From positions 217,496,001 to 217,560,000 of the forward strand of contig OZ024741.1 in the NCBI GenBank assembly GCA_964016885.1: a stretch of 64,000 bases of DNA, in the 5' to 3' direction. The notes beneath the pieces were generated by a model. The model made no database searches, was not told the origin of the DNA, and worked only from the letters and a program-made list of their open reading frames with translations. Below are positions 1 to 64,000 of this stretch, one piece after another. The stretch is from Eledone cirrhosa. Taxonomy: Eukaryota. Position 1 is the first letter of the stretch; each line of letters begins with the position of its first letter. The translations under genes and the position numbers were made by a program.

Positions 1-39
1 CACCACCACCCCCACCCGATCCACACCACCCCGTTCTAT

Positions 40-332
40 GTAAAGTTATGTTGGTGCCGCGCCATCGAGGCCGAAACAAATGAGATCGTGTAGGTGTCAC
101 GACAAAAAAACACACAGTCCACGCTGTAATGTGGCCGTGTAGGCAACACGGTAAAAACCTCCCAGACCCACACTGTAAATGTGGTTGGTGTTAGGAAGGG
201 CATCCAACTGTAGAAAACCTGCCAGACAGTCCTATGCGAGCAAGACAATCACTCTTGCCTCAAGTGGGACTACCCCCGTCCAAACCCATGCAAGCGTGGA
301 ACACGGACGTTAAACGTTGATGATGATGATGA

Positions 333-335
<3 letters not shown>
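40..335 (+). mobile_element. Octopus-type SINE, 3' portion with RTE-like tail
   Basis: Core CACTGTAAATGTGGTTGGTGTTAGGAAGGGCATCC and a 3' end CCCATGCAAGCGTGGAA..CGGACGTTAAACG(TGA)n resembling the RTE 3' ends in this window. Contains two tandem ~48-bp units (88-137, 138-186). Left boundary approximate. Confidence 0.75.
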
Positions 336-2610
<2,275 letters not shown>

Positions 2611-2854
2611 ACGATATTAAATAAATGGAAACTATATTTATAAAACCATATTTATTTCATTATATATATTTCAGGGATACCATATTAACAATATGTTATG
2701 CCTTCTTCAGACAAAATACAATATAGACAGTTTTATAGATAAATAGATTTGACATACCGTTCAACATCGACTTGTATTTGAAAAAGTTGATTTGGCTGTG
2801 AGAAAATTGTAAACAGAAAGAAAGAAAGAAAAGAAAGAAAGAAAGAAGGAAGGA

Positions 2855-2894
<40 letters not shown>

Positions 2895-3597
2895 AAACGA
2901 AGAAAAAGAAGAAATGCATGCAACAAAATAGAGAGATGGAAAGATAAATAAAGAGAAGAACTTCATGTAAAGAAACAGAGAGAGATATATAGAGAGAGGA
3001 AATAGATAGAGATAGATATATATAGAGAAAAGTAGGTAGTTGGACGACGTATCAATGATACCTTTATTTATTCATTTATTTATTTAGCTCTAGTATTAAT
3101 GTAAGGGAGATATATGTGGTTAGGAAAGAAACCAGCCGTTATATAGAGAGAAAAATGAAAAGTAACCAGACATAGGCGAGGCATAATTTAAAAACCCTAT
3201 GTTTTAATGTAGAAGTATTAGTTCGTATAAAAACCAGGCACTATAATGTAAATATCAGTATTCCTGAATGAGACACGTATCTATAATGTGTGAAAAGTAA
3301 TGATCTTATGTCTAGTTTTAAAAAACTCATATGTTTATATGATAACTACAAACATCGATGTGAATTTACGTGATCAACTCTGCAAACCCCTATTTCACAC
3401 GGAGAACATTCTCATTGTGCTATAAAAATTTAAGTATACATATATGTGTATATATACACACATATATATAGAGTCTATATTAATTTTAACAATACTATTC
3501 TTGTCTTTACTCTACATGATTATCTATCAAGCAGAAATAGAGAACAGATTTCAATATATTAATAAAAATATCAGAAACAAAAACAAAAAATACTAAT
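2611..3597 (-). repeat. Inverted pseudo-LTR copy of the PLE
   Basis: Reverse complement of 6944-7915; joins the direct copy at 3597. Confidence 0.95.
2646..2726 (-). ncRNA. Type I hammerhead ribozyme (inverted pLTR copy)
   Basis: Reverse complement of the motif at 3986-4066, with one substitution in the stem II region (2680). Confidence 0.8.
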
Positions 3598-4190
3598 TCT
3601 TTCCTAACGACATATATCTCCCTTACATTAATACTAGAGCTAAATAAATAAATAAATAAATAAAGGTATCATTGATACATCGTCCAACTACCTACTTTTC
3701 TCTATATATATCTATCTCTATCTATTTCCTCTCTCTATATATCTCTCTCTGTTTCTTTACATGAAGTTCTTCTCTTTATCTATCTTTCCATCTCTCTATT
3801 TTGTTGCATGCATTTCTTCTTTTTCTTCTTTTTCTTCATTTTCTTTCTTTCTTTCTTTCTTTCCTTCTTTCTTTCTTTCTTTTCTTTCTTTCTTTCTGTT
3901 TACAATTTTCTCACTGCCAAATCAACTTTTTCAAATACAAGTCGATGTTGAACGGTATGTCAAATCTATTTATCTATAAAACTGTCTATATTGTATTTTG
4001 TCTGAAGAAGGCATAACATATTGTTAATATGATATCCCTGAAATATATATAATGAAATAAATATGGTTTTATAAATATAGTTTCCATTTATTTAATATCG
4101 TAAATATACTCCAAATACTTGTTGAGTGCTTTTATATCAGTTATAAATATTTACTAGTTGTAACCCAACAATTTAAATATAACTTTCCAT
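3597..4190 (+). repeat. 5' (truncated) direct pseudo-LTR
   Basis: 594-bp near-identical match to 7411-8004; one substitution noticed (3838 vs 7652). Confidence 0.95.
3986..4066 (+). ncRNA. Type I hammerhead ribozyme (5' pLTR)
   Basis: Stem I CUAUAUUGUAUUUUGU (3986-4001) pairs with AUGAAAUAAAUAUGG (4052-4066), one bulge; CUGAAGA 4002-4008; stem II AGG/CCU enclosing CAUAUU-GUU-AAUAUG; GAAA 4040-4043; palindromic stem III UAUAUA; UA cleavage site ending 4051. Confidence 0.85.
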
Positions 4191-4237
4191 GTATCTTGCT
4201 TCAATACTGTTGAGCGCTTTATACTATAACTGAAAAA

Positions 4238-6457
4238 ATGGAATTCTTTAAGATTACTTCCTCTTTAAAAGACATACCTCTACCTAGAAACAAAGACTTT
4301 ATAAAACAATTAATAGATAAATCTGACTCTTTTATAAGGAGAATCAGGTGGCGAGCATTCCACTTTGATAAATCTAATATAAATGAAAATGTCTCGGACT
4401 TAAACAAAGTTTTCAAATCTAAAAGAAATCCACCCCCTAACAAACTTTTATCTGACTTTGAAAACGATATAATTTCTATCATACAAGGGGTCAAATTCAA
4501 GAGAAACTTTAAAGGCCAGGAATATCTGAAAGGCATTAAGGATAATATTGAGAGCTTAGAGAAAACTGAGAAGATCTTGGTGAAATCTGACAAGACCAAC
4601 AACCTCTATGGAGTGCAGAAAGACATGTATAATGGCCTCATACTGAAGGAACTGAGGGAAAAGTACAAGGTAGCAGATAAGGCCGAGCTTGAGAAAATGA
4701 ATGTTGAAGCATCTTGTATAATGCACGAGTTGGAAATTGAGAACAGAACACAACCTTTCGTGCCCAGGAAACCGAAGATCAATATGAAAGATCACAAAAG
4801 GAATTTTGAAAATGACTCGCCAGTTAGATTGATCGCACCATCAAAATCGGACCTGGGCAAATTAAGCAAAAACATTCTTGACAGGGTGATACAGCAAATT
4901 AAAAACTTGGATTGTTTACCTAACCTGAGCTTGTGGAAGGGAACTGGAGAGGTTGTTGAGTGGTTTAAGCAAATTAAATATAACAATAATAATAAGTTTA
5001 TTCAACTTGATATTGCTAACTATTATTCTTCTATTACCCCTAATCTACTAAATAAGGCACTAAATTACGCATTCAAACATACAGACCTAACTAGCAATGA
5101 AATGCACATTATATTATCGGCTAGGAAAACATTGATAGAATTTAATGACCAACTATGGACCAGAGCAGATAGAGATAGCAATTTTGACATTACTATGGGA
5201 TCATCCGACTCAGCTCAGGTAACTGACCTTGTGGGCTTATTTTTAATCAATTCGCTACATAGGAAAATACCTGGTACTACCGGAGGTTTATATAGAGATG
5301 ACATGCTTTTACTTATTGATAATAATAACTCTGAACTAAATAGAAAAAGAAAACAAATTACACAATTTTTTAATTACTTTAATCTAAAAATAGAAATTGA
5401 GAACAACCATAGAATAGTCAATTTCCTAGATATAACATTAAATCTCAACACATGTCTTCACTATCCATTTCACAAGTTGAATGAAAACTTAAACTATGTC
5501 AGCTTTAACTCTAACCACCCCAGATCTGTCAAAAACACTATAGTAAACTCTGTTCAAAAACGTATATCTAGAATCTCGTCTAATAGAAAGATTTTCGACG
5601 AAAAAGCCCAGTACTACAATGAAGCGTTAGCTAGAGCAGGATATAGTGATAAGATTATGTACATAGATAATGATAGACAAACTAAACAAAATAACAACTA
5701 CTTTAATTACGGCCACAATCTTAACAACTATAATAGAAAGCATTACAATAATTCCAAAAGCCAAAAAAGAAATAGAACTAGGAACATAATATGGTTTGCC
5801 CCCCCCCCCCCTTTCTCACTAAACATTAAAACCCACATCGCTAAACTATTTTTTAAAGCTCTTGATAATCGCTTCCCTAGAACACATAGGTATCACTCAA
5901 TTTTCAATAGACATACTATAAAATTAACCTACTCATCCACCAAAAATTTAGCACAAAATATTAATAGAATAAATAATAGGAACTTAAAACCTAGCGATAA
6001 TAGCATAAATAATATACAAGTTAACAAATGTAACTGTAGAGATAGATCTAAATGTCCGTTAAATAACAACTGCTTAGTTAAAAATATAATATACAACTGT
6101 AATGTTAAAACGGACTCTAATTCTTTTAACTACGTCGGTTCCACATCGACGGAATTTAAACTTCGCTATAATAACCACAAGAATTCTTTCACAGATCCAA
6201 GCAAAAAATCTTCAACAGCACTATCAGGCGTACTCTGGCAACTTAGGCAAGATAACGTTAGATATTCGACGGCTTGGAATATAGTCTCAAGAGGGATTCC
6301 TTTTAATTCATCCTCTGAGACATGTGACCTCTGCGCGGAGGAGATATTCTTTATACTAAAATCTAAAAATTCCCTTAATCTACGGACAAATTTATTCAGT
6401 TGCTGCAAACATAGATTGAACTCAACTTTTAAATATAAATTTAAATTTAAAATGTAG
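4238..6457 (+). CDS. Penelope-like reverse transcriptase with C-terminal GIY-YIG endonuclease, 739 aa, uninterrupted
   Basis: PLE N-terminal SSLKDIP and KSDKT motifs; RT motifs LDIANYY, MGSSDS, GLYRDD, VNFLDITL; Cys linker CNCRDRSKCPLNNNC; GIY-YIG IIY...YVGST...FKLRYNNH; C-terminal CDLC..E. Confidence 0.95.
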   Translation: MEFFKITSSLKDIPLPRNKDFIKQLIDKSDSFIRRIRWRAFHFDKSNINENVSDLNKVFKSKRNPPPNKLLSDFENDIISIIQGVKFKRNFKGQEYLKGIKDNIESLEKTEKILVKSDKTNNLYGVQKDMYNGLILKELREKYKVADKAELEKMNVEASCIMHELEIENRTQPFVPRKPKINMKDHKRNFENDSPVRLIAPSKSDLGKLSKNILDRVIQQIKNLDCLPNLSLWKGTGEVVEWFKQIKYNNNNKFIQLDIANYYSSITPNLLNKALNYAFKHTDLTSNEMHIILSARKTLIEFNDQLWTRADRDSNFDITMGSSDSAQVTDLVGLFLINSLHRKIPGTTGGLYRDDMLLLIDNNNSELNRKRKQITQFFNYFNLKIEIENNHRIVNFLDITLNLNTCLHYPFHKLNENLNYVSFNSNHPRSVKNTIVNSVQKRISRISSNRKIFDEKAQYYNEALARAGYSDKIMYIDNDRQTKQNNNYFNYGHNLNNYNRKHYNNSKSQKRNRTRNIIWFAPPPPFSLNIKTHIAKLFFKALDNRFPRTHRYHSIFNRHTIKLTYSSTKNLAQNINRINNRNLKPSDNSINNIQVNKCNCRDRSKCPLNNNCLVKNIIYNCNVKTDSNSFNYVGSTSTEFKLRYNNHKNSFTDPSKKSSTALSGVLWQLRQDNVRYSTAWNIVSRGIPFNSSSETCDLCAEEIFFILKSKNSLNLRTNLFSCCKHRLNSTFKYKFKFKM

Positions 6458-6943
6458 TATATTTAGTTTGGTTTGTAATTATTTGGGAAACTAGCCGATA
6501 AATCTTTCGATTTCTTCTTTTTATTCTTCTTTTTATTTTAATTTTTATTTTTATTTTAAACATTCTTCATGAAAAATTAAACTACCCTAAAAGTTGATGC
6601 TCCAAATATATCGAATAAACGTTACACTAGATAAACTTCTATATTAAATATGAGAACATATGTAGACCTAACGGGCATCCTAAACTTTTGAAATGATTTC
6701 TGCTAGACGCAATCTGGTAAATAATTTTTAGCTTTATCTGTTTTCGACTCTGATGCTTATAACGAACTTGGCAATATATTGTCAATTAATTTTGAAGGGT
6801 TGATCTTTGTGGTCGATTTGCGTGGCATATTATGTTTTTATTTTTATTATTTTAATATTTTTTTAATAATATTTTTTAATATTTTTAATATTTTCATTGT
6901 TAATATGTAATATTTTTTAGTTTTCTATTTTATTTATTTGTTT

Positions 6944-8004
6944 ATTAGTATTTTTTGTTTTTGTTTCTGATATTTTTATTAATATATTGAAATCTGTTCT
7001 CTATTTCTGCTTGATAGATAATCATGTAGAGTAAAGACAAGAATAGTATTGTTAAAATTAATATAGACTCTATATATATGTGTGTATATATACACATATA
7101 TGTATACTTAAATTTTTATAGCACAATGAGAATGTTCTCCGTGTGAAATAGGGGTTTGCAGAGTTGATCACGTAAATTCACATCGATGTTTGTAGTTATC
7201 ATATAAACATATGAGTTTTTTAAAACTAGACATAAGATCATTACTTTTCACACATTATAGATACGTGTCTCACTCAGGAATACTGATATTTACATTATAG
7301 TGTCTGGTTTTTATACGAACTAATACTTCTACATTAAAACATAGGGTTTTTGAATTATGCCTCGCCTATGTCTGGTTACTTTTCATTTTTCTCTCTATAT
7401 AACGGCTGGTTTCTTTCCTAACGACATATATCTCCCTTACATTAATACTAGAGCTAAATAAATAAATAAATAAATAAAGGTATCATTGATACATCGTCCA
7501 ACTACCTACTTTTCTCTATATATATCTATCTCTATCTATTTCCTCTCTCTATATATCTCTCTCTGTTTCTTTACATGAAGTTCTTCTCTTTATCTATCTT
7601 TCCATCTCTCTATTTTGTTGCATGCATTTCTTCTTTTTCTTCTTTTTCTTCGTTTTCTTTCTTTCTTTCTTTCTTTCCTTCTTTCTTTCTTTCTTTTCTT
7701 TCTTTCTTTCTGTTTACAATTTTCTCACTGCCAAATCAACTTTTTCAAATACAAGTCGATGTTGAACGGTATGTCAAATCTATTTATCTATAAAACTGTC
7801 TATATTGTATTTTGTCTGAAGAAGGCATAACATATTGTTAATATGATATCCCTGAAATATATATAATGAAATAAATATGGTTTTATAAATATAGTTTCCA
7901 TTTATTTAATATCGTAAATATACTCCAAATACTTGTTGAGTGCTTTTATATCAGTTATAAATATTTACTAGTTGTAACCCAACAATTTAAATATAACTTT
8001 CCAT
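6944..8004 (+). repeat. 3' pseudo-LTR, extending 89 nt beyond the end matched by the inverted copy
   Basis: 6944-7915 matches the inverted copy; 7411-8004 matches the 5' direct copy. Confidence 0.93.
7800..7880 (+). ncRNA. Type I hammerhead ribozyme (3' pLTR)
   Basis: Same sequence as 3986-4066; CUGAAGA 7816-7822; predicted cleavage after 7865. Confidence 0.85.
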
Positions 8005-11837
<3,833 letters not shown>

Positions 11838-12012
11838 AGTAATAATAATAAATTTGAAGACTAATCTGTTATTTTAATCTGTTATTTTAATAAATCTCTC
11901 TCTATATATATATTGTTATATTTGGGGAGGCTCATATTGTTATAATATTGCCAGAAATAATAATAAAACACACTCACTGTTTGATTTATATATATATATA
12001 TATATATATTAA

Positions 12013-12229
12013 ATATTTCCATAGAAAAGGTAAAGGAAAAAAGCGTGGTCTATGTATTGTACAGAGCTATTTAGTTACATAATAAACAACACAATATAAA
12101 TATTTCATTACCGAAGTTTTCAAGAAGCTAGATGATTCTTGCAAGGAACATCCAGTTCATTCATCAGACAAAATAATTATTTCTTGAAACCTTCGGTAAT
12201 GAAATAATTATACTGTGTTGTTTATTATG

Positions 12230-12235
<6 letters not shown>
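12013..12235 (-). mobile_element. Miniature fold-back PLE-derived insertion
   Basis: Inverted arms 12072-12126 / 12181-12235 plus an unpaired ~60-nt tail; flanked by (TA)n; related to 47612-47800. Confidence 0.75.
12101..12175 (-). ncRNA. Type I hammerhead ribozyme, second family (one stem III mismatch)
   Basis: Minus strand: UAUUUUGU-CUGAUGA-stem II (GAACUGGAUG/CAUCUAGCUUC)-GAAA-ACUUCGG-UA-AUGAAAUA. The opposite arm keeps the paired form GAAACCUUCGGUA. Confidence 0.7.
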
Positions 12236-12290
<55 letters not shown>

Positions 12291-12292
<2 letters not shown>

Positions 12293-12484
12293 CGAAGGAA
12301 ATGTGGTAAGGAACCAGATGGACCACAATGCACCAAAGTACTCAATACTTAGGGTAGTAGAGTGGGTAATAGGAACGAGTAGGACCCCGACGGCTGAGCT
12401 CAACCCGTTTCGACGGCTAATTCTGGACGCAGAATTAGCCGTCGAAACGTCTTGAGCTCAGCCGTCGGGGGTCCTACTCGTTCC

Positions 12485-12486
<2 letters not shown>
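12291..12486. mobile_element. Short hairpin (fold-back) element, copy 1
   Basis: Arms 12370-12425 / 12430-12486, 4-nt loop, ~78-nt tail; flanked by (TA)n; second copy at 61901-62093. Confidence 0.8.
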
Positions 12487-12533
<47 letters not shown>

Positions 12534-12662
12534 TCACATTATGTATATATCAAATCATGAAGCTTTACTTTAAAATGTTTTTTCTTTATTTCTTTTTCTT
12601 CTTTCTCTCTTTCTTCTTCATAATAATTGATTGATTAAATGATAATTATTGATTTTCTTCAG

Positions 12663-13594
12663 GGCAATTGAAGAGAAAGATATAATTTCCCCTCAAGAAG
12701 GTCGAGATGTTGCTGCAGAGATTGGGGTCGCTTATTACGAAGTAAGCATTCTCACCGAGTTTGGAATTGAGGATGTTTTCTTAAATACAGTGCGAGCAGC
12801 TCTCAGTGACCGACGCAAGATGAAATTCTGGGACAGCCAGCTTCGAAAGCTGAAACCACCGATGATTCAACCTCCTATGGAACTTCCTCAACCTAGTTAT
12901 CCAAAAGTGACACTGCCATCAGTATCTTTATACAATGACCTCTGCTATCTACTGAGTGACCAAATCGAAGGAGACGTGGTTTTCGTAGCCAAAGAAAAAT
13001 GTATATATGCCCACAAAATTTGTTTAATGGTTACCAGTTCAGTATTTAAGGATCTTTTCCTAACAGACTTGAAAAGCCCTTCTTCAGAGCAGTCGAGTCA
13101 TGAAGTTTTCTCTGAAGATAGAGTGTCAGAAGATAGCGACAAAGACAGACTTATAGACAGTGACGGGATCTTACCAGAGAGCCCGGTGTCTGAGCATCTC
13201 GATTTTAATAACGTCATCGCTAACGAACAAAATGAATATGAGACAACAAAAACTTTCGTCCCCTCACACCCAGCATTTCACTCTGTCGAGATAAAACCTC
13301 CCAAGAGCCCGTTCCAGTCTAACCAATGCACTGTACAGTTAAACCCAGATATTACCCCACGGGCTTTCCAGTATATTCTAGAATACCTGTATACTGGAGT
13401 GGCCAAAGAACAGTTTGATATTTTCGATGAAGTCATCGTGGCTGCTGAGTTGCTACAACTCCCTGATCTTGTACTAACCATCAGGAACTTTCTCTCGAAA
13501 GAGGCTTACCTAAACCTAGAACTACGACGTAGATTCCATGTGGCACACTGTAGCAATCTGCAAGAACTGGCACTCAAGAGAGAAATAGCCACTG
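12663..13594 (+). CDS. RhoBTB: RhoBTB1/2-like exon: end of Rho GTPase domain, Pro-rich linker, split BTB1 with acidic insert
   Basis: EGRDVAAEIGVAYYEVS..FGIEDVFLNTVRAAL; KPPMIQPP; DVVF..IYAHKICL..SSVFKDLF ... AFQYILEYLYTG. Acceptor AG 12661-12662; donor GTAAGT at 13595, phase 1. Earlier exons lie before the window. Confidence 0.92.
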
Positions 13595-13679
13595 GTAAGT
13601 AATCAGTTCACTTTCGAATATTTCAAGCAATTTTTTCAATCAAATTACATTAATTTTTTCTAGATTCTTCAGATTTATT

Positions 13680-14070
13680 CACAATTCTTTTCATAATTCT
13701 TCACAATATCCTCACAAACTTTTCATAATTATTCACAGACTTCTCATAATTCTTCACAAACTTTTCATCATTTTTCACAAATATAATTCTTCACAACTCC
13801 TCACAAACTCTTTACAACTCCTCACACACTCCTCACAAACATCTCACAACTCCTCACAAACACCTCACAACTCCTCACAAACTCTTCACAACTCATCACA
13901 AACTCTTTACAACTCATCACACACTTTTCACAACTCATAAACTCTTTACAACTCCTCACAAACACCTCACACACTCTTCACAAACACTTCACAAATTCTT
14001 CCCAACTCATCACAAACTCTTTACAACACCTCAAAAAATGTTCACAATTTCTTACAAATGCTTCACAATA
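13680..14070. repeat. Degenerate 10-11-bp tandem array (CTCCTCACAAA-like)
   Basis: Seen directly just after the exon donor. Confidence 0.85.
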
Positions 14071-14174
14071 GTTCACAGGTCTCATCATACATAGCAACAT
14101 AGTAACCAGAGTAGGGTGTGTCTAGTGGTGGTGGTGGTGGGGTGTTGTTGTTGTTACAGCTCACACCTATTTAG

Positions 14175-14394
14175 GTTTAGCTGGCCTCCTCCAAGGAATA
14201 TCATTGGAGGTGTCTTGGGTGATTTAATGATAGGGACCCCAGTCCGATCATCTCATTTCTACAGCTGAGTAAACTGGAGCAACATGAAATAAAGTGTCTT
14301 CTTGCTCAAGGAAAGAACACATCATCCGGTCTGAGAATTGAACTCACAACCTTTCGATTGTAAGCCCAATGCCCTAACCACTAAGCCATGCGCC
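14175..14394 (-). mobile_element. tRNA-derived SINE
   Basis: Minus-strand head GGCGCATGGCTTAGTGGTTAGGGC..GTGAGTTCAATTCTC (Pol III A/B boxes); homologous to 61609-61883. Confidence 0.8.
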
Positions 14395-14579
14395 TTCACA
14401 GTGGTGTGGGAGGGGGGGGGGGGGTAATTCTTATCATTGAACCAAGATTAGCTATATTACTATGTAAGACATTAGTGGAAAAAAGAACTCTCTGTAGAAT
14501 TAAGTTGTAGAGAAATTTCAGTAGAAACATGAGATTCATGTTGAGGTAATGGCACTTCACTAGAGCAAATACATATATA

Positions 14580-15431
14580 TCATCATCATCACCACTACCA
14601 CCATCATCATCATATTATGTCCAATTTCTATACTGGTATGGGTTGGATGAGTTAGCACAGTCCAAGACTAGATGGGTCAGAGAGACCTCATCTTACTCAT
14701 ATATTACATATTTCGGCATGGTTACTATAGTTGGATGCCCATCCTAGTGCCAACCACTTTGCAGAGTGTACTGGGTGCATTTTATAGTGACACCAGCACG
14801 ACCACTTTACATACTGCACTGGGTACATTTTATTGTGGCACCATCACCACCACCACCACTTTACAGAGTGTGCTTGGTGTATTTACTGTGGCAACAGCAC
14901 TACCATTTTATGGGATTACAGAGTGTACCGAGTGTATTTATCATGGCACCAACACTACCACTTTACAGAGTGTACTGTGTATATTTTATCATTGCATCTG
15001 CACTACCATGTTACAGAGTGTACTGGGTGTATTTTATCATAGCACCAACACTACCACTTTACAGAGTGTACCGAGTGTATTTTATCATAGCACCAACACT
15101 ACCACTTTACTGAGAGTACTGGGTGTATTTTATCATGGCACCAGTACTACCACTTTACTGAGTGTACTGGGTGTATTTTATCATGGCACCAGTACTACCA
15201 CTTTGCAGAGTGTACTGGGTCCATTTTATTAATACACCTGCACTATTACTTTATAGGGTATACTAAGTGTATTTTATTATTGCATCAACACTATCACTTT
15301 ACAGAGTGTACTGGGTGTATTATATCATGACACCAGTACTACCACTTTACAGAGTGTACTGGGTGTATTTTATCATGGCACCAGTACTACCACTTTACAG
15401 AGTGCACTGGGTGTATTTTATCATGGCACCA
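14580..15431 (-). repeat. SINE remnant (14580-14760) continuing into ~14 degenerate 48-bp units
   Basis: (CAT)n tail and GGATGCCC core followed by the repeated unit CACTTTACAGAGTGTACTGGGTGTATTTTATCATGGCACCAGTACTAC. Confidence 0.85.
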
Positions 15432-15609
15432 AGTCTAGTAAGGTTATCACATGCTCAGCCGAACCAAAGAATCCCCTCTGTTCTACATAATCTCTGTTTG
15501 TCTACCAACCACTGTACACATATTATAAATAAAATGCAAGTGGTGACGTTTGTTTATGTCCATCATAAGCAATATGTCCTGCCATAGAGAACAAATAATG
15601 GTTTCTGAC

Positions 15610-15800
15610 ACAAAGCCAGCAATTTGGGGATATGGGGGAAAGTCGATTAAATCGATCCCAGTGCATTACTGGTACTTTATTTTATCGACCCTGTAAGGAT
15701 GAAAGGCAAAGCTAACCTTGGCAGGAATTGAACAGAGAACGCAAAGGACCGTAACTCTATGTCATGAAGCAGGGGATCCGATGCTCTACCGATTCTGCCA
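15610..15800 (-). mobile_element. SINE of a second family (ACTGGTACTTTATTTTATCGACCC..GGATGAAAGGCAAAG core)
   Basis: Homologous to 21296-21440, 21750-21922, 25170-25350 and 51735-52020. Confidence 0.75.
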
Positions 15801-15856
15801 ATCCAATACGATGTTTTTAGTGTTTATTTTTCCTTTGTTTGTTCTCTTTGATCCAG

Positions 15857-15975
15857 ATGTGACGTTCCAAGTGGATGATGGAATGGTCCGAGCCCACAAA
15901 CCTCTCTTAATGGCCCACTGTGAAGTGATGTATGCAATGTTTAGTGATGACTTTCTCGAGTCTTCCGCTAAAGTG
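15857..15975 (+). CDS. RhoBTB: RhoBTB exon: start of BTB2
   Basis: DVTFQVDDGMVRAHKPLLMAHCEVMYAMFSDDFLESSAKV; acceptor ATCCAG ending 15856; donor GTAACT at 15976; phases 1/0 fit the neighbouring exons. Confidence 0.92.
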
Positions 15976-16514
15976 GTAACTATTTCACTTCTTTCCTTCT
16001 CCCCTTCCTCCCCCTCTTCCTTCTCCTCCCCTACCTCGTGCCCTCTGGCCCTCCTCTACTCTGTCCCCCTCCCCCTCCTAATTCTCTTCTTTTCCTCATC
16101 CTCTTTTTCTTCTCATTCTCCTCCTCCTGCCCCTCTTCATCTTCCTTATTTTTCTTCTTCATCCTCCACCCTCTTCCTTTCCTATCTCCATTTATCAATA
16201 AACCCAAACCCCACCACATCAATGTTGATGGCTGCACATGGGTGAGTTTTAATGAAGTAATACCCTACATTTGTATAGAGAGATATATTAAGACATTATA
16301 TATATATTTTCTCAACCTGTTAGTTCTATCGTTACTTTGGTATATTATTGTGTGTTAGATTTTGCCTACCACAATGTTCGATTTGTCAAGCTATTTAAAT
16401 GTATGTTATTACTCTAAGGACCTAACTTATCGAGTGCTTTGCTAACTCATCATTTCATATAAGTAGGCCGAATTTGCTTGCAAACCGCCAGAGATTCGAT
16501 TTTACTAAATCTCC

Positions 16515-16588
<74 letters not shown>

Positions 16589-16743
16589 TTGGTCCATTCA
16601 ACATGCTTTTCATCTGATACAGCATAATAATGGCTATCTGACTTGATGGTATCAATTACATAATTGATGTCTTTGAAATGTACATAATAGCAATGGCATA
16701 ATTAATAAAATGATATAAGATTCCAGAATGCATTCTTCTTCAT

Positions 16744-16787
<44 letters not shown>

Positions 16788-16788
<1 letters not shown>

Positions 16789-17533
16789 GTAATAGTAATA
16801 AATTTGAAGACTAAAATCCAAAGAGGGCTCGATAAGGATAAATATATATCAAATATATAAGAACCGTAGAGCAAATATTTATTAAAATAACAGATTAAAG
16901 TTTAAGCAAAGAATCGCTGCTTTCACGGGATCTTCTGAAACTAAAAAAATTAATCTGTGAACGCAGAAGTAAATATTTCGAAAAATGTTGCAACCGAAGG
17001 AAGACAGGAAGACGATACTTTGGTTAGTGGAAACGTTCCCTGGCAAAGAACGGAAAAAAGCGAAGATAATACGTCATTATTTGGAGCGGTGAAAACAATT
17101 ACACGCAAAGACAAAATCACATTTATGGTATAAATGAAGTTGTAGACTAATATTCTATTAGGTGATTCGTGGAGATGTTCTCTGGCAATGGACGGAAAGA
17201 ACGAAGATAATACGTCATCGAAGCCGAGAATCATTTGGTTTCTTAAATAGAATATTAGTCTATGGCTCCATTTATACCATAAACATGGTTTTGTCTTTGC
17301 GTCTATTTGTTCTCATCACTCTACAACAACGTATTATCTTTGTTTTTTTCCGTTCATTGCCAGGGAATATCTTCATGAACCAAAGTATCGTCTTCTTGTT
17401 TTCCTTCGGTTGCAACGTTTTTTGAAATATTTACTTCTACGTTCACAGATTGATTTTTTTAGTTTCTGAAGATCCCGTTAAGGGTGATAGCAGCGATTCT
17501 TTGCTTAAACTTTAATCTGTCATTTTAATTAAT
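16788..17533. mobile_element. Fold-back element with ~280-bp imperfect inverted arms and ~90-nt tail, probably PLE-derived
   Basis: Arms ~16878-17159 / 17247-17530; CUGAAGA-UCCC..GGGU-GA(U/A)A hammerhead-like core near 17466-17490; end fragments recur at 11838-11895 and 21680-21720. Confidence 0.75.
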
Positions 17534-17534
17534 A

Positions 17535-20500
17535 TCTATATATCTATATATATAAATCTGAGGATGTGTGTGTTACGGTTTGTAACGGATTCACGTCCAC
17601 AATTTCCAACGGATTCTATTCAAAGTCGGGACAATTATTGCTTTTGGTCAGGAAAAGGTCATGAAGCAAAACAATTTCAAATCCATCAACAATAAGGGCA
17701 AAATTCGATCATGATCATTCCCCCTCTCTATAATTTAACTGCTTTACTCTCTCTGTCACTCTTCACTCCCTATATGACAACACTGCAGAGAGAGAAACGA
17801 TGTTTATGATCAAATGGAGCGTTCCGTATATTCCCTCTCTCTATAATTTAACTGCTTTACTCTCTCTGTCGCTCTTCACTCCCTATATGACAACACTGCA
17901 GTGGAGCGTTCCGTATTGACATACGGCTTATCTGGGGCATTTTCAATCGGCTTATTGCAAATAACAACCCGCAAAATAACACTTCATATAACAGATTAAT
18001 GCTATAGACATATGAATTGGAATGTAACCCGTGAACGTTTTCCTAGGCAAAATTATTCGAACAAAATTATTTGCCAGAGTGTTCAGACTGAAACTGGCTA
18101 AACTCATGGCTTTAATCAAAAAGGGTCAGGTATTTGGGGCTGTAAAATGTGACATGTTTTCCGACAAATGACAAAAAAGAAGACTGTATATGCTCACATT
18201 TTGATTTGGTTAGCTGATAAAATCAATTCAAATGCCATAGACAGCTTCATTTCGGCTGAAATCCCTAACCTAGCAACTGACCACGAATTACATGACATCG
18301 TCAAAGCTAACATGGTCCGTGTGCGTCGGGTCCTAATGAGCATCACACGTGTCTGAAAGGGGGGGGGTCATGCAGTAAGGGATACCCAAAAACATTTGTT
18401 GACCAGACTGAGACTGGTGGCGACGGGTACCCCCTGTACAGGCGGAGACGGCCCGAGAACGGTGGCTTCGCCACAACAGTAAAGGGAGGTCAAATCGACA
18501 ATAGATGGGTTGTCCCTTACTGCCCGCTTCTCTTGAAGATGTTCAACACCCACATCAACGTTGAGTTTTGCATCTCCGTCAAGTCGATAAAATACATATG
18601 CAAATATGTAAATAAGGGCTCTGATGCCGCAATTTTCAAGCTGAAAATAGCAGGGACGAGGTCACAATACCTGGCGGGGCGGTACATCAGTAGCAATGAA
18701 GCTTTTTGGCGCCTATTTGGTTTACCCTTACACCTACGGCACCCCGCCATCGTACAGCTTGTGGTACATTTGGAAAATGGGGCAAAGGGTTTCCTTTACG
18801 GACCAAACCGCCACCAAGTTGGCCGCCGATCCGAAAGAGACCACTCTGACGGGTTTCCTCAAACTTTGCCAGTTCGATACATTTGCGCAAACAATTGTGT
18901 ACCCCCAGGTTCCATCCTACTTTATATGGCCGAAATCCACTTGGGTGCGGAGAAAGTCAGGTCAGGCTGTTGAAAGACATCCTTTGTGTAAAATTTGACA
19001 GCTGTCTTGGAAGGGTTTACACTGTGCCCCCCAAGTCAACATGAGTGCTTTCATCTCCGCCTTCTTCTGCATGAAGTTGTAGGCCCACAAAGTTTTCAGG
19101 ATCTCAAAACTGTTGATGGAGAAATATGTGATACGTACCGGGAAGCCTGCTTTAAGCGTGGTCTTTTGGAAGATGATTCGCAATGGGATTCCACTTTAGC
19201 AGAGGGTGCTTTGTTGAAATCACCTAAAGGTCTACGGGAACTCTTTGCCATTTTGCTTCAAAAGTGTGAATTGAGTGATCCCAAATCTTTATGGGTCAAG
19301 TACAGAGACTTCATGTCTGAGGACTTCCTGCGCCTGGCTCATCTGCAGTATCCTTCAGTGGAAGTTGGTTACAGTGACATTATCTACAACAGGGCACTCA
19401 TTGATATCGAGGATGCCCTCCTCGACATGGGTGGGAGTGAGTTGGCGACGTATGGCTTGCTGTCAACCGTCAGAGAGGAAGCTAACACGTTGGCCCCGGA
19501 TTTGTTGCGGGAAACAGAATATGACATCGAATCTCTTTCCCAATACTTAGAGGAAAATGAGCCCAAACTTCTGTCAGACCAAAGGTTGGCCTATTTAACT
19601 ATCATTGATGCGGTTTAAAATCAGACTGGTGGTATTTACTTTCTCGATGCTCCTGGGGCTACCGGAAAAACTTTTGTAACGAAATTGATACTTGCTAAGA
19701 TTCGTCACGAGAAAAAAATTGCGTTGGCTGTTGCATCGTCCGAGATCGCTGCTACTTTGCTGCCGGGAGGCAGGACAGCACAGTCAACCTTTAAACTCCC
19801 CTTGGATTTAGTAAAAACTGAGACACCAACATGCAATATCAGCAAGAGCTCACACGAAGCTCTGGTTCTCAAAAAATGTTGCCTCATTGTTTGGGATGAG
19901 TACACAATAGCACACAAGGGTGCCCTTGAGGCATTGTACAGGACCCTGAAAGACATTAGGGATTCTATGGTTCCTATGGGTGGCGTAACCCTTCTGCTAT
20001 CAGGGGATTTTTGACAAACGCTGCCTGTCATCCCCAAAGGGACAAGAGCTGATAAAGTGCGTGCCTGCCTTAAGTCGTCCATGTTGTGGCTCCAGGTAAA
20101 GAGTTTGTACCTGAGCACAAATATGCGTGCTCATTTGCATGGTGACATCATGTCTGCAGCATTTGCTCAGAAGATTTTAGCACTTGGTGAGGGCAAGGTC
20201 CCTGCAGATGACAAGGGCGGCATAGCAATCGACTCCCTGTGCAACATTGTGAGCAGCCCTTCTGACCTTTGGGAAGCAGTTTTTCCTAATGTCTCATCTA
20301 ACTTTAAAAACCTCGATTGGCTCAGCGAAAGAGCCATCCTTGCTCCGAAAAATACTATGGTTAATTTTATTAACGAGCAACTGATTGAGAAGATTTCCGG
20401 TAAAGAGCACATCTTCAAATCTATCGACCGGACGTCAGATAGATTAGTAATTAATGATATCGTTAATTATCCGGTTGAGTTATTAAATTCCCTTGAGCCC

Positions 20501-21255
20501 CCAGTGCCCCCACCTCACATTCTTAAGCTTAGGGTTGGCTGTCCCATTATGCTAATAAGGAACTTGCGTCCACCAAAGCAGTGCAACGGTACTCGCATGG
20601 TCGTCAAGTCACTGACGCCCGACTTGATTGAAGCCACCATTGCAACGAGGTGCGGGAGAAGGGAGAATGTTTTCATTCCAAGGATGAACCTTTTCCCCTC
20701 GGCGTCAGATATCCCGTTCGATTTCCGGCGATCCCAATTCCCGGTGAGACCATGTTTTGCCATGTCCATTAACAAGTCACAAGGGCAAACATTGTCGGTG
20801 GCGGGCATCCATTTGGGGGAGCCATGCTTCTCCCATGGCCAACTTTATGTTGCCTGTTCCCGCATAGGGAGCAGGAATGGACTTTTTGCTTACACTCCTC
20901 AAGGGATGACACGCAATATCGTCTACAAAGAGGTGCTATAGATGTTGGTGCAGGTGTTGGAGCTATGCCATCTGGAACACTATTTCCTGGTAGGGTATCC
21001 CAAGGCGGACAGATCTGACACCCAGCGGCATCAGGGCCACCATCTTGCAACTTTGGTCTACTAAATTCGCTATTGGAAGATTATTAACCCATCATTGATT
21101 GTCCAAAATGCTAATTGGTTCATAACTATTAATAACCGGTTCAACTGCTTTATGCACTTAATTGATAAGCTTATTCGCTTTCAAGCCACGTTTACCTGTA
21201 TGTAACTTTTCATAGCAAATGAACAAACCCGAGCAATGCTGGGCTAAACTGCTAG
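17535..21255 (+). mobile_element. Helitron, internally deleted and decayed
   Basis: 5' A|TCTATATA (TC at 17535 or 17543); 3' hairpin CCCGAGCAATGCTGGG 21228-21243 then CTAG|T at 21252-21256; Rep and helicase motifs inside. Confidence 0.9.
18060..20941 (+). pseudogene. Helitron RepHel pseudogene (HUH Rep + PIF1-like helicase), frameshifted with stops
   Basis: YAHILIWL, HINVEFC..KYICKYVNKG, RYISSNEAFWRLFG, DAPGATGKTF, VWDE, LLSGDF*Q, QFPVRPCFAMSINKSQGQTL, HGQLYVACSR, spread over several frames. Confidence 0.92.
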
Positions 21256-21295
21256 TATATATAATATATATATATATATATATATGTGGGCGATG

Positions 21296-21440
21296 ACTTG
21301 GCAGAGTTGTTAGAACATCAGATAGAATGCTTTGTGGTATTTGTTCAGCCTCTCTGCTCTCTGAGGTCAAATTCTGTTACGGTCAACTTTGCCTCTCATC
21401 AATTCTAGGTTGATAAAAAAGTACCAGTCTAATACTGAGA
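21296..21440 (+). mobile_element. SINE fragment (second family)
   Basis: TTGGCAGAGTTGTTAGAAC head and GTCAACTTTGCC..GATAAAAAAGTACCAGT core. Confidence 0.65.
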
Positions 21441-21625
21441 TCAATTCTTCCTCTATCCTTTCTCTCATCCCCTGTCCTTTTCTGGAAGTTATTTGCACTA
21501 TTCAGACCTGGAGAGGAGATGAACTCTGTCAGGTTTAAAATATGTCTTAGAAATGCTGTATATCAATATGGTGACCCTACGACTCCTCAGGAGTTACAGG
21601 ACTATCACATTATATATAGAATATA

Positions 21626-21658
<33 letters not shown>

Positions 21659-21749
21659 TTATACATATATTTATTATTAGTTCAGATTAAAGTTTAAGCA
21701 AAGAATTTCTGCTTTCACCCTATTATGGAATATTCTGTACTAATAATTG

Positions 21750-21922
21750 TCTCTACTTTTGGCACAAGGCCAGCAAATTACCCAGTACATTACTGGTACT
21801 TTATTTTATCGACCCCATAAGGATGAAAGGCAAAGTTAACCTCGGCAGGATTTGAACTCAGACCATAAAGGGACGTAACTATGCTAGAAAGCATGGCGTC
21901 CAACCCTCTACTGATACTGCCA
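21750..21922 (-). mobile_element. SINE (second family)
   Basis: Homologous to 15610-15800; the flank ATTCTGTACTAATAAT is repeated on both sides, a possible target-site duplication. Confidence 0.75.
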
Positions 21923-21967
21923 ATATTCTGTACTAATAATAAATGTTTGCTCTATGGGTTTATATAT

Positions 21968-21997
<30 letters not shown>

Positions 21998-21998
<1 letters not shown>

Positions 21999-22210
21999 CA
22001 TCATCATCATCATCGTTTAACGTCCATCTTCCACGCTAGCATGGGTTAGACGGTTTTGTTCCATTTGATGCGGGAATGGTCGGGAGAACACGTCTCGCTT
22101 GCACGGAACTGTTTCTGGCAGGTTTTTTACAACTGGATACCCTTCCTAACACCAACCACATTTACAGTGTGGGCTGGGAGCCTTTTCACCGTGTCTCCTA
22201 CATGGCCACA
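21998..22210 (-). mobile_element. SINE with (CAT)n tail, same family as 40-335
   Basis: (TCA)n-CGTTTAACGTCC..GCATGGGTT..CCCTTCCTAACACCAACCAC..CAGTGTGGGCTGGG; about one 48-bp unit. Confidence 0.8.
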
Positions 22211-22321
22211 GTTATATACAATGCTTATTGAGCCCTCTTTGGATTTGGGTCTTCATAATTATTATTACTATATATATTATATATATCTGTATAATAATTG
22301 TTATATATATATATATATATA

Positions 22322-24108
22322 AAGGAGGCGTGGAAATGTCATTATGAGAGACTGATGAATGTGGAGAACGAATGGGAGAGAAAAATTACCCTCAGTAGAT
22401 CCGACAGAGGGACCAGCTATTGAGAATATAGGGCCCAAGAGGCGATTAAGGAAATGAAAAATGGTAAGGCTGCTGGACCATCGGGGATAGTTGCTGAGAT
22501 GCTGAAGGCATCAGGGGACGTAGGCACTAAACTGGTTGCACGCATCATCAATCAGGCTATATATGGTGGTGTTATACCCAAAGACTGGTGCAGCAGTATT
22601 CTCATAAATTGCTACAAAGGTAAAGGGGATGCTCTGGAGAGGAGCAATTATAGGGGTATAAAACTGATGGATCAGGTTATGAAAGTGACAGAAAGGATAT
22701 TAGCACAACTAATTAGAGAAAGGGTCAAACTAGATGAGATGCAGTTTGGTTTTGTGCCTGGGAAAAGTACAACAGATGCCCTCTTCTTGGTGAGACAATT
22801 ACAAGAGAGGTTCTTAGAGAAAAATAAGCCACTATACTTAGCCTTTGTTGACCTAGAGAAAGCCTTTGATAGGGTACCCCGATCTGTCATCTGGTGGTCC
22901 CTAAGGAAACTAGGTGTTGAGGAATGGCTTGTGAGGACAATGCAAACTTTGTTCAGAGGTGCTGTCAGTAAAGTCAGGGTAGGAATGGAGTTTAGTGAGG
23001 AATTCCAGATACAAGTAGGAGTACATCAAGGTTTGGTCCTCAGCCCGCTCTTGTTCATTATAGTCCTCCAAGCCATAACAGAGGAGTTTAAGACTGGCTG
23101 TCCATGGGACCTTCTGTATGCTGACGATCTGGTTCTTATAGCAGAATCAGTAGAGGAGCTAGAGAATAAATTCTGGTTATGGAAACAGCAGTTGGAAGCA
23201 AGAGGACTGAGAGTGAACCTAGCTAAGACAAAAGTGTTGATGAGTAGAAAAGAGGACAAAACTCTGATTCCGTCAGGGAAATGGCCATGTTCGATATGCA
23301 GAAAAGGAATTGGCATAAATTCTATAAAATGCACACAATGCAGATCCTGGGTACACAAGAGATGTAGCGGGATAGCAGGAAAACTAACAGGTAGGGAGAA
23401 ATACGTATGCAGTAGATGTACAGGGAAATTAGACAGTAGAAGTCGCATTGATAGACACATTTTTCAAATGCAGGCGGGTGCTATAGAAGTGGTGGATAGC
23501 TTCCGGTACCTAGGAGATCAGATTAGTATGGGAGGGGGGTGTTCCGAGGCCATAGTATCTAGAATAAGGACGGGTTGGAAGAAGTTTAGGGAGCTGCTTC
23601 CTCTGCTGACGAAGAAGGGTTTCTCCCTGCGTACGAAAGGCCGGTTATATGATGCCTGTGTGAGGAGCGCGATGCTGCATGGTAGTGAGACATGGGCAGC
23701 AACTGCAGAGGATATGCGATGGCTGGAGAGAAATGAGGCAAGCATGCTCCGTTGGATGTGCAATGTCAATGTGCGTGAACACAACCCAGAATGAATGTGT
23801 TGAGAGAGAAACTGTGTCTGAGAGGGATAGAATCTAGTGTGCGAGAGAGAAGACTGAGGTGGTATGGACATGTGATGCGCATGGAGGATGACCGATGGGT
23901 GAAGAAGTGCCAGGAAATGCCAGTTGAAGGGAGACGTGGTAGAGGTAGACCACGAAAAACTTGGGCAGAGGTGGTGAGAACAGACCTAAGATCGCTGAAG
24001 CTCACGGTGGAGATGACGAAGGACCGTGACAAGTGGAGAGATACTGTGCTGAATAAGACCCATCCTACCCTTGCAAGCAGGGAAAAGCGTACGTAAAATG
24101 ATGATGAT
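22322..24108 (+). mobile_element. 5'-truncated RTE-clade LINE (RT ORF 22454-23794, frameshift, remainder to 24096)
   Basis: KNGKAAGPSGI, NYRGIKL, QFGFVPGKST, AFVDLEKAFDRVP, GVHQG..LSPLLF, YADD, FRYLG, RLRWYGHVMR, RGRGRPRKTW; (TGA)n tail; TA flanks. Confidence 0.93.
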
Positions 24109-24907
24109 ATATATATATAAGAATGAAGAATATGGCTGTATTCTGGAATCTTATACCAGTTTATTAATTATATATATATAATTATATTAGGTATGAATTG
24201 AAGTTGTAGCTACTGTATAGCAGGTACTAATTGAGTTGTTTGAGGCAATCACAAACAACTTGTTATCTAAACTATAATAAAGTAAGGAGTGCGGGATTGC
24301 GTACGGTTTATAGTTTTTTATCCCATTAGTAAAATAAGTTGGATTACTTTGAATAAATAATGAATGAATATTACATAATTTAGCTACTAAATTTCGTAGC
24401 TGTTGGTTAAATATATTTTATTGTTTATTTAAAGATTCACTTCTTTAAAATTTTCAGATGTGAACACTTCTGGTTAGCGATTGCTTAAATAAACATTCAT
24501 ATATTTCCGTCACTAATTTTCTCCTAATGCAGTTTATATATAATATCGTCTTTTTTTAACGTATCATGGATTATGTTACTGATTACATAAGACAGTGTAA
24601 CACAGTCTTCGTTCAATTTCTGTGTATATTGTCAATTATGATTTTATTTGATGTATCATATCTACATGCATATATACTTGCGTATAATAGCAATATACAC
24701 ACTACACATGCTAGCAGAAAACTACCCGAAGGGTGGTTTTTCTGCTAGCATGTGTAGTGTGGTTTTTCTGCTAGTATATATAATGAGTGTGAGAGGTTGA
24801 TGGATGTGAGAATGAGTACTTGCAAGAGAGAGAATGAGATTGCAAGAGAGAAAGAGAGAGGTAGTGAAACTTTACTTATGTTATATCTTTCCTCTCTCCT
24901 TTTCCAG

Positions 24908-25147
24908 ATTCCATTCCCAGGTATCTGTAAAGATGCCTTCAAGGCTCTCCAGGAATACCTGTACACAGGTGAATCACCATATATGTCTGGTGTAGACTGC
25001 ATGAACTTAATTGAAGTGGCCAATCGCCTATGTCTACCTCGGCTTGTTGCTTTTGCTGAGCAACACCTGGTCCAGGAACTTGGCAGACTGGAAGATGGCA
25101 ACGTTAACATGATGGAAGATGTGTTGACTATTCTAGAAACTGCACAG
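24908..25147 (+). CDS. RhoBTB: RhoBTB exon: rest of BTB2
   Basis: IPFPGICKDAFKALQEYLYTG..LIEVANRLCLPRLVAFAEQ..ILETAQ; acceptor TTTCCAG 24901-24907; donor GTGTGT at 25148; 240 nt, phase 0/0. Confidence 0.93.
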
Positions 25148-25169
25148 GTGTGTAACCATCCTATTATTA

Positions 25170-25350
25170 GTGGATTACCAGTATCAGTAGAGGGTCAGAC
25201 ACCATGCTTTGCAGCATAGACTTACGCCCCTTTACAATCTGAGTTCAAATCCCACCGAGGTTAACTTTGCCTTTCATCCTTACAGGGTCGATAAAATAAC
25301 GTACCAGTAATACACTGGGGTAATTGTTGGCCTTGTGCCAAAAGTAAAAA
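25170..25350 (+). mobile_element. SINE (second family)
   Basis: GAGTTCAAATCCCACCGAGGTTAACTTTGCCTTTCATCC..GTCGATAAAATAACGTACCAGT. Confidence 0.7.
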
Positions 25351-25899
25351 AATTATTACCTGTCACCTCTCATTAAACTGCACAGGTGTTTTATGACACT
25401 TTTAACTTCTGTTACACCTGTCACCTCTCATTAAACTACCTAGATGTATCCCATCACCTCACATTAAACTATGCAGGTGTTACAACCCTGTCTTCTAATA
25501 TCTCTAGAAACTCCACAGGTGTGTAACACTATTTATTCCATATTACCTCTTACCTGACATTAAACTATACAGGTGTAACTGTCATATTACCATATGTATG
25601 TATATCATCTATACAATTGTATTATGTCATCTGTCTGTCATCTACCTCTCATCTACTTGTCATCTACCTATCATCTATTTCTCATCTGTCTCTCACCTGT
25701 CTGACATCTACCTGTCATCTATCTCTTATCTGTTATGTGTCTATATTTCCAGTTACACAATGCAGTACACCTAGCAAAATGGTGCCTTCACTATCTCTCA
25801 TCTACATGTCATCACTCCCTCATCTACCTCTCATTTACCTGTCAGCTACCTCTCACCTGTCTGTCATCTGTCTCTCATCTACCTGTTATCTGTCCCTCA

Positions 25900-27030
25900 T
25901 CTACCTGTTATCTGTCTCTCATCTACATGTAATCACCCTCTCACCTGTCTGTCATCTGTCTCTCATCTACATGTAATCACCCTCTCATCTACCTGTCATC
26001 TGTCTCTCATCTACATGTAATCACCCTCTCATCTACCTGTCATCTGTCTCTCATCTACATGTAATCACCCTCTCATCTACCTGTCATCTGTCTCTCATCT
26101 ACATGTAATCACCCTCTCATCTACCTGTCATCTGTCTCTCATCTACATGTAATCACCCTCTCATCTACCTGTCATCTGTCTCTCATCTACATGTAATCAC
26201 CCTCTCATCTACCTGTCATCTGTCTCTCATCTACATGTAATCACCCTCTCATCTACCTGTTATCTGTCTCTCATCTACATGTAATCACCCTCTCATCTAC
26301 CTGTTATCTGTCTCTCATCTACATGTAATCACCCTCTCATCTACCTGTCATCTGTCTCTCATCTACATGTAATCACCCTCTCATCTACCTGTCATCTGTC
26401 TCTCATCTACATGTAATCACCCTCTCATCTACCTGTCATCTGTCTCTCATCTACATGTAATCACCCTCTCATCTACCTGTCATCTGTCTCTCATCTACAT
26501 GTAATCACCCTCTCATCTACCTGTCATCTGTCTCTCATCTACATGTAATCACCCTCTCATCTACCTGTCATCTGTCTCTCATCTACATGTAATCACCCTC
26601 TCATCTACCTGTCATCTGTCTCTCATCTACATGTAATCACCCTCTCATCTACCTGTCATCTGTCTCTCATCTACATGTAATCACCCTCTCATCTACCTGT
26701 CATCTGTCTCTCATCTACATGTAATCACCCTCTCATCTACCTGTCATCTGTCTCTCATCTACATGTAATCACCCTCTCATCTACATGTCATCACACTCTC
26801 ATCTACATGTAATCACCCTCTCATCTACCTGTCATCTGTCTCTCATCTACATGTAATCACCCTCTCATCTACCTGTCATCACACTCTCATCTACATGTAA
26901 TCACCCTCTCATCTACCTGTCATCTGTCTCTCATCTACATGTAATCACCCTCTCATCTACCTGTCATCTGTCTCTCATCTACATGTAATCACCCTCTCAT
27001 CTACATGTCATCACACTCTCATCTACATGT
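25900..27030. repeat. 44-bp minisatellite (4 x 11-bp subunits), ~25 copies, with degenerate 11-bp flanks
   Basis: Unit TCATCTACATG-TAATCACCCTC-TCATCTACCTG-TCATCTGTCTC; period checked at 25963 and 26007. Confidence 0.95.
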
Positions 27031-27387
27031 CATCTAACTCTCACCTGTCTGTCATGTCTTTCATCTGTATGACATCTGTTATCTGTCTATATTTCCAGCT
27101 ACACAATGCAGTACAGCTAGCAAAGTGGTGCCTTCACTATCTCTCACCTGTCTCTCACCTGCCTGTCATCTGAATGTCATCTGTAGTCTGACATCTGTTA
27201 TCTGTCTATATTTCCAGCTACACATTCTCTAAAACTTGCAAAGTGGTGCCTTCAGTTTCTCTCATCTATCTTTCACCTGCTTCTCACCTACCTATCATCT
27301 ATCTGTCACCTGCCTTTCATCTGGATGTCATCTGCCTGTCATCTGTATGTCATCTGTATGACATCTGTTATCTGTCTATATTTCCAG

Positions 27388-27536
27388 CTACACAATGCTG
27401 TACAACTAGCAAAGTGGTGCCTTCACTATCTTTGTGTTCATTTTCTGGATATATTTCCTCAATATGTGAAACATTATAAAACCCTCAGTCTGGAGAACCA
27501 GTTGTTTATTGATAAACACAGATGGCCTCCTGAATG
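27388..27536 (+). CDS. RhoBTB: RhoBTB exon: C-terminal (BACK-like) region
   Basis: LHNAVQLAKWCLHYLCVHF..ENQLFIDKHRWPPEW; acceptor TTTCCAG 27381-27387; donor GTAAGT at 27537, phase 2. Confidence 0.93.
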
Positions 27537-27584
27537 GTAAGTTAGAAACATTCAACAACTTTCACTGGCTCTATCTCTGTCTCT

Positions 27585-27905
27585 TTGTGTAGGGGGTGGA
27601 TTTGTGTGGGGTGTTGTGTGGATGTGTATTTGTGTGGGGGTGTTGTGTATTTGTGTGGGTTTGTGTTTGTGTGGGGGTGTTTGTGTAGATGTGTTTGTAA
27701 GGGTTTGTGTGGGTGTGTTGTGTGTGTTTGTCTTTGTGGGTTTGTGTTTGTGTGTGTTTGCATGTGTATGTTTGTGTGTGTTTGCTTGTGTCTGTGTTTT
27801 TGTGGGGGTTTTGTGCTTGCTTATGTTTGTGTGTTTGCATCAGTTTACTTGTGTGTGTGCGTTTGCATGTATATGTTTGTGTGGGTGTGTGTGAGTGTAT
27901 GTGTG
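27585..27905. repeat. GT-rich low-complexity tract
   Basis: Seen directly. Confidence 0.9.
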
Positions 27906-27917
27906 ACAAATTAAGTG

Positions 27918-28550
27918 GGAGGGTTTAGCCCTAAATACTTAACCCTTGCTAAACAGTACTAGAAGTTTGCTTTAGCAGGATTTTAACTAAGCATTTGTCT
28001 AGCTCTGTACAGACTCTGCCAATCTGCAAGAGGACACATATAACCACGCCTTGGATAACCCTCATTGGCTATGATACCACCTCTGTGCTAAGCTATAGGG
28101 AAAGGTTTTTCTCTGAATGCTTAGCACTTGCTAAACAGTTCTAGAAGTTGGCTTAAGCAGGATTTGAACTACAAATACTGCTAAACATATATCTGATGCT
28201 CTACAGAGTTTTCCAATTCACTGCCAATCATAATTACTTTTCTATTGTTTTAGTTTTTTTGGCTTTTTCTTTCCCTAGTTATGTAAAAGAGATTGAATTA
28301 TTTCAAATAGTGCTAGATGTTGGCCTTAGTGGGATTTGAACTCAGAACATAAAGAGCCAGGCCAAATACTGCTAAGCATTTGTCTGGCACTCTACAAGCT
28401 CTGCTAATGGGCAAGGGGACAAATTTACGGGAAAGGTTTAGCCCTGAATTCTTAGCCCTTGCTAAATAGTGCTAGATAATGGCCTTGGTGGGATTTGAAC
28501 TCAGAACGTAAAGAGCGAGGGCAAATACTGCCTGATTCTCTACAGACCTT
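27918..28550. repeat. Degenerate tandem repeat, 3-4 copies of a SINE-containing unit
   Basis: TTGCTAAACAGT.CTAGA...GGATTTGAACT recurs near 27947, 28128, 28306 (partial) and 28459. Confidence 0.65.
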
Positions 28551-28568
28551 GTTAATAAATTATTGTCA

Positions 28569-28790
28569 ATCATCATCATCATCATCATCATCATTGTTTA
28601 ATGTCTATTTTCCATGCTAGCATGGGTTAGATGAGTTGTCCCATTACAGGAAAGATGGGTCGGGTGACCGTATCTCACTCATATAGGACTGTTTCTGGCT
28701 AGATTTCTATGGCTGGATGCCCTTCCTAATGCCAACCATATTTATAGTGTGGGCTGGGTGCTTTTTGTCGTGACACCTACACCACCACTT
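28569..28790 (-). mobile_element. SINE at the start of the satellite
   Basis: (CAT)n tail, CCATGCTAGCATGGGTT and GGCTGGATGCCCTTCCTAATGCCAACCA running without a break into the 48-bp units. Confidence 0.88.
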
Positions 28791-31700
28791 TACAGGGTGG
28801 GCTGGGTGCTTTTTGTCGTGACACCTACACCACCACTTTACAGTGTGGGCTGGGTGCTTTTTGTGTTTTGCCACCTACACGACCACTTTATAGAGTGGGC
28901 TGGGTGCTTTTTGTCATCGCACCTACACGACCACTTTACAGTGTAGACTGGGTGCTTTTTGTTGTGACTCCTACATGACGAATTTACAGTGTAGGCTGGG
29001 TGCTTTTTGTCTTGGCACCAACATGACCACTTTATAGTGTTGGCTGGGTGCTTTTTGTTGGGACACCTACATGACCACTTTACAATGTGGGCTGGGTGTT
29101 TTTTATCGTGGCACCTACACGACTGCTTTACAGTGAGGACTGGGTGCTTTTTGTTGTAACTCCTGCATGACTGCTTTACAGTGTGGGATGGGTGCTTTTT
29201 GCCACCTACACGACCATTTTACAGTGTGGGCTTGGTGCTTTTTGTCGTGCCACCTACACGACCATTTTACAGTGTGGGCTTGGAGCTTTTTGTTATGACA
29301 CCTACACGACCACTTTACAGTGTGGGCTGGGTGCTTTTTATCGTGGTGCCTACACGACCACTTTCCAGTGTTGGCTGGGTGCTTTTTCTCGTGGCACCTA
29401 CATGATCACTTTGCAGTGTGGGCTGGGTGCTTTTTGTTGGGACTCTGACATGACCACTTTGCAGTGTAGGCTGTGTGCTTTTTGTTGTGACACCTACGTG
29501 ACCACTTTACAGTGTAGGCTGAGAGCTTTTTGTCATGACACCTACACGACCACTTTACAGTGTGGGCTGACTGCTTTTTATTGTGGCGCCTACATGACCA
29601 CTTTCCAGTGTTGGCTGGGTGCTTCTTGTTGTGACTCCTGCATTACCACTTTACAGTGTAGGCTGGGTGCTTTTTGTTTGGGAGACCTACATGACCACTT
29701 TACAGTGTGGGCTAGGTGCTTTTTGTCGTGGCGCCTACACAACGACTTTACAGTGTGAGCTGGGTGCTTTTTGTTGGGACTCCTACATGACCACCTTACA
29801 GTGTTGGCTGGGTGCTTTTTGTCATGACACCAACACGACCATTTTATTGTGTGGGTTGTATGTTTTTTGTCATGAGACCAACACGACCACTTTACAGTGT
29901 GGGCTGTCTGCTTTTTGTTGTGACCTACGCGACCACTTTACAGTGTGGGCTGGGTGCTTTTTATCATGACACCTACACGACCATTTTACAGTGTTGGCTG
30001 AGTGCTTTTTAGTCATGTCACCAACATGACCACTTTATAGTGTGGGCTGGGTGCTTTTTGTTTGGACTCCTACATGACCACTGTACAGTGTGGGCTGGGT
30101 GCTTTTTGTCGTGACACCTACACAACAACTTTACAGTGTGGGCTGTGTGATTTTTGTTGTGACTCCTATATGACCACTTTGCAGTGTGGGCTGTGTACAT
30201 TTTTTTCGTGGCACCTACACAACCATTTTACAGTGTGGGCTGGCTGCTTTTTGTTTTTACTCCTGCACAACCACTTTACAGTGTGGGCTGGGTGCTTTCT
30301 GTTGGGAATCCTACATGACCACTTTACAGTGTTGGCTGGGTGCTTTTTGTCGTGACACCTACACAACAACTTTACAGTGTGGACTGTGTGCTTTTTGTTG
30401 TGACTCCTATATGACCACTTTGCAGTGTGGGCTGCGTACATTTTTTCGTGGCACATACACGAGCATTTTACAGTGTGGGCTGGCTGCTTTTTGTTGTGAC
30501 ACCTACATGACCACTTTACAGTGTGGGCTGGGGGCTTTTTCTTTAGGAGACCTACATGACCACTTGACAGTGTGGGCTAGGTGCTTTTTGTCGTGGCGCC
30601 TACACGACGACTTTACAGTGTGGGCTGGGTGCTTTTAGTTGTGACACCTACATGACCACTTTACAGTGTGGGCTGGGTGCTTTTGTTCATGTGACCAACA
30701 TGACGACTTTATAGTGTGAGCTGGGTGTTTTTTGTTCGGACTCCTACATGACCACTTTACAGTGTGGGCTGGGTGCTTTTTGTCTTCGCACCTACGCGAG
30801 CACTTTACAGTGTGGGCTGGGTACTTCTTGTTGTGACTCCTGCATTACCACTTTACAGTGTAGGCTGGGTGCTTTTTGTTTGTGAGACCTACATGACCAC
30901 TTTACAGTGTGTGCTAGGTGCTTTTTGTCGTGGCGCCTACACGACGACTTTACAGTGTGGGCTGGGTGCTTTTTGTTGGGACTCCTACATGACCACCTTA
31001 CAGTGTTGGCTGGGTGCTTTTTGTTGTAACTCCTACCTGATTAATTTATAGTCTTTCCTAGTGCCAACTACATTTACAGTGAGTGTTGGGTACTTTTTGT
31101 CATGACACCTACACTACCGCTTTACAGTGTGGACTAGGTGCTTTTTATTGTGGCACCTACACGAGCATTTTACGGTGTGGGCTGGGTGCTTTTTGTCGTG
31201 ACTCCTACATGACCACTTTACAGTGTGGGCTAGGTGCTTTTAGTTGTGACACCTACATGACCACTTTACAGTGTGGGCTGGGTGCTTTTTCTTTAAGAGA
31301 CCTACATGACCACTTGACAGTGTGGGCTAGGTGCTTTTTGTCGTGGCGCCTACTCGACGACTTTACAGTGTGGGCTGAGTGCTTTTTGTTGGGACTCCTA
31401 CATGACCACTTTACAGTGTTGGCTGGGTGCTTTTGGTCATGTGACCAACATGACGACTTTATAGTGTGAGCTGGGTGTTTTTTGTTCGGACTCCTACATG
31501 ACCACTTTACAGTGTGGGCTGGGTGCTTTTTTTTGTGACTCCTATATGACCACTTTGCAGTGTGGGTTGTGTACATTTTTTCGTGGTACCTAGACAACCA
31601 TTTTACAGTGTGGGCTGGCTGCTTTTTGTTTTTACTCCTGCACAACCACTTTACAGTGTGGGCTGGGTGCTTTCTGTTGGGACTCCTACATTACCACTTT

Positions 31701-34700
31701 ACAGTGGTGGCTGGGTGCTTTTTGTTGTGACACCTACACAACATCTTTACAGTGTGGTCTGTGTGCTTTTTGTTGTGACACCTACATGACCACTTTACAG
31801 TGTGTGCTGGGTACTTTTTGTTGTGACTCCTACATGACCAATTTACAGTGTCGGCTATGTGCTTTTTGTCGTGGCACCTACCTGACCACTTTCCAGTGTG
31901 GGCTAGGTGCTTTTTGTTTAGCAGACCAACATGACTTCTTGAAAGTGTGGGCTGGGTGCTTTTTGTTGGGACTCCCACATCACCACTTTACAGTGTGAGC
32001 TATGTTATTTTTGTCATGACACCTACAGGACAACTTTACAGTGTGGGCTGTATGCTTTTTGTCGTGCCAACTACATGACCATTTTACAGTGTGGGCTGCG
32101 TGCTTTTTATTGTCTCACCTACACGACCACTCTACAGTGTGGGCTGGGTGCTTTTTGTTGTGACTCCTACACGACCATTTTACAGTGTGGGCTGGGTGCT
32201 TTTTGTGGAGTGTCCTACACGACCACTTTATAGTGTGGGCTGAGTGCTTTTTGTTGTGACTGCTACATGACCACTTTACAGTGTGCGCTGGGTGCCTTTT
32301 GTCGTGACACCTACACGACAACTTTACAGTGTGGGCTGTGTGCTTTTTGTTGTGACGCCTACATAACCACTTTACAGGGTGGGCTGGATACTTTTTGTTG
32401 TGACTCCTACACGACCACTTTACAGTGTGGGCTGGGTACTTTTTTTCGTGGCACCTATACGACCATTTTACAGTGTGCGCTGCCTGCTTTTTGTTGGGAC
32501 TCCTACATGACCACTTAACAGTGTGGGTTGTGTGCTTTTTGTTGGGACTCCTACATGACAACTTTACAGTGTGGGCTGGGAGCTTTTTGTCGTGACACTT
32601 ACACGAAAACTTTACAGTGTGGGCTGGGTGATTTTTTGTTGTGACTCCTACATGACCACTTTGCAGTGTGGGCTGAGTACTTTTTCTCGTAGCACCTACA
32701 CGACCACTTTACAGTGTGGGCTGGGTACATTTTTTTCATGGTACCTACACGATTATTTTGCAGTGTGGGCTGGTTGCTTTTTGTTGTGACTCCTACACGA
32801 CCACTATACAGTGTGAGCTGGGTGCTTATTTTTGGACTCCTACATGAAAACTTTACAGTGTGGGCTGGGTGATTTTGTTGGACTCCTATATGACCACTTT
32901 GCAGTGTGGGCTGTGTACATTTTTTGGTGGCACCTACACGAGCATTTTACGGTGTGGGCTGGCTGCTTTTTGCTGTGACACCTACATGACCACTTTATAG
33001 TGTGGGCTGGGTGCTTTTTGTCATGGCGCCTACACGACGACTTTACAGTGTGGGCTGAGTGCTTTTTGTTGGGACTCCTACATGACCACTTTACAGTGTT
33101 GGCTGGGTGCTTTTTGTCGTGACACCTACACGACAACATTACAGTTTGGTCTGTGTGCTTTTTGTTGTGACGCCTACATAACCACTTTACAGGGTGGGCT
33201 GGGTACTTTTGGTTGTGACTCCTACACGACCACTTTACAGTGTGGGCTGGGTACTTTTTTTCGTGGCACCTATCCGACCATTTTACAGTGTGCGCTGCAT
33301 GCTTTTTGTTGGGACTCCTACATGACCACTTTACAGTGTTGGCTGGGTGCTTTTGGTCATGTGACCAACATGACGACTTTATAGTGTGAGCTGGGTGTTT
33401 TTTGTTCGGACTCCTACATGACCACTTTACAGTGTCGGCTGGGTGTTTTTTTTTTGTGACTCCTATATGACCACTTTGCAGTGTGGGTTGTGTACATTTT
33501 TTCGTCGTACCTAGACAACCATTTTACAGTGTGGGCTGGCTGCTTTTTGTTTTTACTCCTGCACAACCACTTTACAGTGTGGGCTGGGTGCTTTCTGTTG
33601 TGACACCTACATGACCACTTTACAGTGTGTGCTGGGTACTTTTTGTTGTGACTCCTACATGACCACTTTACAGTGTGGGCTAGGTGCTTTTTGTTTAGCA
33701 GACCAACATGACTACTTGAAAGTGTGGGCTGGGTGCTTTTTGTTGGGACTCCCACATCACCACTTTACAGTGTGAGCTATGTGCTTTTTGTCATGTCACC
33801 TACAGGACAACTTTACAGTGTGGGCTGTGTGCTTTTTGTTGTGACTCCTATATGACTACTTTGCAGTGTGGGCTGCGTACATTGTTTCGTGGCACCTACA
33901 CAAGCATTTTACAGTGTGGGCTGGCTGCTTTTTGTTGTGACACCTACACGACCACTTTACAGTGTGGGTTAGGTGCCTTTAGTTGTGGCACCTACACGAC
34001 CACTTTACAGTGTGGGCTGGGTGCTTTTTGTTGGGACTCCTACATGACCACTTTACAGTGTGGTCTATGGGCTTTTTGTTGTGACACCTACATAACCATT
34101 TTATTGTGTGGGCTGTGTGCTTTTTCTCATGACACCAACACAACCACTTTACAGTGTGGGCTGTGTGCTTTTTCTCGTGACACCTACACGACAACATTAC
34201 AGTTTGGTCTGTGTGCTTTTTGTTGTGACCCCTACATAACCACTTTACAGTGTGGGCTGGGTACTTTTTTTCATGGCACCTATATGACCATTTTACAGTG
34301 TGTGCTGCATGCTTTTTGTTGGGACTCCTACATGAGCACTTTACAGTGTTGGCTTGGTGCTTTTGGTCATGTGAGCAACATGACCACTTTATAGTGTGAG
34401 CTGGGTGCTTTTTGTTCGGACACCTACATGACCACTTTACAGTGTGGGCTAGGTGCTTTTAGTTGTGACTCCTATATGACCACTTTGCAGTGTGGGCTGT
34501 GTATATTTTTTCGTGGCACCTACACGAGCATTTTACAGTGTGGGCTGGGGCTGCTTTTTGTTGTGACACTTACACGACAATTTTACAGTGTGGGCTGGGT
34601 GCTTTTTGTTGTGACTCCTACATGACCAATTTATAGTGTGGGCTGGGTGATTTTTGTCATGACACCAATATGACCACTTTATAGTGTGGGCTGGGTGCTT

Positions 34701-37700
34701 TTTGTTGAGACTCCTACATCACCACTATACAATGTGTTGGCTGGGTGCTCTTTGTCGTCCCCCTACCTGATCACTTTACAGTTTGGGCTGGGTGCTTTTT
34801 GACGTGACTCCTGTATCACCACTTTACAGTGTAGGCTGGGTGCTTTTCGTTTAGCAGACCAACATAACTACTTTACAGTGTGGGCTGTGTGCTTTTTGTT
34901 GTAACACCTACATGACCACTTTATAGTGTGGGGCTGAGTGCTTTTTATCGTGGCACCTACACGGCCACTTTACAATGTGGGCTGGGTACATTTTTTCGTG
35001 GCACCTAGGTGCTTTTTGTCGTGGCGCCTACACGACGACTTTACAGTGTGGGCTGGGTGCTTTTTGATGGGACTCCTACATGTCCACTTTACAGTGTTGG
35101 CTGGGTGCTTTTTGTCGTGACATCTACACGACAACATTACAGTTTGGTCTGTGTGCTTTTTGTTGTGATGCCTATATGACCAAAGTATAGTGTGGGCTGG
35201 GTGCTTTTTGTCATGACACCAATACGACCACTTTATAGTGTGGGCTGGGTGATTTTTGTTGTGACACCTACATGACCACTTTATAGTGTGGACTGGGTGC
35301 TTTTGTTGGGACTCCTACATGAACACTTTACAGTGTGGGCTGGGTGATTTTTGTTGTGACACCTACATGACCACTTTACAGTGGGGCTGAGTGCTTTTTC
35401 TCATTGCACCAACACGACCACTTTACAGTGTGGGTTGGGTACATTCGTGGCATCTACACGATTATTTTACAGTGTGGGGTGGGTGCTTTTTGTTGTGACT
35501 CCTACACGACCACTTTACAGTGTGGGCTGGGTGCTTTTTGTTGTGACTCCTGGATGACCACTTTACAGTGTGGGCTGGGTGCTTTTTGTTGGACTCCTAC
35601 ATGACCACTTTACAGTATGGGCTGGTTGCTTTTTGTTGTTACTCGTACACTACCACTTTAGAGTGTGGGCCGGGTGCTTTTTGTTGGGACTCCCTCATGA
35701 CCACTTTACAGTGTTGGCTGGTCGCTTTTGGTCATGTCACCAACATGACCACTTTACAGTGTGGGATGGGTGCTTTTTGTTGTGACACCTACACGACAAC
35801 ATTACAGTTTGGTCTGTGTGCTTTTTGTTGTGACGCCTACATAACCACTTTACAGGGTGGGCTGGGTACTTTTGGTTGTGACTCCTACACGACCACTTTA
35901 CAGTGTGGGCTGGGTACTTTTTTTCGTGGCACCTATCCGACCATTTTACAGTGTGCGCTGCATGCTTTTTGTTGGGACTCCTACATGACCACTTTACAGT
36001 GTTGGCTGGGTGCTTTTGGTCATGTGACCAACATGACGACTTTATAGTGTGAGCTGGGTGTTTTTTGTTCGGACTCCTACATGACCACTTTACAGTGTCG
36101 GCTGGGTGTTTTTTTTTTGTGACTCCTATATGACCACTTTGCAGTGTGGGTTGTGTACATTTTTTCGTCGTACCTAGACAACCATTTTACAGTGTGGGCT
36201 GGCTGCTTTTTGTTTTTACTCCTGCACAACCACTTTACAGTGTGGGCTGGGTGCTTTCTGTTGTGACACCTACATGACCACTTTACAGTGTGTGCTGGGT
36301 ACTTTTTGTTGTGACTCCTACATGACCACTTTACAGTGTGGGCTAGGTGCTTTTTGTTTAGCAGACCAACATGACTACTTGAAAGTGTGGGCTGGGTGCT
36401 TTTTGTTGGGACTCCCACATCACCACTTTACAGTGTGAGCTATGTGCTTTTTGTCATGTCACCTACAGGACAACTTTACAGTGTGGGCTGTGTGCTTTTT
36501 GTTGTGACTCCTATATGACTACTTTGCAGTGTGGGCTGCGTACATTGTTTCGTGGCACCTACACAAGCATTTTACAGTGTGGGCTGGCTGCTTTTTGTTG
36601 TGACACCTACACGACCACTTTACAGTGTGGGTTAGGTGCCTTTAGTTGTGGCACCTACACGACCACTTTACAGTGTGGGCTGGGTGCTTTTTGTTGGGAC
36701 TCCTACATGACCACTTTACAGTGTGGTCTATGGGCTTTTTGTTGTGACACCTACATAACCATTTTATTGTGTGGGCTGTGTGCTTTTTCTCATGACACCA
36801 ACACAACCACTTTACAGTGTGGGCTGTGTGCTTTTTCTCGTGACACCTACACGACAACATTACAGTTTGGTCTGTGTGCTTTTTGTTGTGACCCCTACAT
36901 AACCACTTTACAGTGTGGGCTGGGTACTTTTTTTCATGGCACCTATATGACCATTTTACAGTGTGTGCTGCATGCTTTTTGTTGGGACTCCTACATGAGC
37001 ACTTTACAGTGTTGGCTTGGTGCTTTTGGTCATGTGAGCAACATGACCACTTTATAGTGTGAGCTGGGTGCTTTTTGTTCGGACACCTACATGACCACTT
37101 TACAGTGTGGGCTAGGTGCTTTTAGTTGTGACTCCTATATGACCACTTTGCAGTGTGGGCTGTGTATATTTTTTCGTGGCACCTACACGAGCATTTTACA
37201 GTGTGGGCTGGGGCTGCTTTTTGTTGTGACACTTACACGACAATTTTACAGTGTGGGCTGGGTGCTTTTTGTTGTGACTCCTACATGACCAATTTATAGT
37301 GTGGGCTGGGTGATTTTTGTCATGACACCAATATGACCACTTTATAGTGTGGGCTGGGTGCTTTTTGTTGAGACTCCTACATCACCACTATACAATGTGT
37401 TGGCTGGGTGCTCTTTGTCGTCCCCCTACCTGATCACTTTACAGTTTGGGCTGGGTGCTTTTTGACGTGACTCCTGTATCACCACTTTACAGTGTAGGCT
37501 GGGTGCTTTTCGTTTAGCAGACCAACATAACTACTTTACAGTGTGGGCTGTGTGCTTTTTGTTGTAACACCTACATGACCACTTTATAGTGTGGGGCTGA
37601 GTGCTTTTTATCGTGGCACCTACACGGCCACTTTACAATGTGGGCTGGGTACATTTTTTCGTGGCACCTAGGTGCTTTTTGTCGTGGCGCCTACACGACG

Positions 37701-40700
37701 ACTTTACAGTGTGGGCTGGGTGCTTTTTGATGGGACTCCTACATGTCCACTTTACAGTGTTGGCTGGGTGCTTTTTGTCGTGACATCTACACGACAACAT
37801 TACAGTTTGGTCTGTGTGCTTTTTGTTGTGATGCCTATATGACCAAAGTATAGTGTGGGCTGGGTGCTTTTTGTCATGACACCAATACGACCACTTTATA
37901 GTGTGGGCTGGGTGATTTTTGTTGTGACACCTACATGACCACTTTATAGTGTGGACTGGGTGCTTTTGTTGGGACTCCTACATGAACACTTTACAGTGTG
38001 GGCTGGGTGATTTTTGTTGTGACACCTACATGACCACTTTACAGTGGGGCTGAGTGCTTTTTCTCATTGCACCAACACGACCACTTTACAGTGTGGGTTG
38101 GGTACATTCGTGGCATCTACACGATTATTTTACAGTGTGGGGTGGGTGCTTTTTGTTGTGACTCCTACACGACCACTTTACAGTGTGGGCTGGGTGCTTT
38201 TTGTTGTGACTCCTGGATGACCACTTTACAGTGTGGGCTGGGTGCTTTTTGTTGGACTCCTACATGACCACTTTACAGTATGGGCTGGTTGCTTTTTGTT
38301 GTTACTCGTACACTACCACTTTAGAGTGTGGGCCGGGTGCTTTTTGTTGGGACTCCCTCATGACCACTTTACAGTGTTGGCTGGTCGCTTTTGGTCATGT
38401 CACCAACATGACCACTTTACAGTGTGGGATGGGTGCTTTTTGTTGTGACACCTACACGACAACATTACAGTTTGGTCTGTGTGCTTTTTGTTGTGACGCC
38501 TACATAACCACTTTACAGGGTGGGCTGGGTACTTTTGGTTGTGACTCCTACACGACCACTTTACAGTGTGGGCTGGGTACTTTTTTTCGTGGCACCTATC
38601 CGACCATTTTACAGTGTGCGCTGCATGCTTTTTGTCGTGACACCTACACGACAACATTACAGTTTGGTCTGCGTTCTTTTTGTTGTGACGCCTGCAGTGT
38701 GGGCTGGGTACTTTTGGTTGTGACTCCTACACGACCACTTTACAGTGTGGGCTGGGTACTTTTTTTCGTGGCACCTATCCGACCATTTTACAGTGTGCGC
38801 TGCATGCTTTTTGTTGGGACTCCTACATGACCACTTTACAGTGTTGGCTGGGTGCTTTTGGTCATGTGACCAACATGACGACTTTATAGTGTGAGCTGGG
38901 TGTTTTTTGTTCGGACTCCTACATGACCACTTTACAGTGTCGGCTGGGTGTTTTTTTTTTGTGACTCCTATATGACCACTTTGCAGTGTGGGTTGTGTAC
39001 ATTTTTTCGTGGTACCTAGACAACCATTTTACAGTGTGGGCTGGCTGCTTTTTGTTTTTACTCCTGCACAACCACTTTACAGTGTGGGCTGGGTGCTTTC
39101 TGTTGGGACTCCTACATTACCACTTTACAGTGGTGGCTGGGTGCTTTTTGTTGTGACACCTACACAACATCTTTACAGTGTGGTCTGTGTGCTTTTTGTT
39201 GTGACACCTACATGACCACTTTACAGTGTGTGCTGGGTACTTTTTGTTGTGACTCCTACATGACCAATTTACAGTGTCGGCTATGTGCTTTTTGTCGTGG
39301 CACCTACCTGACCACTTTCCAGTGTGGGCTAGGTGCTTTTTGTTTAGCAGACCAACATGACTTCTTGAAAGTGTGGGCTGGGTGCTTTTTGTTGGGACTC
39401 CCACATCACCACTTTACAGTGTGAGCTATGTTATTTTTGTCATGACACCTACAGGACAACTTTACAGTGTGGGCTGTGTGCTTTTTGTCGTGACACCTAC
39501 ATGACCACTTTACAGTGTGGGCTGTATGCTTTTTGTCGTGCCAACTACATGACCATTTTACAGTGTGGGCTGCGTGCTTTTTATTGTCTCACCTACACGA
39601 CCACTCTACAGTGTGGGCTGGGTGCTTTTTGTTGTGACTCCTACACGACCATTTTACAGTGTGGGCTGGGTGCTTTTTGTGGAGTGTCCTACACGACCAC
39701 TTTATAGTGTGGGCTGAGTGCTTTTTGTTGTGACTGCTACATGACCACTTTACAGTGTGCGCTGGGTGCTTTTTGTCGTGACACCTACACGACAACTTTA
39801 CAGTGTGGGCTGTGTGCTTTTTGTTGTGACGCCTACATAACCACTTTACAGGGTGGGCTGGATACTTTTTGTTGTGACTCCTACACGACCACTTTACAGT
39901 GTGGGCTGGGTACTTTTTTTCGTGGCACCTATACGACCATTTTACAGTGTGCGCTGCCTGCTTTTTGTTGGGACTCCTACATGACCACTTAACAGTGTGG
40001 GTTGTGTGCTTTTTGTTGGGACTCCTACATGACAACTTTACAGTGTGGGCTGGGAGCTTTTTGTCGTGACACTTACACGAAAACTTTACAGTGTGGGCTG
40101 GGTGATTTTTTGTTGTGACTCCTACATGACCACTTTGCAGTATGGGCTGAGTACTTTTTCTCGTAGCACCTACACGACCACTTTACAGTGTGGGCTGGGT
40201 ACATTTTTTTCATGGTACCTACACGATTATTTTGCAGTGTGGGCTGGTTGCTTTTTGTTGTGACTCCTACACGACCACTATACAGTGTGAGCTGGGTGCT
40301 TATTTTTGGACTCCTACATGAAAACTTTACAGTGTGGGCTGGGTGATTTTGTTGGACTCCTATATGACCACTTTGCAGTGTGGGCTGTGTACATTTTTTG
40401 GTGGCACCTACACGAGCATTTTACGGTGTGGGCTGGCTGCTTTTTGCTGTGACACCTACATGACCACTTTACAGTGTGGGCTAGGTGCTTTTAGTTGTGA
40501 CACCTACATGACCACTTTATAGTGTGGGCTGGGTGCTTTTTGTCATGGCGCCTACACGACGACTTTACAGTGTGGGCTGAGTGCTTTTTGTTGGGACTCC
40601 TACATGACCACTTTACAGTGTTGGCTGGGTGCTTTTTGTCGTGACACCTACACGACAACATTACAGTTTGGTCTGTGTGCTTTTTGTTGTGACGCCTACA

Positions 40701-43700
40701 TAACCACTTTACAGGGTGGGCTGGGTACTTTTGGTTGTGACTCCTACACGACCACTTTACAGTGTGGGCTGGGTACTTTTTTTCGTGGCACCTATCCGAC
40801 CATTTTACAGTGTGCGCTGCATGCTTTTTGTCGTGACACCTACACGACAACATTACAGTTTGGTCTGCGTTCTTTTTGTTGTGACGCCTGCAGTGTGGGC
40901 TGGGTACTTTTGGTTGTGACTCCTACACGACCACTTTACAGTGTGGGCTGGGTACTTTTTTTCGTGGCACCTATCCGACCATTTTACAGTGTGCGCTGCA
41001 TGCTTTTTGTTGGGACTCCTACATGACCACTTTACAGTGTTGGCTGGGTGCTTTTGGTCATGTGACCAACATGACGACTTTATAGTGTGAGCTGGGTGTT
41101 TTTTGTTCGGACTCCTACATGACCACTTTACAGTGTCGGCTGGGTGTTTTTTTTTTGTGACTCCTATATGACCACTTTGCAGTGTGGGTTGTGTACATTT
41201 TTTCGTGGTACCTAGACAACCATTTTACAGTGTGGGCTGGCTGCTTTTTGTTTTTACTCCTGCACAACCACTTTACAGTGTGGGCTGGGTGCTTTCTGTT
41301 GTGACACCTACATGACCACTTTACAGTGTGTGCTGGGTACTTTTTGTTGTGACTCCTACATGACCACTTTACAGTGTGGGCTAGGTGCTTTTTGTTTAGC
41401 AGACCAACATGACTACTTGAAAGTGTGGGCTGGGTGCTTTTTGTTGGGACTCCCACATCACCACTTTACAGTGTGAGCTATGTGCTTTTTGTCATGTCAC
41501 CTACAGGACAACTTTACAGTGTGGGCTGTGTGCTTTTTGTTGTGACTCCTATATGACTACTTTGCAGTGTGGGCTGCGTACATTGTTTCGTGGCACCTAC
41601 ACAAGCATTTTACAGTGTGGGCTGGCTGCTTTTTGTTGTGACACCTACACGACCACTTTACAGTGTGGGTTAGGTGCCTTTAGTTGTGGCACCTACACGA
41701 CCACTTTACAGTGTGGGCTGGGTGCTTTTTGTTGGGACTCCTACATGACCACTTTACAGTGTGGTCTATGGGCTTTTTGTTGTGACACCTACATAACCAT
41801 TTTATTGTGTGGGCTGTGTGCTTTTTCTCATGACACCAACACAACCACTTTACAGTGTGGGCTGTGTGCTTTTTCTCGTGACACCTACACGACAACATTA
41901 CAGTTTGGTCTGTGTGCTTTTTGTTGTGACCCCTGCATCACCACTTTACAGTGTAGGCTGGGTGCTTTTCGTTTAACAGACCAACATAACTACTTTACAG
42001 TGTGGGCTGTGTGCTTTTTGTTGTAACACCTACATGACCACTTTATAGTGTGGGGCTGAGTGCTTTTTATCGTGGCACCTACACGGCCACTTTACAATGT
42101 GGGCTGGGTACATTTTTTCGTGGCACCTAGGTGCTTTTTGTCGTGGCGCCTACACGACGACTTTACAGTGTGGGCTGGGTGCTTTTTGATGGGACTCCTA
42201 CATGTCCACTTTACAGTGTTGGCTGGGTGCTTTTTGTCGTGACATCTACACGACAACATTACAGTTTGGTCTGTGTGCTTTTTGTTGTGATGCCTATATG
42301 ACCAAAGTATAGTGTGGGCTGGGTGCTTTTTGTCATGACACCAATACGACCACTTTATAGTGTGGGCTGGGTGATTTTTGTTGTGACACCTACATGACCA
42401 CTTTATAGTGTGGACTGGGTGCTTTTGTTGGGACTCCTACATGAACACTTTACAGTGTGGGCTGGGTGATTTTTGTTGTGACACCTACATGACCACTTTA
42501 CAGTGGGGCTGAGTGCTTTTTCTCATTGCACCAACACGACCACTTTACAGTGTGGGTTGGGTACATTCGTGGCATCTACACGATTATTTTACAGTGTGGG
42601 GTGGGTGCTTTTTGTTGTGACTCCTACACGACCACTTTACAGTGTGGGCTGGGTGCTTTTTTTTGTGACTCCTGGATGACCACTTTACAGTGTGGGCTGG
42701 GTGCTTTTTGTTGGACTCCTACATGACCACTTTACAGTATGGGCTGGTTGCTTTTTGTTGTTACTCGTACACTACCACTTTAGAGTGTGGGCCGGGTGCT
42801 TTTTGTTGGGACTCCCTCATGACCACTTTACAGTGTTGGCTGGTCGCTTTTGGTCATGTCACCAACATGACCACTTTACAGTGTGGGATGGGTGCTTTTT
42901 GTTGTGACACCTACATGACAACTTTACAGTGTGGGCTGTGTGATTTTTGTTGTGACACCTATATGACTACTTTGCAGTGTGTGCTGTGTATATTTTTTTA
43001 GGCGGCTATTTTACAGTGTGGGCTGGCTGGTTTTTGTTGTGACTCCTACACGACCACTTTACTGTGTGGGCTGGGTGCTTTTTGTTGGGACTCCTACATG
43101 ACTACTTTACAGTGTGGGCTGTGTGCTGGGTGTTTTTGTTGGGACTCCTACATGACCATTTTACAGTGTGGGCTGGGTGCTTTTCGTCATGGTGCTTTTT
43201 GTTGTGACTCCTACACGACCGCTTTACAGTGTGGGCTGGGTGCTTTTTGTTGTGACTCCTACACGACTACTTTACAGTGCGGGCTGGGTGCTGTTAGTCA
43301 TGGTGCCTATACGACCACTTTACGACGGGTGCTTTTTGTTGGGACTCCTACACGACCACTTTACAGTGTTGGCCGGGTGCTTTTTTCATGACACCAACAA
43401 GAGCACTTTATAGTGTGGGGTGGGTGCTTTTTGTTGGGACTCCTACATGAACACCTTACAGTGTGGACTGGGTGCTTTTTGTCGTGACACCTACACGAAA
43501 ACTTTACAGTGTGGGTTGGGTACATTTTTTCGTGGCACCTACACGATTATTTTACAGTGTGGGGTGTGTGCTTTTTGTTGTGACTCCTACATAACCACTT
43601 TACAGTGGGGCTGAGTGCTTTTTCTCGTGGCACCTACACGACCACTTTACAGTGTGGGTTGGGTACACTTTTTCGTGGCACCTACACGATTATTTTACAG

Positions 43701-45050
43701 TGTGGGGTGTGTGCTTTTTGTTGTGACTCCTACATAACCACTTTACAGCGTGGGCTGGGTGCTTTTTGTCGTCCCACCTACACGACCACTTTCCAGTGTG
43801 CTCTGGGTACATTTTTTCGTGGCACCTACACGACCATTTTACAGTGTGGGCTGGCTGCTTTTTGTTGTGACTCCTACACGACCACTTTACATTGTGGGCT
43901 GGGTGTTTTTGTTGTGACTCCTGCATGACCACTTTACAGTGTAGGCTGGGTGCTTTTTGTTTAGGAGACCTACATGACCACTTTGCAGTGTGGGCTCTGC
44001 TTTTTGTCATGACACCTACATGACTACTTTACAGTGTGGGCTGGGTGTTTTTTCTTGTGTCTCCTACACGACCACTTTACAGTATGAGCTAGGTGCTTTT
44101 AGTCGTGGTGCCTACATGACCAGTTCACAGTGTGGGCTGGGTACTTTTTGTTTGGATTCCTACATGACCACTTTACAGTGTTGGCCGGGTGCTTTTTGTT
44201 ATGACACCAACATGACCATTTTACAGTGTGGGCTGTGTGCTTTTTGTTATGTCACCAACATGACCATTTTACAGTTTGGGCTGGGTGGTTTTTGTTGTGA
44301 CTCCTACATGACCACTTTGGAGTGTGGGCTGTGTGCTTTTTGTTGTGACTGCTACATGACCACTTTACAGTGTGGGCGGGGTGCTTTTTGCTTGGACTCC
44401 TACATGACCACTTTACAGCGTGGGCTGGGTGCTTTTCATTGCGGCTCCTACACAACCACTTTACAGTGTGCTCTGGGTACATTTTTTCGTGGCACCTACA
44501 CGCCCATTTTACAGTGTGGGCTGGCTGCTTTTTGTTGTGACACCTACACGACCACTTTACAGTGTTGGCCGGGTGCTTTTTGTCATGCCACCAACATGAC
44601 CACTTTATAGTGTGGGCTGGGTGCTTTTTGTTCGGACTCCTACATGACCACTTTACAGTGTGGGCTGGGTGCTTTTTGTTGTGACTACTACATTACCACT
44701 TTACAGTGTTGGCCTGGTGCTTTTTTTTATGACTCCTACATGACCACTTTGGAGTGTGGGCTGTGTGCTTTTTGTGGTGACTACTACATGACCCCTTTAC
44801 AGTGTGGGCTGGGTGCTTTTCGTTGCGGCTCCTACACGACCATTTTACAGTGTGGGCTGCGTGCTTTTTGTTGTGACTACTACATTACCAATTTACAGTG
44901 TTGACTGGATGCTTTTTGTTGTGACTGCTACATGACCACTTTACAGTGTTGGCCGGGTACCTTTTGTCCTGGTACCTACACGACTACTTTACAGTGTGGG
45001 CTGGCTGCTTTTTGTTGTGACACCTACACAACCACTTTACAGTGTGGACT
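28736..45050. repeat. 48-bp satellite, ~340 units, with 2663-bp and ~7.4-kb higher-order duplications
   Basis: Consensus CACTTTACAGTGTGGGCTGGGTGCTTTTTGTTGTGACACCTACATGAC; identical ORF-track peptides recur at offsets 2663 and 7426-7522. Confidence 0.97.
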
Positions 45051-45093
45051 GCCAATAATAATTGATTTTCCATTGGTTTTGTTTTTTTCCTAG

Positions 45094-45271
45094 GTATGTA
45101 AAAGAGATGCAGTTATTTCAAAGTTTAATGAACAGTCCTTCAAAGAAGCAACAGCGTCAGAAACAACAACAGTTCAGCCGATGGGAACGTTGTACAAACA
45201 GCTGCCTATGTTTCAGTCGACGGCATAGTCACAGTAGCATGTCCGACCCCTTGGAATTACCTAATAGTTGA
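45094..45271 (+). CDS. RhoBTB: RhoBTB terminal coding exon
   Basis: Acceptor TTTTTTTCCTAG ending 45093; phase 2 completes HRWPPEW-YVKE, matching the RhoBTB HRWPPxWYxKE motif; stop TGA 45269-45271. The five exons sum to an in-frame length. Confidence 0.88.
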
Positions 45272-46232
45272 CCTTTGCTATGTCCACTCGCTCACCCACA
45301 AGAACTACTACTACCTACCTAACAGTTGATCAACAACGACGACTTCTGCTTTCCATCTTAAATACAACTGACACTGCTGTTTGTTTGTTCGCTGTTATTT
45401 TTATGTAGTAGTTTTTGTTGTTTTGTTGTTATTATATTTATGTTTATTTAATCGGCTGTTATTTATTTATTTGTTTGTTTATTTATTTATTTATCTATTT
45501 ATTTATTTATTTGTTTTTTAAAACTTTTTTTGCATCACAAAGAATATTTTGAGGCCTTCAGTCTTTGTAGTTATTGGTGCATATATCTACATATATATAT
45601 ACATATATACATACATATATACATACATACATACTTACATACATATATATACATATATACATACATATATATATACATATATACATACATATATATATAC
45701 ATATGTACATATATGTGTGCATGTATGTACATATGTATGTGCAATTATACTTACATGCATGCATACATTCATATATGCATATATACATGCATATATATAC
45801 ATATATAAATACATACACAGATATACATACACACATCTAATGATGGTATCCATACACACATACATATTCACACACGTATACTTAACTGTTCTATTCTGAT
45901 GATAACCAGTACCAAACTCTAATGGCTATGAGAGAGAGAGAAAGAGACAGCTAACCTCGGTTATTTCCCCTTGGTTAATTTCTAATCTAGATCAATCAGC
46001 AATGCACCCCAACCTTTTTCTTTGAAGGCGGTTTATAGACTTCCTATGGTAAACCTATGGACCACCAAATATAGATTTAACATTAACTCTTAACATCCAG
46101 TTCCACATGAAACCACATTGGCAAGACATTCTTGTAAATTACAAAACATTACTATGACTGCGTCACATTAAAAATTAATGCTTTTATGGTAAAACTGAAA
46201 ATTTTCACAATAATTTGGTGACCCAACTATAG

Positions 46233-46500
46233 GACACATCATTAGTGATGTACCCTGAGTTACTGGGTGTTTTGAAAGGTCTTACAGCATAGTTACACTC
46301 ATCCAGATGGTTATCTACATACAAGACACATCATCATTGTTGTATCCTGGAGTCACTGGATGTTTCAGAGGGTCTTACAGCATAGTCACCTCATCCAGAT
46401 GACTCAACTACAAGACACATCGATAGCGTTGTACCCTGGAGTCACTGGGTGTTTTGGATGTTCCTACAACATAGTCACCTTCGTCCATATGGTAACCCAA
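46233..46500. repeat. ~90-bp tandem repeat, 3 copies
   Basis: GACACATC at 46233, 46325 and 46414 with shared downstream sequence. Confidence 0.85.
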
Positions 46501-47611
46501 CTGAGGTTGATCAAATCTCAGCCTGTGTCTCAGTGACATAAAACTGACCGCACTGGTCACTTTTATTCAGCCATAGCCATCGAGATGCTTCCATGATTTT
46601 GATGGCTCTCCTCCTGCTTGCTCCCATAATATCCAGAGTTCCGTAGGCTTTACCAAAGAAACAATTACATTATACAAGACAATGATTATAATGAACACAG
46701 TAGGACATAGATACTTTAAATTAGAACATTAATCATTCACTGGATACATCTTTAATTACATTATGCCAAAATAGGATATAAAATTCACCCACTACACTCT
46801 GTAAAATAAGTGATGTTAAGAAGGACATACCAATGTTTAAAACATATGACAAAGACATGATTCTCTGACCTGAAGCGTCTTGGACTGTGATAATCCATCC
46901 AATCCATACCAGCATGGAGCACAAACATAAAATGATTTGATGATGGTGATAATTCAATATGCCAAGACAGTAGAGACTAAAAACTCATTATGGTCCACTT
47001 AAACTTTGGTATAAACTACTGGTGGCCCAGAAACCATATATATAATATAATATAATTGTTTCTAATATAATATAATGTAATATAACAAGCCAGACAATTA
47101 GATATCGCCTAGGGTCACCGATTTCCACACACTCAATGATTTCACAAAAATTGTATGTTGCAAATACGAATTTGCGTATCAGAGCGGACACAATATGTTA
47201 CATAGTGGATATATATATATATATATAAAATCAAGGGAGTGTAAACACAGAAAATATCTTTAAAAATAATATATAAATTCCAAAAAATTCACTGTACTTA
47301 CTGTATGTTCCCTTCCTGCGGTTTCAGATCCCAAACAAATAGATAATCCAAGCAGATTTTCATTGAGAAAGAGATCATCATCAGAAGGCTTTTCTCTCTT
47401 GGAGAATATAAAATTCCTGAGTTAAAATTACGAACTGGCGCTATCCCAAACTGCTTCAGAATGAGAGCAAATGAATGATGAAACAGTTTTGTCATGGTAC
47501 CGTGTGCAAAGGCAAAAAGCATGGTGGACAGGTCAATCCTGTGCTGCTAAAAATAGCAGCCATTCAAACGATCAAAGGTTTCTCTACCATTTGGGAGAAT
47601 ATATATATATA

Positions 47612-47800
47612 TAATTATGTAACAAACAACATAAGACAATTATTCCACGAACGATTTCAGACGTCTGTGTCGAGCTCGTCTGTCTTCGTGAAACCTTTGG
47701 TAAATGGAATAATTGTCTTATGTTGTTTATTACATAATTAAATAGCTCTGTAGCATACATAGAGCACTCTCTTTTCCTTTACCTTTCCTACGGAAACACT
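47612..47800 (+). mobile_element. Miniature fold-back PLE-derived insertion, relative of 12013-12235
   Basis: Arms 47612-47647 / 47705-47740; tail to ~47800 similar to the reverse complement of 12013-12070; GAAACCUUUGGUA hammerhead 3' half. Confidence 0.7.
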
Positions 47801-48084
47801 TTATATATACATATATATATATTTGAGAAACAAGAAGAATGACTTCAATGGGGGTTGATGTTCTTTAATCAACTACCAAAATAAGTCATTATACTCTTTT
47901 TTCAAATATATCTTACTGTACCAAGGAATTTCCTTCATTTTCCACTATATATATGTTTATATTACAATAATCAGTGTTGGTTGATCCAGGTTTTCAGTCA
48001 TAATGATGTAAACAGACAGAAGCCCTTCACGCCATGGGTACCATGAGGTATTACATATATGGTATTAAACAGAGTATCAATATT

Positions 48085-48854
48085 AAGAAAAGGAAGAGAC
48101 GGTATCACTCATTCAATATCAGTTTATTTAAATACATCATCCTGTTATGTATATTTCAAAGGCATCAAAAGTTTGTTTTTCAACAATTATCCAATGTAGT
48201 GCTATTAAGATAGGAGTTTAAATGTAAATAAAAATAAAGTTTTGTTTTTGATATGCCTGCCATTGAAGAGATGTTTACATTTCAATATCTGGCAAGTATA
48301 TGTTGAACAAACTCTAGTGCTGGAAAGACAGGGGAGTGGGTGCTACTATGGTATTAGTAGGTGGTGAAAGTAGGTCAGTGCACTAAAAAGAGACAGGCTA
48401 TTCAACCTATGGTCAATCATTTTGGTTCTTAAAGCGTTATAAAACAGTTGAGAAATCTATTTTTATCAGTAAGCTCTGAGAGAATGGCAACAGTTATCCT
48501 ACTCCTATCACTATCATGTTATTGTTGCTAAGTCTATGGAGCATGCTCATAGCTTATATAGATGACCATGATTCATAGACTAAGCTACACTAACATGTTA
48601 GTGATAGGGGTAAGATGAGCATTGTCACCCTCTCAGAACTAACAATAGATAAAAATAAAAATAGATAAAAAATAGATTAATCAACTGTTTTATACACCCG
48701 TAAGAACCAGAATGATTGACCATAGATTGAATAGCTTGTCTTCTTTTCGTGCAGGAAATAACAAACTTTTGATGCCTTTGAAATGTACATAATGGGATAA
48801 TGTAATGAAATAAACTGATGTTGAATATGTGATACCATATCTCTTCCTTTTCTT
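48085..48854. repeat. Nested inverted repeats
   Basis: Outer arms ~48085-48178 / 48760-48854; inner arms ~48438-48540 / 48572-48694. Confidence 0.75.
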
Positions 48855-49649
48855 TATATATCTATATATATATATATGTATGTGTGTATATATGTATATA
48901 TACAAAGACCCAAATTATATTATACCAACAGAATAAGGACATCTGATTTACCACTGCCATTTTTCTTGCCTTCTTCTTTCTTTCATTTTCCTTATTTCCT
49001 TGTTTGTTTCTTTCTTTCTTCATTCCTTTCTGTTTTCTTTATTTGTTGTTTTCTTCCTGTTTGTGTTTTTCTTCTTTTTATTTCCATTTACAGTACAGTA
49101 CCACCTGTGTTGTACAGTTTCACTGTTATTTAAATACAATTACACACATACATATATACACATAGCACACATACATTTACTCGCACACAAATACATGCAC
49201 ACACACACACACACAGATATACACATGCACACACACACAGATATACACATGCACATACACACATACATAGCACACACACACACACACACACACACACATG
49301 CACCACACACTAGCACACATGCCCCCCCCCACACACACACATATACATGCCCACATGCACATACAATCACACACTCTCAGACACACATACTTAGACACAC
49401 ACTTATAGACAATCAAACTAACATGAACAAATAAATGAGGAGTCCTCAATGTGGTGACTCAACCTGTTAGAAATAGCAGTCAAAATCCCCTCACATCACT
49501 CCAGTACTACCATCTTAAATAACTACAGCACATAGTCAACAATGTAGTTTTAGACATAAATATGAAGTAGTGAGGATGGTCATGGCTGGATTGCCTTTGA
49601 TCATTGGTCTGCTATGTCATGGTTGACTTGGGGCTAAACCACGACAAAA

Positions 49650-50160
49650 ACACTAATACCACCATCACCACCACAACAGCAATACCACCATGACCACCAC
49701 TACAACCACTACAACAACAACTATAACAACCACCACGACTACAACAACCAACACCACCATTACAATCACTACCACCACAACAATCTCTATCACTACTGCC
49801 ACCACACAACAGCAACCATAAAGACCACCACTACTACTCCAAACCTCACCACCACTACTACATCAAACCTCACCACCTCTACACTACCACCACAACAACC
49901 ATAAAATCACCACTACTACAACATCAAGCCTTACTACCACTACACTACCACCATAACAACAACCACCACCACTACTACTACATCAAACCTCACCACCACT
50001 ATACTGCCACCACAACAACAACAACCAGCACATTAACAACCACCACAACAATTACTATCATGATAACAACAACCTTCACAACATCATCACAACTACAACA
50101 ACCATCACTGCCACTACAACAACGACAACCACCTATACCACAATGACAACAACTCAAACA
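49650..50160. repeat. Degenerate (CAC/CAA/CTA)n trinucleotide tract
   Basis: Seen directly. Confidence 0.85.
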
Positions 50161-50219
50161 AGCACAGGTGTGTCTCTGAATCAAGCTAATTCAATATCCA
50201 GGTAATGTACATTGAAAGC

Positions 50220-50812
50220 ATAGGTACTGTAGTTCAACTCTGAGTGATTCTGGTTCAAATCCCAGGAACTGTAGTTCAAGTCCTAGTGACTGTAGCTCAA
50301 CTCTTGGCTACTGTATGTAGTTCAACTCCTAGGGGCTGTAATTGAGTACCTAGGTACTGTAGCTCAACTCCTAGGTACTGTAGTTCAATACCCAGGTATT
50401 GTAGTTCAAGTCCTAGGTTTGTAGCTCAACTCCTAGGAACTGTATGTAGTTCAACTTCCAGGGGCTGTTGCTCAACTCCTAGAACCTATAGTTCAACTTC
50501 TAGATGCTGTAGTTCATCTCCTAGAGTCTCTAATTCAACCCCAGGAACTGTTTCTCAACTCCCAGGTATTGTAGTTCAATACCCAGGGACTATATTTCAA
50601 CTTCTAGTGACTCTAGTTCAATACTCAGGGACTGTAGTTCAACTCTTAGTGATTCTAGTTCAACTCCTAGGGTCTCTAGTTCAATATATAGGGACTGTAG
50701 TTCAACTCCTAGGGAGAGCAGCTCAACTCCTTGATGACTATAGTTCAACACACAGGTACTGTAGTTCAAATTCTAGGAACTGTAGTTCAATTCCTAGATG
50801 ACTATAGTTCAA
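50220..50812. repeat. Degenerate 21-bp minisatellite
   Basis: Unit approximately GTACTGTAGTTCAACTCCTAG. Confidence 0.88.
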
Positions 50813-50942
50813 TCTCTTTAAAGAATGATTTATAAAACTTTATTTTTATTGTAAATGAAAAAAATTATAATATCAGCTTGATGTTTTCTTTTTCTTTAAA
50901 ATGATTGCGTGGAGATATGTACTTATAAATAAATATATATAC

Positions 50943-50976
<34 letters not shown>

Positions 50977-51734
50977 ATACTTATATATATACACATACAC
51001 ACACATATATACATACAACCATATATATATATATATAAACACACGCACATATATATCCACTAGTATTCTACCTAATTAAGGTAGGACCTATAACACTGTT
51101 AGAACTCAATGTAGTATAGATATGAATACCTCATCGAAACAACGTGGAATCTGTTTTTGTGGAAAAATGGTATCTTATATGTTGTTCAATATTCAAAAAA
51201 CTACAGTCGGATATATTGGTTGAACAATGAAAACAAAGAATTATGTGGTTCAATGTTTAAAATGAACCATGATAATTGAATGATGAAATCTTCGGAAAGC
51301 CAGTGTAGCGCACTAGAAATGTATAAAGAGTAAAGGATGACAAATAAAATAAAACAAAGTAATGTTTTTTACCCAGTATATTTCGGGGTTAGGAGCCTCT
51401 TTTCAAATGTGTGGAGCAGTCATAAAAGCTTCTATGGAAGAATGCATAGTTTTTGTTTTGCATTTGAGAAGAGTGTTATAACTCTGAAATATCATGTTGA
51501 AATATACTGGATAAAAAGCATTGTTTTGTTTTACTTGTCATCCTTCATCCTTTGTATATTTCTCCTGTATTGTGCTGGCTTTCTGAGGTTTCCATTATTC
51601 AGTTATTACATGTCTCACACTGCTTCATATTAACTATACAGCCATGATAATATCGATCTATTGACTAATCAATAGCAGTTATGTAACTCCATATATTAGA
51701 CTTGACAAAATACGTCCATCTCACTGTTTCTCCT

Positions 51735-52020
51735 CAGTTCAACTTTGCCTTTCATCTTTCATTGATGACAAAGTACCAAACCAGTACTGGGGGGCCAATT
51801 CTTCCTCCGGCATTAACTTTAGCTTTCATCCTTTCGAGATCAATAAAGTACCAGCCTTCTACAGGGGTCAATTCTTCCTCTGAAGTCAACTTTGCTTTTC
51901 ATCCTTCCTATGTTGATAAATAAAGTACCAGTCCTGTACTGAGGTCGAGTCTTTCTCTGAGGTCAACTTTGCCTTTCATCCTTTCGTGGTCAATAAATAA
52001 AGTACCAGTCCAGTTCTGGG
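51735..52020 (+). repeat. Four tandem copies (~73 bp) of the second-family SINE core
   Basis: CAACTTTGCCTTTCATC..AAAGTACCA repeated four times. Confidence 0.8.
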
Positions 52021-52084
52021 ATTCTTTCTTTCTTTGGAATGAATTAGCTGGGAGGGATAGGCTCCACTAATTTTAAAATGCACA

Positions 52085-55000
52085 AGACTGTGCTTACTAT
52101 GTGTCAAGACTGTGTCTCCTATGTGTCTAGACTGTGTCTCCTATGTGTCTCCTATGTGTCTAGACTGTGTCTCCTATGTGTCTAGACTGTGTCTCCTATG
52201 TGTCTAGACTGTGTCTCCTATGTGTCTAGACTGTGTCTCCTATATGTCAAGACTGTGTCTCCTATATGTCAAGACTGTGTCTCCTATATGTCAAGACTGT
52301 GTCTCCTATGTGTCAAGACTGTGTCTCCTATATGTCAAGACTGTGTCTCCTATATGTCAAGACTGTGTCTCCTATGTGTCAAGACTGTGTCTCCTATGTG
52401 TCAAGACTGTCTCCTATATGTCAAGACTGTGTCTCCTATGTGTCTAGACTGTGTCTCCTATGTGTCTAGACTGTGTCTCCTATATGTCTAGACTGTGTCT
52501 CCTATGTGTCAAGACTGTGTCTCCTATGTGTCTAGACTGTGTCTCCTATATGTCTAGACTGTGTCTCCTATATGTCTAGACTGTGTCTCCTATATGTCTA
52601 GACTGTGTCTCCTATGTGTCTAGACTGTGTCTCCTATATGTCAAGACTGTGTCTCCTATGTGTCAAGACTGTGTCTCCTATGTGTCTAGACTGTGTCTCC
52701 TATATGTCTAGACTGTGTCTCCTATATGTCTAGACTGTGTCTCCTATGTGTCTAGACTGTGTCTCCTATATGTCAAGACTGTGTCTCCTCTGTGTCAAGA
52801 CTGTCTCTCCTATGTGTCTAGACTGTGTCTCCTATATGTCAAGACTGTGTCTCCTATATGTCTAGACTGTGTCTCCTATATGTCAAGACTGTGTCTCCTA
52901 TATGTCTGGACTGCGTCTCCTATGTGTCAAGACTGTGTCTCCTATGTGTCTAGACTGTGTCTCCTATGTGTCTAGACTGTGTTTCCTATATGTCAAGACT
53001 GTGTCTCCTATGTGTCAAGACTGTGTCTCCTATGTGTCAAGACTGTGTCTCCTATGTGTCTCCTATATGTCAAGACTGTGTCTCCTATGTGTCAAGACTG
53101 TGTCTCCTATGTGTCTAGACTGTGTCTCCTATATGTCAAGACTGTGTCTCCTATGCATCTAGACTGTGTCTCCTATATGTCAAGACTGTGTCTCCTATAT
53201 GTCTAGACTGTGTCTCCTATGTGTCTAGACTGTGTCTCCTATGTGTCAAGACTGTGTCTCCTATGTGTCAAGACTGTGTCTCCTATGTGTCAAGACTGTG
53301 TCTCCTATGTGTCTAGACTGTGTCTCCTATGTGTCAAGACTGTGTCTCCTATGTGTCAAGACTGTGTCTCCTATGTGTCAAGACTGAGTCTCCTATGTGT
53401 CAAGGCTGTGTCTCCTATGTGTCAAGACTGTGTCTCCTATATGTCAAGACTGTGTCTCCTATGTGTCTAGACTGTGTCTCCTATGTGTCAAGACTGTGTC
53501 TCCTATGTGTCTCCTATATGTCAAGACTGTGTCTCCTATATGTCTAGACTGTGTCTCCTATGTGTCTAGACTGTGTCTCCTATGTGTCAAGACTGTGTCT
53601 TCTATGTGTCTAGACTGTGTCTCCTATATGTCAAGACTGTGTCTCCTATATGTCTAGACTGTGTCTCCTATGTGTCTAGACTGTGTCTCCTATGTGTCAA
53701 GACTGTCTCCTATGTGTCTAGACTGTGTCTCCTATGTGTCAAGACTGTGTCTCCTATGTGTCAAGACTGTCTCCTATGTGTCAAGACTGTGTCTCCTATG
53801 TGTCAAGACTGTGTCTCCTATGTGTCTAGACTGTGTCTCCTATATGTCAAGACTGTGTCTCCTATATGTCTAGACTGTGTCTCCTATATGTCTAGACTGT
53901 GTCTCCTATGTGTCTAGACTGTGTCTCCTATGTGTCTAGACTGTGTCTCCTATGTGTCAAGACTGTGTCTCCTATATGTCAAGACTGTGTCTCCTATATG
54001 TCAAGACTGTGTCTCCTATATGTCAAGACTGTGTCTCCTATGTGTCAAGACTGTCTCCTATGTGTCAAGACTGTCTCCTATGTGTCAAGACTGTGTCTCC
54101 TATGTGTCAAGACTGTGTCTCCTATGTGTCTAGACTGTGTCTCCTATGTGTCTAGACTGTGTCTCCTATGTGTCAAGACTGTGTCTCCTATGTGTCTAGA
54201 CTGTGTCTCCTATGTGTCAAGACTGTGTCTCCTATGTGTCTAGACTGTGTCTCCTATATGTCAAGACTGTGTCTCCTATGTGTCTAGACTGTGTCTCCTA
54301 TATGTCAAGACTTTGTCTCCTATATGTCAAGACTGTGTCTCCTATATGTCTAGACTGTGTCTCCTATGTGTCTAGACTGTGTCTCCTATGTGTCAAGACT
54401 GTGTCTTCTATGTGTCTAGACTGTGTCTCCTATATGTCAAGACTGTGTCTCCTATGTGTCTAGACTGTGTCTCCTATATGTCTAGACTGTGTCTCCTATA
54501 TGTCTAGACTGTGTCTCCTATATGTCTAGACTGTGTCTCCTATGTGTCTAGACTGTATCTCCTATGTGTCTAGACTGTGTCTCCTATGTGTCTAGACTGT
54601 GTCTCCTATGTGTCAAGACTGTGTCTCCTATGTGTCAAGACTGTGTCTCCTATGTGTCTAGACTGTGTCTCCTATATGTCAAGACTGTGTCTCCTATGTG
54701 TCAAGACTGTGTCTCCTATGTGTCTAGACTGTGTCTCCTATATGTCTAGACTGTGTCTCCTATGTGTCAAGACTGTGTCTCCTATATGTCTAGACTGTGT
54801 CTCCTATGTGTCTAGACTGTATCTCCTATGTGTCTAGACTGTGTCTCCTATGTGTCTAGACTGTGTCTCCTATGTGTCAAGACTGTGTCTCCTATGTGTC
54901 AAGACTGTGTCTCCTATGTGTCAAGACTGTGTCTCCTATATGTCTAGACTGTGTCTCCTATATGTCAAGACTGTGTCTCCTATGTGTCAAGACTGTGTCT

Positions 55001-56800
55001 CCTATGTGTCTAGACTGTGTCTCCTATATGTCAAGACTGTGTCTCCTATGTGTCTAGACTGTGTCTCCTTTGTGTCTAGACTGTGTCTCCTATATGTCTA
55101 GACTGTGTCTCCTATGTGTCTAGACTGTGTCTCCTATATGTCAAGACTGTGTCTCCTATGTGTCTAGACTGTGTCTCCTATATGTCTAGACTGTGTCTCC
55201 TATGTGTCAAGACTGTGTCTCCTATATGTCTAGACTGTGTCTCCTATGTGTCTAGACTGTGTCTCCTATATGTCAAGACTGTGTCTCCTATGTGTCTAGA
55301 CTGTGTCTCCTATATGTCAAGACTGTGTCTCCTATGTGTCTAGACTGTGTCTCCTATATGTCTAGACTGTGTCTCCTATGTGTCTAGACTGTGTCTCCTA
55401 TATGTCTAGACTGTGTCTCCTATGTGTCAAGACTGTGTCTCCTATATGTCAAGACTGTGTCTCCTATGTGTCTAGACTGTGTCTCCTATATGTCTAGACT
55501 GTGTCTCCTATGTGTCTAGACTGTGTCTCTTATATGTCTAGACTGTGTCTCCTATGTGTCAAGACTGTGTCTCCTATATGTCAAGACTGTGTCTCCTATG
55601 TGTCTAGACTGTGTCTCCTATATGTCAAGACTGTGTCTCCTATATGTCTAGACTGTGTCTCCTATGTGTCTAGACTGTGTCTCCTATGTGTCAAGACTGT
55701 GTCTCTTATATGTCTAGACTGTGTCTCCTATGTGTCTAGACTGTGTCTTCTATGTGTCTAGACTGTGTCTCCTATGTGTCTAGACTGTGTCTCCTATGTG
55801 TCTAGACTGTGTCTCCTATATGTCAAGACTGTGTCTCCTATGTGTCAAGACTGTGTCTCCTATGTGTCTAGACTGTGTCTCCTATATGTCTAGACTGTGT
55901 CTCCTATGTGTCTAGACTGTGTCTCCTATATGTCAAGACTGTGTCTCCTATGTGTCTAGACTGTGTCTCCTATGTGTCTAGACTGTGTCTCCTATATGTC
56001 TAGACTGTGTCTCCTATATGTCTAGACTGTGTCTCCTATATGTCAAGACTGTGTCTCCTATGTGTCAAGACTGTGTCTCCTATGTGTCTAGACTGTGTCT
56101 CCTATATGTCAAGACTGTGTCTCCTATGTGTCTAGACTGTGTCTCCTATGTGTCTAGACTGTGTCTCCTATATGTCTGGACTGTGTCTCCTATGTGTCTA
56201 GACTGTGTCTCCTATATGTCAAGACTGTGTCTCCTATGTGTCTAGACTGTGTCTCCTATATGTCAAGACTGTGTCTCCTATGTGTCTAGACTGTGTCTCC
56301 TATGTGTCTAGACTGTATCTCCTATGTGTCTAGACTGTATCTCCTATGTGTCAAGACTGTGTCTCCTATGTGTCAAGACTGTGTCTCCTATATGTCAAGA
56401 CTGTGTCTCCTATGTGTCAAGACTGTGTCTCCTATGTGTCTAGACTGTGTCTCCTATGTGTCTCGACTGTGTTTCCTATGTGTCTAGACTGTGTCTCCTA
56501 TATGTCTAGACTGTGTCTCCTATATGTCTAGACTGTGTCTCCTATGTGTCTAGACTGTGTCTCCTATATGTCTAGACTGTGTCTCCTATGTGTCTAGACT
56601 GTGTCTCCTATATGTCTAGACTGTGTCTCCTATGTGTCAAGACTGTGTCTCCTATATGTCTAGACTGTGTCTCCTATGTGTCTAGACTGTGTCTCCTATA
56701 TGTCTAGACTGTGTCTCCTATGTGTCTAGACTGTGTCTTCTATGTGTCTAGACTGTGTCTAGACTGTGTCTTCTATGTGTCTTCTATGTGTCAAGACTGT
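52085..56800. repeat. 22-bp minisatellite (2 x 11 bp), ~210 copies, two dimorphic positions
   Basis: Unit GACTGTGTCTCCTAT(G/A)TGTC(T/A)A. Confidence 0.97.
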
Positions 56801-57299
56801 GCTCTGTGTGTCAAGACTGCAACCCCCCCTCCCTCCCATGTGTCAAGACAGCTCCTGTGTGTCAAAACAGTGCCCTCTATATGTCAAGACTGCCCCTTAT
56901 GTGTCCAGGAGTTATGGGTTCTTTATCTCGGTTTACTTAATCTACCATTCTTGATTACAATGGCAAGTGTTAGTTAAAATGGGCTAGCTTTGCAAACCCA
57001 AACACATACACACAGACCCATATACATAGAACCTTACACATGTACACACAAACCCATACTCATGTACACACACGTACACATGCATGTACACCTGTATATA
57101 CACATAGGGTCTTTTTGAGGCAATGTTTTACAGCTGGATGCCCTTCCTGTCACCAACCCTTTTATTCACATCATACAACATGGCAGGGATATGGTGTATA
57201 TATTCTAAACTGAATATATACAGTATCATTTAAAAAAAATTAAAATGTAGCTACTAGATAGCAAACCTTTCACTGCTAAGGTGAAAAATAATTAGTCTC

Positions 57300-57413
57300 A
57301 ATTGTTGGTGCTGACAGAGGAGAGGACCATGATAAATGGAGAGATGCTGTGCTGAAGAGGACCCGTCCAACCTTTGAAAGCAGGGAAAAGCGGATGTAAA
57401 ATGATGATGATGA
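57300..57413 (+). mobile_element. RTE LINE 3' fragment
   Basis: Matches 24019-24108 and ends in (TGA)n. Confidence 0.85.
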
Positions 57414-59091
57414 TATTTGTGCTTTACTACACTGATTTTCTATTGACTCTAAATATGTTAGTATGATCATGCTTGTAATTTCTTTCTTAGTCACATATTG
57501 GTAATAATACACATGTACAGTATTTAAACTTGAGCTTCTTCCCTTATCTCAAAACTGTAATGGAAGCTCTGGACAGTGTATTTCATTAGAATATTGTCAG
57601 AGAAGGGTTAAATCTTCCTAAATGGAGCATTTTCTTTTGGTTTCTATTGAGGCTGGTGTTATATATAAACAATGAGTTATTTGGTTTGTTGATTATTCAA
57701 CAAAGTTTATTTACAAACAGATAAGAAGCACTCAATGGTTTTTTTTTGGAGTATCATTAATATCAATAATATTAATATCAATAATATTAATAAATATGGT
57801 TTTATAAAGATATTTTCCATTTATTAATATTATTGATATATATATTCAAAATAGTGGATGCACAGGACAAAGACAATGGAAAAACAGACAGTCCCATCTC
57901 CTCAGTCAACCTTTGGAAATCACTACAGTTTTGGTCATTAAGATTGATACTATTCATTCCAGTAGACATTGGGATATAACAAAACAGGTAGAGACAAGTT
58001 ATACCTTTAGACAAATTACACAAATATAAAGTGCGCAAGGGCTTAGCCAAAGGAGAAAAAATATAGAAAGGAGAGAATATATTTATATATATATTATCAT
58101 CATCATCACTGTTTAATGTTCTTTTTTCCATGCTAGTGTGGGTTATATATAGTGGAACCTCAGTTCATGAACTTAATTCATTCCTGAAGGCCATTTGTAA
58201 ACCGAAACTATTTTTCTCAGACGAAATGTTGAAAGAGAAAGACTGTGAAAGACAGATAAATATCACCATAGTAACTAACTACATAGCAAGTGACGTTTTC
58301 CCACCAATACTCCCAGCTTGTTGTCAACCGTTGTTGCCAGCTTGTTCATTACTTGAGACACTGATCATTAACCAAGATGTTTTATAAAATTGTGAACCGA
58401 TTTGTTCGTGATGAGAGGCGTTAGTGAACTGAGTTTATACTGTACATATGCAAAATGTAAACAGAAACACCAAAGCAAACAACACAGTACAACAAAGAAA
58501 TATATTAGTTTAACGCTTGGTAGAGTAGGAAAAGTGTCTTTATGTTTCAGACACTAGTCTTTCATGAGAAGATAACATAAGAAATGAAAAAAGATAGAAA
58601 GTGAGAAGAGAAATGAATGGAAAACATTTTTTGAGAAGAAGCACGTGTCAGCCATATATATATATACACACATATATATTATATATATATATATATGTAT
58701 ATGTATTGTAGTTCAAGAATAGACAAGACAAACACTGAGATGCAAAGACACAAATGTATGTATTTATGTATGTATGTGTGTGTATTTATGTATGTATGTT
58801 AGTATATGTGTGTTTGTATAATGTATAGCATGTATATGTATAGCTAAATAATGGTGAGCACTTTATAGCCAAGAAGTACAGCTCAGGTGGGTTATCTTTC
58901 TATCCCTGGTTTTGGATTCCCGCTTCACTTCACTAGCTCTGCTATTATTTCCTCACAAACAACAGAAACAGTTGTCATAGTTTACATTGATATTGCTTGA
59001 CCCTTTCAATGTAGGGCCTTTGTGCCTTTGACAAAGGAAACCCCTATATTTAGCTAGATCTCTTTACAGACCTTGTGGAATCTAAACCTTG

Positions 59092-59128
<37 letters not shown>

Positions 59129-59239
59129 GTTGTAACAATTGTTAAACTGCCTAATGTATCAATAAATATACACAGATTTATATCTGCCTCTCTATCTATC
59201 TGTTTGTCTGTCTATATCTATCTACCTACACACATGCCT

Positions 59240-59830
59240 GCCACCCTGTCAGGTGGTAGCATTGGTGCCATGACAAAATGCACACAGTCCACCCAATAAG
59301 ATGGTAGTGCTGGTGCCACAATAAAGAGTACCCAGTCCACACTGTCTTTGGTAGTGGCAATGTAATGATAAAGAGCACCCTATCCACCCTGTCAGAAGGC
59401 TATGGCAGTACTGTGATAAAAAACACCCAGTCCACTCTGTAAAGTGGTAGTTGTGATGTCATGATAAAGAGCACCCAGTCCACCCTGTAAGGTGGTAGTG
59501 TTAGTGCCATGATAAAATGCACCCTGTCCACCCTGTAGCATGGTAGTACTGGTGCCACAATAAAGAACAACCAGTGCACACTGTCAGCTGGTAGTGGTGT
59601 GCCATGATAAAAACACCCAGTCCACTCTGTAAAGTAGTAGTGCTGGTGTCACAAAGAGGACCCACATCACCCAGTTACGTGGTCGTGATGGTGTCACAAT
59701 AAAGAGGATCCAGTCCACACTGTCAAGTGGTAATGGCAGTGCCATGGTAAAGAGCACCCAGTTCTCTCTATCAAGTGATAGTGGTGGTGCCATTATAAAG
59801 AGCACCCAGTCCACCTTGTTAAGTGATAGT
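59240..59830 (+). repeat. Degenerate 48-bp SINE-derived array, opposite orientation to the big satellite; resumes at ~60995-61190
   Basis: GTGCCATGATAAAGAGCACCCAGTCCACTCTGTAAAGTGGTAGT units. Confidence 0.8.
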
Positions 59831-59988
59831 GCAGGAGTAGTGAAGCAAGAGGGAGGGCGAGGTTGGTGGTTCACCCCTGGCGACACTTTTATGGGGGCCT
59901 AATTTGGGGTCTGCTGTAGGCTACAAGTGTTCTTTTAACGCTGCAGCATAATATTATAATTGTCTACAGACTAATTAATATATATATA

Positions 59989-60866
59989 ATGAGAATGAAC
60001 CTAGCTAAGACAAAAGTGTTGATGTGTAGAAAAGAGGACAAAACTCTGATTCCATCAGGGAAATGGCCAGGTTCGATATGCAGAAAAGGAACTGGCATAA
60101 ATTCCATAAAATGTACACAATGCAGATCTTGGGTACACAAGAGATGTAGTGGGATAGCAGGCAAACTAACAGGTAGGGAGAAATATGTATGCAGTAGATG
60201 TACAGGGAAATTTGACAGTAGAAGTCGCATTGATAGACACATTTTTCAAATGCAGGTGGGTGCTATAGAAGTGGTGGATAGCTTCCGGTACCTAGGAGAT
60301 CAGATTAGCATGGGAGAGGGGTTCCGAGGCCATAGTCTCTAGAATAAGGGCGGGTTGGAAGAAGTTTAGGGAGCTGCTTCCTCTGCTGATGAAAAAGGGT
60401 TTCTCCCTGTGTACGAAAGGCCGGTTTTATGATGTCTGTGCGAGGAGCATGATGCTGCATGGTAGTGAGACATGGGCAGCAACTGCAGAGGATATGCGAC
60501 GGCTGGAGAGAAATGAGGCAAGTATGTTCCAATGGATGTGCAATGTAAATATGTGTGAACGACCCAGCATGGATGTGTTAAGAGAGAAATTGTGTCCGAG
60601 AGGGATAAATTGTAGTGTGCGGGAGAGGAGACTGCGATGGTATATACGTGATGCGGATGGAAGATGACCGATGGGTGAAGAAGTGCCAAGAAATGCCAGT
60701 TGAAGGAAGACCACGAAAAACATGAGCAGAGGTGGTGAGAGCAGACCTCAGATCGCTGAAGCTCACGGTAGAGATGACGAAGGACCGTGACAAGTGGAGA
60801 AGTGCCAAATAGGACCCATCCCACCCTTGCAAGCAGGGAAAAGTGGATGTAAAATGATGATGATGA
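59989..60866 (+). mobile_element. Second 5'-truncated RTE LINE copy, decayed
   Basis: Closely similar to 23209-24108, with frameshifts; (TGA)n tail. Confidence 0.92.
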
Positions 60867-61307
60867 ATACTTCAAGAGTTATATATTTATATATATTAAG
60901 AGCAATATGTATTTTTTGTGGGGGGCCTGCAGGTGGCAAACTGAAGGGCTGCTCTGGGCGGCACATACTAGCTACGTCACTGAGTGCGGCTGTCAGATAA
61001 AGAACACCCAGTCCACTCTGTTGAGTGATAGTGTGGGTGCCATGATAAAGAGCACCCAGTTCACTCTGTCAAATGATAGTGGTGGTGCCATGGTAAAGAG
61101 CACACAGTCTACTCTATCAAGTGATAGTGGTGGTGCCATGTTAAAACACTCCAATAACCCCTGTGAAGTGGTTGCAATTAAGAAAGGCCACCAGCAGTAA
61201 CAATCTTGTGTGAAAGCAGTGTATCAGTGAGACACAGTCGTCTGCCCTCTCTAGCCTCAGAACATGATAGCCTGTCTAACCCATGAAGCAAGGACAATAG
61301 ACATAAA

Positions 61308-61575
61308 ATGTGGCTTAGTGATTAGAGAAATGGGTTTGCAATACACTGTATTTCACATTGCTCCAGTTTACTCAGCTGATGAAATGAGTTGCGACGTCAC
61401 TGGTGCCAAGCTGTATTGACCTTTGTCTTTCTCTTCAACAGCATTGGTGGCGTCGAGAGGGGACACTGGCATGCATGGGTGACTGCTGGTCTTTCACAAA
61501 AACACTTTGACTGGACTTGTACCTCACAGGGGAACTTTCTAGGTGAAAAACCCATGGTCATCCATGACCAAAAGT
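61308..61575 (+). mobile_element. tRNA-derived SINE, partial
   Basis: TGTGGCTTAGTG head and TATTTCACATTGCTCCAGTTTACTCAGCTG core. Confidence 0.65.
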
Positions 61576-61608
61576 GGTCTTTAACCTTATATATGTATAT
61601 ATACATAT

Positions 61609-61883
61609 ATCACCTTGATCACCTTGATCAACCTGTCTGTCGGGCGTCCATTCGGCGCCGCTGGTCACAGCACGTCGTGCTGTTTTAGCCATAAGATAAC
61701 GCCATCCCACTGGCTGGGTGGGCAGGCCGGTACCTCTTCATCTCATTTTTTCTACAGCTGAGCAAACTGGAGCAACGTGAAATAAAGTGTCTTGCTCAAG
61801 GAAACAACACATCACCTGGTCTGAGAATTGAACTCACAACCTTTCGATTGCATGCCCAATGCTCTAACCACTAAGCCATGCGC
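61609..61883 (-). mobile_element. tRNA-derived SINE
   Basis: Homologous to 14175-14394; A/B boxes on the minus strand. Confidence 0.8.
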
Positions 61884-61900
61884 TATATATATATACATAT

Positions 61901-62093
61901 GACAAAGGAATTGTGGTAAGGAACCAGATGGACCATAACGCACCAGAGTACTCAATACTTAGAGTATTAGAGTGGGAAATAGGAAAAAGTAGGACCCCGA
62001 CGCAGAGCTCAAGCCGCTTCGACGGCTATTTCTGGACCAGAAATAGCCGTCGAAACGGCTTGAGCTCTGCCGTCGGGGTCCTACTTTTTCCTA
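61901..62093. mobile_element. Short hairpin (fold-back) element, copy 2
   Basis: Arms 61980-62034 / 62038-62093; same tail and apex as 12291-12486; TA flanks. Confidence 0.8.
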
Positions 62094-62100
62094 TATATAT

Positions 62101-62309
62101 ATCATCAACGTTTAACATCTATTTTCCACACTAGCATGGGTTAGGTGGTTTGTCCTGTTTGAGGCAAGTTGGGCGGGTCAGGTGACCATGTCTTGCTCAT
62201 ACAGAACTGTTTCTAGAGTGGTTACGGCTGGATGCCTTTCCTAATGCCAACCACATTTATAGTGTGGGCTGGGAGCTTTTTGTCGTGACATCTACATGAC
62301 CACTTTACA
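62101..62309 (-). mobile_element. Unexpanded SINE of the satellite-associated family
   Basis: Collinear with 28590-28795 but carries only ~1.3 copies of the 48-bp unit. Confidence 0.85.
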
Positions 62310-62357
<48 letters not shown>

Positions 62358-62519
62358 CATATATATATGTATAGATATATAATGTGTGTGTATATGTCTA
62401 TATATATGTGTGTATATCTATATAATCCTTATGGCTAATCGTTTCTATTTTAAAATTACGTAATATCACAGACCTAATCTATGAGAAGTCTTCAATACAC
62501 CCCCCCCCCCCCCTGCCAT

Positions 62520-62956
62520 TGTAAAGGGGGCGGTTTATATAGAGTTGCAACCAGATGAGAGAACAAAAACAAAAATAAATTAACTAAATTACTAATCTCT
62601 TAATATTTACAGAATCAAATATTTTGGAAGAAGAAGGTGGGAGTAGGGTAGTGTGGGGTGTGATGTGTTTATGTGGTGGGGACTTGGATTTTAATGACGT
62701 CATATCCGGTTGCTTGCCCATTCATGAAGAAAAATATTTCTCGGTGAATAACTTCCTGTATTGCACAAAACAGCATGTCTGTGTGCACGCACCTGCCGTG
62801 AGCTGCTCATGGGGTCCGGTGTTTCTGTTGGTTTAACTACCACCACCATCATCATCACTACAGCACCGCTAAACCACGTCTGCAGCCTGTCTTGTTGACT
62901 TCACTCTTACCAAAGTAGAATCAGTTTGTTTACATCGAACACGAAAATGTCTGCAG
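62520..62956 (+). promoter_or_regulatory. Candidate promoter and first exon of a downstream gene
   Basis: Locally CpG-richer unique DNA; GGGGCGG 62527-62533; TGACGTCA 62695-62702; ACTTCCTG 62751-62758; AAAATG TCT GCA G|GTATTT (ATG 62947, donor 62957). Motif-level evidence only. Confidence 0.35.
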
Positions 62957-63092
62957 GTATTTCTAAATGTGCGCGAAATTGTACATTCAAGTTTCTACTC
63001 ATGTTTTAAACAGCCATTTATTTCGACTTTTCGTTCTTAAAAATATAACCATATTTTGTGTGTGTATATCTCTCTCTCTCTCTATATATATA

Positions 63093-63123
<31 letters not shown>

Positions 63124-63652
63124 CGATCTATTTACTTATATATCCATCTATCTATATAAAGGGTGTTCTCCAAAAATGTATACACACTTCAACAGCATTC
63201 TAATAAATATTTCTTGTAAAGGTAATTAAAGTGTGTATACACTTTTTAGGGACACCCTGTATATATATATATATATATGCATGCGTTCTTTTACTGGTAC
63301 CAGTCATTGGACTGAGAACATGCTCGTACCACTTTCTATCTATCTGTCTGTCTGTCTGTCTCTTTATCTGTCTACATTTTCATCTTTCTTTCTATCTGTC
63401 ATTTATATTGTATACTCCGCTCACATGTTTGTCCGTTCTATGTACGCGTGTATATAAAACAGCGCCTTAATAACAATAGTATATATATGTATATATAATG
63501 TGTATATGTTTACAGAGGGGGTGGGGCAGGTTATTAAAAAATGTCGATGAAAATCAGTCTTTATTTTACACATTCATAATTGTCTTCTATTTGAAATAAA
63601 AATCGATACAAACGCGAGTCAACTACATGCACACACTCATACATAAACATAG

Positions 63653-63712
<60 letters not shown>

Positions 63713-64000
63713 ATATACACACAATGACACATATATACATAAACAGACACACATTGCTGTGTTTGTATATTTCTGTATACATAAACACACACACACACAC
63801 ACACACACGTGTGTACGTCCGTCCATATTCACAAGCAATACACTGTGTTAATTAAGAGACCGGTTCTCAAACTTGACGGTGTATGTATCTCGCCCCATAA
63901 CAATATATACTTTGTCAATATTATACAATTTTAATTCAATCTTGTAGTATATAGCCTAGCAATAAAATAGGGTGTATATATATATATATATATATGACCT

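Follow-up and report, generated by a model that had tools for sequence, protein, structure and literature searches.

Intronic copies of splice boundaries in an octopod RhoBTB gene, likely functionless products of local tandem duplication

Why would a gene hold, inside its own intron, several near-identical copies of an acceptor and of the exon start that follows it, and are these copies in use? The question is raised by a RhoBTB gene of Eledone cirrhosa, studied in a 64,000-nt stretch of contig OZ024741.1 (forward-strand positions 217,496,001 to 217,560,000; hereafter, the window) of a 3.0-Gb assembly. The initial annotation had reported three echoes of one acceptor, differing from the exon mostly at synonymous sites. 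In our analysis, these echoes are intronic copies of the exon-7 acceptor and of the first 44 bases of the exon, which likely derive from local tandem duplication and likely have no function, as in the boundary duplications known as “mirages”.

Echoes of three RhoBTB boundaries

The name RhoBTB is based on similarity to, and exon mapping of, an Octopus bimaculoides protein (P0003), which maps exon by exon with 84–95% identity (86% for exon 24908–25147). P0003 spans eight coding exons, of which five are inside the window and three lie 37–40 kb upstream of it. A Pfam search gave a BTB match below threshold only, and a search of the PDB gave no significant match. All 14 RhoBTB coding boundaries were tested within 25 kb, and three have echoes (acceptor 7, donor 6 and acceptor 8). 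The features concerned, all on the + strand, are as follows.

12663–13594, 15857–15975, 24908–25147, 27388–27536 and 45094–45271, +: RhoBTB coding exons in the window (P0003 mapping)
24908–25147, +: coding exon 6, second BTB domain, 80 codons; donor used in a spliced contig
25503–25527, +: echo of the exon-6 donor (15–16 exon nt and 9 intron nt, 24/25 identical, GT kept, nonsynonymous GCA>CCA; alignment)
25622–25796, +: echo unit E1, in which the end of the intron, made of the 11-bp repeat, and the acceptor precede the first 44 nt of exon 7 (these from 25753); identity with 27257–27431 is 79%
25820–27066, +: 44-bp tandem array between E1 and E2, 28.4 copies, 95% matches, built on an 11-bp motif (repeat detection)
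27041–27142, +: echo unit E2, whose exon part starts at 27099; its intron part matches the real acceptor exactly over the last 38 nt, and there are two synonymous differences (alignment and DNA contigs)
27155–27260, +: echo unit E3, whose exon part starts at 27218; the 29 nt of intron that precede it are the same as at the real acceptor (alignment and DNA contigs)
27388–27536, +: working exon 7, coding, 149 nt, and final copy in the array (mapping and spliced contig)
28220–28307, +: echo of the last-exon acceptor, exon part 28279–28307; three nonsynonymous and one synonymous change (alignment)
28741–45051, +: 48-bp satellite array, 16.3 kb, between the last-acceptor echo and the working last acceptor (repeat detection)
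45094–45271, +: working last coding exon, ending at the stop codon (mapping and spliced contig)

The layout first described for exon 7 holds: the real exon starts at 27388, an intact TTTCCAG precedes each of the three echo starts (25753, 27099 and 27218), and in-frame stops are found at 25930 and 27171. E3, described as frameshifted, has a 1-nt deletion in our site table and reaches a stop at 27230, in codon 5. Similarity to the exon ceases at exon base 44 in all three echoes, where repeat DNA begins; the initial annotation had placed this passage after codon 15. The duplicated unit, of about 175 nt, consists of the 11-bp-repeat end of the intron, the acceptor and 44 exon nt; E2, E3 and the real copy are spaced by 119 and 170 nt (tandem-repeat period 118), and E1 is displaced by 1346 nt. 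Exon bases 35–44, as read from the sequence, resemble the 11-bp motif of the intron, and the duplication breakpoint likely sits in this imperfect microhomology. This shared unit structure and the common breakpoint at exon base 44 support the origin by local tandem duplication that had been suggested. Indeed, any tandem duplication across an acceptor gives such a layout, with partial copies upstream and a last copy that continues to the donor. A whole-genome search with 27340–27540, in which simple repeats were skipped, returned four matches, the exon and its three echoes. E2, E3 and the exon have a perfect 36-nt block in common, whose sites are too few for a test of concerted evolution.

The echo of the exon-6 donor has weaker 36-nt relatives at 25354, 25412, 25445 and 25541; together, positions 25354–25576 hold this echo and five degenerate 36-nt units of one family, several of which end, as does the exon-6 donor, in CAG/GTGT. 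The last-acceptor echo lies 16.8 kb upstream of the working acceptor (28220–28307 versus 45048–45122). The sequence that follows it resembles 27951–28269 up to about 28575, and homology to the last acceptor resumes at 45048 with a short overlap, which fits a duplication whose downstream copy would later have been split by a 16.5-kb repeat insertion. The working last acceptor has about 45 nt of non-satellite intron upstream and no more.

Tandem repeats account for 42% of the 264 kb around the gene, and for 15% in 30 myosin exon loci, a figure that is not like for like as these loci hug exons. Other repeats of the window include related 48-bp arrays on both strands, with 3 to more than 300 copies (14753–15431, 28741–45051, 59241–59831 and 60996–61145), a perfect inverted repeat of 24 nt around a 16-nt spacer, close upstream of exon 6 (24698–24761), and two segments of intron 3, 3814 nt apart, with identical tandem-repeat signatures (3744–3897 and 7558–7711), which suggest a recent local duplication or an assembly repeat.

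Such repeat density could make the echoes an artefact of assembly, but this explanation is hardly credible. The copies differ from one another, and in DNA contigs from three runs of one sample, the units at 27099 and 27218 are present as unique sequence. In the same runs, a 36-mer common to three copies has about three times the reference depth (21/35/24 versus about 7/11/7.5), and a 34-mer common to two copies about twice. E2 and E3 are therefore not assembly artefacts, and the copy number of E2, E3 and the real exon in this sample fits the assembly. The tested stretch covered these three copies; E1, at 25753, lies outside it and has the most distinct intron part. The DNA runs differ from the assembly at 27147 (three of three runs) and at 27248, a G/A variant inside E3 (two of three), so the array carries variation.

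Boundary echoes in other genes and in other animals

Local copies of exon boundaries were surveyed in 72 exon matches to Myosin_head and in 99 to Kinesin; the original 107 Kinesin rows had included eight that were dropped (four long uninterrupted matches, one overlapping inverted copy and three on contig C1636). Flanking DNA, up to 2.5 kb per side, was available for 152 of the 171 rows, and the 19 rows without it were dropped. The boundaries in these kinesin and myosin genes are predicted splice sites, placed by an unvalidated in-house score that accepted 137 acceptors and 136 donors. Local copies that span the boundary were found at six of the 273: at the same kinesin acceptor in four paralogous rows, at one myosin donor and, as a marginal match not counted as an echo, at C5 (E 0.002, AT-rich). 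Boundary echoes thus occur in two gene families beyond RhoBTB. By comparison, 213 of 877 intron points are locally duplicated, or 104 of 763 outside short-period arrays. A second survey method found the RhoBTB acceptor echo and missed the RhoBTB donor echo, so these rates are floors; in addition, echoes farther than 2.5 kb, such as that at 28220, fall outside both surveys. A first pass over 30 myosin loci with 1.5-kb flanks gave no true boundary echo, two apparent matches being due to wrongly placed boundaries. Overall, echoes of boundaries are found repeatedly, but duplications within introns are several-fold more frequent, which is what one would expect were most boundary echoes harmful.

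The kinesin acceptor is echoed in units of about 120 nt, with one, two and four echoes in the three gene copies examined. In one paralogue, a single unit of four has the exon's base and three have the echo's, which suggests exchange between units. The near-identical kinesin copies are at C22:18819156, C18:5898170 and C1636:259143 and 373150, and some may be haplotigs. The myosin donor echo (C18:36959210) is a copy, 95 nt downstream, of 66 exon nt and the start of the intron, with five nonsynonymous changes, one synonymous change and a 9-nt deletion. Another kinesin-like segment, C17:43959144–43960489, has stops and an inverted local copy (86–100% identity) and looks like a rearranged pseudogene.

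A different kind of local duplication is found at C27:17978500–17982610, where a myosin heavy-chain motor exon is present three times; every copy keeps an intact GTAAGT donor, and the differences among the copies are mostly synonymous. From their open frames and intact donors, they are probable alternative exons. Like the echoes, they are local exon duplications, but each copy reaches its own donor, is open over the 29 codons compared and differs by 10–15 synonymous versus 1–3 nonsynonymous codons per pair. The RhoBTB echoes are partial and run into stops; none has the whole exon, its own donor or an open frame, and taken together their divergence is not dominated by synonymous changes.

The RhoBTB echoes match a kind of structure already described, the mirage duplications of amphioxus intron–exon boundaries. 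As far as the accessible part of that report goes, these are tandem duplications of an intron 3′ end and an exon 5′ part, in units of 150–160 bp and 3–6 copies, 81–100% identical, many with AG/GT signals, and RT-PCR suggests normal splicing (PMC3087553); excerpts of a second report add PGBD5 and troponin C (PMC3902484). The likeness extends to the composition and size of the unit (BflGb6, 150–160 bp; RhoBTB, 119–175 nt), the small number of copies, the retention of splice signals and the occurrence of both acceptor and donor types (PMC3087553, in part). In Eledone as well, direct repeat units span an exon–intron boundary and sit in the adjacent intron, the units are minisatellite-like and in tandem (10–160 bp in the published cases, from the excerpts), all three acceptor echoes keep TTTCCAG and the donor echo keeps GT. 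In contrast to the amphioxus cases, as presented in the same excerpts, the host is a mollusc, the units are built on an 11-bp intronic repeat and are separated by expanded satellites (1.25 kb and 16 kb), and three boundaries of one gene are affected. Amphioxus mirages vary in length between haplotypes or somatically, whereas the RhoBTB locus is known from the assembly and one DNA sample. On the donor side, a 37-bp VNTR spans the exon 7 donor in intron 7 of human F7 and was tested with minigenes (PMC1557585, in part). This boundary-spanning repeat, with near-identical and normally silent splice sites, parallels the donor echo at 25503; being a regular VNTR on the donor side, it differs from the RhoBTB acceptor echoes. 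No report of a cephalopod mirage was found in the open-access literature searched.

Substitutions between echoes and working exons

The initial annotation had read the differences between echoes and exon, seven of eight of them scored as synonymous, as a possible sign of past or present translation or of stepwise exon replacement by tandem duplication. The codon differences that it listed are all present as letters, but the description as mostly synonymous does not stand as worded, the count being inflated and E3 omitted. The breakpoint had been entered twice: at codon 15, what looks like CTT>CTC marks where repeat DNA begins and is no substitution. GCT>GCA, entered twice as well, is a single change common to the echoes at 25753 and 27099. 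Accordingly, of three synonymous differences ascribed to the 27099 echo, two are true substitutions, both synonymous, and the third is the breakpoint. In the site table, E1 alone has two synonymous changes and Gln>His, and E2 has no private change and no nonsynonymous one. Two synonymous sites set E1 and E2 apart from E3 and the exon, and E3 alone has five nonsynonymous changes, one synonymous change and the 1-nt deletion. Counted as independent events over the four copies, 5/11 changes are synonymous (5S/6N), with 3S/6N on the terminal branches of the echoes.

For this segment of exon 7, 21–29% of changes are expected to be synonymous under neutrality, and more if synonymous drift of the working exon is allowed. 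Under the null with such drift, the original 7/8 would give p 0.004–0.017. The four synonymous changes among five independent events in E1, E2 and the real exon give p 0.06–0.13 with exon drift and 0.009–0.026 under echo-only neutrality; for the 5/11 of all four copies, the values are 0.34–0.59 and 0.07–0.18. Hence, a residual synonymous lean remains under echo-only neutrality if E3 is ignored. When five echo segments are pooled (hand-scored from alignments), 9/27 changes are synonymous (9S/18N), and 4 synonymous versus 12 nonsynonymous are left without the RhoBTB acceptor. The pooled expectation is 21–30% for neutral echoes and 35–46% with exon drift, so that 9/27 is within the neutral range (p 0.10–0.41 and 0.65–0.94, respectively), the echo counts being small and mostly unpolarised. 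As a contrast set, the myosin heavy-chain exon copies have 22/25 synonymous changes (22S/3N, from two pairwise comparisons sharing one copy; Fisher p 7e-5 versus the echoes).

With independent counts of 5/11 and 9/27, both within the neutral range, the bias gives no support to translation. Translation of the echoes, now or in the past, into truncated isoforms kept by purifying selection is very improbable, even though the 15 residues encoded by E2 are those of the exon and E1 departs from them at a single residue. The counts collapse once made independent, the frame of E3 ends at codon 5, the exon's donor is copied in none of the echoes, and no transcript for E2 or E3 was found among the contigs of one run. 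Moreover, the Gln>His of E1 is derived, since orthologues have Gln.

The caveat that the working exon may itself have changed proved justified. The last-exon echo has the Glu of the three aligned orthologues and the working exon has Gln; the working exon therefore contributes to echo–exon differences. This observation also favours a second explanation, stepwise exon replacement or allele exchange, in which each echo would once have been the working 5′ end of the exon, or that of another allele, with the differences then filtered by selection. The two synonymous sites that separate E1 and E2 from E3 and the exon point the same way, and so does the exchange suggested by the kinesin paralogue. 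On the other hand, the argument draws on two unpolarised sites, and the high divergence of E3 conflicts with E3 being the youngest copy. Three metagenome-scan loci considered as orthologues for polarising the changes, with 41–46% protein identity, were too distant. We regard replacement or exchange as having somewhat less than an even chance; it is a variant of the relic explanation and concerns the history of the echoes, not their current function.

Splicing and origin of the echoes

Run X4 is not on record as RNA and was treated as transcript-derived because it has a contig spliced across two introns. In this 2314-nt contig, the end of exon 6 precedes the piece 27385–27539, and the start of the last exon follows it. 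Both joins, 25147>27388 and 27536>45094, are canonical and use the real donors and acceptors. The expectation that the spliceosome bypasses near-identical acceptors is thus borne out by one spliced contig that uses 27388, with E1 outside the test. X4 depth over 27040–27381, which holds E2 and E3, is zero, in one assembled run of depth about 9 whose contigs lose rare forms. The region tested covered 551 nt, E1 and the donor echoes lying outside it, and NMD targets would be depleted. The contig shows the canonical path, and is weak evidence in that rare or NMD-cleared forms are compatible with it.

Acceptor choice by exon definition and NMD of mis-spliced RNA belong to general metazoan splicing. 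The echoes could have arisen as follows. A slip or an unequal crossover at the imperfect microhomology between exon bases 35–44 and the 11-bp repeat would have duplicated about 175 nt. The last copy alone continuing to the donor at 27536, it would have remained the exon and left the protein unchanged. Further unequal exchange would have added units, and the 11-bp motif would have expanded into the 44-bp array. Exon definition would prefer the acceptor 149 nt from the donor over those at 319, 438 and 1784 nt, and mis-spliced RNA with a premature stop would be cleared by NMD. Finally, the working exon (or the donor allele) would differ only at tolerated sites while the echoes decay everywhere, so that echo–exon differences would lean synonymous. 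In the accessible text on Rogers-type intron gain, a redundant duplicated segment is likewise spliced out with the protein unchanged (Hellsten et al., PMC3265369; Rogers 1989, cited in PMC3087553), but here no new intron is formed and an existing one grows (PMC3265369).

The common breakpoint, the unit structure, the canonical joins and the decay of E3 and of the other echoes all speak for relics. The other boundary echoes of RhoBTB, myosin and kinesin decay through nonsynonymous changes and deletions. Against relics, the intron part is unchanged from that of the real acceptor over 38 nt in E2 and 29 nt in E3, and at −30 E3 has a CTGAC branch-like motif better than that of the real acceptor. 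In addition, E2 lacks nonsynonymous changes, and E1, E2 and the real exon taken alone give 4/5 synonymous. A plain clock does not explain the pattern of E3, which agrees with the working exon at two sites while its 44 exon nt carry seven changes and the adjoining 29 intron nt carry none. Gene conversion across the acceptor could account for it, as could a clustered mutation or selection against a rival acceptor; within 264 kb, on both strands, no better template for the cluster of changes was found than the exon itself.

E2 and E3 might instead be minor alternative acceptors that lengthen exon 7 up to a premature stop and tune the RhoBTB level through NMD. The intact, near-identical acceptors, the motif of E3 and the position of the stops, 27171 and 27230, a long way before the last junction, agree with this proposal, which we nevertheless consider unlikely. 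X4 has no contig on E2 or E3 (a weak argument), the synonymous bias brings no support as an NMD switch needs no codon conservation, and the similar amphioxus and human F7 structures stay silent in the available portions of these reports (PMC3087553, PMC1557585). There is likewise little reason to expect that E2 and E3 are decoys, used at low, regulated levels to send RhoBTB RNA to NMD, with selection having kept their splice signals and eroded the exon part of E3. If they were, mirages would provide octopus with new gene-dose switches and offer natural tests of spliceosome choice among identical acceptors.

Taken as relics of local tandem duplication, the RhoBTB echoes extend mirage-type boundary duplications to an octopod. 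The survey provides a first rough rate, about 1–2% of sampled boundaries compared with about 14% of intron points. Such a difference agrees with selection acting against most duplications that span a boundary. The echoes also illustrate a pitfall, as the comparison of an echo with its working exon leans synonymous without the echo ever being translated. The RhoBTB locus is, moreover, a ready minigene test of acceptor choice. Lastly, the echoes suggest how octopus introns may have grown: they would mark former acceptor positions, with an intron 6 of about 0.6 kb and an intron 7 of about 0.74 kb, after which repeats would have pushed the working exon up to 17 kb away.

What the first reader, a model, noticed from the sequence alone, without database searches (positions are those of the whole stretch)
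28221..28339. Echo of the terminal exon acceptor 16.8 kb upstream: possible alternative last exon that skips the satellite
Seen: 28221-28307 (CTGCCAATCATAATT..TTCCCTAG|TTATGTAAAAGAGATTGAATTATTTCAAA) resembles 45049-45122 (CTGCCAATAATAATT..TTCCTAG|GTATGTAAAAGAGATGCAGTTATTTCAAA). Splicing 27536 to 28279 stays in frame and gives ..PPE-CYVKEIELFQIVLDVGLSGI-stop. The two copies bracket the SINE and the 16-kb satellite. This is the third exon boundary of the same gene to be duplicated, which suggests a recurring process (inference).
Basis: partly seen in the sequence, partly recalled or inferred. Interest (0 to 1): 0.72.

Follow-up and report, generated by a model that had tools for sequence, protein, structure and literature searches.

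The report
Decayed duplicate splice acceptor, octopus RhoBTB
The last intron of an octopus RhoBTB gene holds a diverged second copy of the last exon's splice acceptor, likely left by a 355-base tandem duplication that a retroposon and its 16-kb satellite likely split apart later; it is likely an ignored decoy of a kind known from lancelets, and its use as an alternative last exon is untested.

Summary
The echo is real: 28220-28307 matches 45048-45122 (E 2e-12), and a splice 27536>28279 would give PPE-CYVKEIELFQIVLDVGLSGI-stop. The gene is an octopod RhoBTB1/2 orthologue.

The echo is not an isolated 88-base copy. It ends a ~355-base tandem duplication: copy 1 is 27951-28307, copy 2 is 28305-28568 plus 45057-45122 (80% identical over 277 columns). 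The SINE and 48-bp satellite lie inside copy 2, between 12-base target-site-like repeats.

The echo looks old and unconstrained. It keeps the ancestral Glu that the real exon replaced. It lost a Trp invariant in 20 of 20 homologues, lost the real site's branch-point motif, and gained a competing upstream AG. In favour of use: a strong pyrimidine tract (18/20), an AATAAA 275 bases on (23% of windows have one), and a 16.8-kb head start. Use in RNA is untested.

Closest known: amphioxus 'mirages', duplicated intron-exon boundaries reported not to disturb splicing. Verdict: new member of a known kind, low interest; about 13% that it is a real minor last exon.

The parts
12663..13594 (+). RhoBTB1/2 coding exon (end of Rho domain, split BTB1)
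   Evidence: 87% identical to O. bimaculoides RhoBTB2, E 1e-175; Pfam Ras and BTB; AG/GT ends
15857..15975 (+). RhoBTB coding exon (start of BTB2)
   Evidence: Pfam BTB E 6e-5; AG/GT ends
24908..25147 (+). RhoBTB coding exon (end of BTB2)
25374..25524 (+). two echoes of the donor at 25147 (GT at 25386 and 25519); use of either would stop the frame early
25741..27260 (+). three echoes of the acceptor at 27388 (exon starts copied at 25753, 27099, 27218), each with about 44 exon bases; all run into stops; a 44-bp satellite lies between them
27388..27536 (+). penultimate exon, ends inside the Trp codon (TG|G); read-through into the intron gives PPEW-stop
   Evidence: 96% to P0002; sequence
27951..28307 (+). 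copy 1 of the tandem duplication: two degenerate SINE-fragment units, intron end, 29 exon bases
   Evidence: 223 of 277 columns identical to copy 2; score 226 against -34 +/- 12 in 300 shuffles; unit alignment
28039..28094 (-). 5' fragment of U4 snRNA (model positions 1-55), inserted in copy 1 only
   Evidence: Rfam RF00015, 34.5 bits, below the gathering score of 46, E 1e-6; 54-base gap against copy 2
28220..28307 (+). the echo: 59 intron bases, AG at 28277-28278, 29 exon-derived bases; a second AG at 28252-28253
28279..28339 (+). frame that a 27536>28279 splice would read: C-YVKEIELFQ (exon-derived) then IVLDVGLSGI-stop (from a SINE fragment of copy 2)
28305..28573 (+). left part of copy 2; starts at an AAA shared with the end of copy 1; ends in the left target-site-like 12-mer (28562-28573)
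28554..28559 (+). AATAAA, 215 bases after the echo's stop and 1018 after the donor; absent from the matching place in copy 1
28569..28740 (-). 3' part of a SINE-like retroposon with a (GAT)n tail, sharing its 3' end with the LINE ending near 24108
   Evidence: further copies in the window at 72-78%; shared tail and internal 48-bp unit; very high contig depth
28741..45051 (.). 48-bp satellite, about 340 units, grown from the retroposon's internal repeat
   Evidence: TRF; the same unit follows the same SINE body in 14 copies at 14753-15431
45048..45122 (+). right part of copy 2: right target-site-like 12-mer (45048-45059), branch-point-like TTGAT at -29, real AG 45092-45093, first 29 exon bases
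45094..45271 (+). authentic last coding exon (58 codons after the split Trp, conserved FSRW..C..CLCFSRR motif, TGA at 45269-45271)
   Evidence: same C-terminus in O. bimaculoides, O. vulgaris, O. sinensis and Argonauta proteins

Best explanation
28220-28307 is a diverged copy of the RhoBTB last-exon acceptor, likely the fossil end of an old ~355-base tandem duplication across the intron-exon boundary (a 'mirage'), which the spliceosome likely skips so that the mRNA would use only the acceptor at 45094. Inferred order of events: (1) the intron ended in two SINE-fragment units followed by the acceptor; (2) slippage or unequal repair at an AAA microhomology (27951-27953 / 28305-28307) copied everything from the first unit to 29 bases inside the exon, which necessarily leaves the truncated copy upstream and the whole exon downstream; (3) a U4 snRNA fragment entered copy 1, and a (GAT)n-tailed SINE entered copy 2 about 35-45 bases before the real AG, duplicating a 12-base target; (4) the SINE's internal 48-bp repeat grew to 16.3 kb and pushed the copies 16.8 kb apart; (5) the upstream copy drifted. 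Shown: the sequence relationships. Inferred: mechanism, order, age (roughly 20-30 My on a borrowed clock) and non-use in splicing.
For: Homology extends 270 bases upstream of the echo: 223 of 277 columns, score 226 against a shuffle maximum of -3.5. The site that is single in copy 1 (28220-28231) occurs on both sides of the insert, at 10/12 and 11/12 identity. The echo keeps Glu (GAA) where the real exon has Gln and 8 of 8 cephalopod-type homologues that reach this exon have Glu, so the copy likely predates that replacement. Of three changes assignable to the echo's 29 exon bases, two are replacements: Trp>Cys at a position that is Trp in 20 of 20 homologues holding the WPP motif (28 proteins examined, 8 end before it), and Met>Ile. 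Divergence is alike in intron part (7/46) and exon part (4/29). The yTnAy at -29 of the real acceptor is lost; the only such motif before the echo AG is at -59, and a new AG at 28252-28253 lies between them, whose use would give CFFGFFFP-stop. None of 11 GTs between 28279 and 28570 gives a frame-preserving internal exon. Two other boundaries carry five more echoes, all leading to early stops. Amphioxus mirages, many with intact AG/GT, are reported not to disturb splicing (PMC3087553 section 16; PMC3902484 passage).
Against: The echo has the strongest pyrimidine tract of the decoys: 18 of 20 against 16 of 20 for the real site, and only 4 YAG sites in 14,638 intron bases outside the 48-bp satellite reach 16. 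AG and frame are intact, and an AATAAA with a U-rich stretch behind it lies at a normal terminal-exon distance. The substitution counts are too small to prove neutrality. A real acceptor of this gene (27388) also lacks a yTnAy motif, so branch-point loss is weak evidence. The unit phylogeny is not clean: unit tails group U1 with U3 (31/37) as one duplication predicts, but cores group neighbours (U1-U2 32/36, U3-U4 35/38, against 25/36 to 31/38 across); later conversion between neighbours or more than one event is needed.
Confidence: 0.8

Rival explanations
1. The echo works as a minor proximal last exon: 27536 is spliced to 28279 and the RNA is cleaved after AATAAA 28554, giving a RhoBTB 39 residues shorter, without the basic/Gln-rich stretch and the CLCF motif, and avoiding transcription of the satellite.
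For: In-frame splice with its own stop; pyrimidine tract 18/20; AATAAA 275 bases after the acceptor, new in copy 2; the site is transcribed 16.8 kb before the real one (sequence; the kinetic advantage is inference).
Against: An AATAAA occurs in 157 of 678 (23%) 250-base windows outside the long satellites. The splice replaces a Trp invariant in 20 of 20 homologues. Half of the new tail is translated SINE remnant. A competing AG lies 25 bases upstream. +1 G is changed to T. The duplication likely predates the insert, so it cannot have arisen to skip it.
Confidence: 0.13
2. A proximal 3' end exists but needs no echo: the donor at 27536 is read through (TGG TAA, PPEW-stop) and the RNA is cleaved at AATAAA 28554, or the decoy AGs are used at noise level and the products decay.
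For: Read-through stop directly in the sequence; the Lottia model P0010 ends at the same PPVW, probably by the same read-through (inference); same AATAAA.
Against: The donor is near-consensus (8/9); the AATAAA is within chance; a poly(A) signal about 1 kb behind a donor is within the range that U1 snRNP tends to protect (recalled, not from a call).
Confidence: 0.05
3. The echo is or was a recursive splice site: the real acceptor reads TAG|GTATGT, so a fresh copy would regenerate a donor (ATG|GTATGT) and remove the long intron in two steps.
For: The regenerated junction matches the donor consensus at 7 of 9; ratchet points are juxtaposed acceptor and donor sites in long introns (PMC8605326 abstract). 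This may explain why the fresh duplicate was tolerated (inference).
Against: The echo now reads TAG|TTATGT, so no GT is regenerated; the intron was only about 1.1 kb before the insert.
Confidence: 0.02
4. Assembly artefact, or a chance match of A+T-rich sequence.
For: The window is 55% tandem repeat, and the satellite holds a 2.66-kb exact internal duplicate.
Against: Shuffle controls; copies about 20% diverged; short-read contigs span 28044-28348 unchanged.
Confidence: 0.005

Closest known systems
Amphioxus 'mirages' (Adh3, troponin C, globins BflGb6/BflGb9, PGBD5; PMC3087553 section 16, PMC3902484 passage; the term is credited there to Canestro et al. 2002, of which I saw only the reference entry)
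   Same: Tandem copies of an intron end plus exon start (or exon end plus intron start) lying on the intron side; splice dinucleotides often kept; both donors and acceptors affected; neighbouring units homogenised; 81-100% identity in BflGb6.
   Different: Host is an octopod. The last-exon copy is a single ~355-base duplicate (reported units 10-160 bp), about 20% diverged, and no longer adjacent because 16.5 kb of SINE and satellite split the second copy. It concerns a terminal exon with an AATAAA nearby. Harmlessness was tested by RT-PCR in amphioxus and is untested here.
Intron gain by tandem duplication across an intron-exon boundary, potato RdRp gene (PMC4974935, passages)
   Same: Same geometry: the duplicate holds the 3' end of an intron and the 5' start of the next exon.
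   Different: There a cryptic GTAAG donor turned the upstream exon piece into a small exon. Here none of 11 GTs gives a frame-preserving exon.
Internal tandem repeats at exon-intron boundaries of human genes in segmental duplications (PMC2812944, passages)
   Same: Repeat turnover at exon-intron boundaries creates extra potential splice sites.
   Different: Those are recent ~30-bp units with transcript support in young paralogues; this is an old copy in a conserved gene.
Recursive splice sites / ratchet points (PMC8605326, abstract)
   Same: The real acceptor has the AG|GT form and the intron is long.
   Different: The echo has lost the GT.

Membership tests
mirage (duplicated intron-exon boundary) | duplicate spans an intron-exon boundary of the host gene | tested here: met
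   59 intron plus 29 exon bases match the real acceptor
mirage (duplicated intron-exon boundary) | arose as a head-to-tail tandem duplication, extra copy on the intron side, authentic exon intact | tested here: met
   copy 1 27951-28307 abuts copy 2 at 28305; 223/277 identical once the insert is left out; real exon intact
mirage (duplicated intron-exon boundary) | minisatellite-like array of short units | tested here: inconclusive
   last exon: two copies of ~355 bases (BflGb9 is also described as one duplicate); acceptor 27388 has three extra copies
mirage (duplicated intron-exon boundary) | mRNA uses only the authentic site | not testable with these tools
   no transcript of this organism could be examined
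mirage (duplicated intron-exon boundary) | copy-number instability between alleles or cells | tested here: inconclusive
   one sample only; no difference or gap listed in 28044-28348
alternative last exon | YAG with pyrimidine tract | tested here: met
   TAG, 18/20 pyrimidines
alternative last exon | branch point at about -18 to -40 with no AG before the acceptor | tested here: inconclusive
   nearest yTnAy at -59 and an AG at -25 between; one true acceptor of the gene also lacks the motif
alternative last exon | poly(A) signal downstream | tested here: inconclusive
   AATAAA at 28554, but 157 of 678 windows of 250 bases hold one
alternative last exon | junction reads and polyadenylated 3' ends | not testable with these tools
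   no transcript of this organism could be examined
alternative last exon | coding constraint or conservation in relatives | tested here: inconclusive
   2 of 3 echo-side changes are replacements, one at an invariant Trp; no genomic DNA of a relative was reached
recursive splice site | acceptor AG directly followed by a GT donor | tested here: not met
   echo reads TAG|TT
intron gain by boundary duplication (potato RdRp type) | donor in the duplicated exon piece that yields a frame-keeping small exon | tested here: not met
   0 of 11 GTs give a length divisible by 3
RhoBTB1/2 (host gene) | [quoted passage not shown] | tested here: met
   Pfam Ras end and BTB in three exons; all 15 hits carry PF00071 and PF00651; architecture as in PMC6744581 passages; the 5' exons were not located in the window

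The most novel reading that the evidence does not exclude
A mirage has been recruited: after the SINE-borne satellite stretched the intron from about 1 kb to 17.6 kb, the old duplicate acceptor together with an AATAAA that arose beside the insertion site became a proximal last exon. It would yield a RhoBTB lacking its conserved C-terminal 39 residues and let the cell end transcription before the satellite. That would be a case of satellite growth switching a silent boundary duplicate into a coding alternative 3' end, in a lineage where such duplicates may be common (3 of 9 boundaries in this gene).
Probability: 0.13. Interest if true: 0.55.

Novelty: new member of a known kind. Interest (0 to 1): 0.22.

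Why it matters
As a silent mirage it is ordinary: it extends a lancelet phenomenon to an octopod and gives a readable fossil record of one intron growing from about 0.7 kb to 17.6 kb by duplication, U4-fragment insertion, SINE insertion and satellite growth. It is also a natural test of acceptor choice, because a decoy with a better pyrimidine tract is transcribed 16.8 kb ahead of the true site. If the decoy were used with its AATAAA, it would show a route from repeat turnover to a new protein C-terminus.

Tried and rejected
No whole genome is held for this window, so no genome-wide count of boundary duplicates was possible. Search for sequencing runs with 27388-28570: no RNA holder listed; 3 runs of one sample and study, kind not on record; this says nothing on expression. 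Laying those runs on 27900-28740: 28538-28595 has no cover because the tool skipped the repeat there, so the AATAAA and the SINE junction were not checked; the 15 joints shown (162 more not shown) and the 18 loose ends shown (886 more not shown) all lie in SINE sequence and come from other loci; no allele lacking the duplication or the insert was seen among the rows shown; the donor at 27536 and the real acceptor lay outside the stretch. Protein searches with the penultimate exon: 3 clusters among longer proteins, none among proteins of 26-86 residues; none of the 28 homologues examined ends in an echo-like tail, but none is from this species. Metagenome scan with the last exon: 1 locus, L001, a spurious match of a few residues, rejected. 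Earlier notes of this scan by place and by protein: none; by words: none, eight partial matches. Rejected: that echo and real acceptor are an 88-base target-site duplication of the SINE (homology runs 270 bases further upstream); that the echo is an internal micro-exon; that it is a present-day ratchet point. Rfam on 27380-28900 found only the U4 fragment. Literature searches for a cephalopod report found none; the library lacks most subscription papers, so this does not show that none exists. Supplementary files were not read; the mirage alignments in the supplements of PMC3087553 could refine the comparison. No structure was predicted.

Full report
Observation. 28220-28307 aligns to 45048-45122 with 65 identities in 75 paired columns and one 13-base gap; the score is 71 against 18 +/- 2 (maximum 30) in 500 shuffles, E 2e-12 within the window. 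The coordinates of donor (27536|GT), echo AG (28277-28278) and real AG (45092-45093) are right, and the two splices translate as stated. In 3 of 3 public runs, all of one sample, a 305-base contig carries 28044-28348 without a difference, at depth 7-11 like its neighbours. The runs may be the source of the assembly, so they exclude an assembly slip but are not independent.

Host gene. Five coding exons on the + strand (12663-13594, 15857-15975, 24908-25147, 27388-27536, 45094-45271) encode the C-terminal part of a RhoBTB1/2 protein, about 540 residues (the first two boundaries were corrected by one base). The large exon is 87% identical to Octopus bimaculoides and 79% to Argonauta, so the organism is an octopod (inference). 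The exon at 45094 gives the C-terminus found in O. bimaculoides, O. vulgaris, O. sinensis and Argonauta proteins. RhoBTB1/2 have a conserved C-terminal region with a putative nuclear localisation signal and no CAAX box (PMC6744581, passages).

What the echo is part of. The 660 bases from 27905 to 28570 are four degenerate units of a SINE fragment, U1-U4 ('SINE' rests on repeated copies in the window, very high contig depth, and a recalled tRNA B-box motif). U1+U2+echo (27951-28307) aligns end to end with U3+U4+real acceptor (28305-28568 plus 45057-45122): 223 of 277 columns, score 226 against -34 +/- 12 in 300 shuffles (of six cut points tried, identity ranged 80.3-80.6%). The copies meet at three shared bases, AAA. 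The echo is therefore the tail of a ~355-base tandem duplication reaching 29 bases into the exon. A duplication across an acceptor always leaves the truncated copy upstream, which is where this one and the three echoes of acceptor 27388 lie; the two donor echoes lie downstream of their donor, as the same logic predicts. One result does not fit a single clean event: unit tails group U1 with U3 (31/37), but cores group neighbours (U1-U2 32/36, U3-U4 35/38, cross pairs 25/36 to 31/38). Conversion between neighbouring units or a further event is needed; homogenisation of neighbours is described for amphioxus mirages.

The insert. A 12-base site that is single in copy 1 (28220-28231) occurs on both sides of the SINE and satellite in copy 2 (28562-28573, 10/12; 45048-45059, 11/12), as a target-site duplication would (inference; the right-hand ACTG could also belong to the satellite unit). 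The retroposon lies on the minus strand, ends in (GAT)n and shares its 3' end with a reverse-transcriptase element ending near 24108. The same body carries 14 units of the 48-bp repeat at 14753-15431 and about 340 here. Copy 1 took up a separate 54-base insert, positions 1-55 of the U4 snRNA model on the minus strand (34.5 bits, below the gathering score of 46; E 1e-6). The intron is 17,557 bases, would be 1,069 without the insert and about 715 without the duplicate as well. So the copies do not frame the satellite by design; the satellite's carrier likely landed inside the second copy after the duplication.

Age and constraint. The copies differ at 54 of 277 columns overall, 7 of 46 in the echo's intron part and 4 of 29 in its exon part. 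With the scale used for Octopus repeats (Jukes-Cantor 0.09 for 25 My; PMC13282606, passages) this gives 21-31 My, a rough figure on a borrowed clock. The echo reads ATT GAA where the real exon reads ATG CAG; 8 of 8 cephalopod-type homologues that reach this exon have M-E, so the echo keeps the ancestral Glu and likely predates the Glu>Gln change (the Gln codon itself was not checked against reads). Echo-side changes are G>T at +1 (Trp>Cys; Trp in 20 of 20 homologues with the WPP motif, of 28 examined), Met>Ile and probably one silent change. This fits drift, but the numbers are too small to prove it.

Could it be spliced? For: TAG with 18 of 20 pyrimidines, against 13-19 for the five true acceptors (16 for the real last one); only 4 YAG sites in 14,638 intron bases outside the 48-bp satellite reach 16 without an inner AG, and the echo is the best. 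An AATAAA lies 275 bases after the AG, with a U-rich stretch behind it, and is missing from the matching place in copy 1. The site is transcribed 16.8 kb before the real one. Against: AATAAA occurs in 157 of 678 windows of 250 bases; the TTGAT at -29 of the real site is altered, the nearest yTnAy is at -59, and a new AG at 28252-28253 lies between, with that motif at -34 from it, so scanning would favour it and give CFFGFFFP-stop (acceptor 27388 has no such motif either, so this test is weak). None of 11 GTs up to 28570 would make a frame-keeping internal exon. The real site reads TAG|GTATGT, so a fresh copy could have acted as a ratchet point (definition from PMC8605326, abstract), but the echo's G>T removes that. 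Whether any transcript uses the echo was not tested.

Recurrence. Three of nine boundaries have an echo. Among 200 random non-exonic positions outside tandem arrays, 6 have a same-strand echo within 1 kb and 37 within 20 kb; the boundaries give 2 of 9 and 3 of 9 (p 0.04 and 0.38; p 0.004 if the last-exon echo is counted at its inferred original distance). Positions inside tandem arrays, 55% of the window, were left out of the baseline, which lowers it. Two of the three boundaries flank one intron, and the gene was chosen because of the echoes. This is a hint, not a result.

Comparison with what is known. Tandem duplicates of intron-exon boundaries are described in amphioxus as 'mirages' (Adh3, troponin C, globins, PGBD5); many keep AG/GT and are reported not to give aberrant mRNA (PMC3087553, section 16 read whole plus passages; PMC3902484, one passage). 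The same geometry created an intron in a potato RdRp gene when a cryptic donor was available (PMC4974935, passages), and variable repeats at boundaries change splicing in young human paralogues (PMC2812944, passages). Three searches found no cephalopod report in the held library. Earlier AI notes of this scan file similar arrays in worms and sea urchins under mirages; I reached the term before seeing them and did not check them.

Verdict. Observation confirmed; interpretation partly supported. Best reading (0.8): an old, split, likely silent mirage. Minor proximal last exon: 0.13. New member of a known kind; interest 0.22.

Noticed in passing
window 28039-28094 (-): 5' fragment of U4 snRNA (model positions 1-55, through the 5' stem-loop) inserted in copy 1, with TATA at both ends; contig depth 430-580 against about 10 for single-copy sequence suggests further U4-like copies in the genome.
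   Followed up: partly
window 25741-27431: Three echoes of the acceptor at 27388. The one at 27099 encodes LHNAVQLAKWCLHYL, identical to the real exon, with only silent differences; likely the real exon drifted at silent sites or the copy is young. All three run into stops.
   Followed up: partly
window 27534-27539: Read-through of the donor gives TGG TAA, so an unspliced RNA would end the protein at PPEW; the Lottia gene model P0010 ends at the same place.
   Followed up: no
window 45092-45099: The authentic last acceptor reads AG|GTATGT, a ratchet-point-like junction that regenerates a 7/9 donor after splicing.
   Followed up: partly
window 33119-38636: Exact 2,663-base tandem duplicate inside the 48-bp satellite, with further exact blocks at offsets of 2.2-7.7 kb: recent higher-order growth or assembly error.
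   Followed up: no
window 22424-24108 (+) and 28569-28740 (-): A reverse-transcriptase element (Pfam RVT_1, E 5e-30, plus a PHD finger) in the intron shares its 3' end and GATGAT tail with the SINE that carries the satellite: a likely LINE-SINE pair; the clade name RTE is recalled.
   Followed up: partly
window 17500-20941 (+): Broken element with a PIF1-like helicase (Pfam E 4e-10 and 1e-13) in the same intron, flanked by (TA)n; likely a Helitron (recalled label).
   Followed up: no
window 2620-8000: Element with a 747-codon open frame (4214-6457, no Pfam hit at 0.001), with direct and inverted repeats of its ends visible in the sequence and lying between two long (TA)n arrays; looks Penelope-like (recalled label).
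   Followed up: no
P0020-P0025, P0027, P0029: Eight homologous proteins end soon after the large exon, seven visibly by read-through of the donor that follows ...IATG/IGTG; probably gene-calling on unspliced contigs, though O. vulgaris model P0020 is among the eight.
   Followed up: no

Follow-up and report, generated by a model that had tools for sequence, protein, structure and literature searches.

Squamate reptiles carry the closest described counterparts of the locus reported here, the satellites sSat1-3, whose tandem units derive from one SINE segment and whose longer terminal unit reaches one end of the SINE (Vassetzky, Kosushkin, Ryskov 2023, PMC10702118). The parents there are tRNA-headed SINEs, and the loci lean toward subtelomeric positions. 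One segment is reused at tens to thousands of loci, where the unit number ranges from 4 to above 1,000 (320 at a locus in the Indian cobra), and alternating subvariants are found that are specific to their locus. That paper already describes how one SINE segment can seed satellites repeatedly, at many loci, and the word "intron" is absent from the main text. Tandem SINE arrays within introns have been reported from bivalves, 659 of them in Scapharca broughtonii, with an origin by unequal recombination proposed (Martelossi et al. 2024, PMC11481361); the available part of that paper does not mention cephalopods. More generally, SINE and LINE segments can be amplified as tandem repeats, and a review puts the TE-derived share of human tandem arrays at about 23% (PMC9659126). 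Cephalopods possess RTE-tailed SINEs and bipartite RTE-derived SINEs, including the Ceph-SINEs (Kojima 2018, PMC5786205).

We analysed a window of 64,000 bp from an octopus genome (Table 1). The window contains a 48-bp satellite array of about 340 units that makes up 93% of the last intron of an octopod RhoBTB gene (16.3 of 17.6 kb). TRF found the 48-bp period at 28,741-31,040 (47.9 copies) and 31,073-45,051 (290.3 copies), segmentation gave 340 units with the first at 28,737, and a 22-nt unit motif matched 280 times across the window and not once in 100 shuffles. Six shorter copies of the same element, with about 0.6 to 16 units each, lie in the window as well. The initial annotation had listed copies with about 1 to about 340 units, and all of these were confirmed. 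Ten tandem arrays, unrelated kinds included, occupy 31,057 bp of the window in total.

Table 1. Positions of the features discussed, in window coordinates.
Feature	Position	Strand	Basis or remark
48-bp satellite array, type A, ~340 units, 16,315 bp, 5' part of element	28737..45051	-	TRF, segmentation, motif count
Tandem 2,663-bp block duplication within array	33090..38415	.	3 mismatches
~4 kb of 31.4-35.8 kb recurring at 38.8-43.0 kb	31410..42962	.	98.8-99.5% identity
Body/unit junction remnant within big array	31053..31080	-	by eye; weak core HMM match, E 0.19; missed by initial annotation
Retroposon body, ~145 bp: conserved core beside units, then RTE-like 3' end	28595..28740	-	
(GAT)n tail of 28.6-kb element (ATC repeat on + strand)	28569..28594	-	period 3, 8.7 copies
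Target-site duplication, left copy, 11 bp	28562..28572	+	9/11 to empty site; tail overlap ~4 bp
Target-site duplication, right copy	45048..45058	+	10/11 to empty site
Older duplicate of intron end and acceptor, uninterrupted paralogous empty site	28098..28307	+	
RhoBTB penultimate exon	27385..27536	+	88% aa identity to P0001 585-641
RhoBTB last intron, 17,557 bp	27537..45093	+	GT..AG, phase 2
RhoBTB last coding exon, ending at stop codon	45094..45274	+	93% aa identity to P0001 636-693
Sister element, type A, two dissimilar units (units at 86-183)	86..334	+	
Sister element, type B: tail, body, 14 units, RhoBTB intron	14581..15431	-	
Sister element, type A, ~1.1 units, RhoBTB intron	21999..22212	-	
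RTE-like LINE fragment with RVT_1	22424..24108	+	RVT_1 E 5e-30
Degenerate sister element, type B, ~0.6 unit	46775..46950	+	missed by initial annotation
Type-B element, ~16 units, split by nested insertion	59241..61310	+	
Sister element, type A, ~1.2 units	62101..62309	-	

The last RhoBTB intron appears still to be spliced despite the array. A 2,314-bp contig (X4/16) showed no difference from the window over 45,093-45,439 and departed from it at the acceptor at 45,093, with 1,967 letters remaining, which is the pattern expected of a spliced message. Nothing indicated a function for the array, and its growth was presumably neutral. Mapped RhoBTB exons flank three of the element copies, and an upstream intron of the gene probably holds a fourth. 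The seeding had been placed inside one gene, but the copies at 46.8, 59-61 and 62 kb lie past the stop codon and the unit occurs genome-wide, in about 19,700 contigs here and about 17,700 in a relative. Scans for the unit pattern matched neither viral nor metagenome contigs (0 in each).

All three 48-bp arrays in the window adjoin a retroposon body. The 59-kb array, seemingly bodiless, joins the body at 61 kb across a nested insertion (59,833-60,983, about 1.15 kb) that contains an RTE fragment; TRF found the 48-bp period on both sides (59,241-59,831, 12.4 copies; 60,996-61,145, 3.1 copies), and about four units plus body at 60,996-61,310, which the initial annotation had missed, continue the array in register. 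In each of the three arrays the tandem units pass into a longer terminal part consisting of body and tail, and several loci share the segment, as in the sSats. The arrays at 14.6 kb (TRF period 48 at 14,753-15,431, 13.9 copies) and 28.6 kb leave the body at the same point, as had been noted initially and as the alignment confirmed. The order units-body-tail is constant in seven copies whose bodies are 56-80% alike within 64 kb; the (GAT)n repeat is present in six and eroded at 61.3 kb. The unit had been taken for an internal SINE segment. We found it to be 5'-terminal, in the sense of the element, in every copy, and in none of the seven did we find a head, Pol III boxes or any sequence in common 5' of the last unit (250-bp flanks; 86 bp at the window-edge copy). 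The lack of a head in the window copies sets them apart from the sSats. The 5' ends of the copies are scattered over varying positions within the unit, and in three of the short ones a second unit is already entered or completed.

These observations bear on the view that a tRNA-headed SINE carries one internal 48-bp segment, and that arrays arise anew from the monomer so that the copies represent successive stages of expansion. The identical exit point from the body and the clustering of units by array (see below) would both be accounted for, and squamate sSats usually also retain only one SINE terminus (PMC10702118). However, the monomer-like copies are headless too, three of them extend into a second unit or contain it whole, unit types track body subfamilies, and ARAGORN and Rfam returned 0 tRNA genes and 0 matches, respectively; we regard this origin as very improbable. 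Scattered 5' ends and second units in three short copies are what is expected of a truncated multi-unit template; the short copies may have lost the 5' portion of such a template instead of marking early stages. No full-length master copy was seen, and the structure of the template is deduced from the seven copies.

The 3' end of the element resembles that of RTE LINEs. The last approximately 40 bp and the (GAT)n tail of the RTE fragment upstream of the penultimate exon are similar to it, and an HMM built from the seven element tails alone matched the 3' ends of both RTE fragments in the window (24,058-24,099, E 0.006; 60,814-60,855, E 0.0009), although of 14 single pairwise tail/RTE alignments only 5 scored above the shuffled maximum. 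Judged by this resemblance, the RTE clade is the likely partner LINE. A search for full-length RTE relatives yielded six loci, none of which carries the 48-bp unit; the core profile gave weak matches only (best E 0.016, in L002), and an origin of the body from a 5' UTR or a 3' UTR was not supported among these six. The core motif is presumably shared with fish SINEs and with the 5' UTRs of RTE elements, an assumption that carries no weight here. Octopus SINEs named OK, OR1 and OR2 were reportedly described by Ohshima and Okada in 1994. With the RTE-tailed and RTE-derived SINEs the element has in common the RTE-type 3' end and the (GAT)n tail, but no head and no Ceph/CORE domain was seen in the window copies, and the core motif had no match in the accessible supplement (PMC5786205). 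A text search, in which gapped alignments can hide matches, found a 9-nt core term in none of the SINE supplements covered (all but one file each of PMC4758252 and PMC4824008), and one 8-nt core match in a bivalve V-SINE row, again by text search only. We found no description of the element from octopus in the literature covered, most subscription papers and the repeat databases lying outside it, and it may already be named somewhere.

An uninterrupted paralog of the insertion site is preserved in the same intron. This older duplicate, whose copy of the acceptor lies at 28,278, aligns with 45,048-45,122 at 74% over 88 columns (E 4.5e-12; score 98 against a shuffled maximum of 48.5) and matches both insertion flanks with an 11-bp overlap. 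The two copies of the target-site duplication overlap the unit and the tail and are identical at just 8 of 11 positions; the first 4 bp of the right copy also match the unit, a 5' microhomology. At the other copies in the window, several of which lie in AT repeats, no clear target-site duplication was found. From the empty site, the intron was about 1.1 kb long before the insertion. The proposal that this is a case of intron growth held in that the array enlarged a real RhoBTB intron, but not in calling the route undescribed, given the reptile and bivalve reports (PMC10702118, PMC11481361).

The reading we favour, at a probability of about 0.68, is that the array represents the 5' portion of a retroposon copy that was inserted with at least two units and then multiplied in place. 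A non-coding copy with an RTE-like tail would have been inserted, likely by LINE-driven target-primed reverse transcription, and truncated within a series of 48-bp units, of which presumably at least two were present at insertion. The units would then likely have multiplied in situ, with unequal exchange as the putative recombination mechanism, and the latest phase of growth would have proceeded in kilobase blocks.

Unit statistics excluded body-derived segments, terminal partial units and units below 40 or above 56 bp, which retained 331 of the 340 units of the big array. Their mean pairwise identity was 79.7% and their identity to their own consensus 87.6%. Adjacent units were no closer than random pairs (79.0% vs 79.7%), no regular higher-order period appeared at lags 1-20 (all 79.0-80.3%), and linked variant unit types lie interspersed along the array. 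A lag scan of the array against itself located a series of duplicated blocks. The approximately 4-kb blocks carry two 48-bp unit indels, and the blocks as a whole are set apart by whole-unit indels in a nested series that reaches about 90% identity. Later copies of an earlier block account for 198 of the 331 units; 139 unit types are left at 95%, and without the recent blocks the array measures about 9 kb. The recent growth of the big array is kilobase-scale block duplication.

Near-identical blocks could also be misjoined or allelic, the true array being nearer 9-14 kb. The 2,663-bp block with its three mismatches could be such an assembly duplication, the other blocks are 98.8-99.5% identical, which is within the range of allelic differences, and no spanning read was seen. 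Against this, whole-unit indels separate the blocks, the nested series extends to about 90% identity, and a short-read contig agrees at every base with the exon and with the final 29 bases of the array. That contig, which may come from the source sample, is the only one spanning the array/acceptor junction, and its 29 array-side letters are below the 31-letter threshold; in the relative (run X5) a contig starts about 17 bp short of the array junction, and run X6 does not extend over the exon. An artefact on this scale is unlikely and, even if true, would leave at least 139 distinct unit types.

The two array consensuses that the initial annotation quoted are real, and separate expansion had been concluded from them. 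Units do group by array: array labels changed 8 times, compared with a mean of 30.4 after shuffling, and none of 200 shuffles gave so low a count. However, the A and B unit types track body subfamilies, so that much of the consensus difference between arrays is inherited, and of the 16 units in the 59/61-kb array, 7 are assigned to the consensus of another array. Type-A bodies form a clade (87/92). In a unit tree of 30 of the 139 big-array types and all 35 other units (48 columns; the bootstrap had not settled), type-A units formed a clade (100/95). The body-adjacent units of the 28.6-, 62-, 22- and 0.1-kb copies shared one branch (98/80), a clustering that depends partly on a single additional base where unit and body meet; the other unit of the 0.1-kb copy is of the array type, 85% identical to the array consensus. 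Homogeneity did not rise with length among the three window arrays (79.7% for 340 units, 79.5% for 14, 67.6% for 16), whereas long sSat loci are more homogeneous (94% at 320 units; PMC10702118).

Divergence of big-array units from their consensus is 12.7%, or 10.7% without CpG sites, and that of the body is 10 of 103 columns; this near equality is also compatible with an array that was long from the moment of insertion. In SVA elements, a VNTR lies on the 5' side of a recognised 3' end. By analogy, RTE machinery might copy array-bearing transcripts, so that arrays of tens of units arrive ready-made, unit number is mostly truncation length and only the kilobase-block duplications are local. The headless copies with ends scattered across the unit, the big-array neighbours that are no closer than random, and the interspersed, linked unit types, which imply a mixed multi-unit seed, agree with this. 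So do multi-unit pieces (runs X1, X4 and X5) and unit-to-body joins elsewhere, a relative included; loose ends from unit to body number 288 contigs of run X5, 22 of X4 and 2,050 reads of X6. Yet each of the three arrays has a consensus of its own and forms a separate cluster, neighbouring units of the 14.6-kb array are slightly similar (p 0.03), and this array shares no common unit order, by eye, with the 59/61-kb array. The approximately 9 kb without recent blocks is long for a single RTE product. SVA and TE-derived minisatellites concern other elements and hosts, and transport of the octopus array by retrotransposition is not demonstrated. We consider ready-made arrival unlikely and retain insertion with at least two units followed by growth in place.

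Bivalve arrays consist of 2-15 whole or truncated SINEs (PMC11481361), as opposed to hundreds of copies of a 48-bp segment in octopus. SINE-type satellite seeding appears new for octopods in the literature covered, although the kind of event is already described in reptiles, and it extends from reptiles and bivalves to this group. Because unrelated tandem arrays also fill the window, it is one of several routes here. On a broader and less likely reading, octopods would harbour a retroposon that lacks a head, is mobilised by RTE and has a satellite as its 5' part; array-bearing copies would be transcribed and reinserted with variable unit numbers, seeding many thousands of sites, with some introns swelling more than tenfold. 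The record at this single locus is unusually clean: it combines an uninterrupted paralog of the insertion site and an apparent target duplication with nested block duplications, and it documents an intron going from about 1.1 kb to 17.6 kb. The RhoBTB locus is a usable test case for how much of octopod intron length is owed to tandem growth as opposed to new insertions.

The 48-bp satellite in the last intron of RhoBTB (the big array, part of the 28.6-kb element) was found to run from 28,737 to 45,051 with a period of 48 and about 340 units, and its unit motif matched the window 280 times against 0 matches in 100 shuffles. These results bear out the array described in the initial annotation; every other copy it listed was also found, and an additional copy lies at 46.8 kb (copies are named by window position). 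At 61.0-61.3 kb, about 4 units and a body, the ~145-bp retroposon segment, are in register with the 59.2-59.8-kb array, separated from it by a ~1.15-kb insertion with a fragment of an RTE (a LINE clade), and units from the two halves pair in the unit tree. The 59.2-59.8-kb array thus continues into these units and body, and therefore a body adjoins all three arrays. The initial annotation would have been contradicted by arrays mostly lacking a body, whereas 3/3 arrays in the window adjoin one. The insertion splitting this element (59,833-60,983) has ends that resemble, by eye, a small DNA transposon, and is itself interrupted by the RTE fragment, which is 5'-truncated and ends in a (GAT)n tail. 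The 62-kb copy is immediately flanked by a GC-rich, almost perfect palindrome some 90 bp long (61,994-62,087, by eye).

Every copy, read in the sense of the element, consists of units in varying number, the ~145-bp body and a (GAT)n tail. The window has two RTE-like fragments, and the 3' end of each was matched (E 0.0009 and 0.006) by a profile derived solely from the tails of the seven copies; when tails were aligned singly with RTE, only 5 of 14 comparisons scored above the best shuffled value. No shared sequence or Pol III box was found past the last unit in any of the seven copies, and ARAGORN and Rfam searches gave no matches. The copies end at differing positions inside the unit. Those at 22 and 62 kb extend into a second one, and the copy at 0.1 kb holds a pair of dissimilar units. 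Thus, the unit forms the 5'-terminal part of the visible copies, and its first annotation as an internal segment of a SINE is not supported in that form; the name SINE is justified only by the element's tail, short length and dispersal. Two stretches of a metagenome contig found in a search for RTE relatives (L002:1741-1785 and 1970-2010) show weak likeness to the core, the conserved body part adjoining the units (E 0.016 and 0.23), hinting that this core may be common to repeats of other animals.

We compared the units within and between arrays. Units of the big array share a mean identity of 79.7%, those at 14.6 kb 79.5% and those at 59/61 kb 67.6%, and units of different arrays share 63-69%; leave-one-out assignment returned 331/331, 14/14 and 9/16 units, respectively, to their own array. 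In a tree (48 columns, rough support) sampling 30 of the big array's 139 unit types and including the 35 other units, array labels change 8 times; shuffled labels needed 30.4 changes on average. The units therefore cluster by array and do not intermix as one dispersed family, the outcome that would have spoken against separate expansion. Type-A bodies form a clade (support 87/92) and are accompanied by type-A units (28.6, 22, 62 and 0.1 kb), so the main difference between the array consensuses, which had been attributed to separate expansion, is a difference between subfamilies. In the four type-A copies, the units next to the body form one group (98/80), and the second unit of the 0.1-kb copy is of array type. 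These relations, taken with the scattered ends, point to a template that would have carried at least two units; the proposed stages of expansion, as first described, are not supported. Within the big array, at 31,053-31,080, is a fragment of the body/unit junction with a variant unit after it; this fragment may stem from an old duplication out of the junction or from recombination with a second copy.

Neighbouring units of the big array were no more alike (79.0%) than random pairs (79.7%), and no regular higher-order period was found in it, linked variant types being interspersed. Of its 331 units, 85% are matched at 95% or better by a twin, and 198 belong to later copies of a preceding block. 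The youngest blocks are a tandem duplication of 2,663 bp, its copies separated by 3 mismatches, and a repeat of about 4 kb at 98.8-99.5% identity that includes two indels of whole units; without them the array measures about 9 kb. These patterns fit unequal exchange of multi-unit blocks, which would have started from a mixed seed. The youngest block may be a duplication made in assembly. The units diverge by 12.7%, about as much as the body (10/103 columns), so much of the array is probably about as old as the insertion.

In the window, which is octopod DNA, the exon at 12,646-13,599 has BTB and Ras matches and 86% identity to Octopus bimaculoides RhoBTB (P0001), the mapping of which placed five exons; P0001 residues 1-155 had no counterpart within the window.

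RhoBTB exons in the window
Feature	Position (about)	Basis
RhoBTB exon	12,652-13,593	P0001 mapping
RhoBTB exon	15,856-15,981	P0001 mapping
RhoBTB exon	24,908-25,150	P0001 mapping
RhoBTB exon	27,385-27,536	P0001 mapping
RhoBTB exon	45,094-45,274	P0001 mapping

The last intron (27,537-45,093) is 17,557 bp long, of which 16,315 bp is array. A 2,314-bp contig of the outside sequencing run X4, whose run type is not on record, matches 45,093-45,439 exactly and departs at the acceptor; we infer that it is a spliced message. An uninterrupted duplicate of the intron end (28,098-28,307) aligns with the sequence to the left of the element as far as 28,572 and with that to its right from 45,048 onwards (74%, E 4.5e-12; score 98 against a shuffled maximum of 48.5). 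The two matches overlap by 11 bp, covered on both sides, which we read as a probable target-site duplication with short microhomologies to tail and unit. This duplicate would put the intron before insertion at about 1.1 kb. None of the other element copies showed a clear target-site duplication. In X5, a run from a relative, the contig ends before the junction.

The duplicate acceptor (28,220-28,340) still has its AG at 28,277-28,278 and, if used, would yield a short alternative C-terminus, 20 residues in length, bypassing the array; the duplicate exon copy retains the glutamate of O. bimaculoides at a position where the true exon encodes glutamine. The penultimate-exon acceptor with its first ~50 bp has three extra copies (25,750, 27,092 and 27,211; original 27,381), which surround a 44-bp array at 25,820-27,066. 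Therefore, two adjacent introns have duplicated acceptors beside a satellite.

Other arrays, unrelated to the 48-bp unit, occupy much of the window (ten arrays, 31,057 of 64,000 bp). They include very long AT-type arrays at 335-2,611 (2.3 kb) and 8,003-11,838 (3.8 kb), the second enclosing a solitary RTE-type tail (8,839-8,879), and a 4.7-kb 22/44-bp array at 52,083-56,819. An intact 747-aa ORF (4,214-6,457) between direct repeats (3,744-3,897 and 7,558-7,711) had no Pfam match and, by its motifs only, resembles a Penelope-type element. Broken, Helitron-like PIF1-helicase ORFs lie within a RhoBTB intron (18,311-20,941). A second short repeat family (15,676-15,802, 21,800-21,940, 25,179-25,299, 27,905-28,531 and 51,813-52,001) has Pol III B-box-like motifs in several copies; one copy of this family overlaps the donor end of a RhoBTB exon region near 25.2 kb.

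Outside runs were queried with a 521-bp stretch spanning the last exon together with about 2.5 units. Matches, which are not copy numbers and fell nearly all on the units, came from 19,715 of 16.5 million contigs in X1, 1,048 of 0.76 million in X4 and 17,668 of 17.6 million in X5, and from 15,887 of 12.5 million reads in X6. X5 is another organism, about 7.5% different across the exon region. Unit-to-body joins occurred in 288 X5 contigs, 22 X4 contigs and 2,050 X6 reads. The 48-bp unit family is genome-wide and common to a relative. One X1 contig matches 45,023-45,450 exactly, with 29 letters on the array side, below the threshold of 31; X1 is possibly the source sample. At the X6 loose ends (44,975-45,013), more than 2,000 reads continue into a different, fairly uniform tandem unit variant (agreement 0.87), which suggests that another locus of the genome may hold an array that is younger or larger.

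According to excerpts of PMC10702118, SINE-derived satellites occur across 56 squamate genomes, at up to thousands of loci and with up to about 1,000 units; they are built from one SINE segment, with a longer terminal unit reaching one SINE end, and have alternating subvariants. The octopod array is of the same kind, but its element has no visible head, its long array is no more homogeneous, and it is intronic. Parts of two further papers describe tandem SINE arrays in introns of a bivalve (PMC11481361) and list many tandem repeats of TE origin (PMC9659126). The suggestion of an undescribed route to intron growth is thus not supported as stated, given the squamate and bivalve cases. A text search of portions of PMC5786205, PMC4758252 and PMC4824008 matched the core to no named domain. 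No octopus description of such an element was found in the literature searched, which covered neither repeat databases nor the octopus SINE paper of 1994. On the boldest reading, to which we give a probability of roughly one in four, the element would be a mobile satellite that lacks a head and is moved by RTE machinery.
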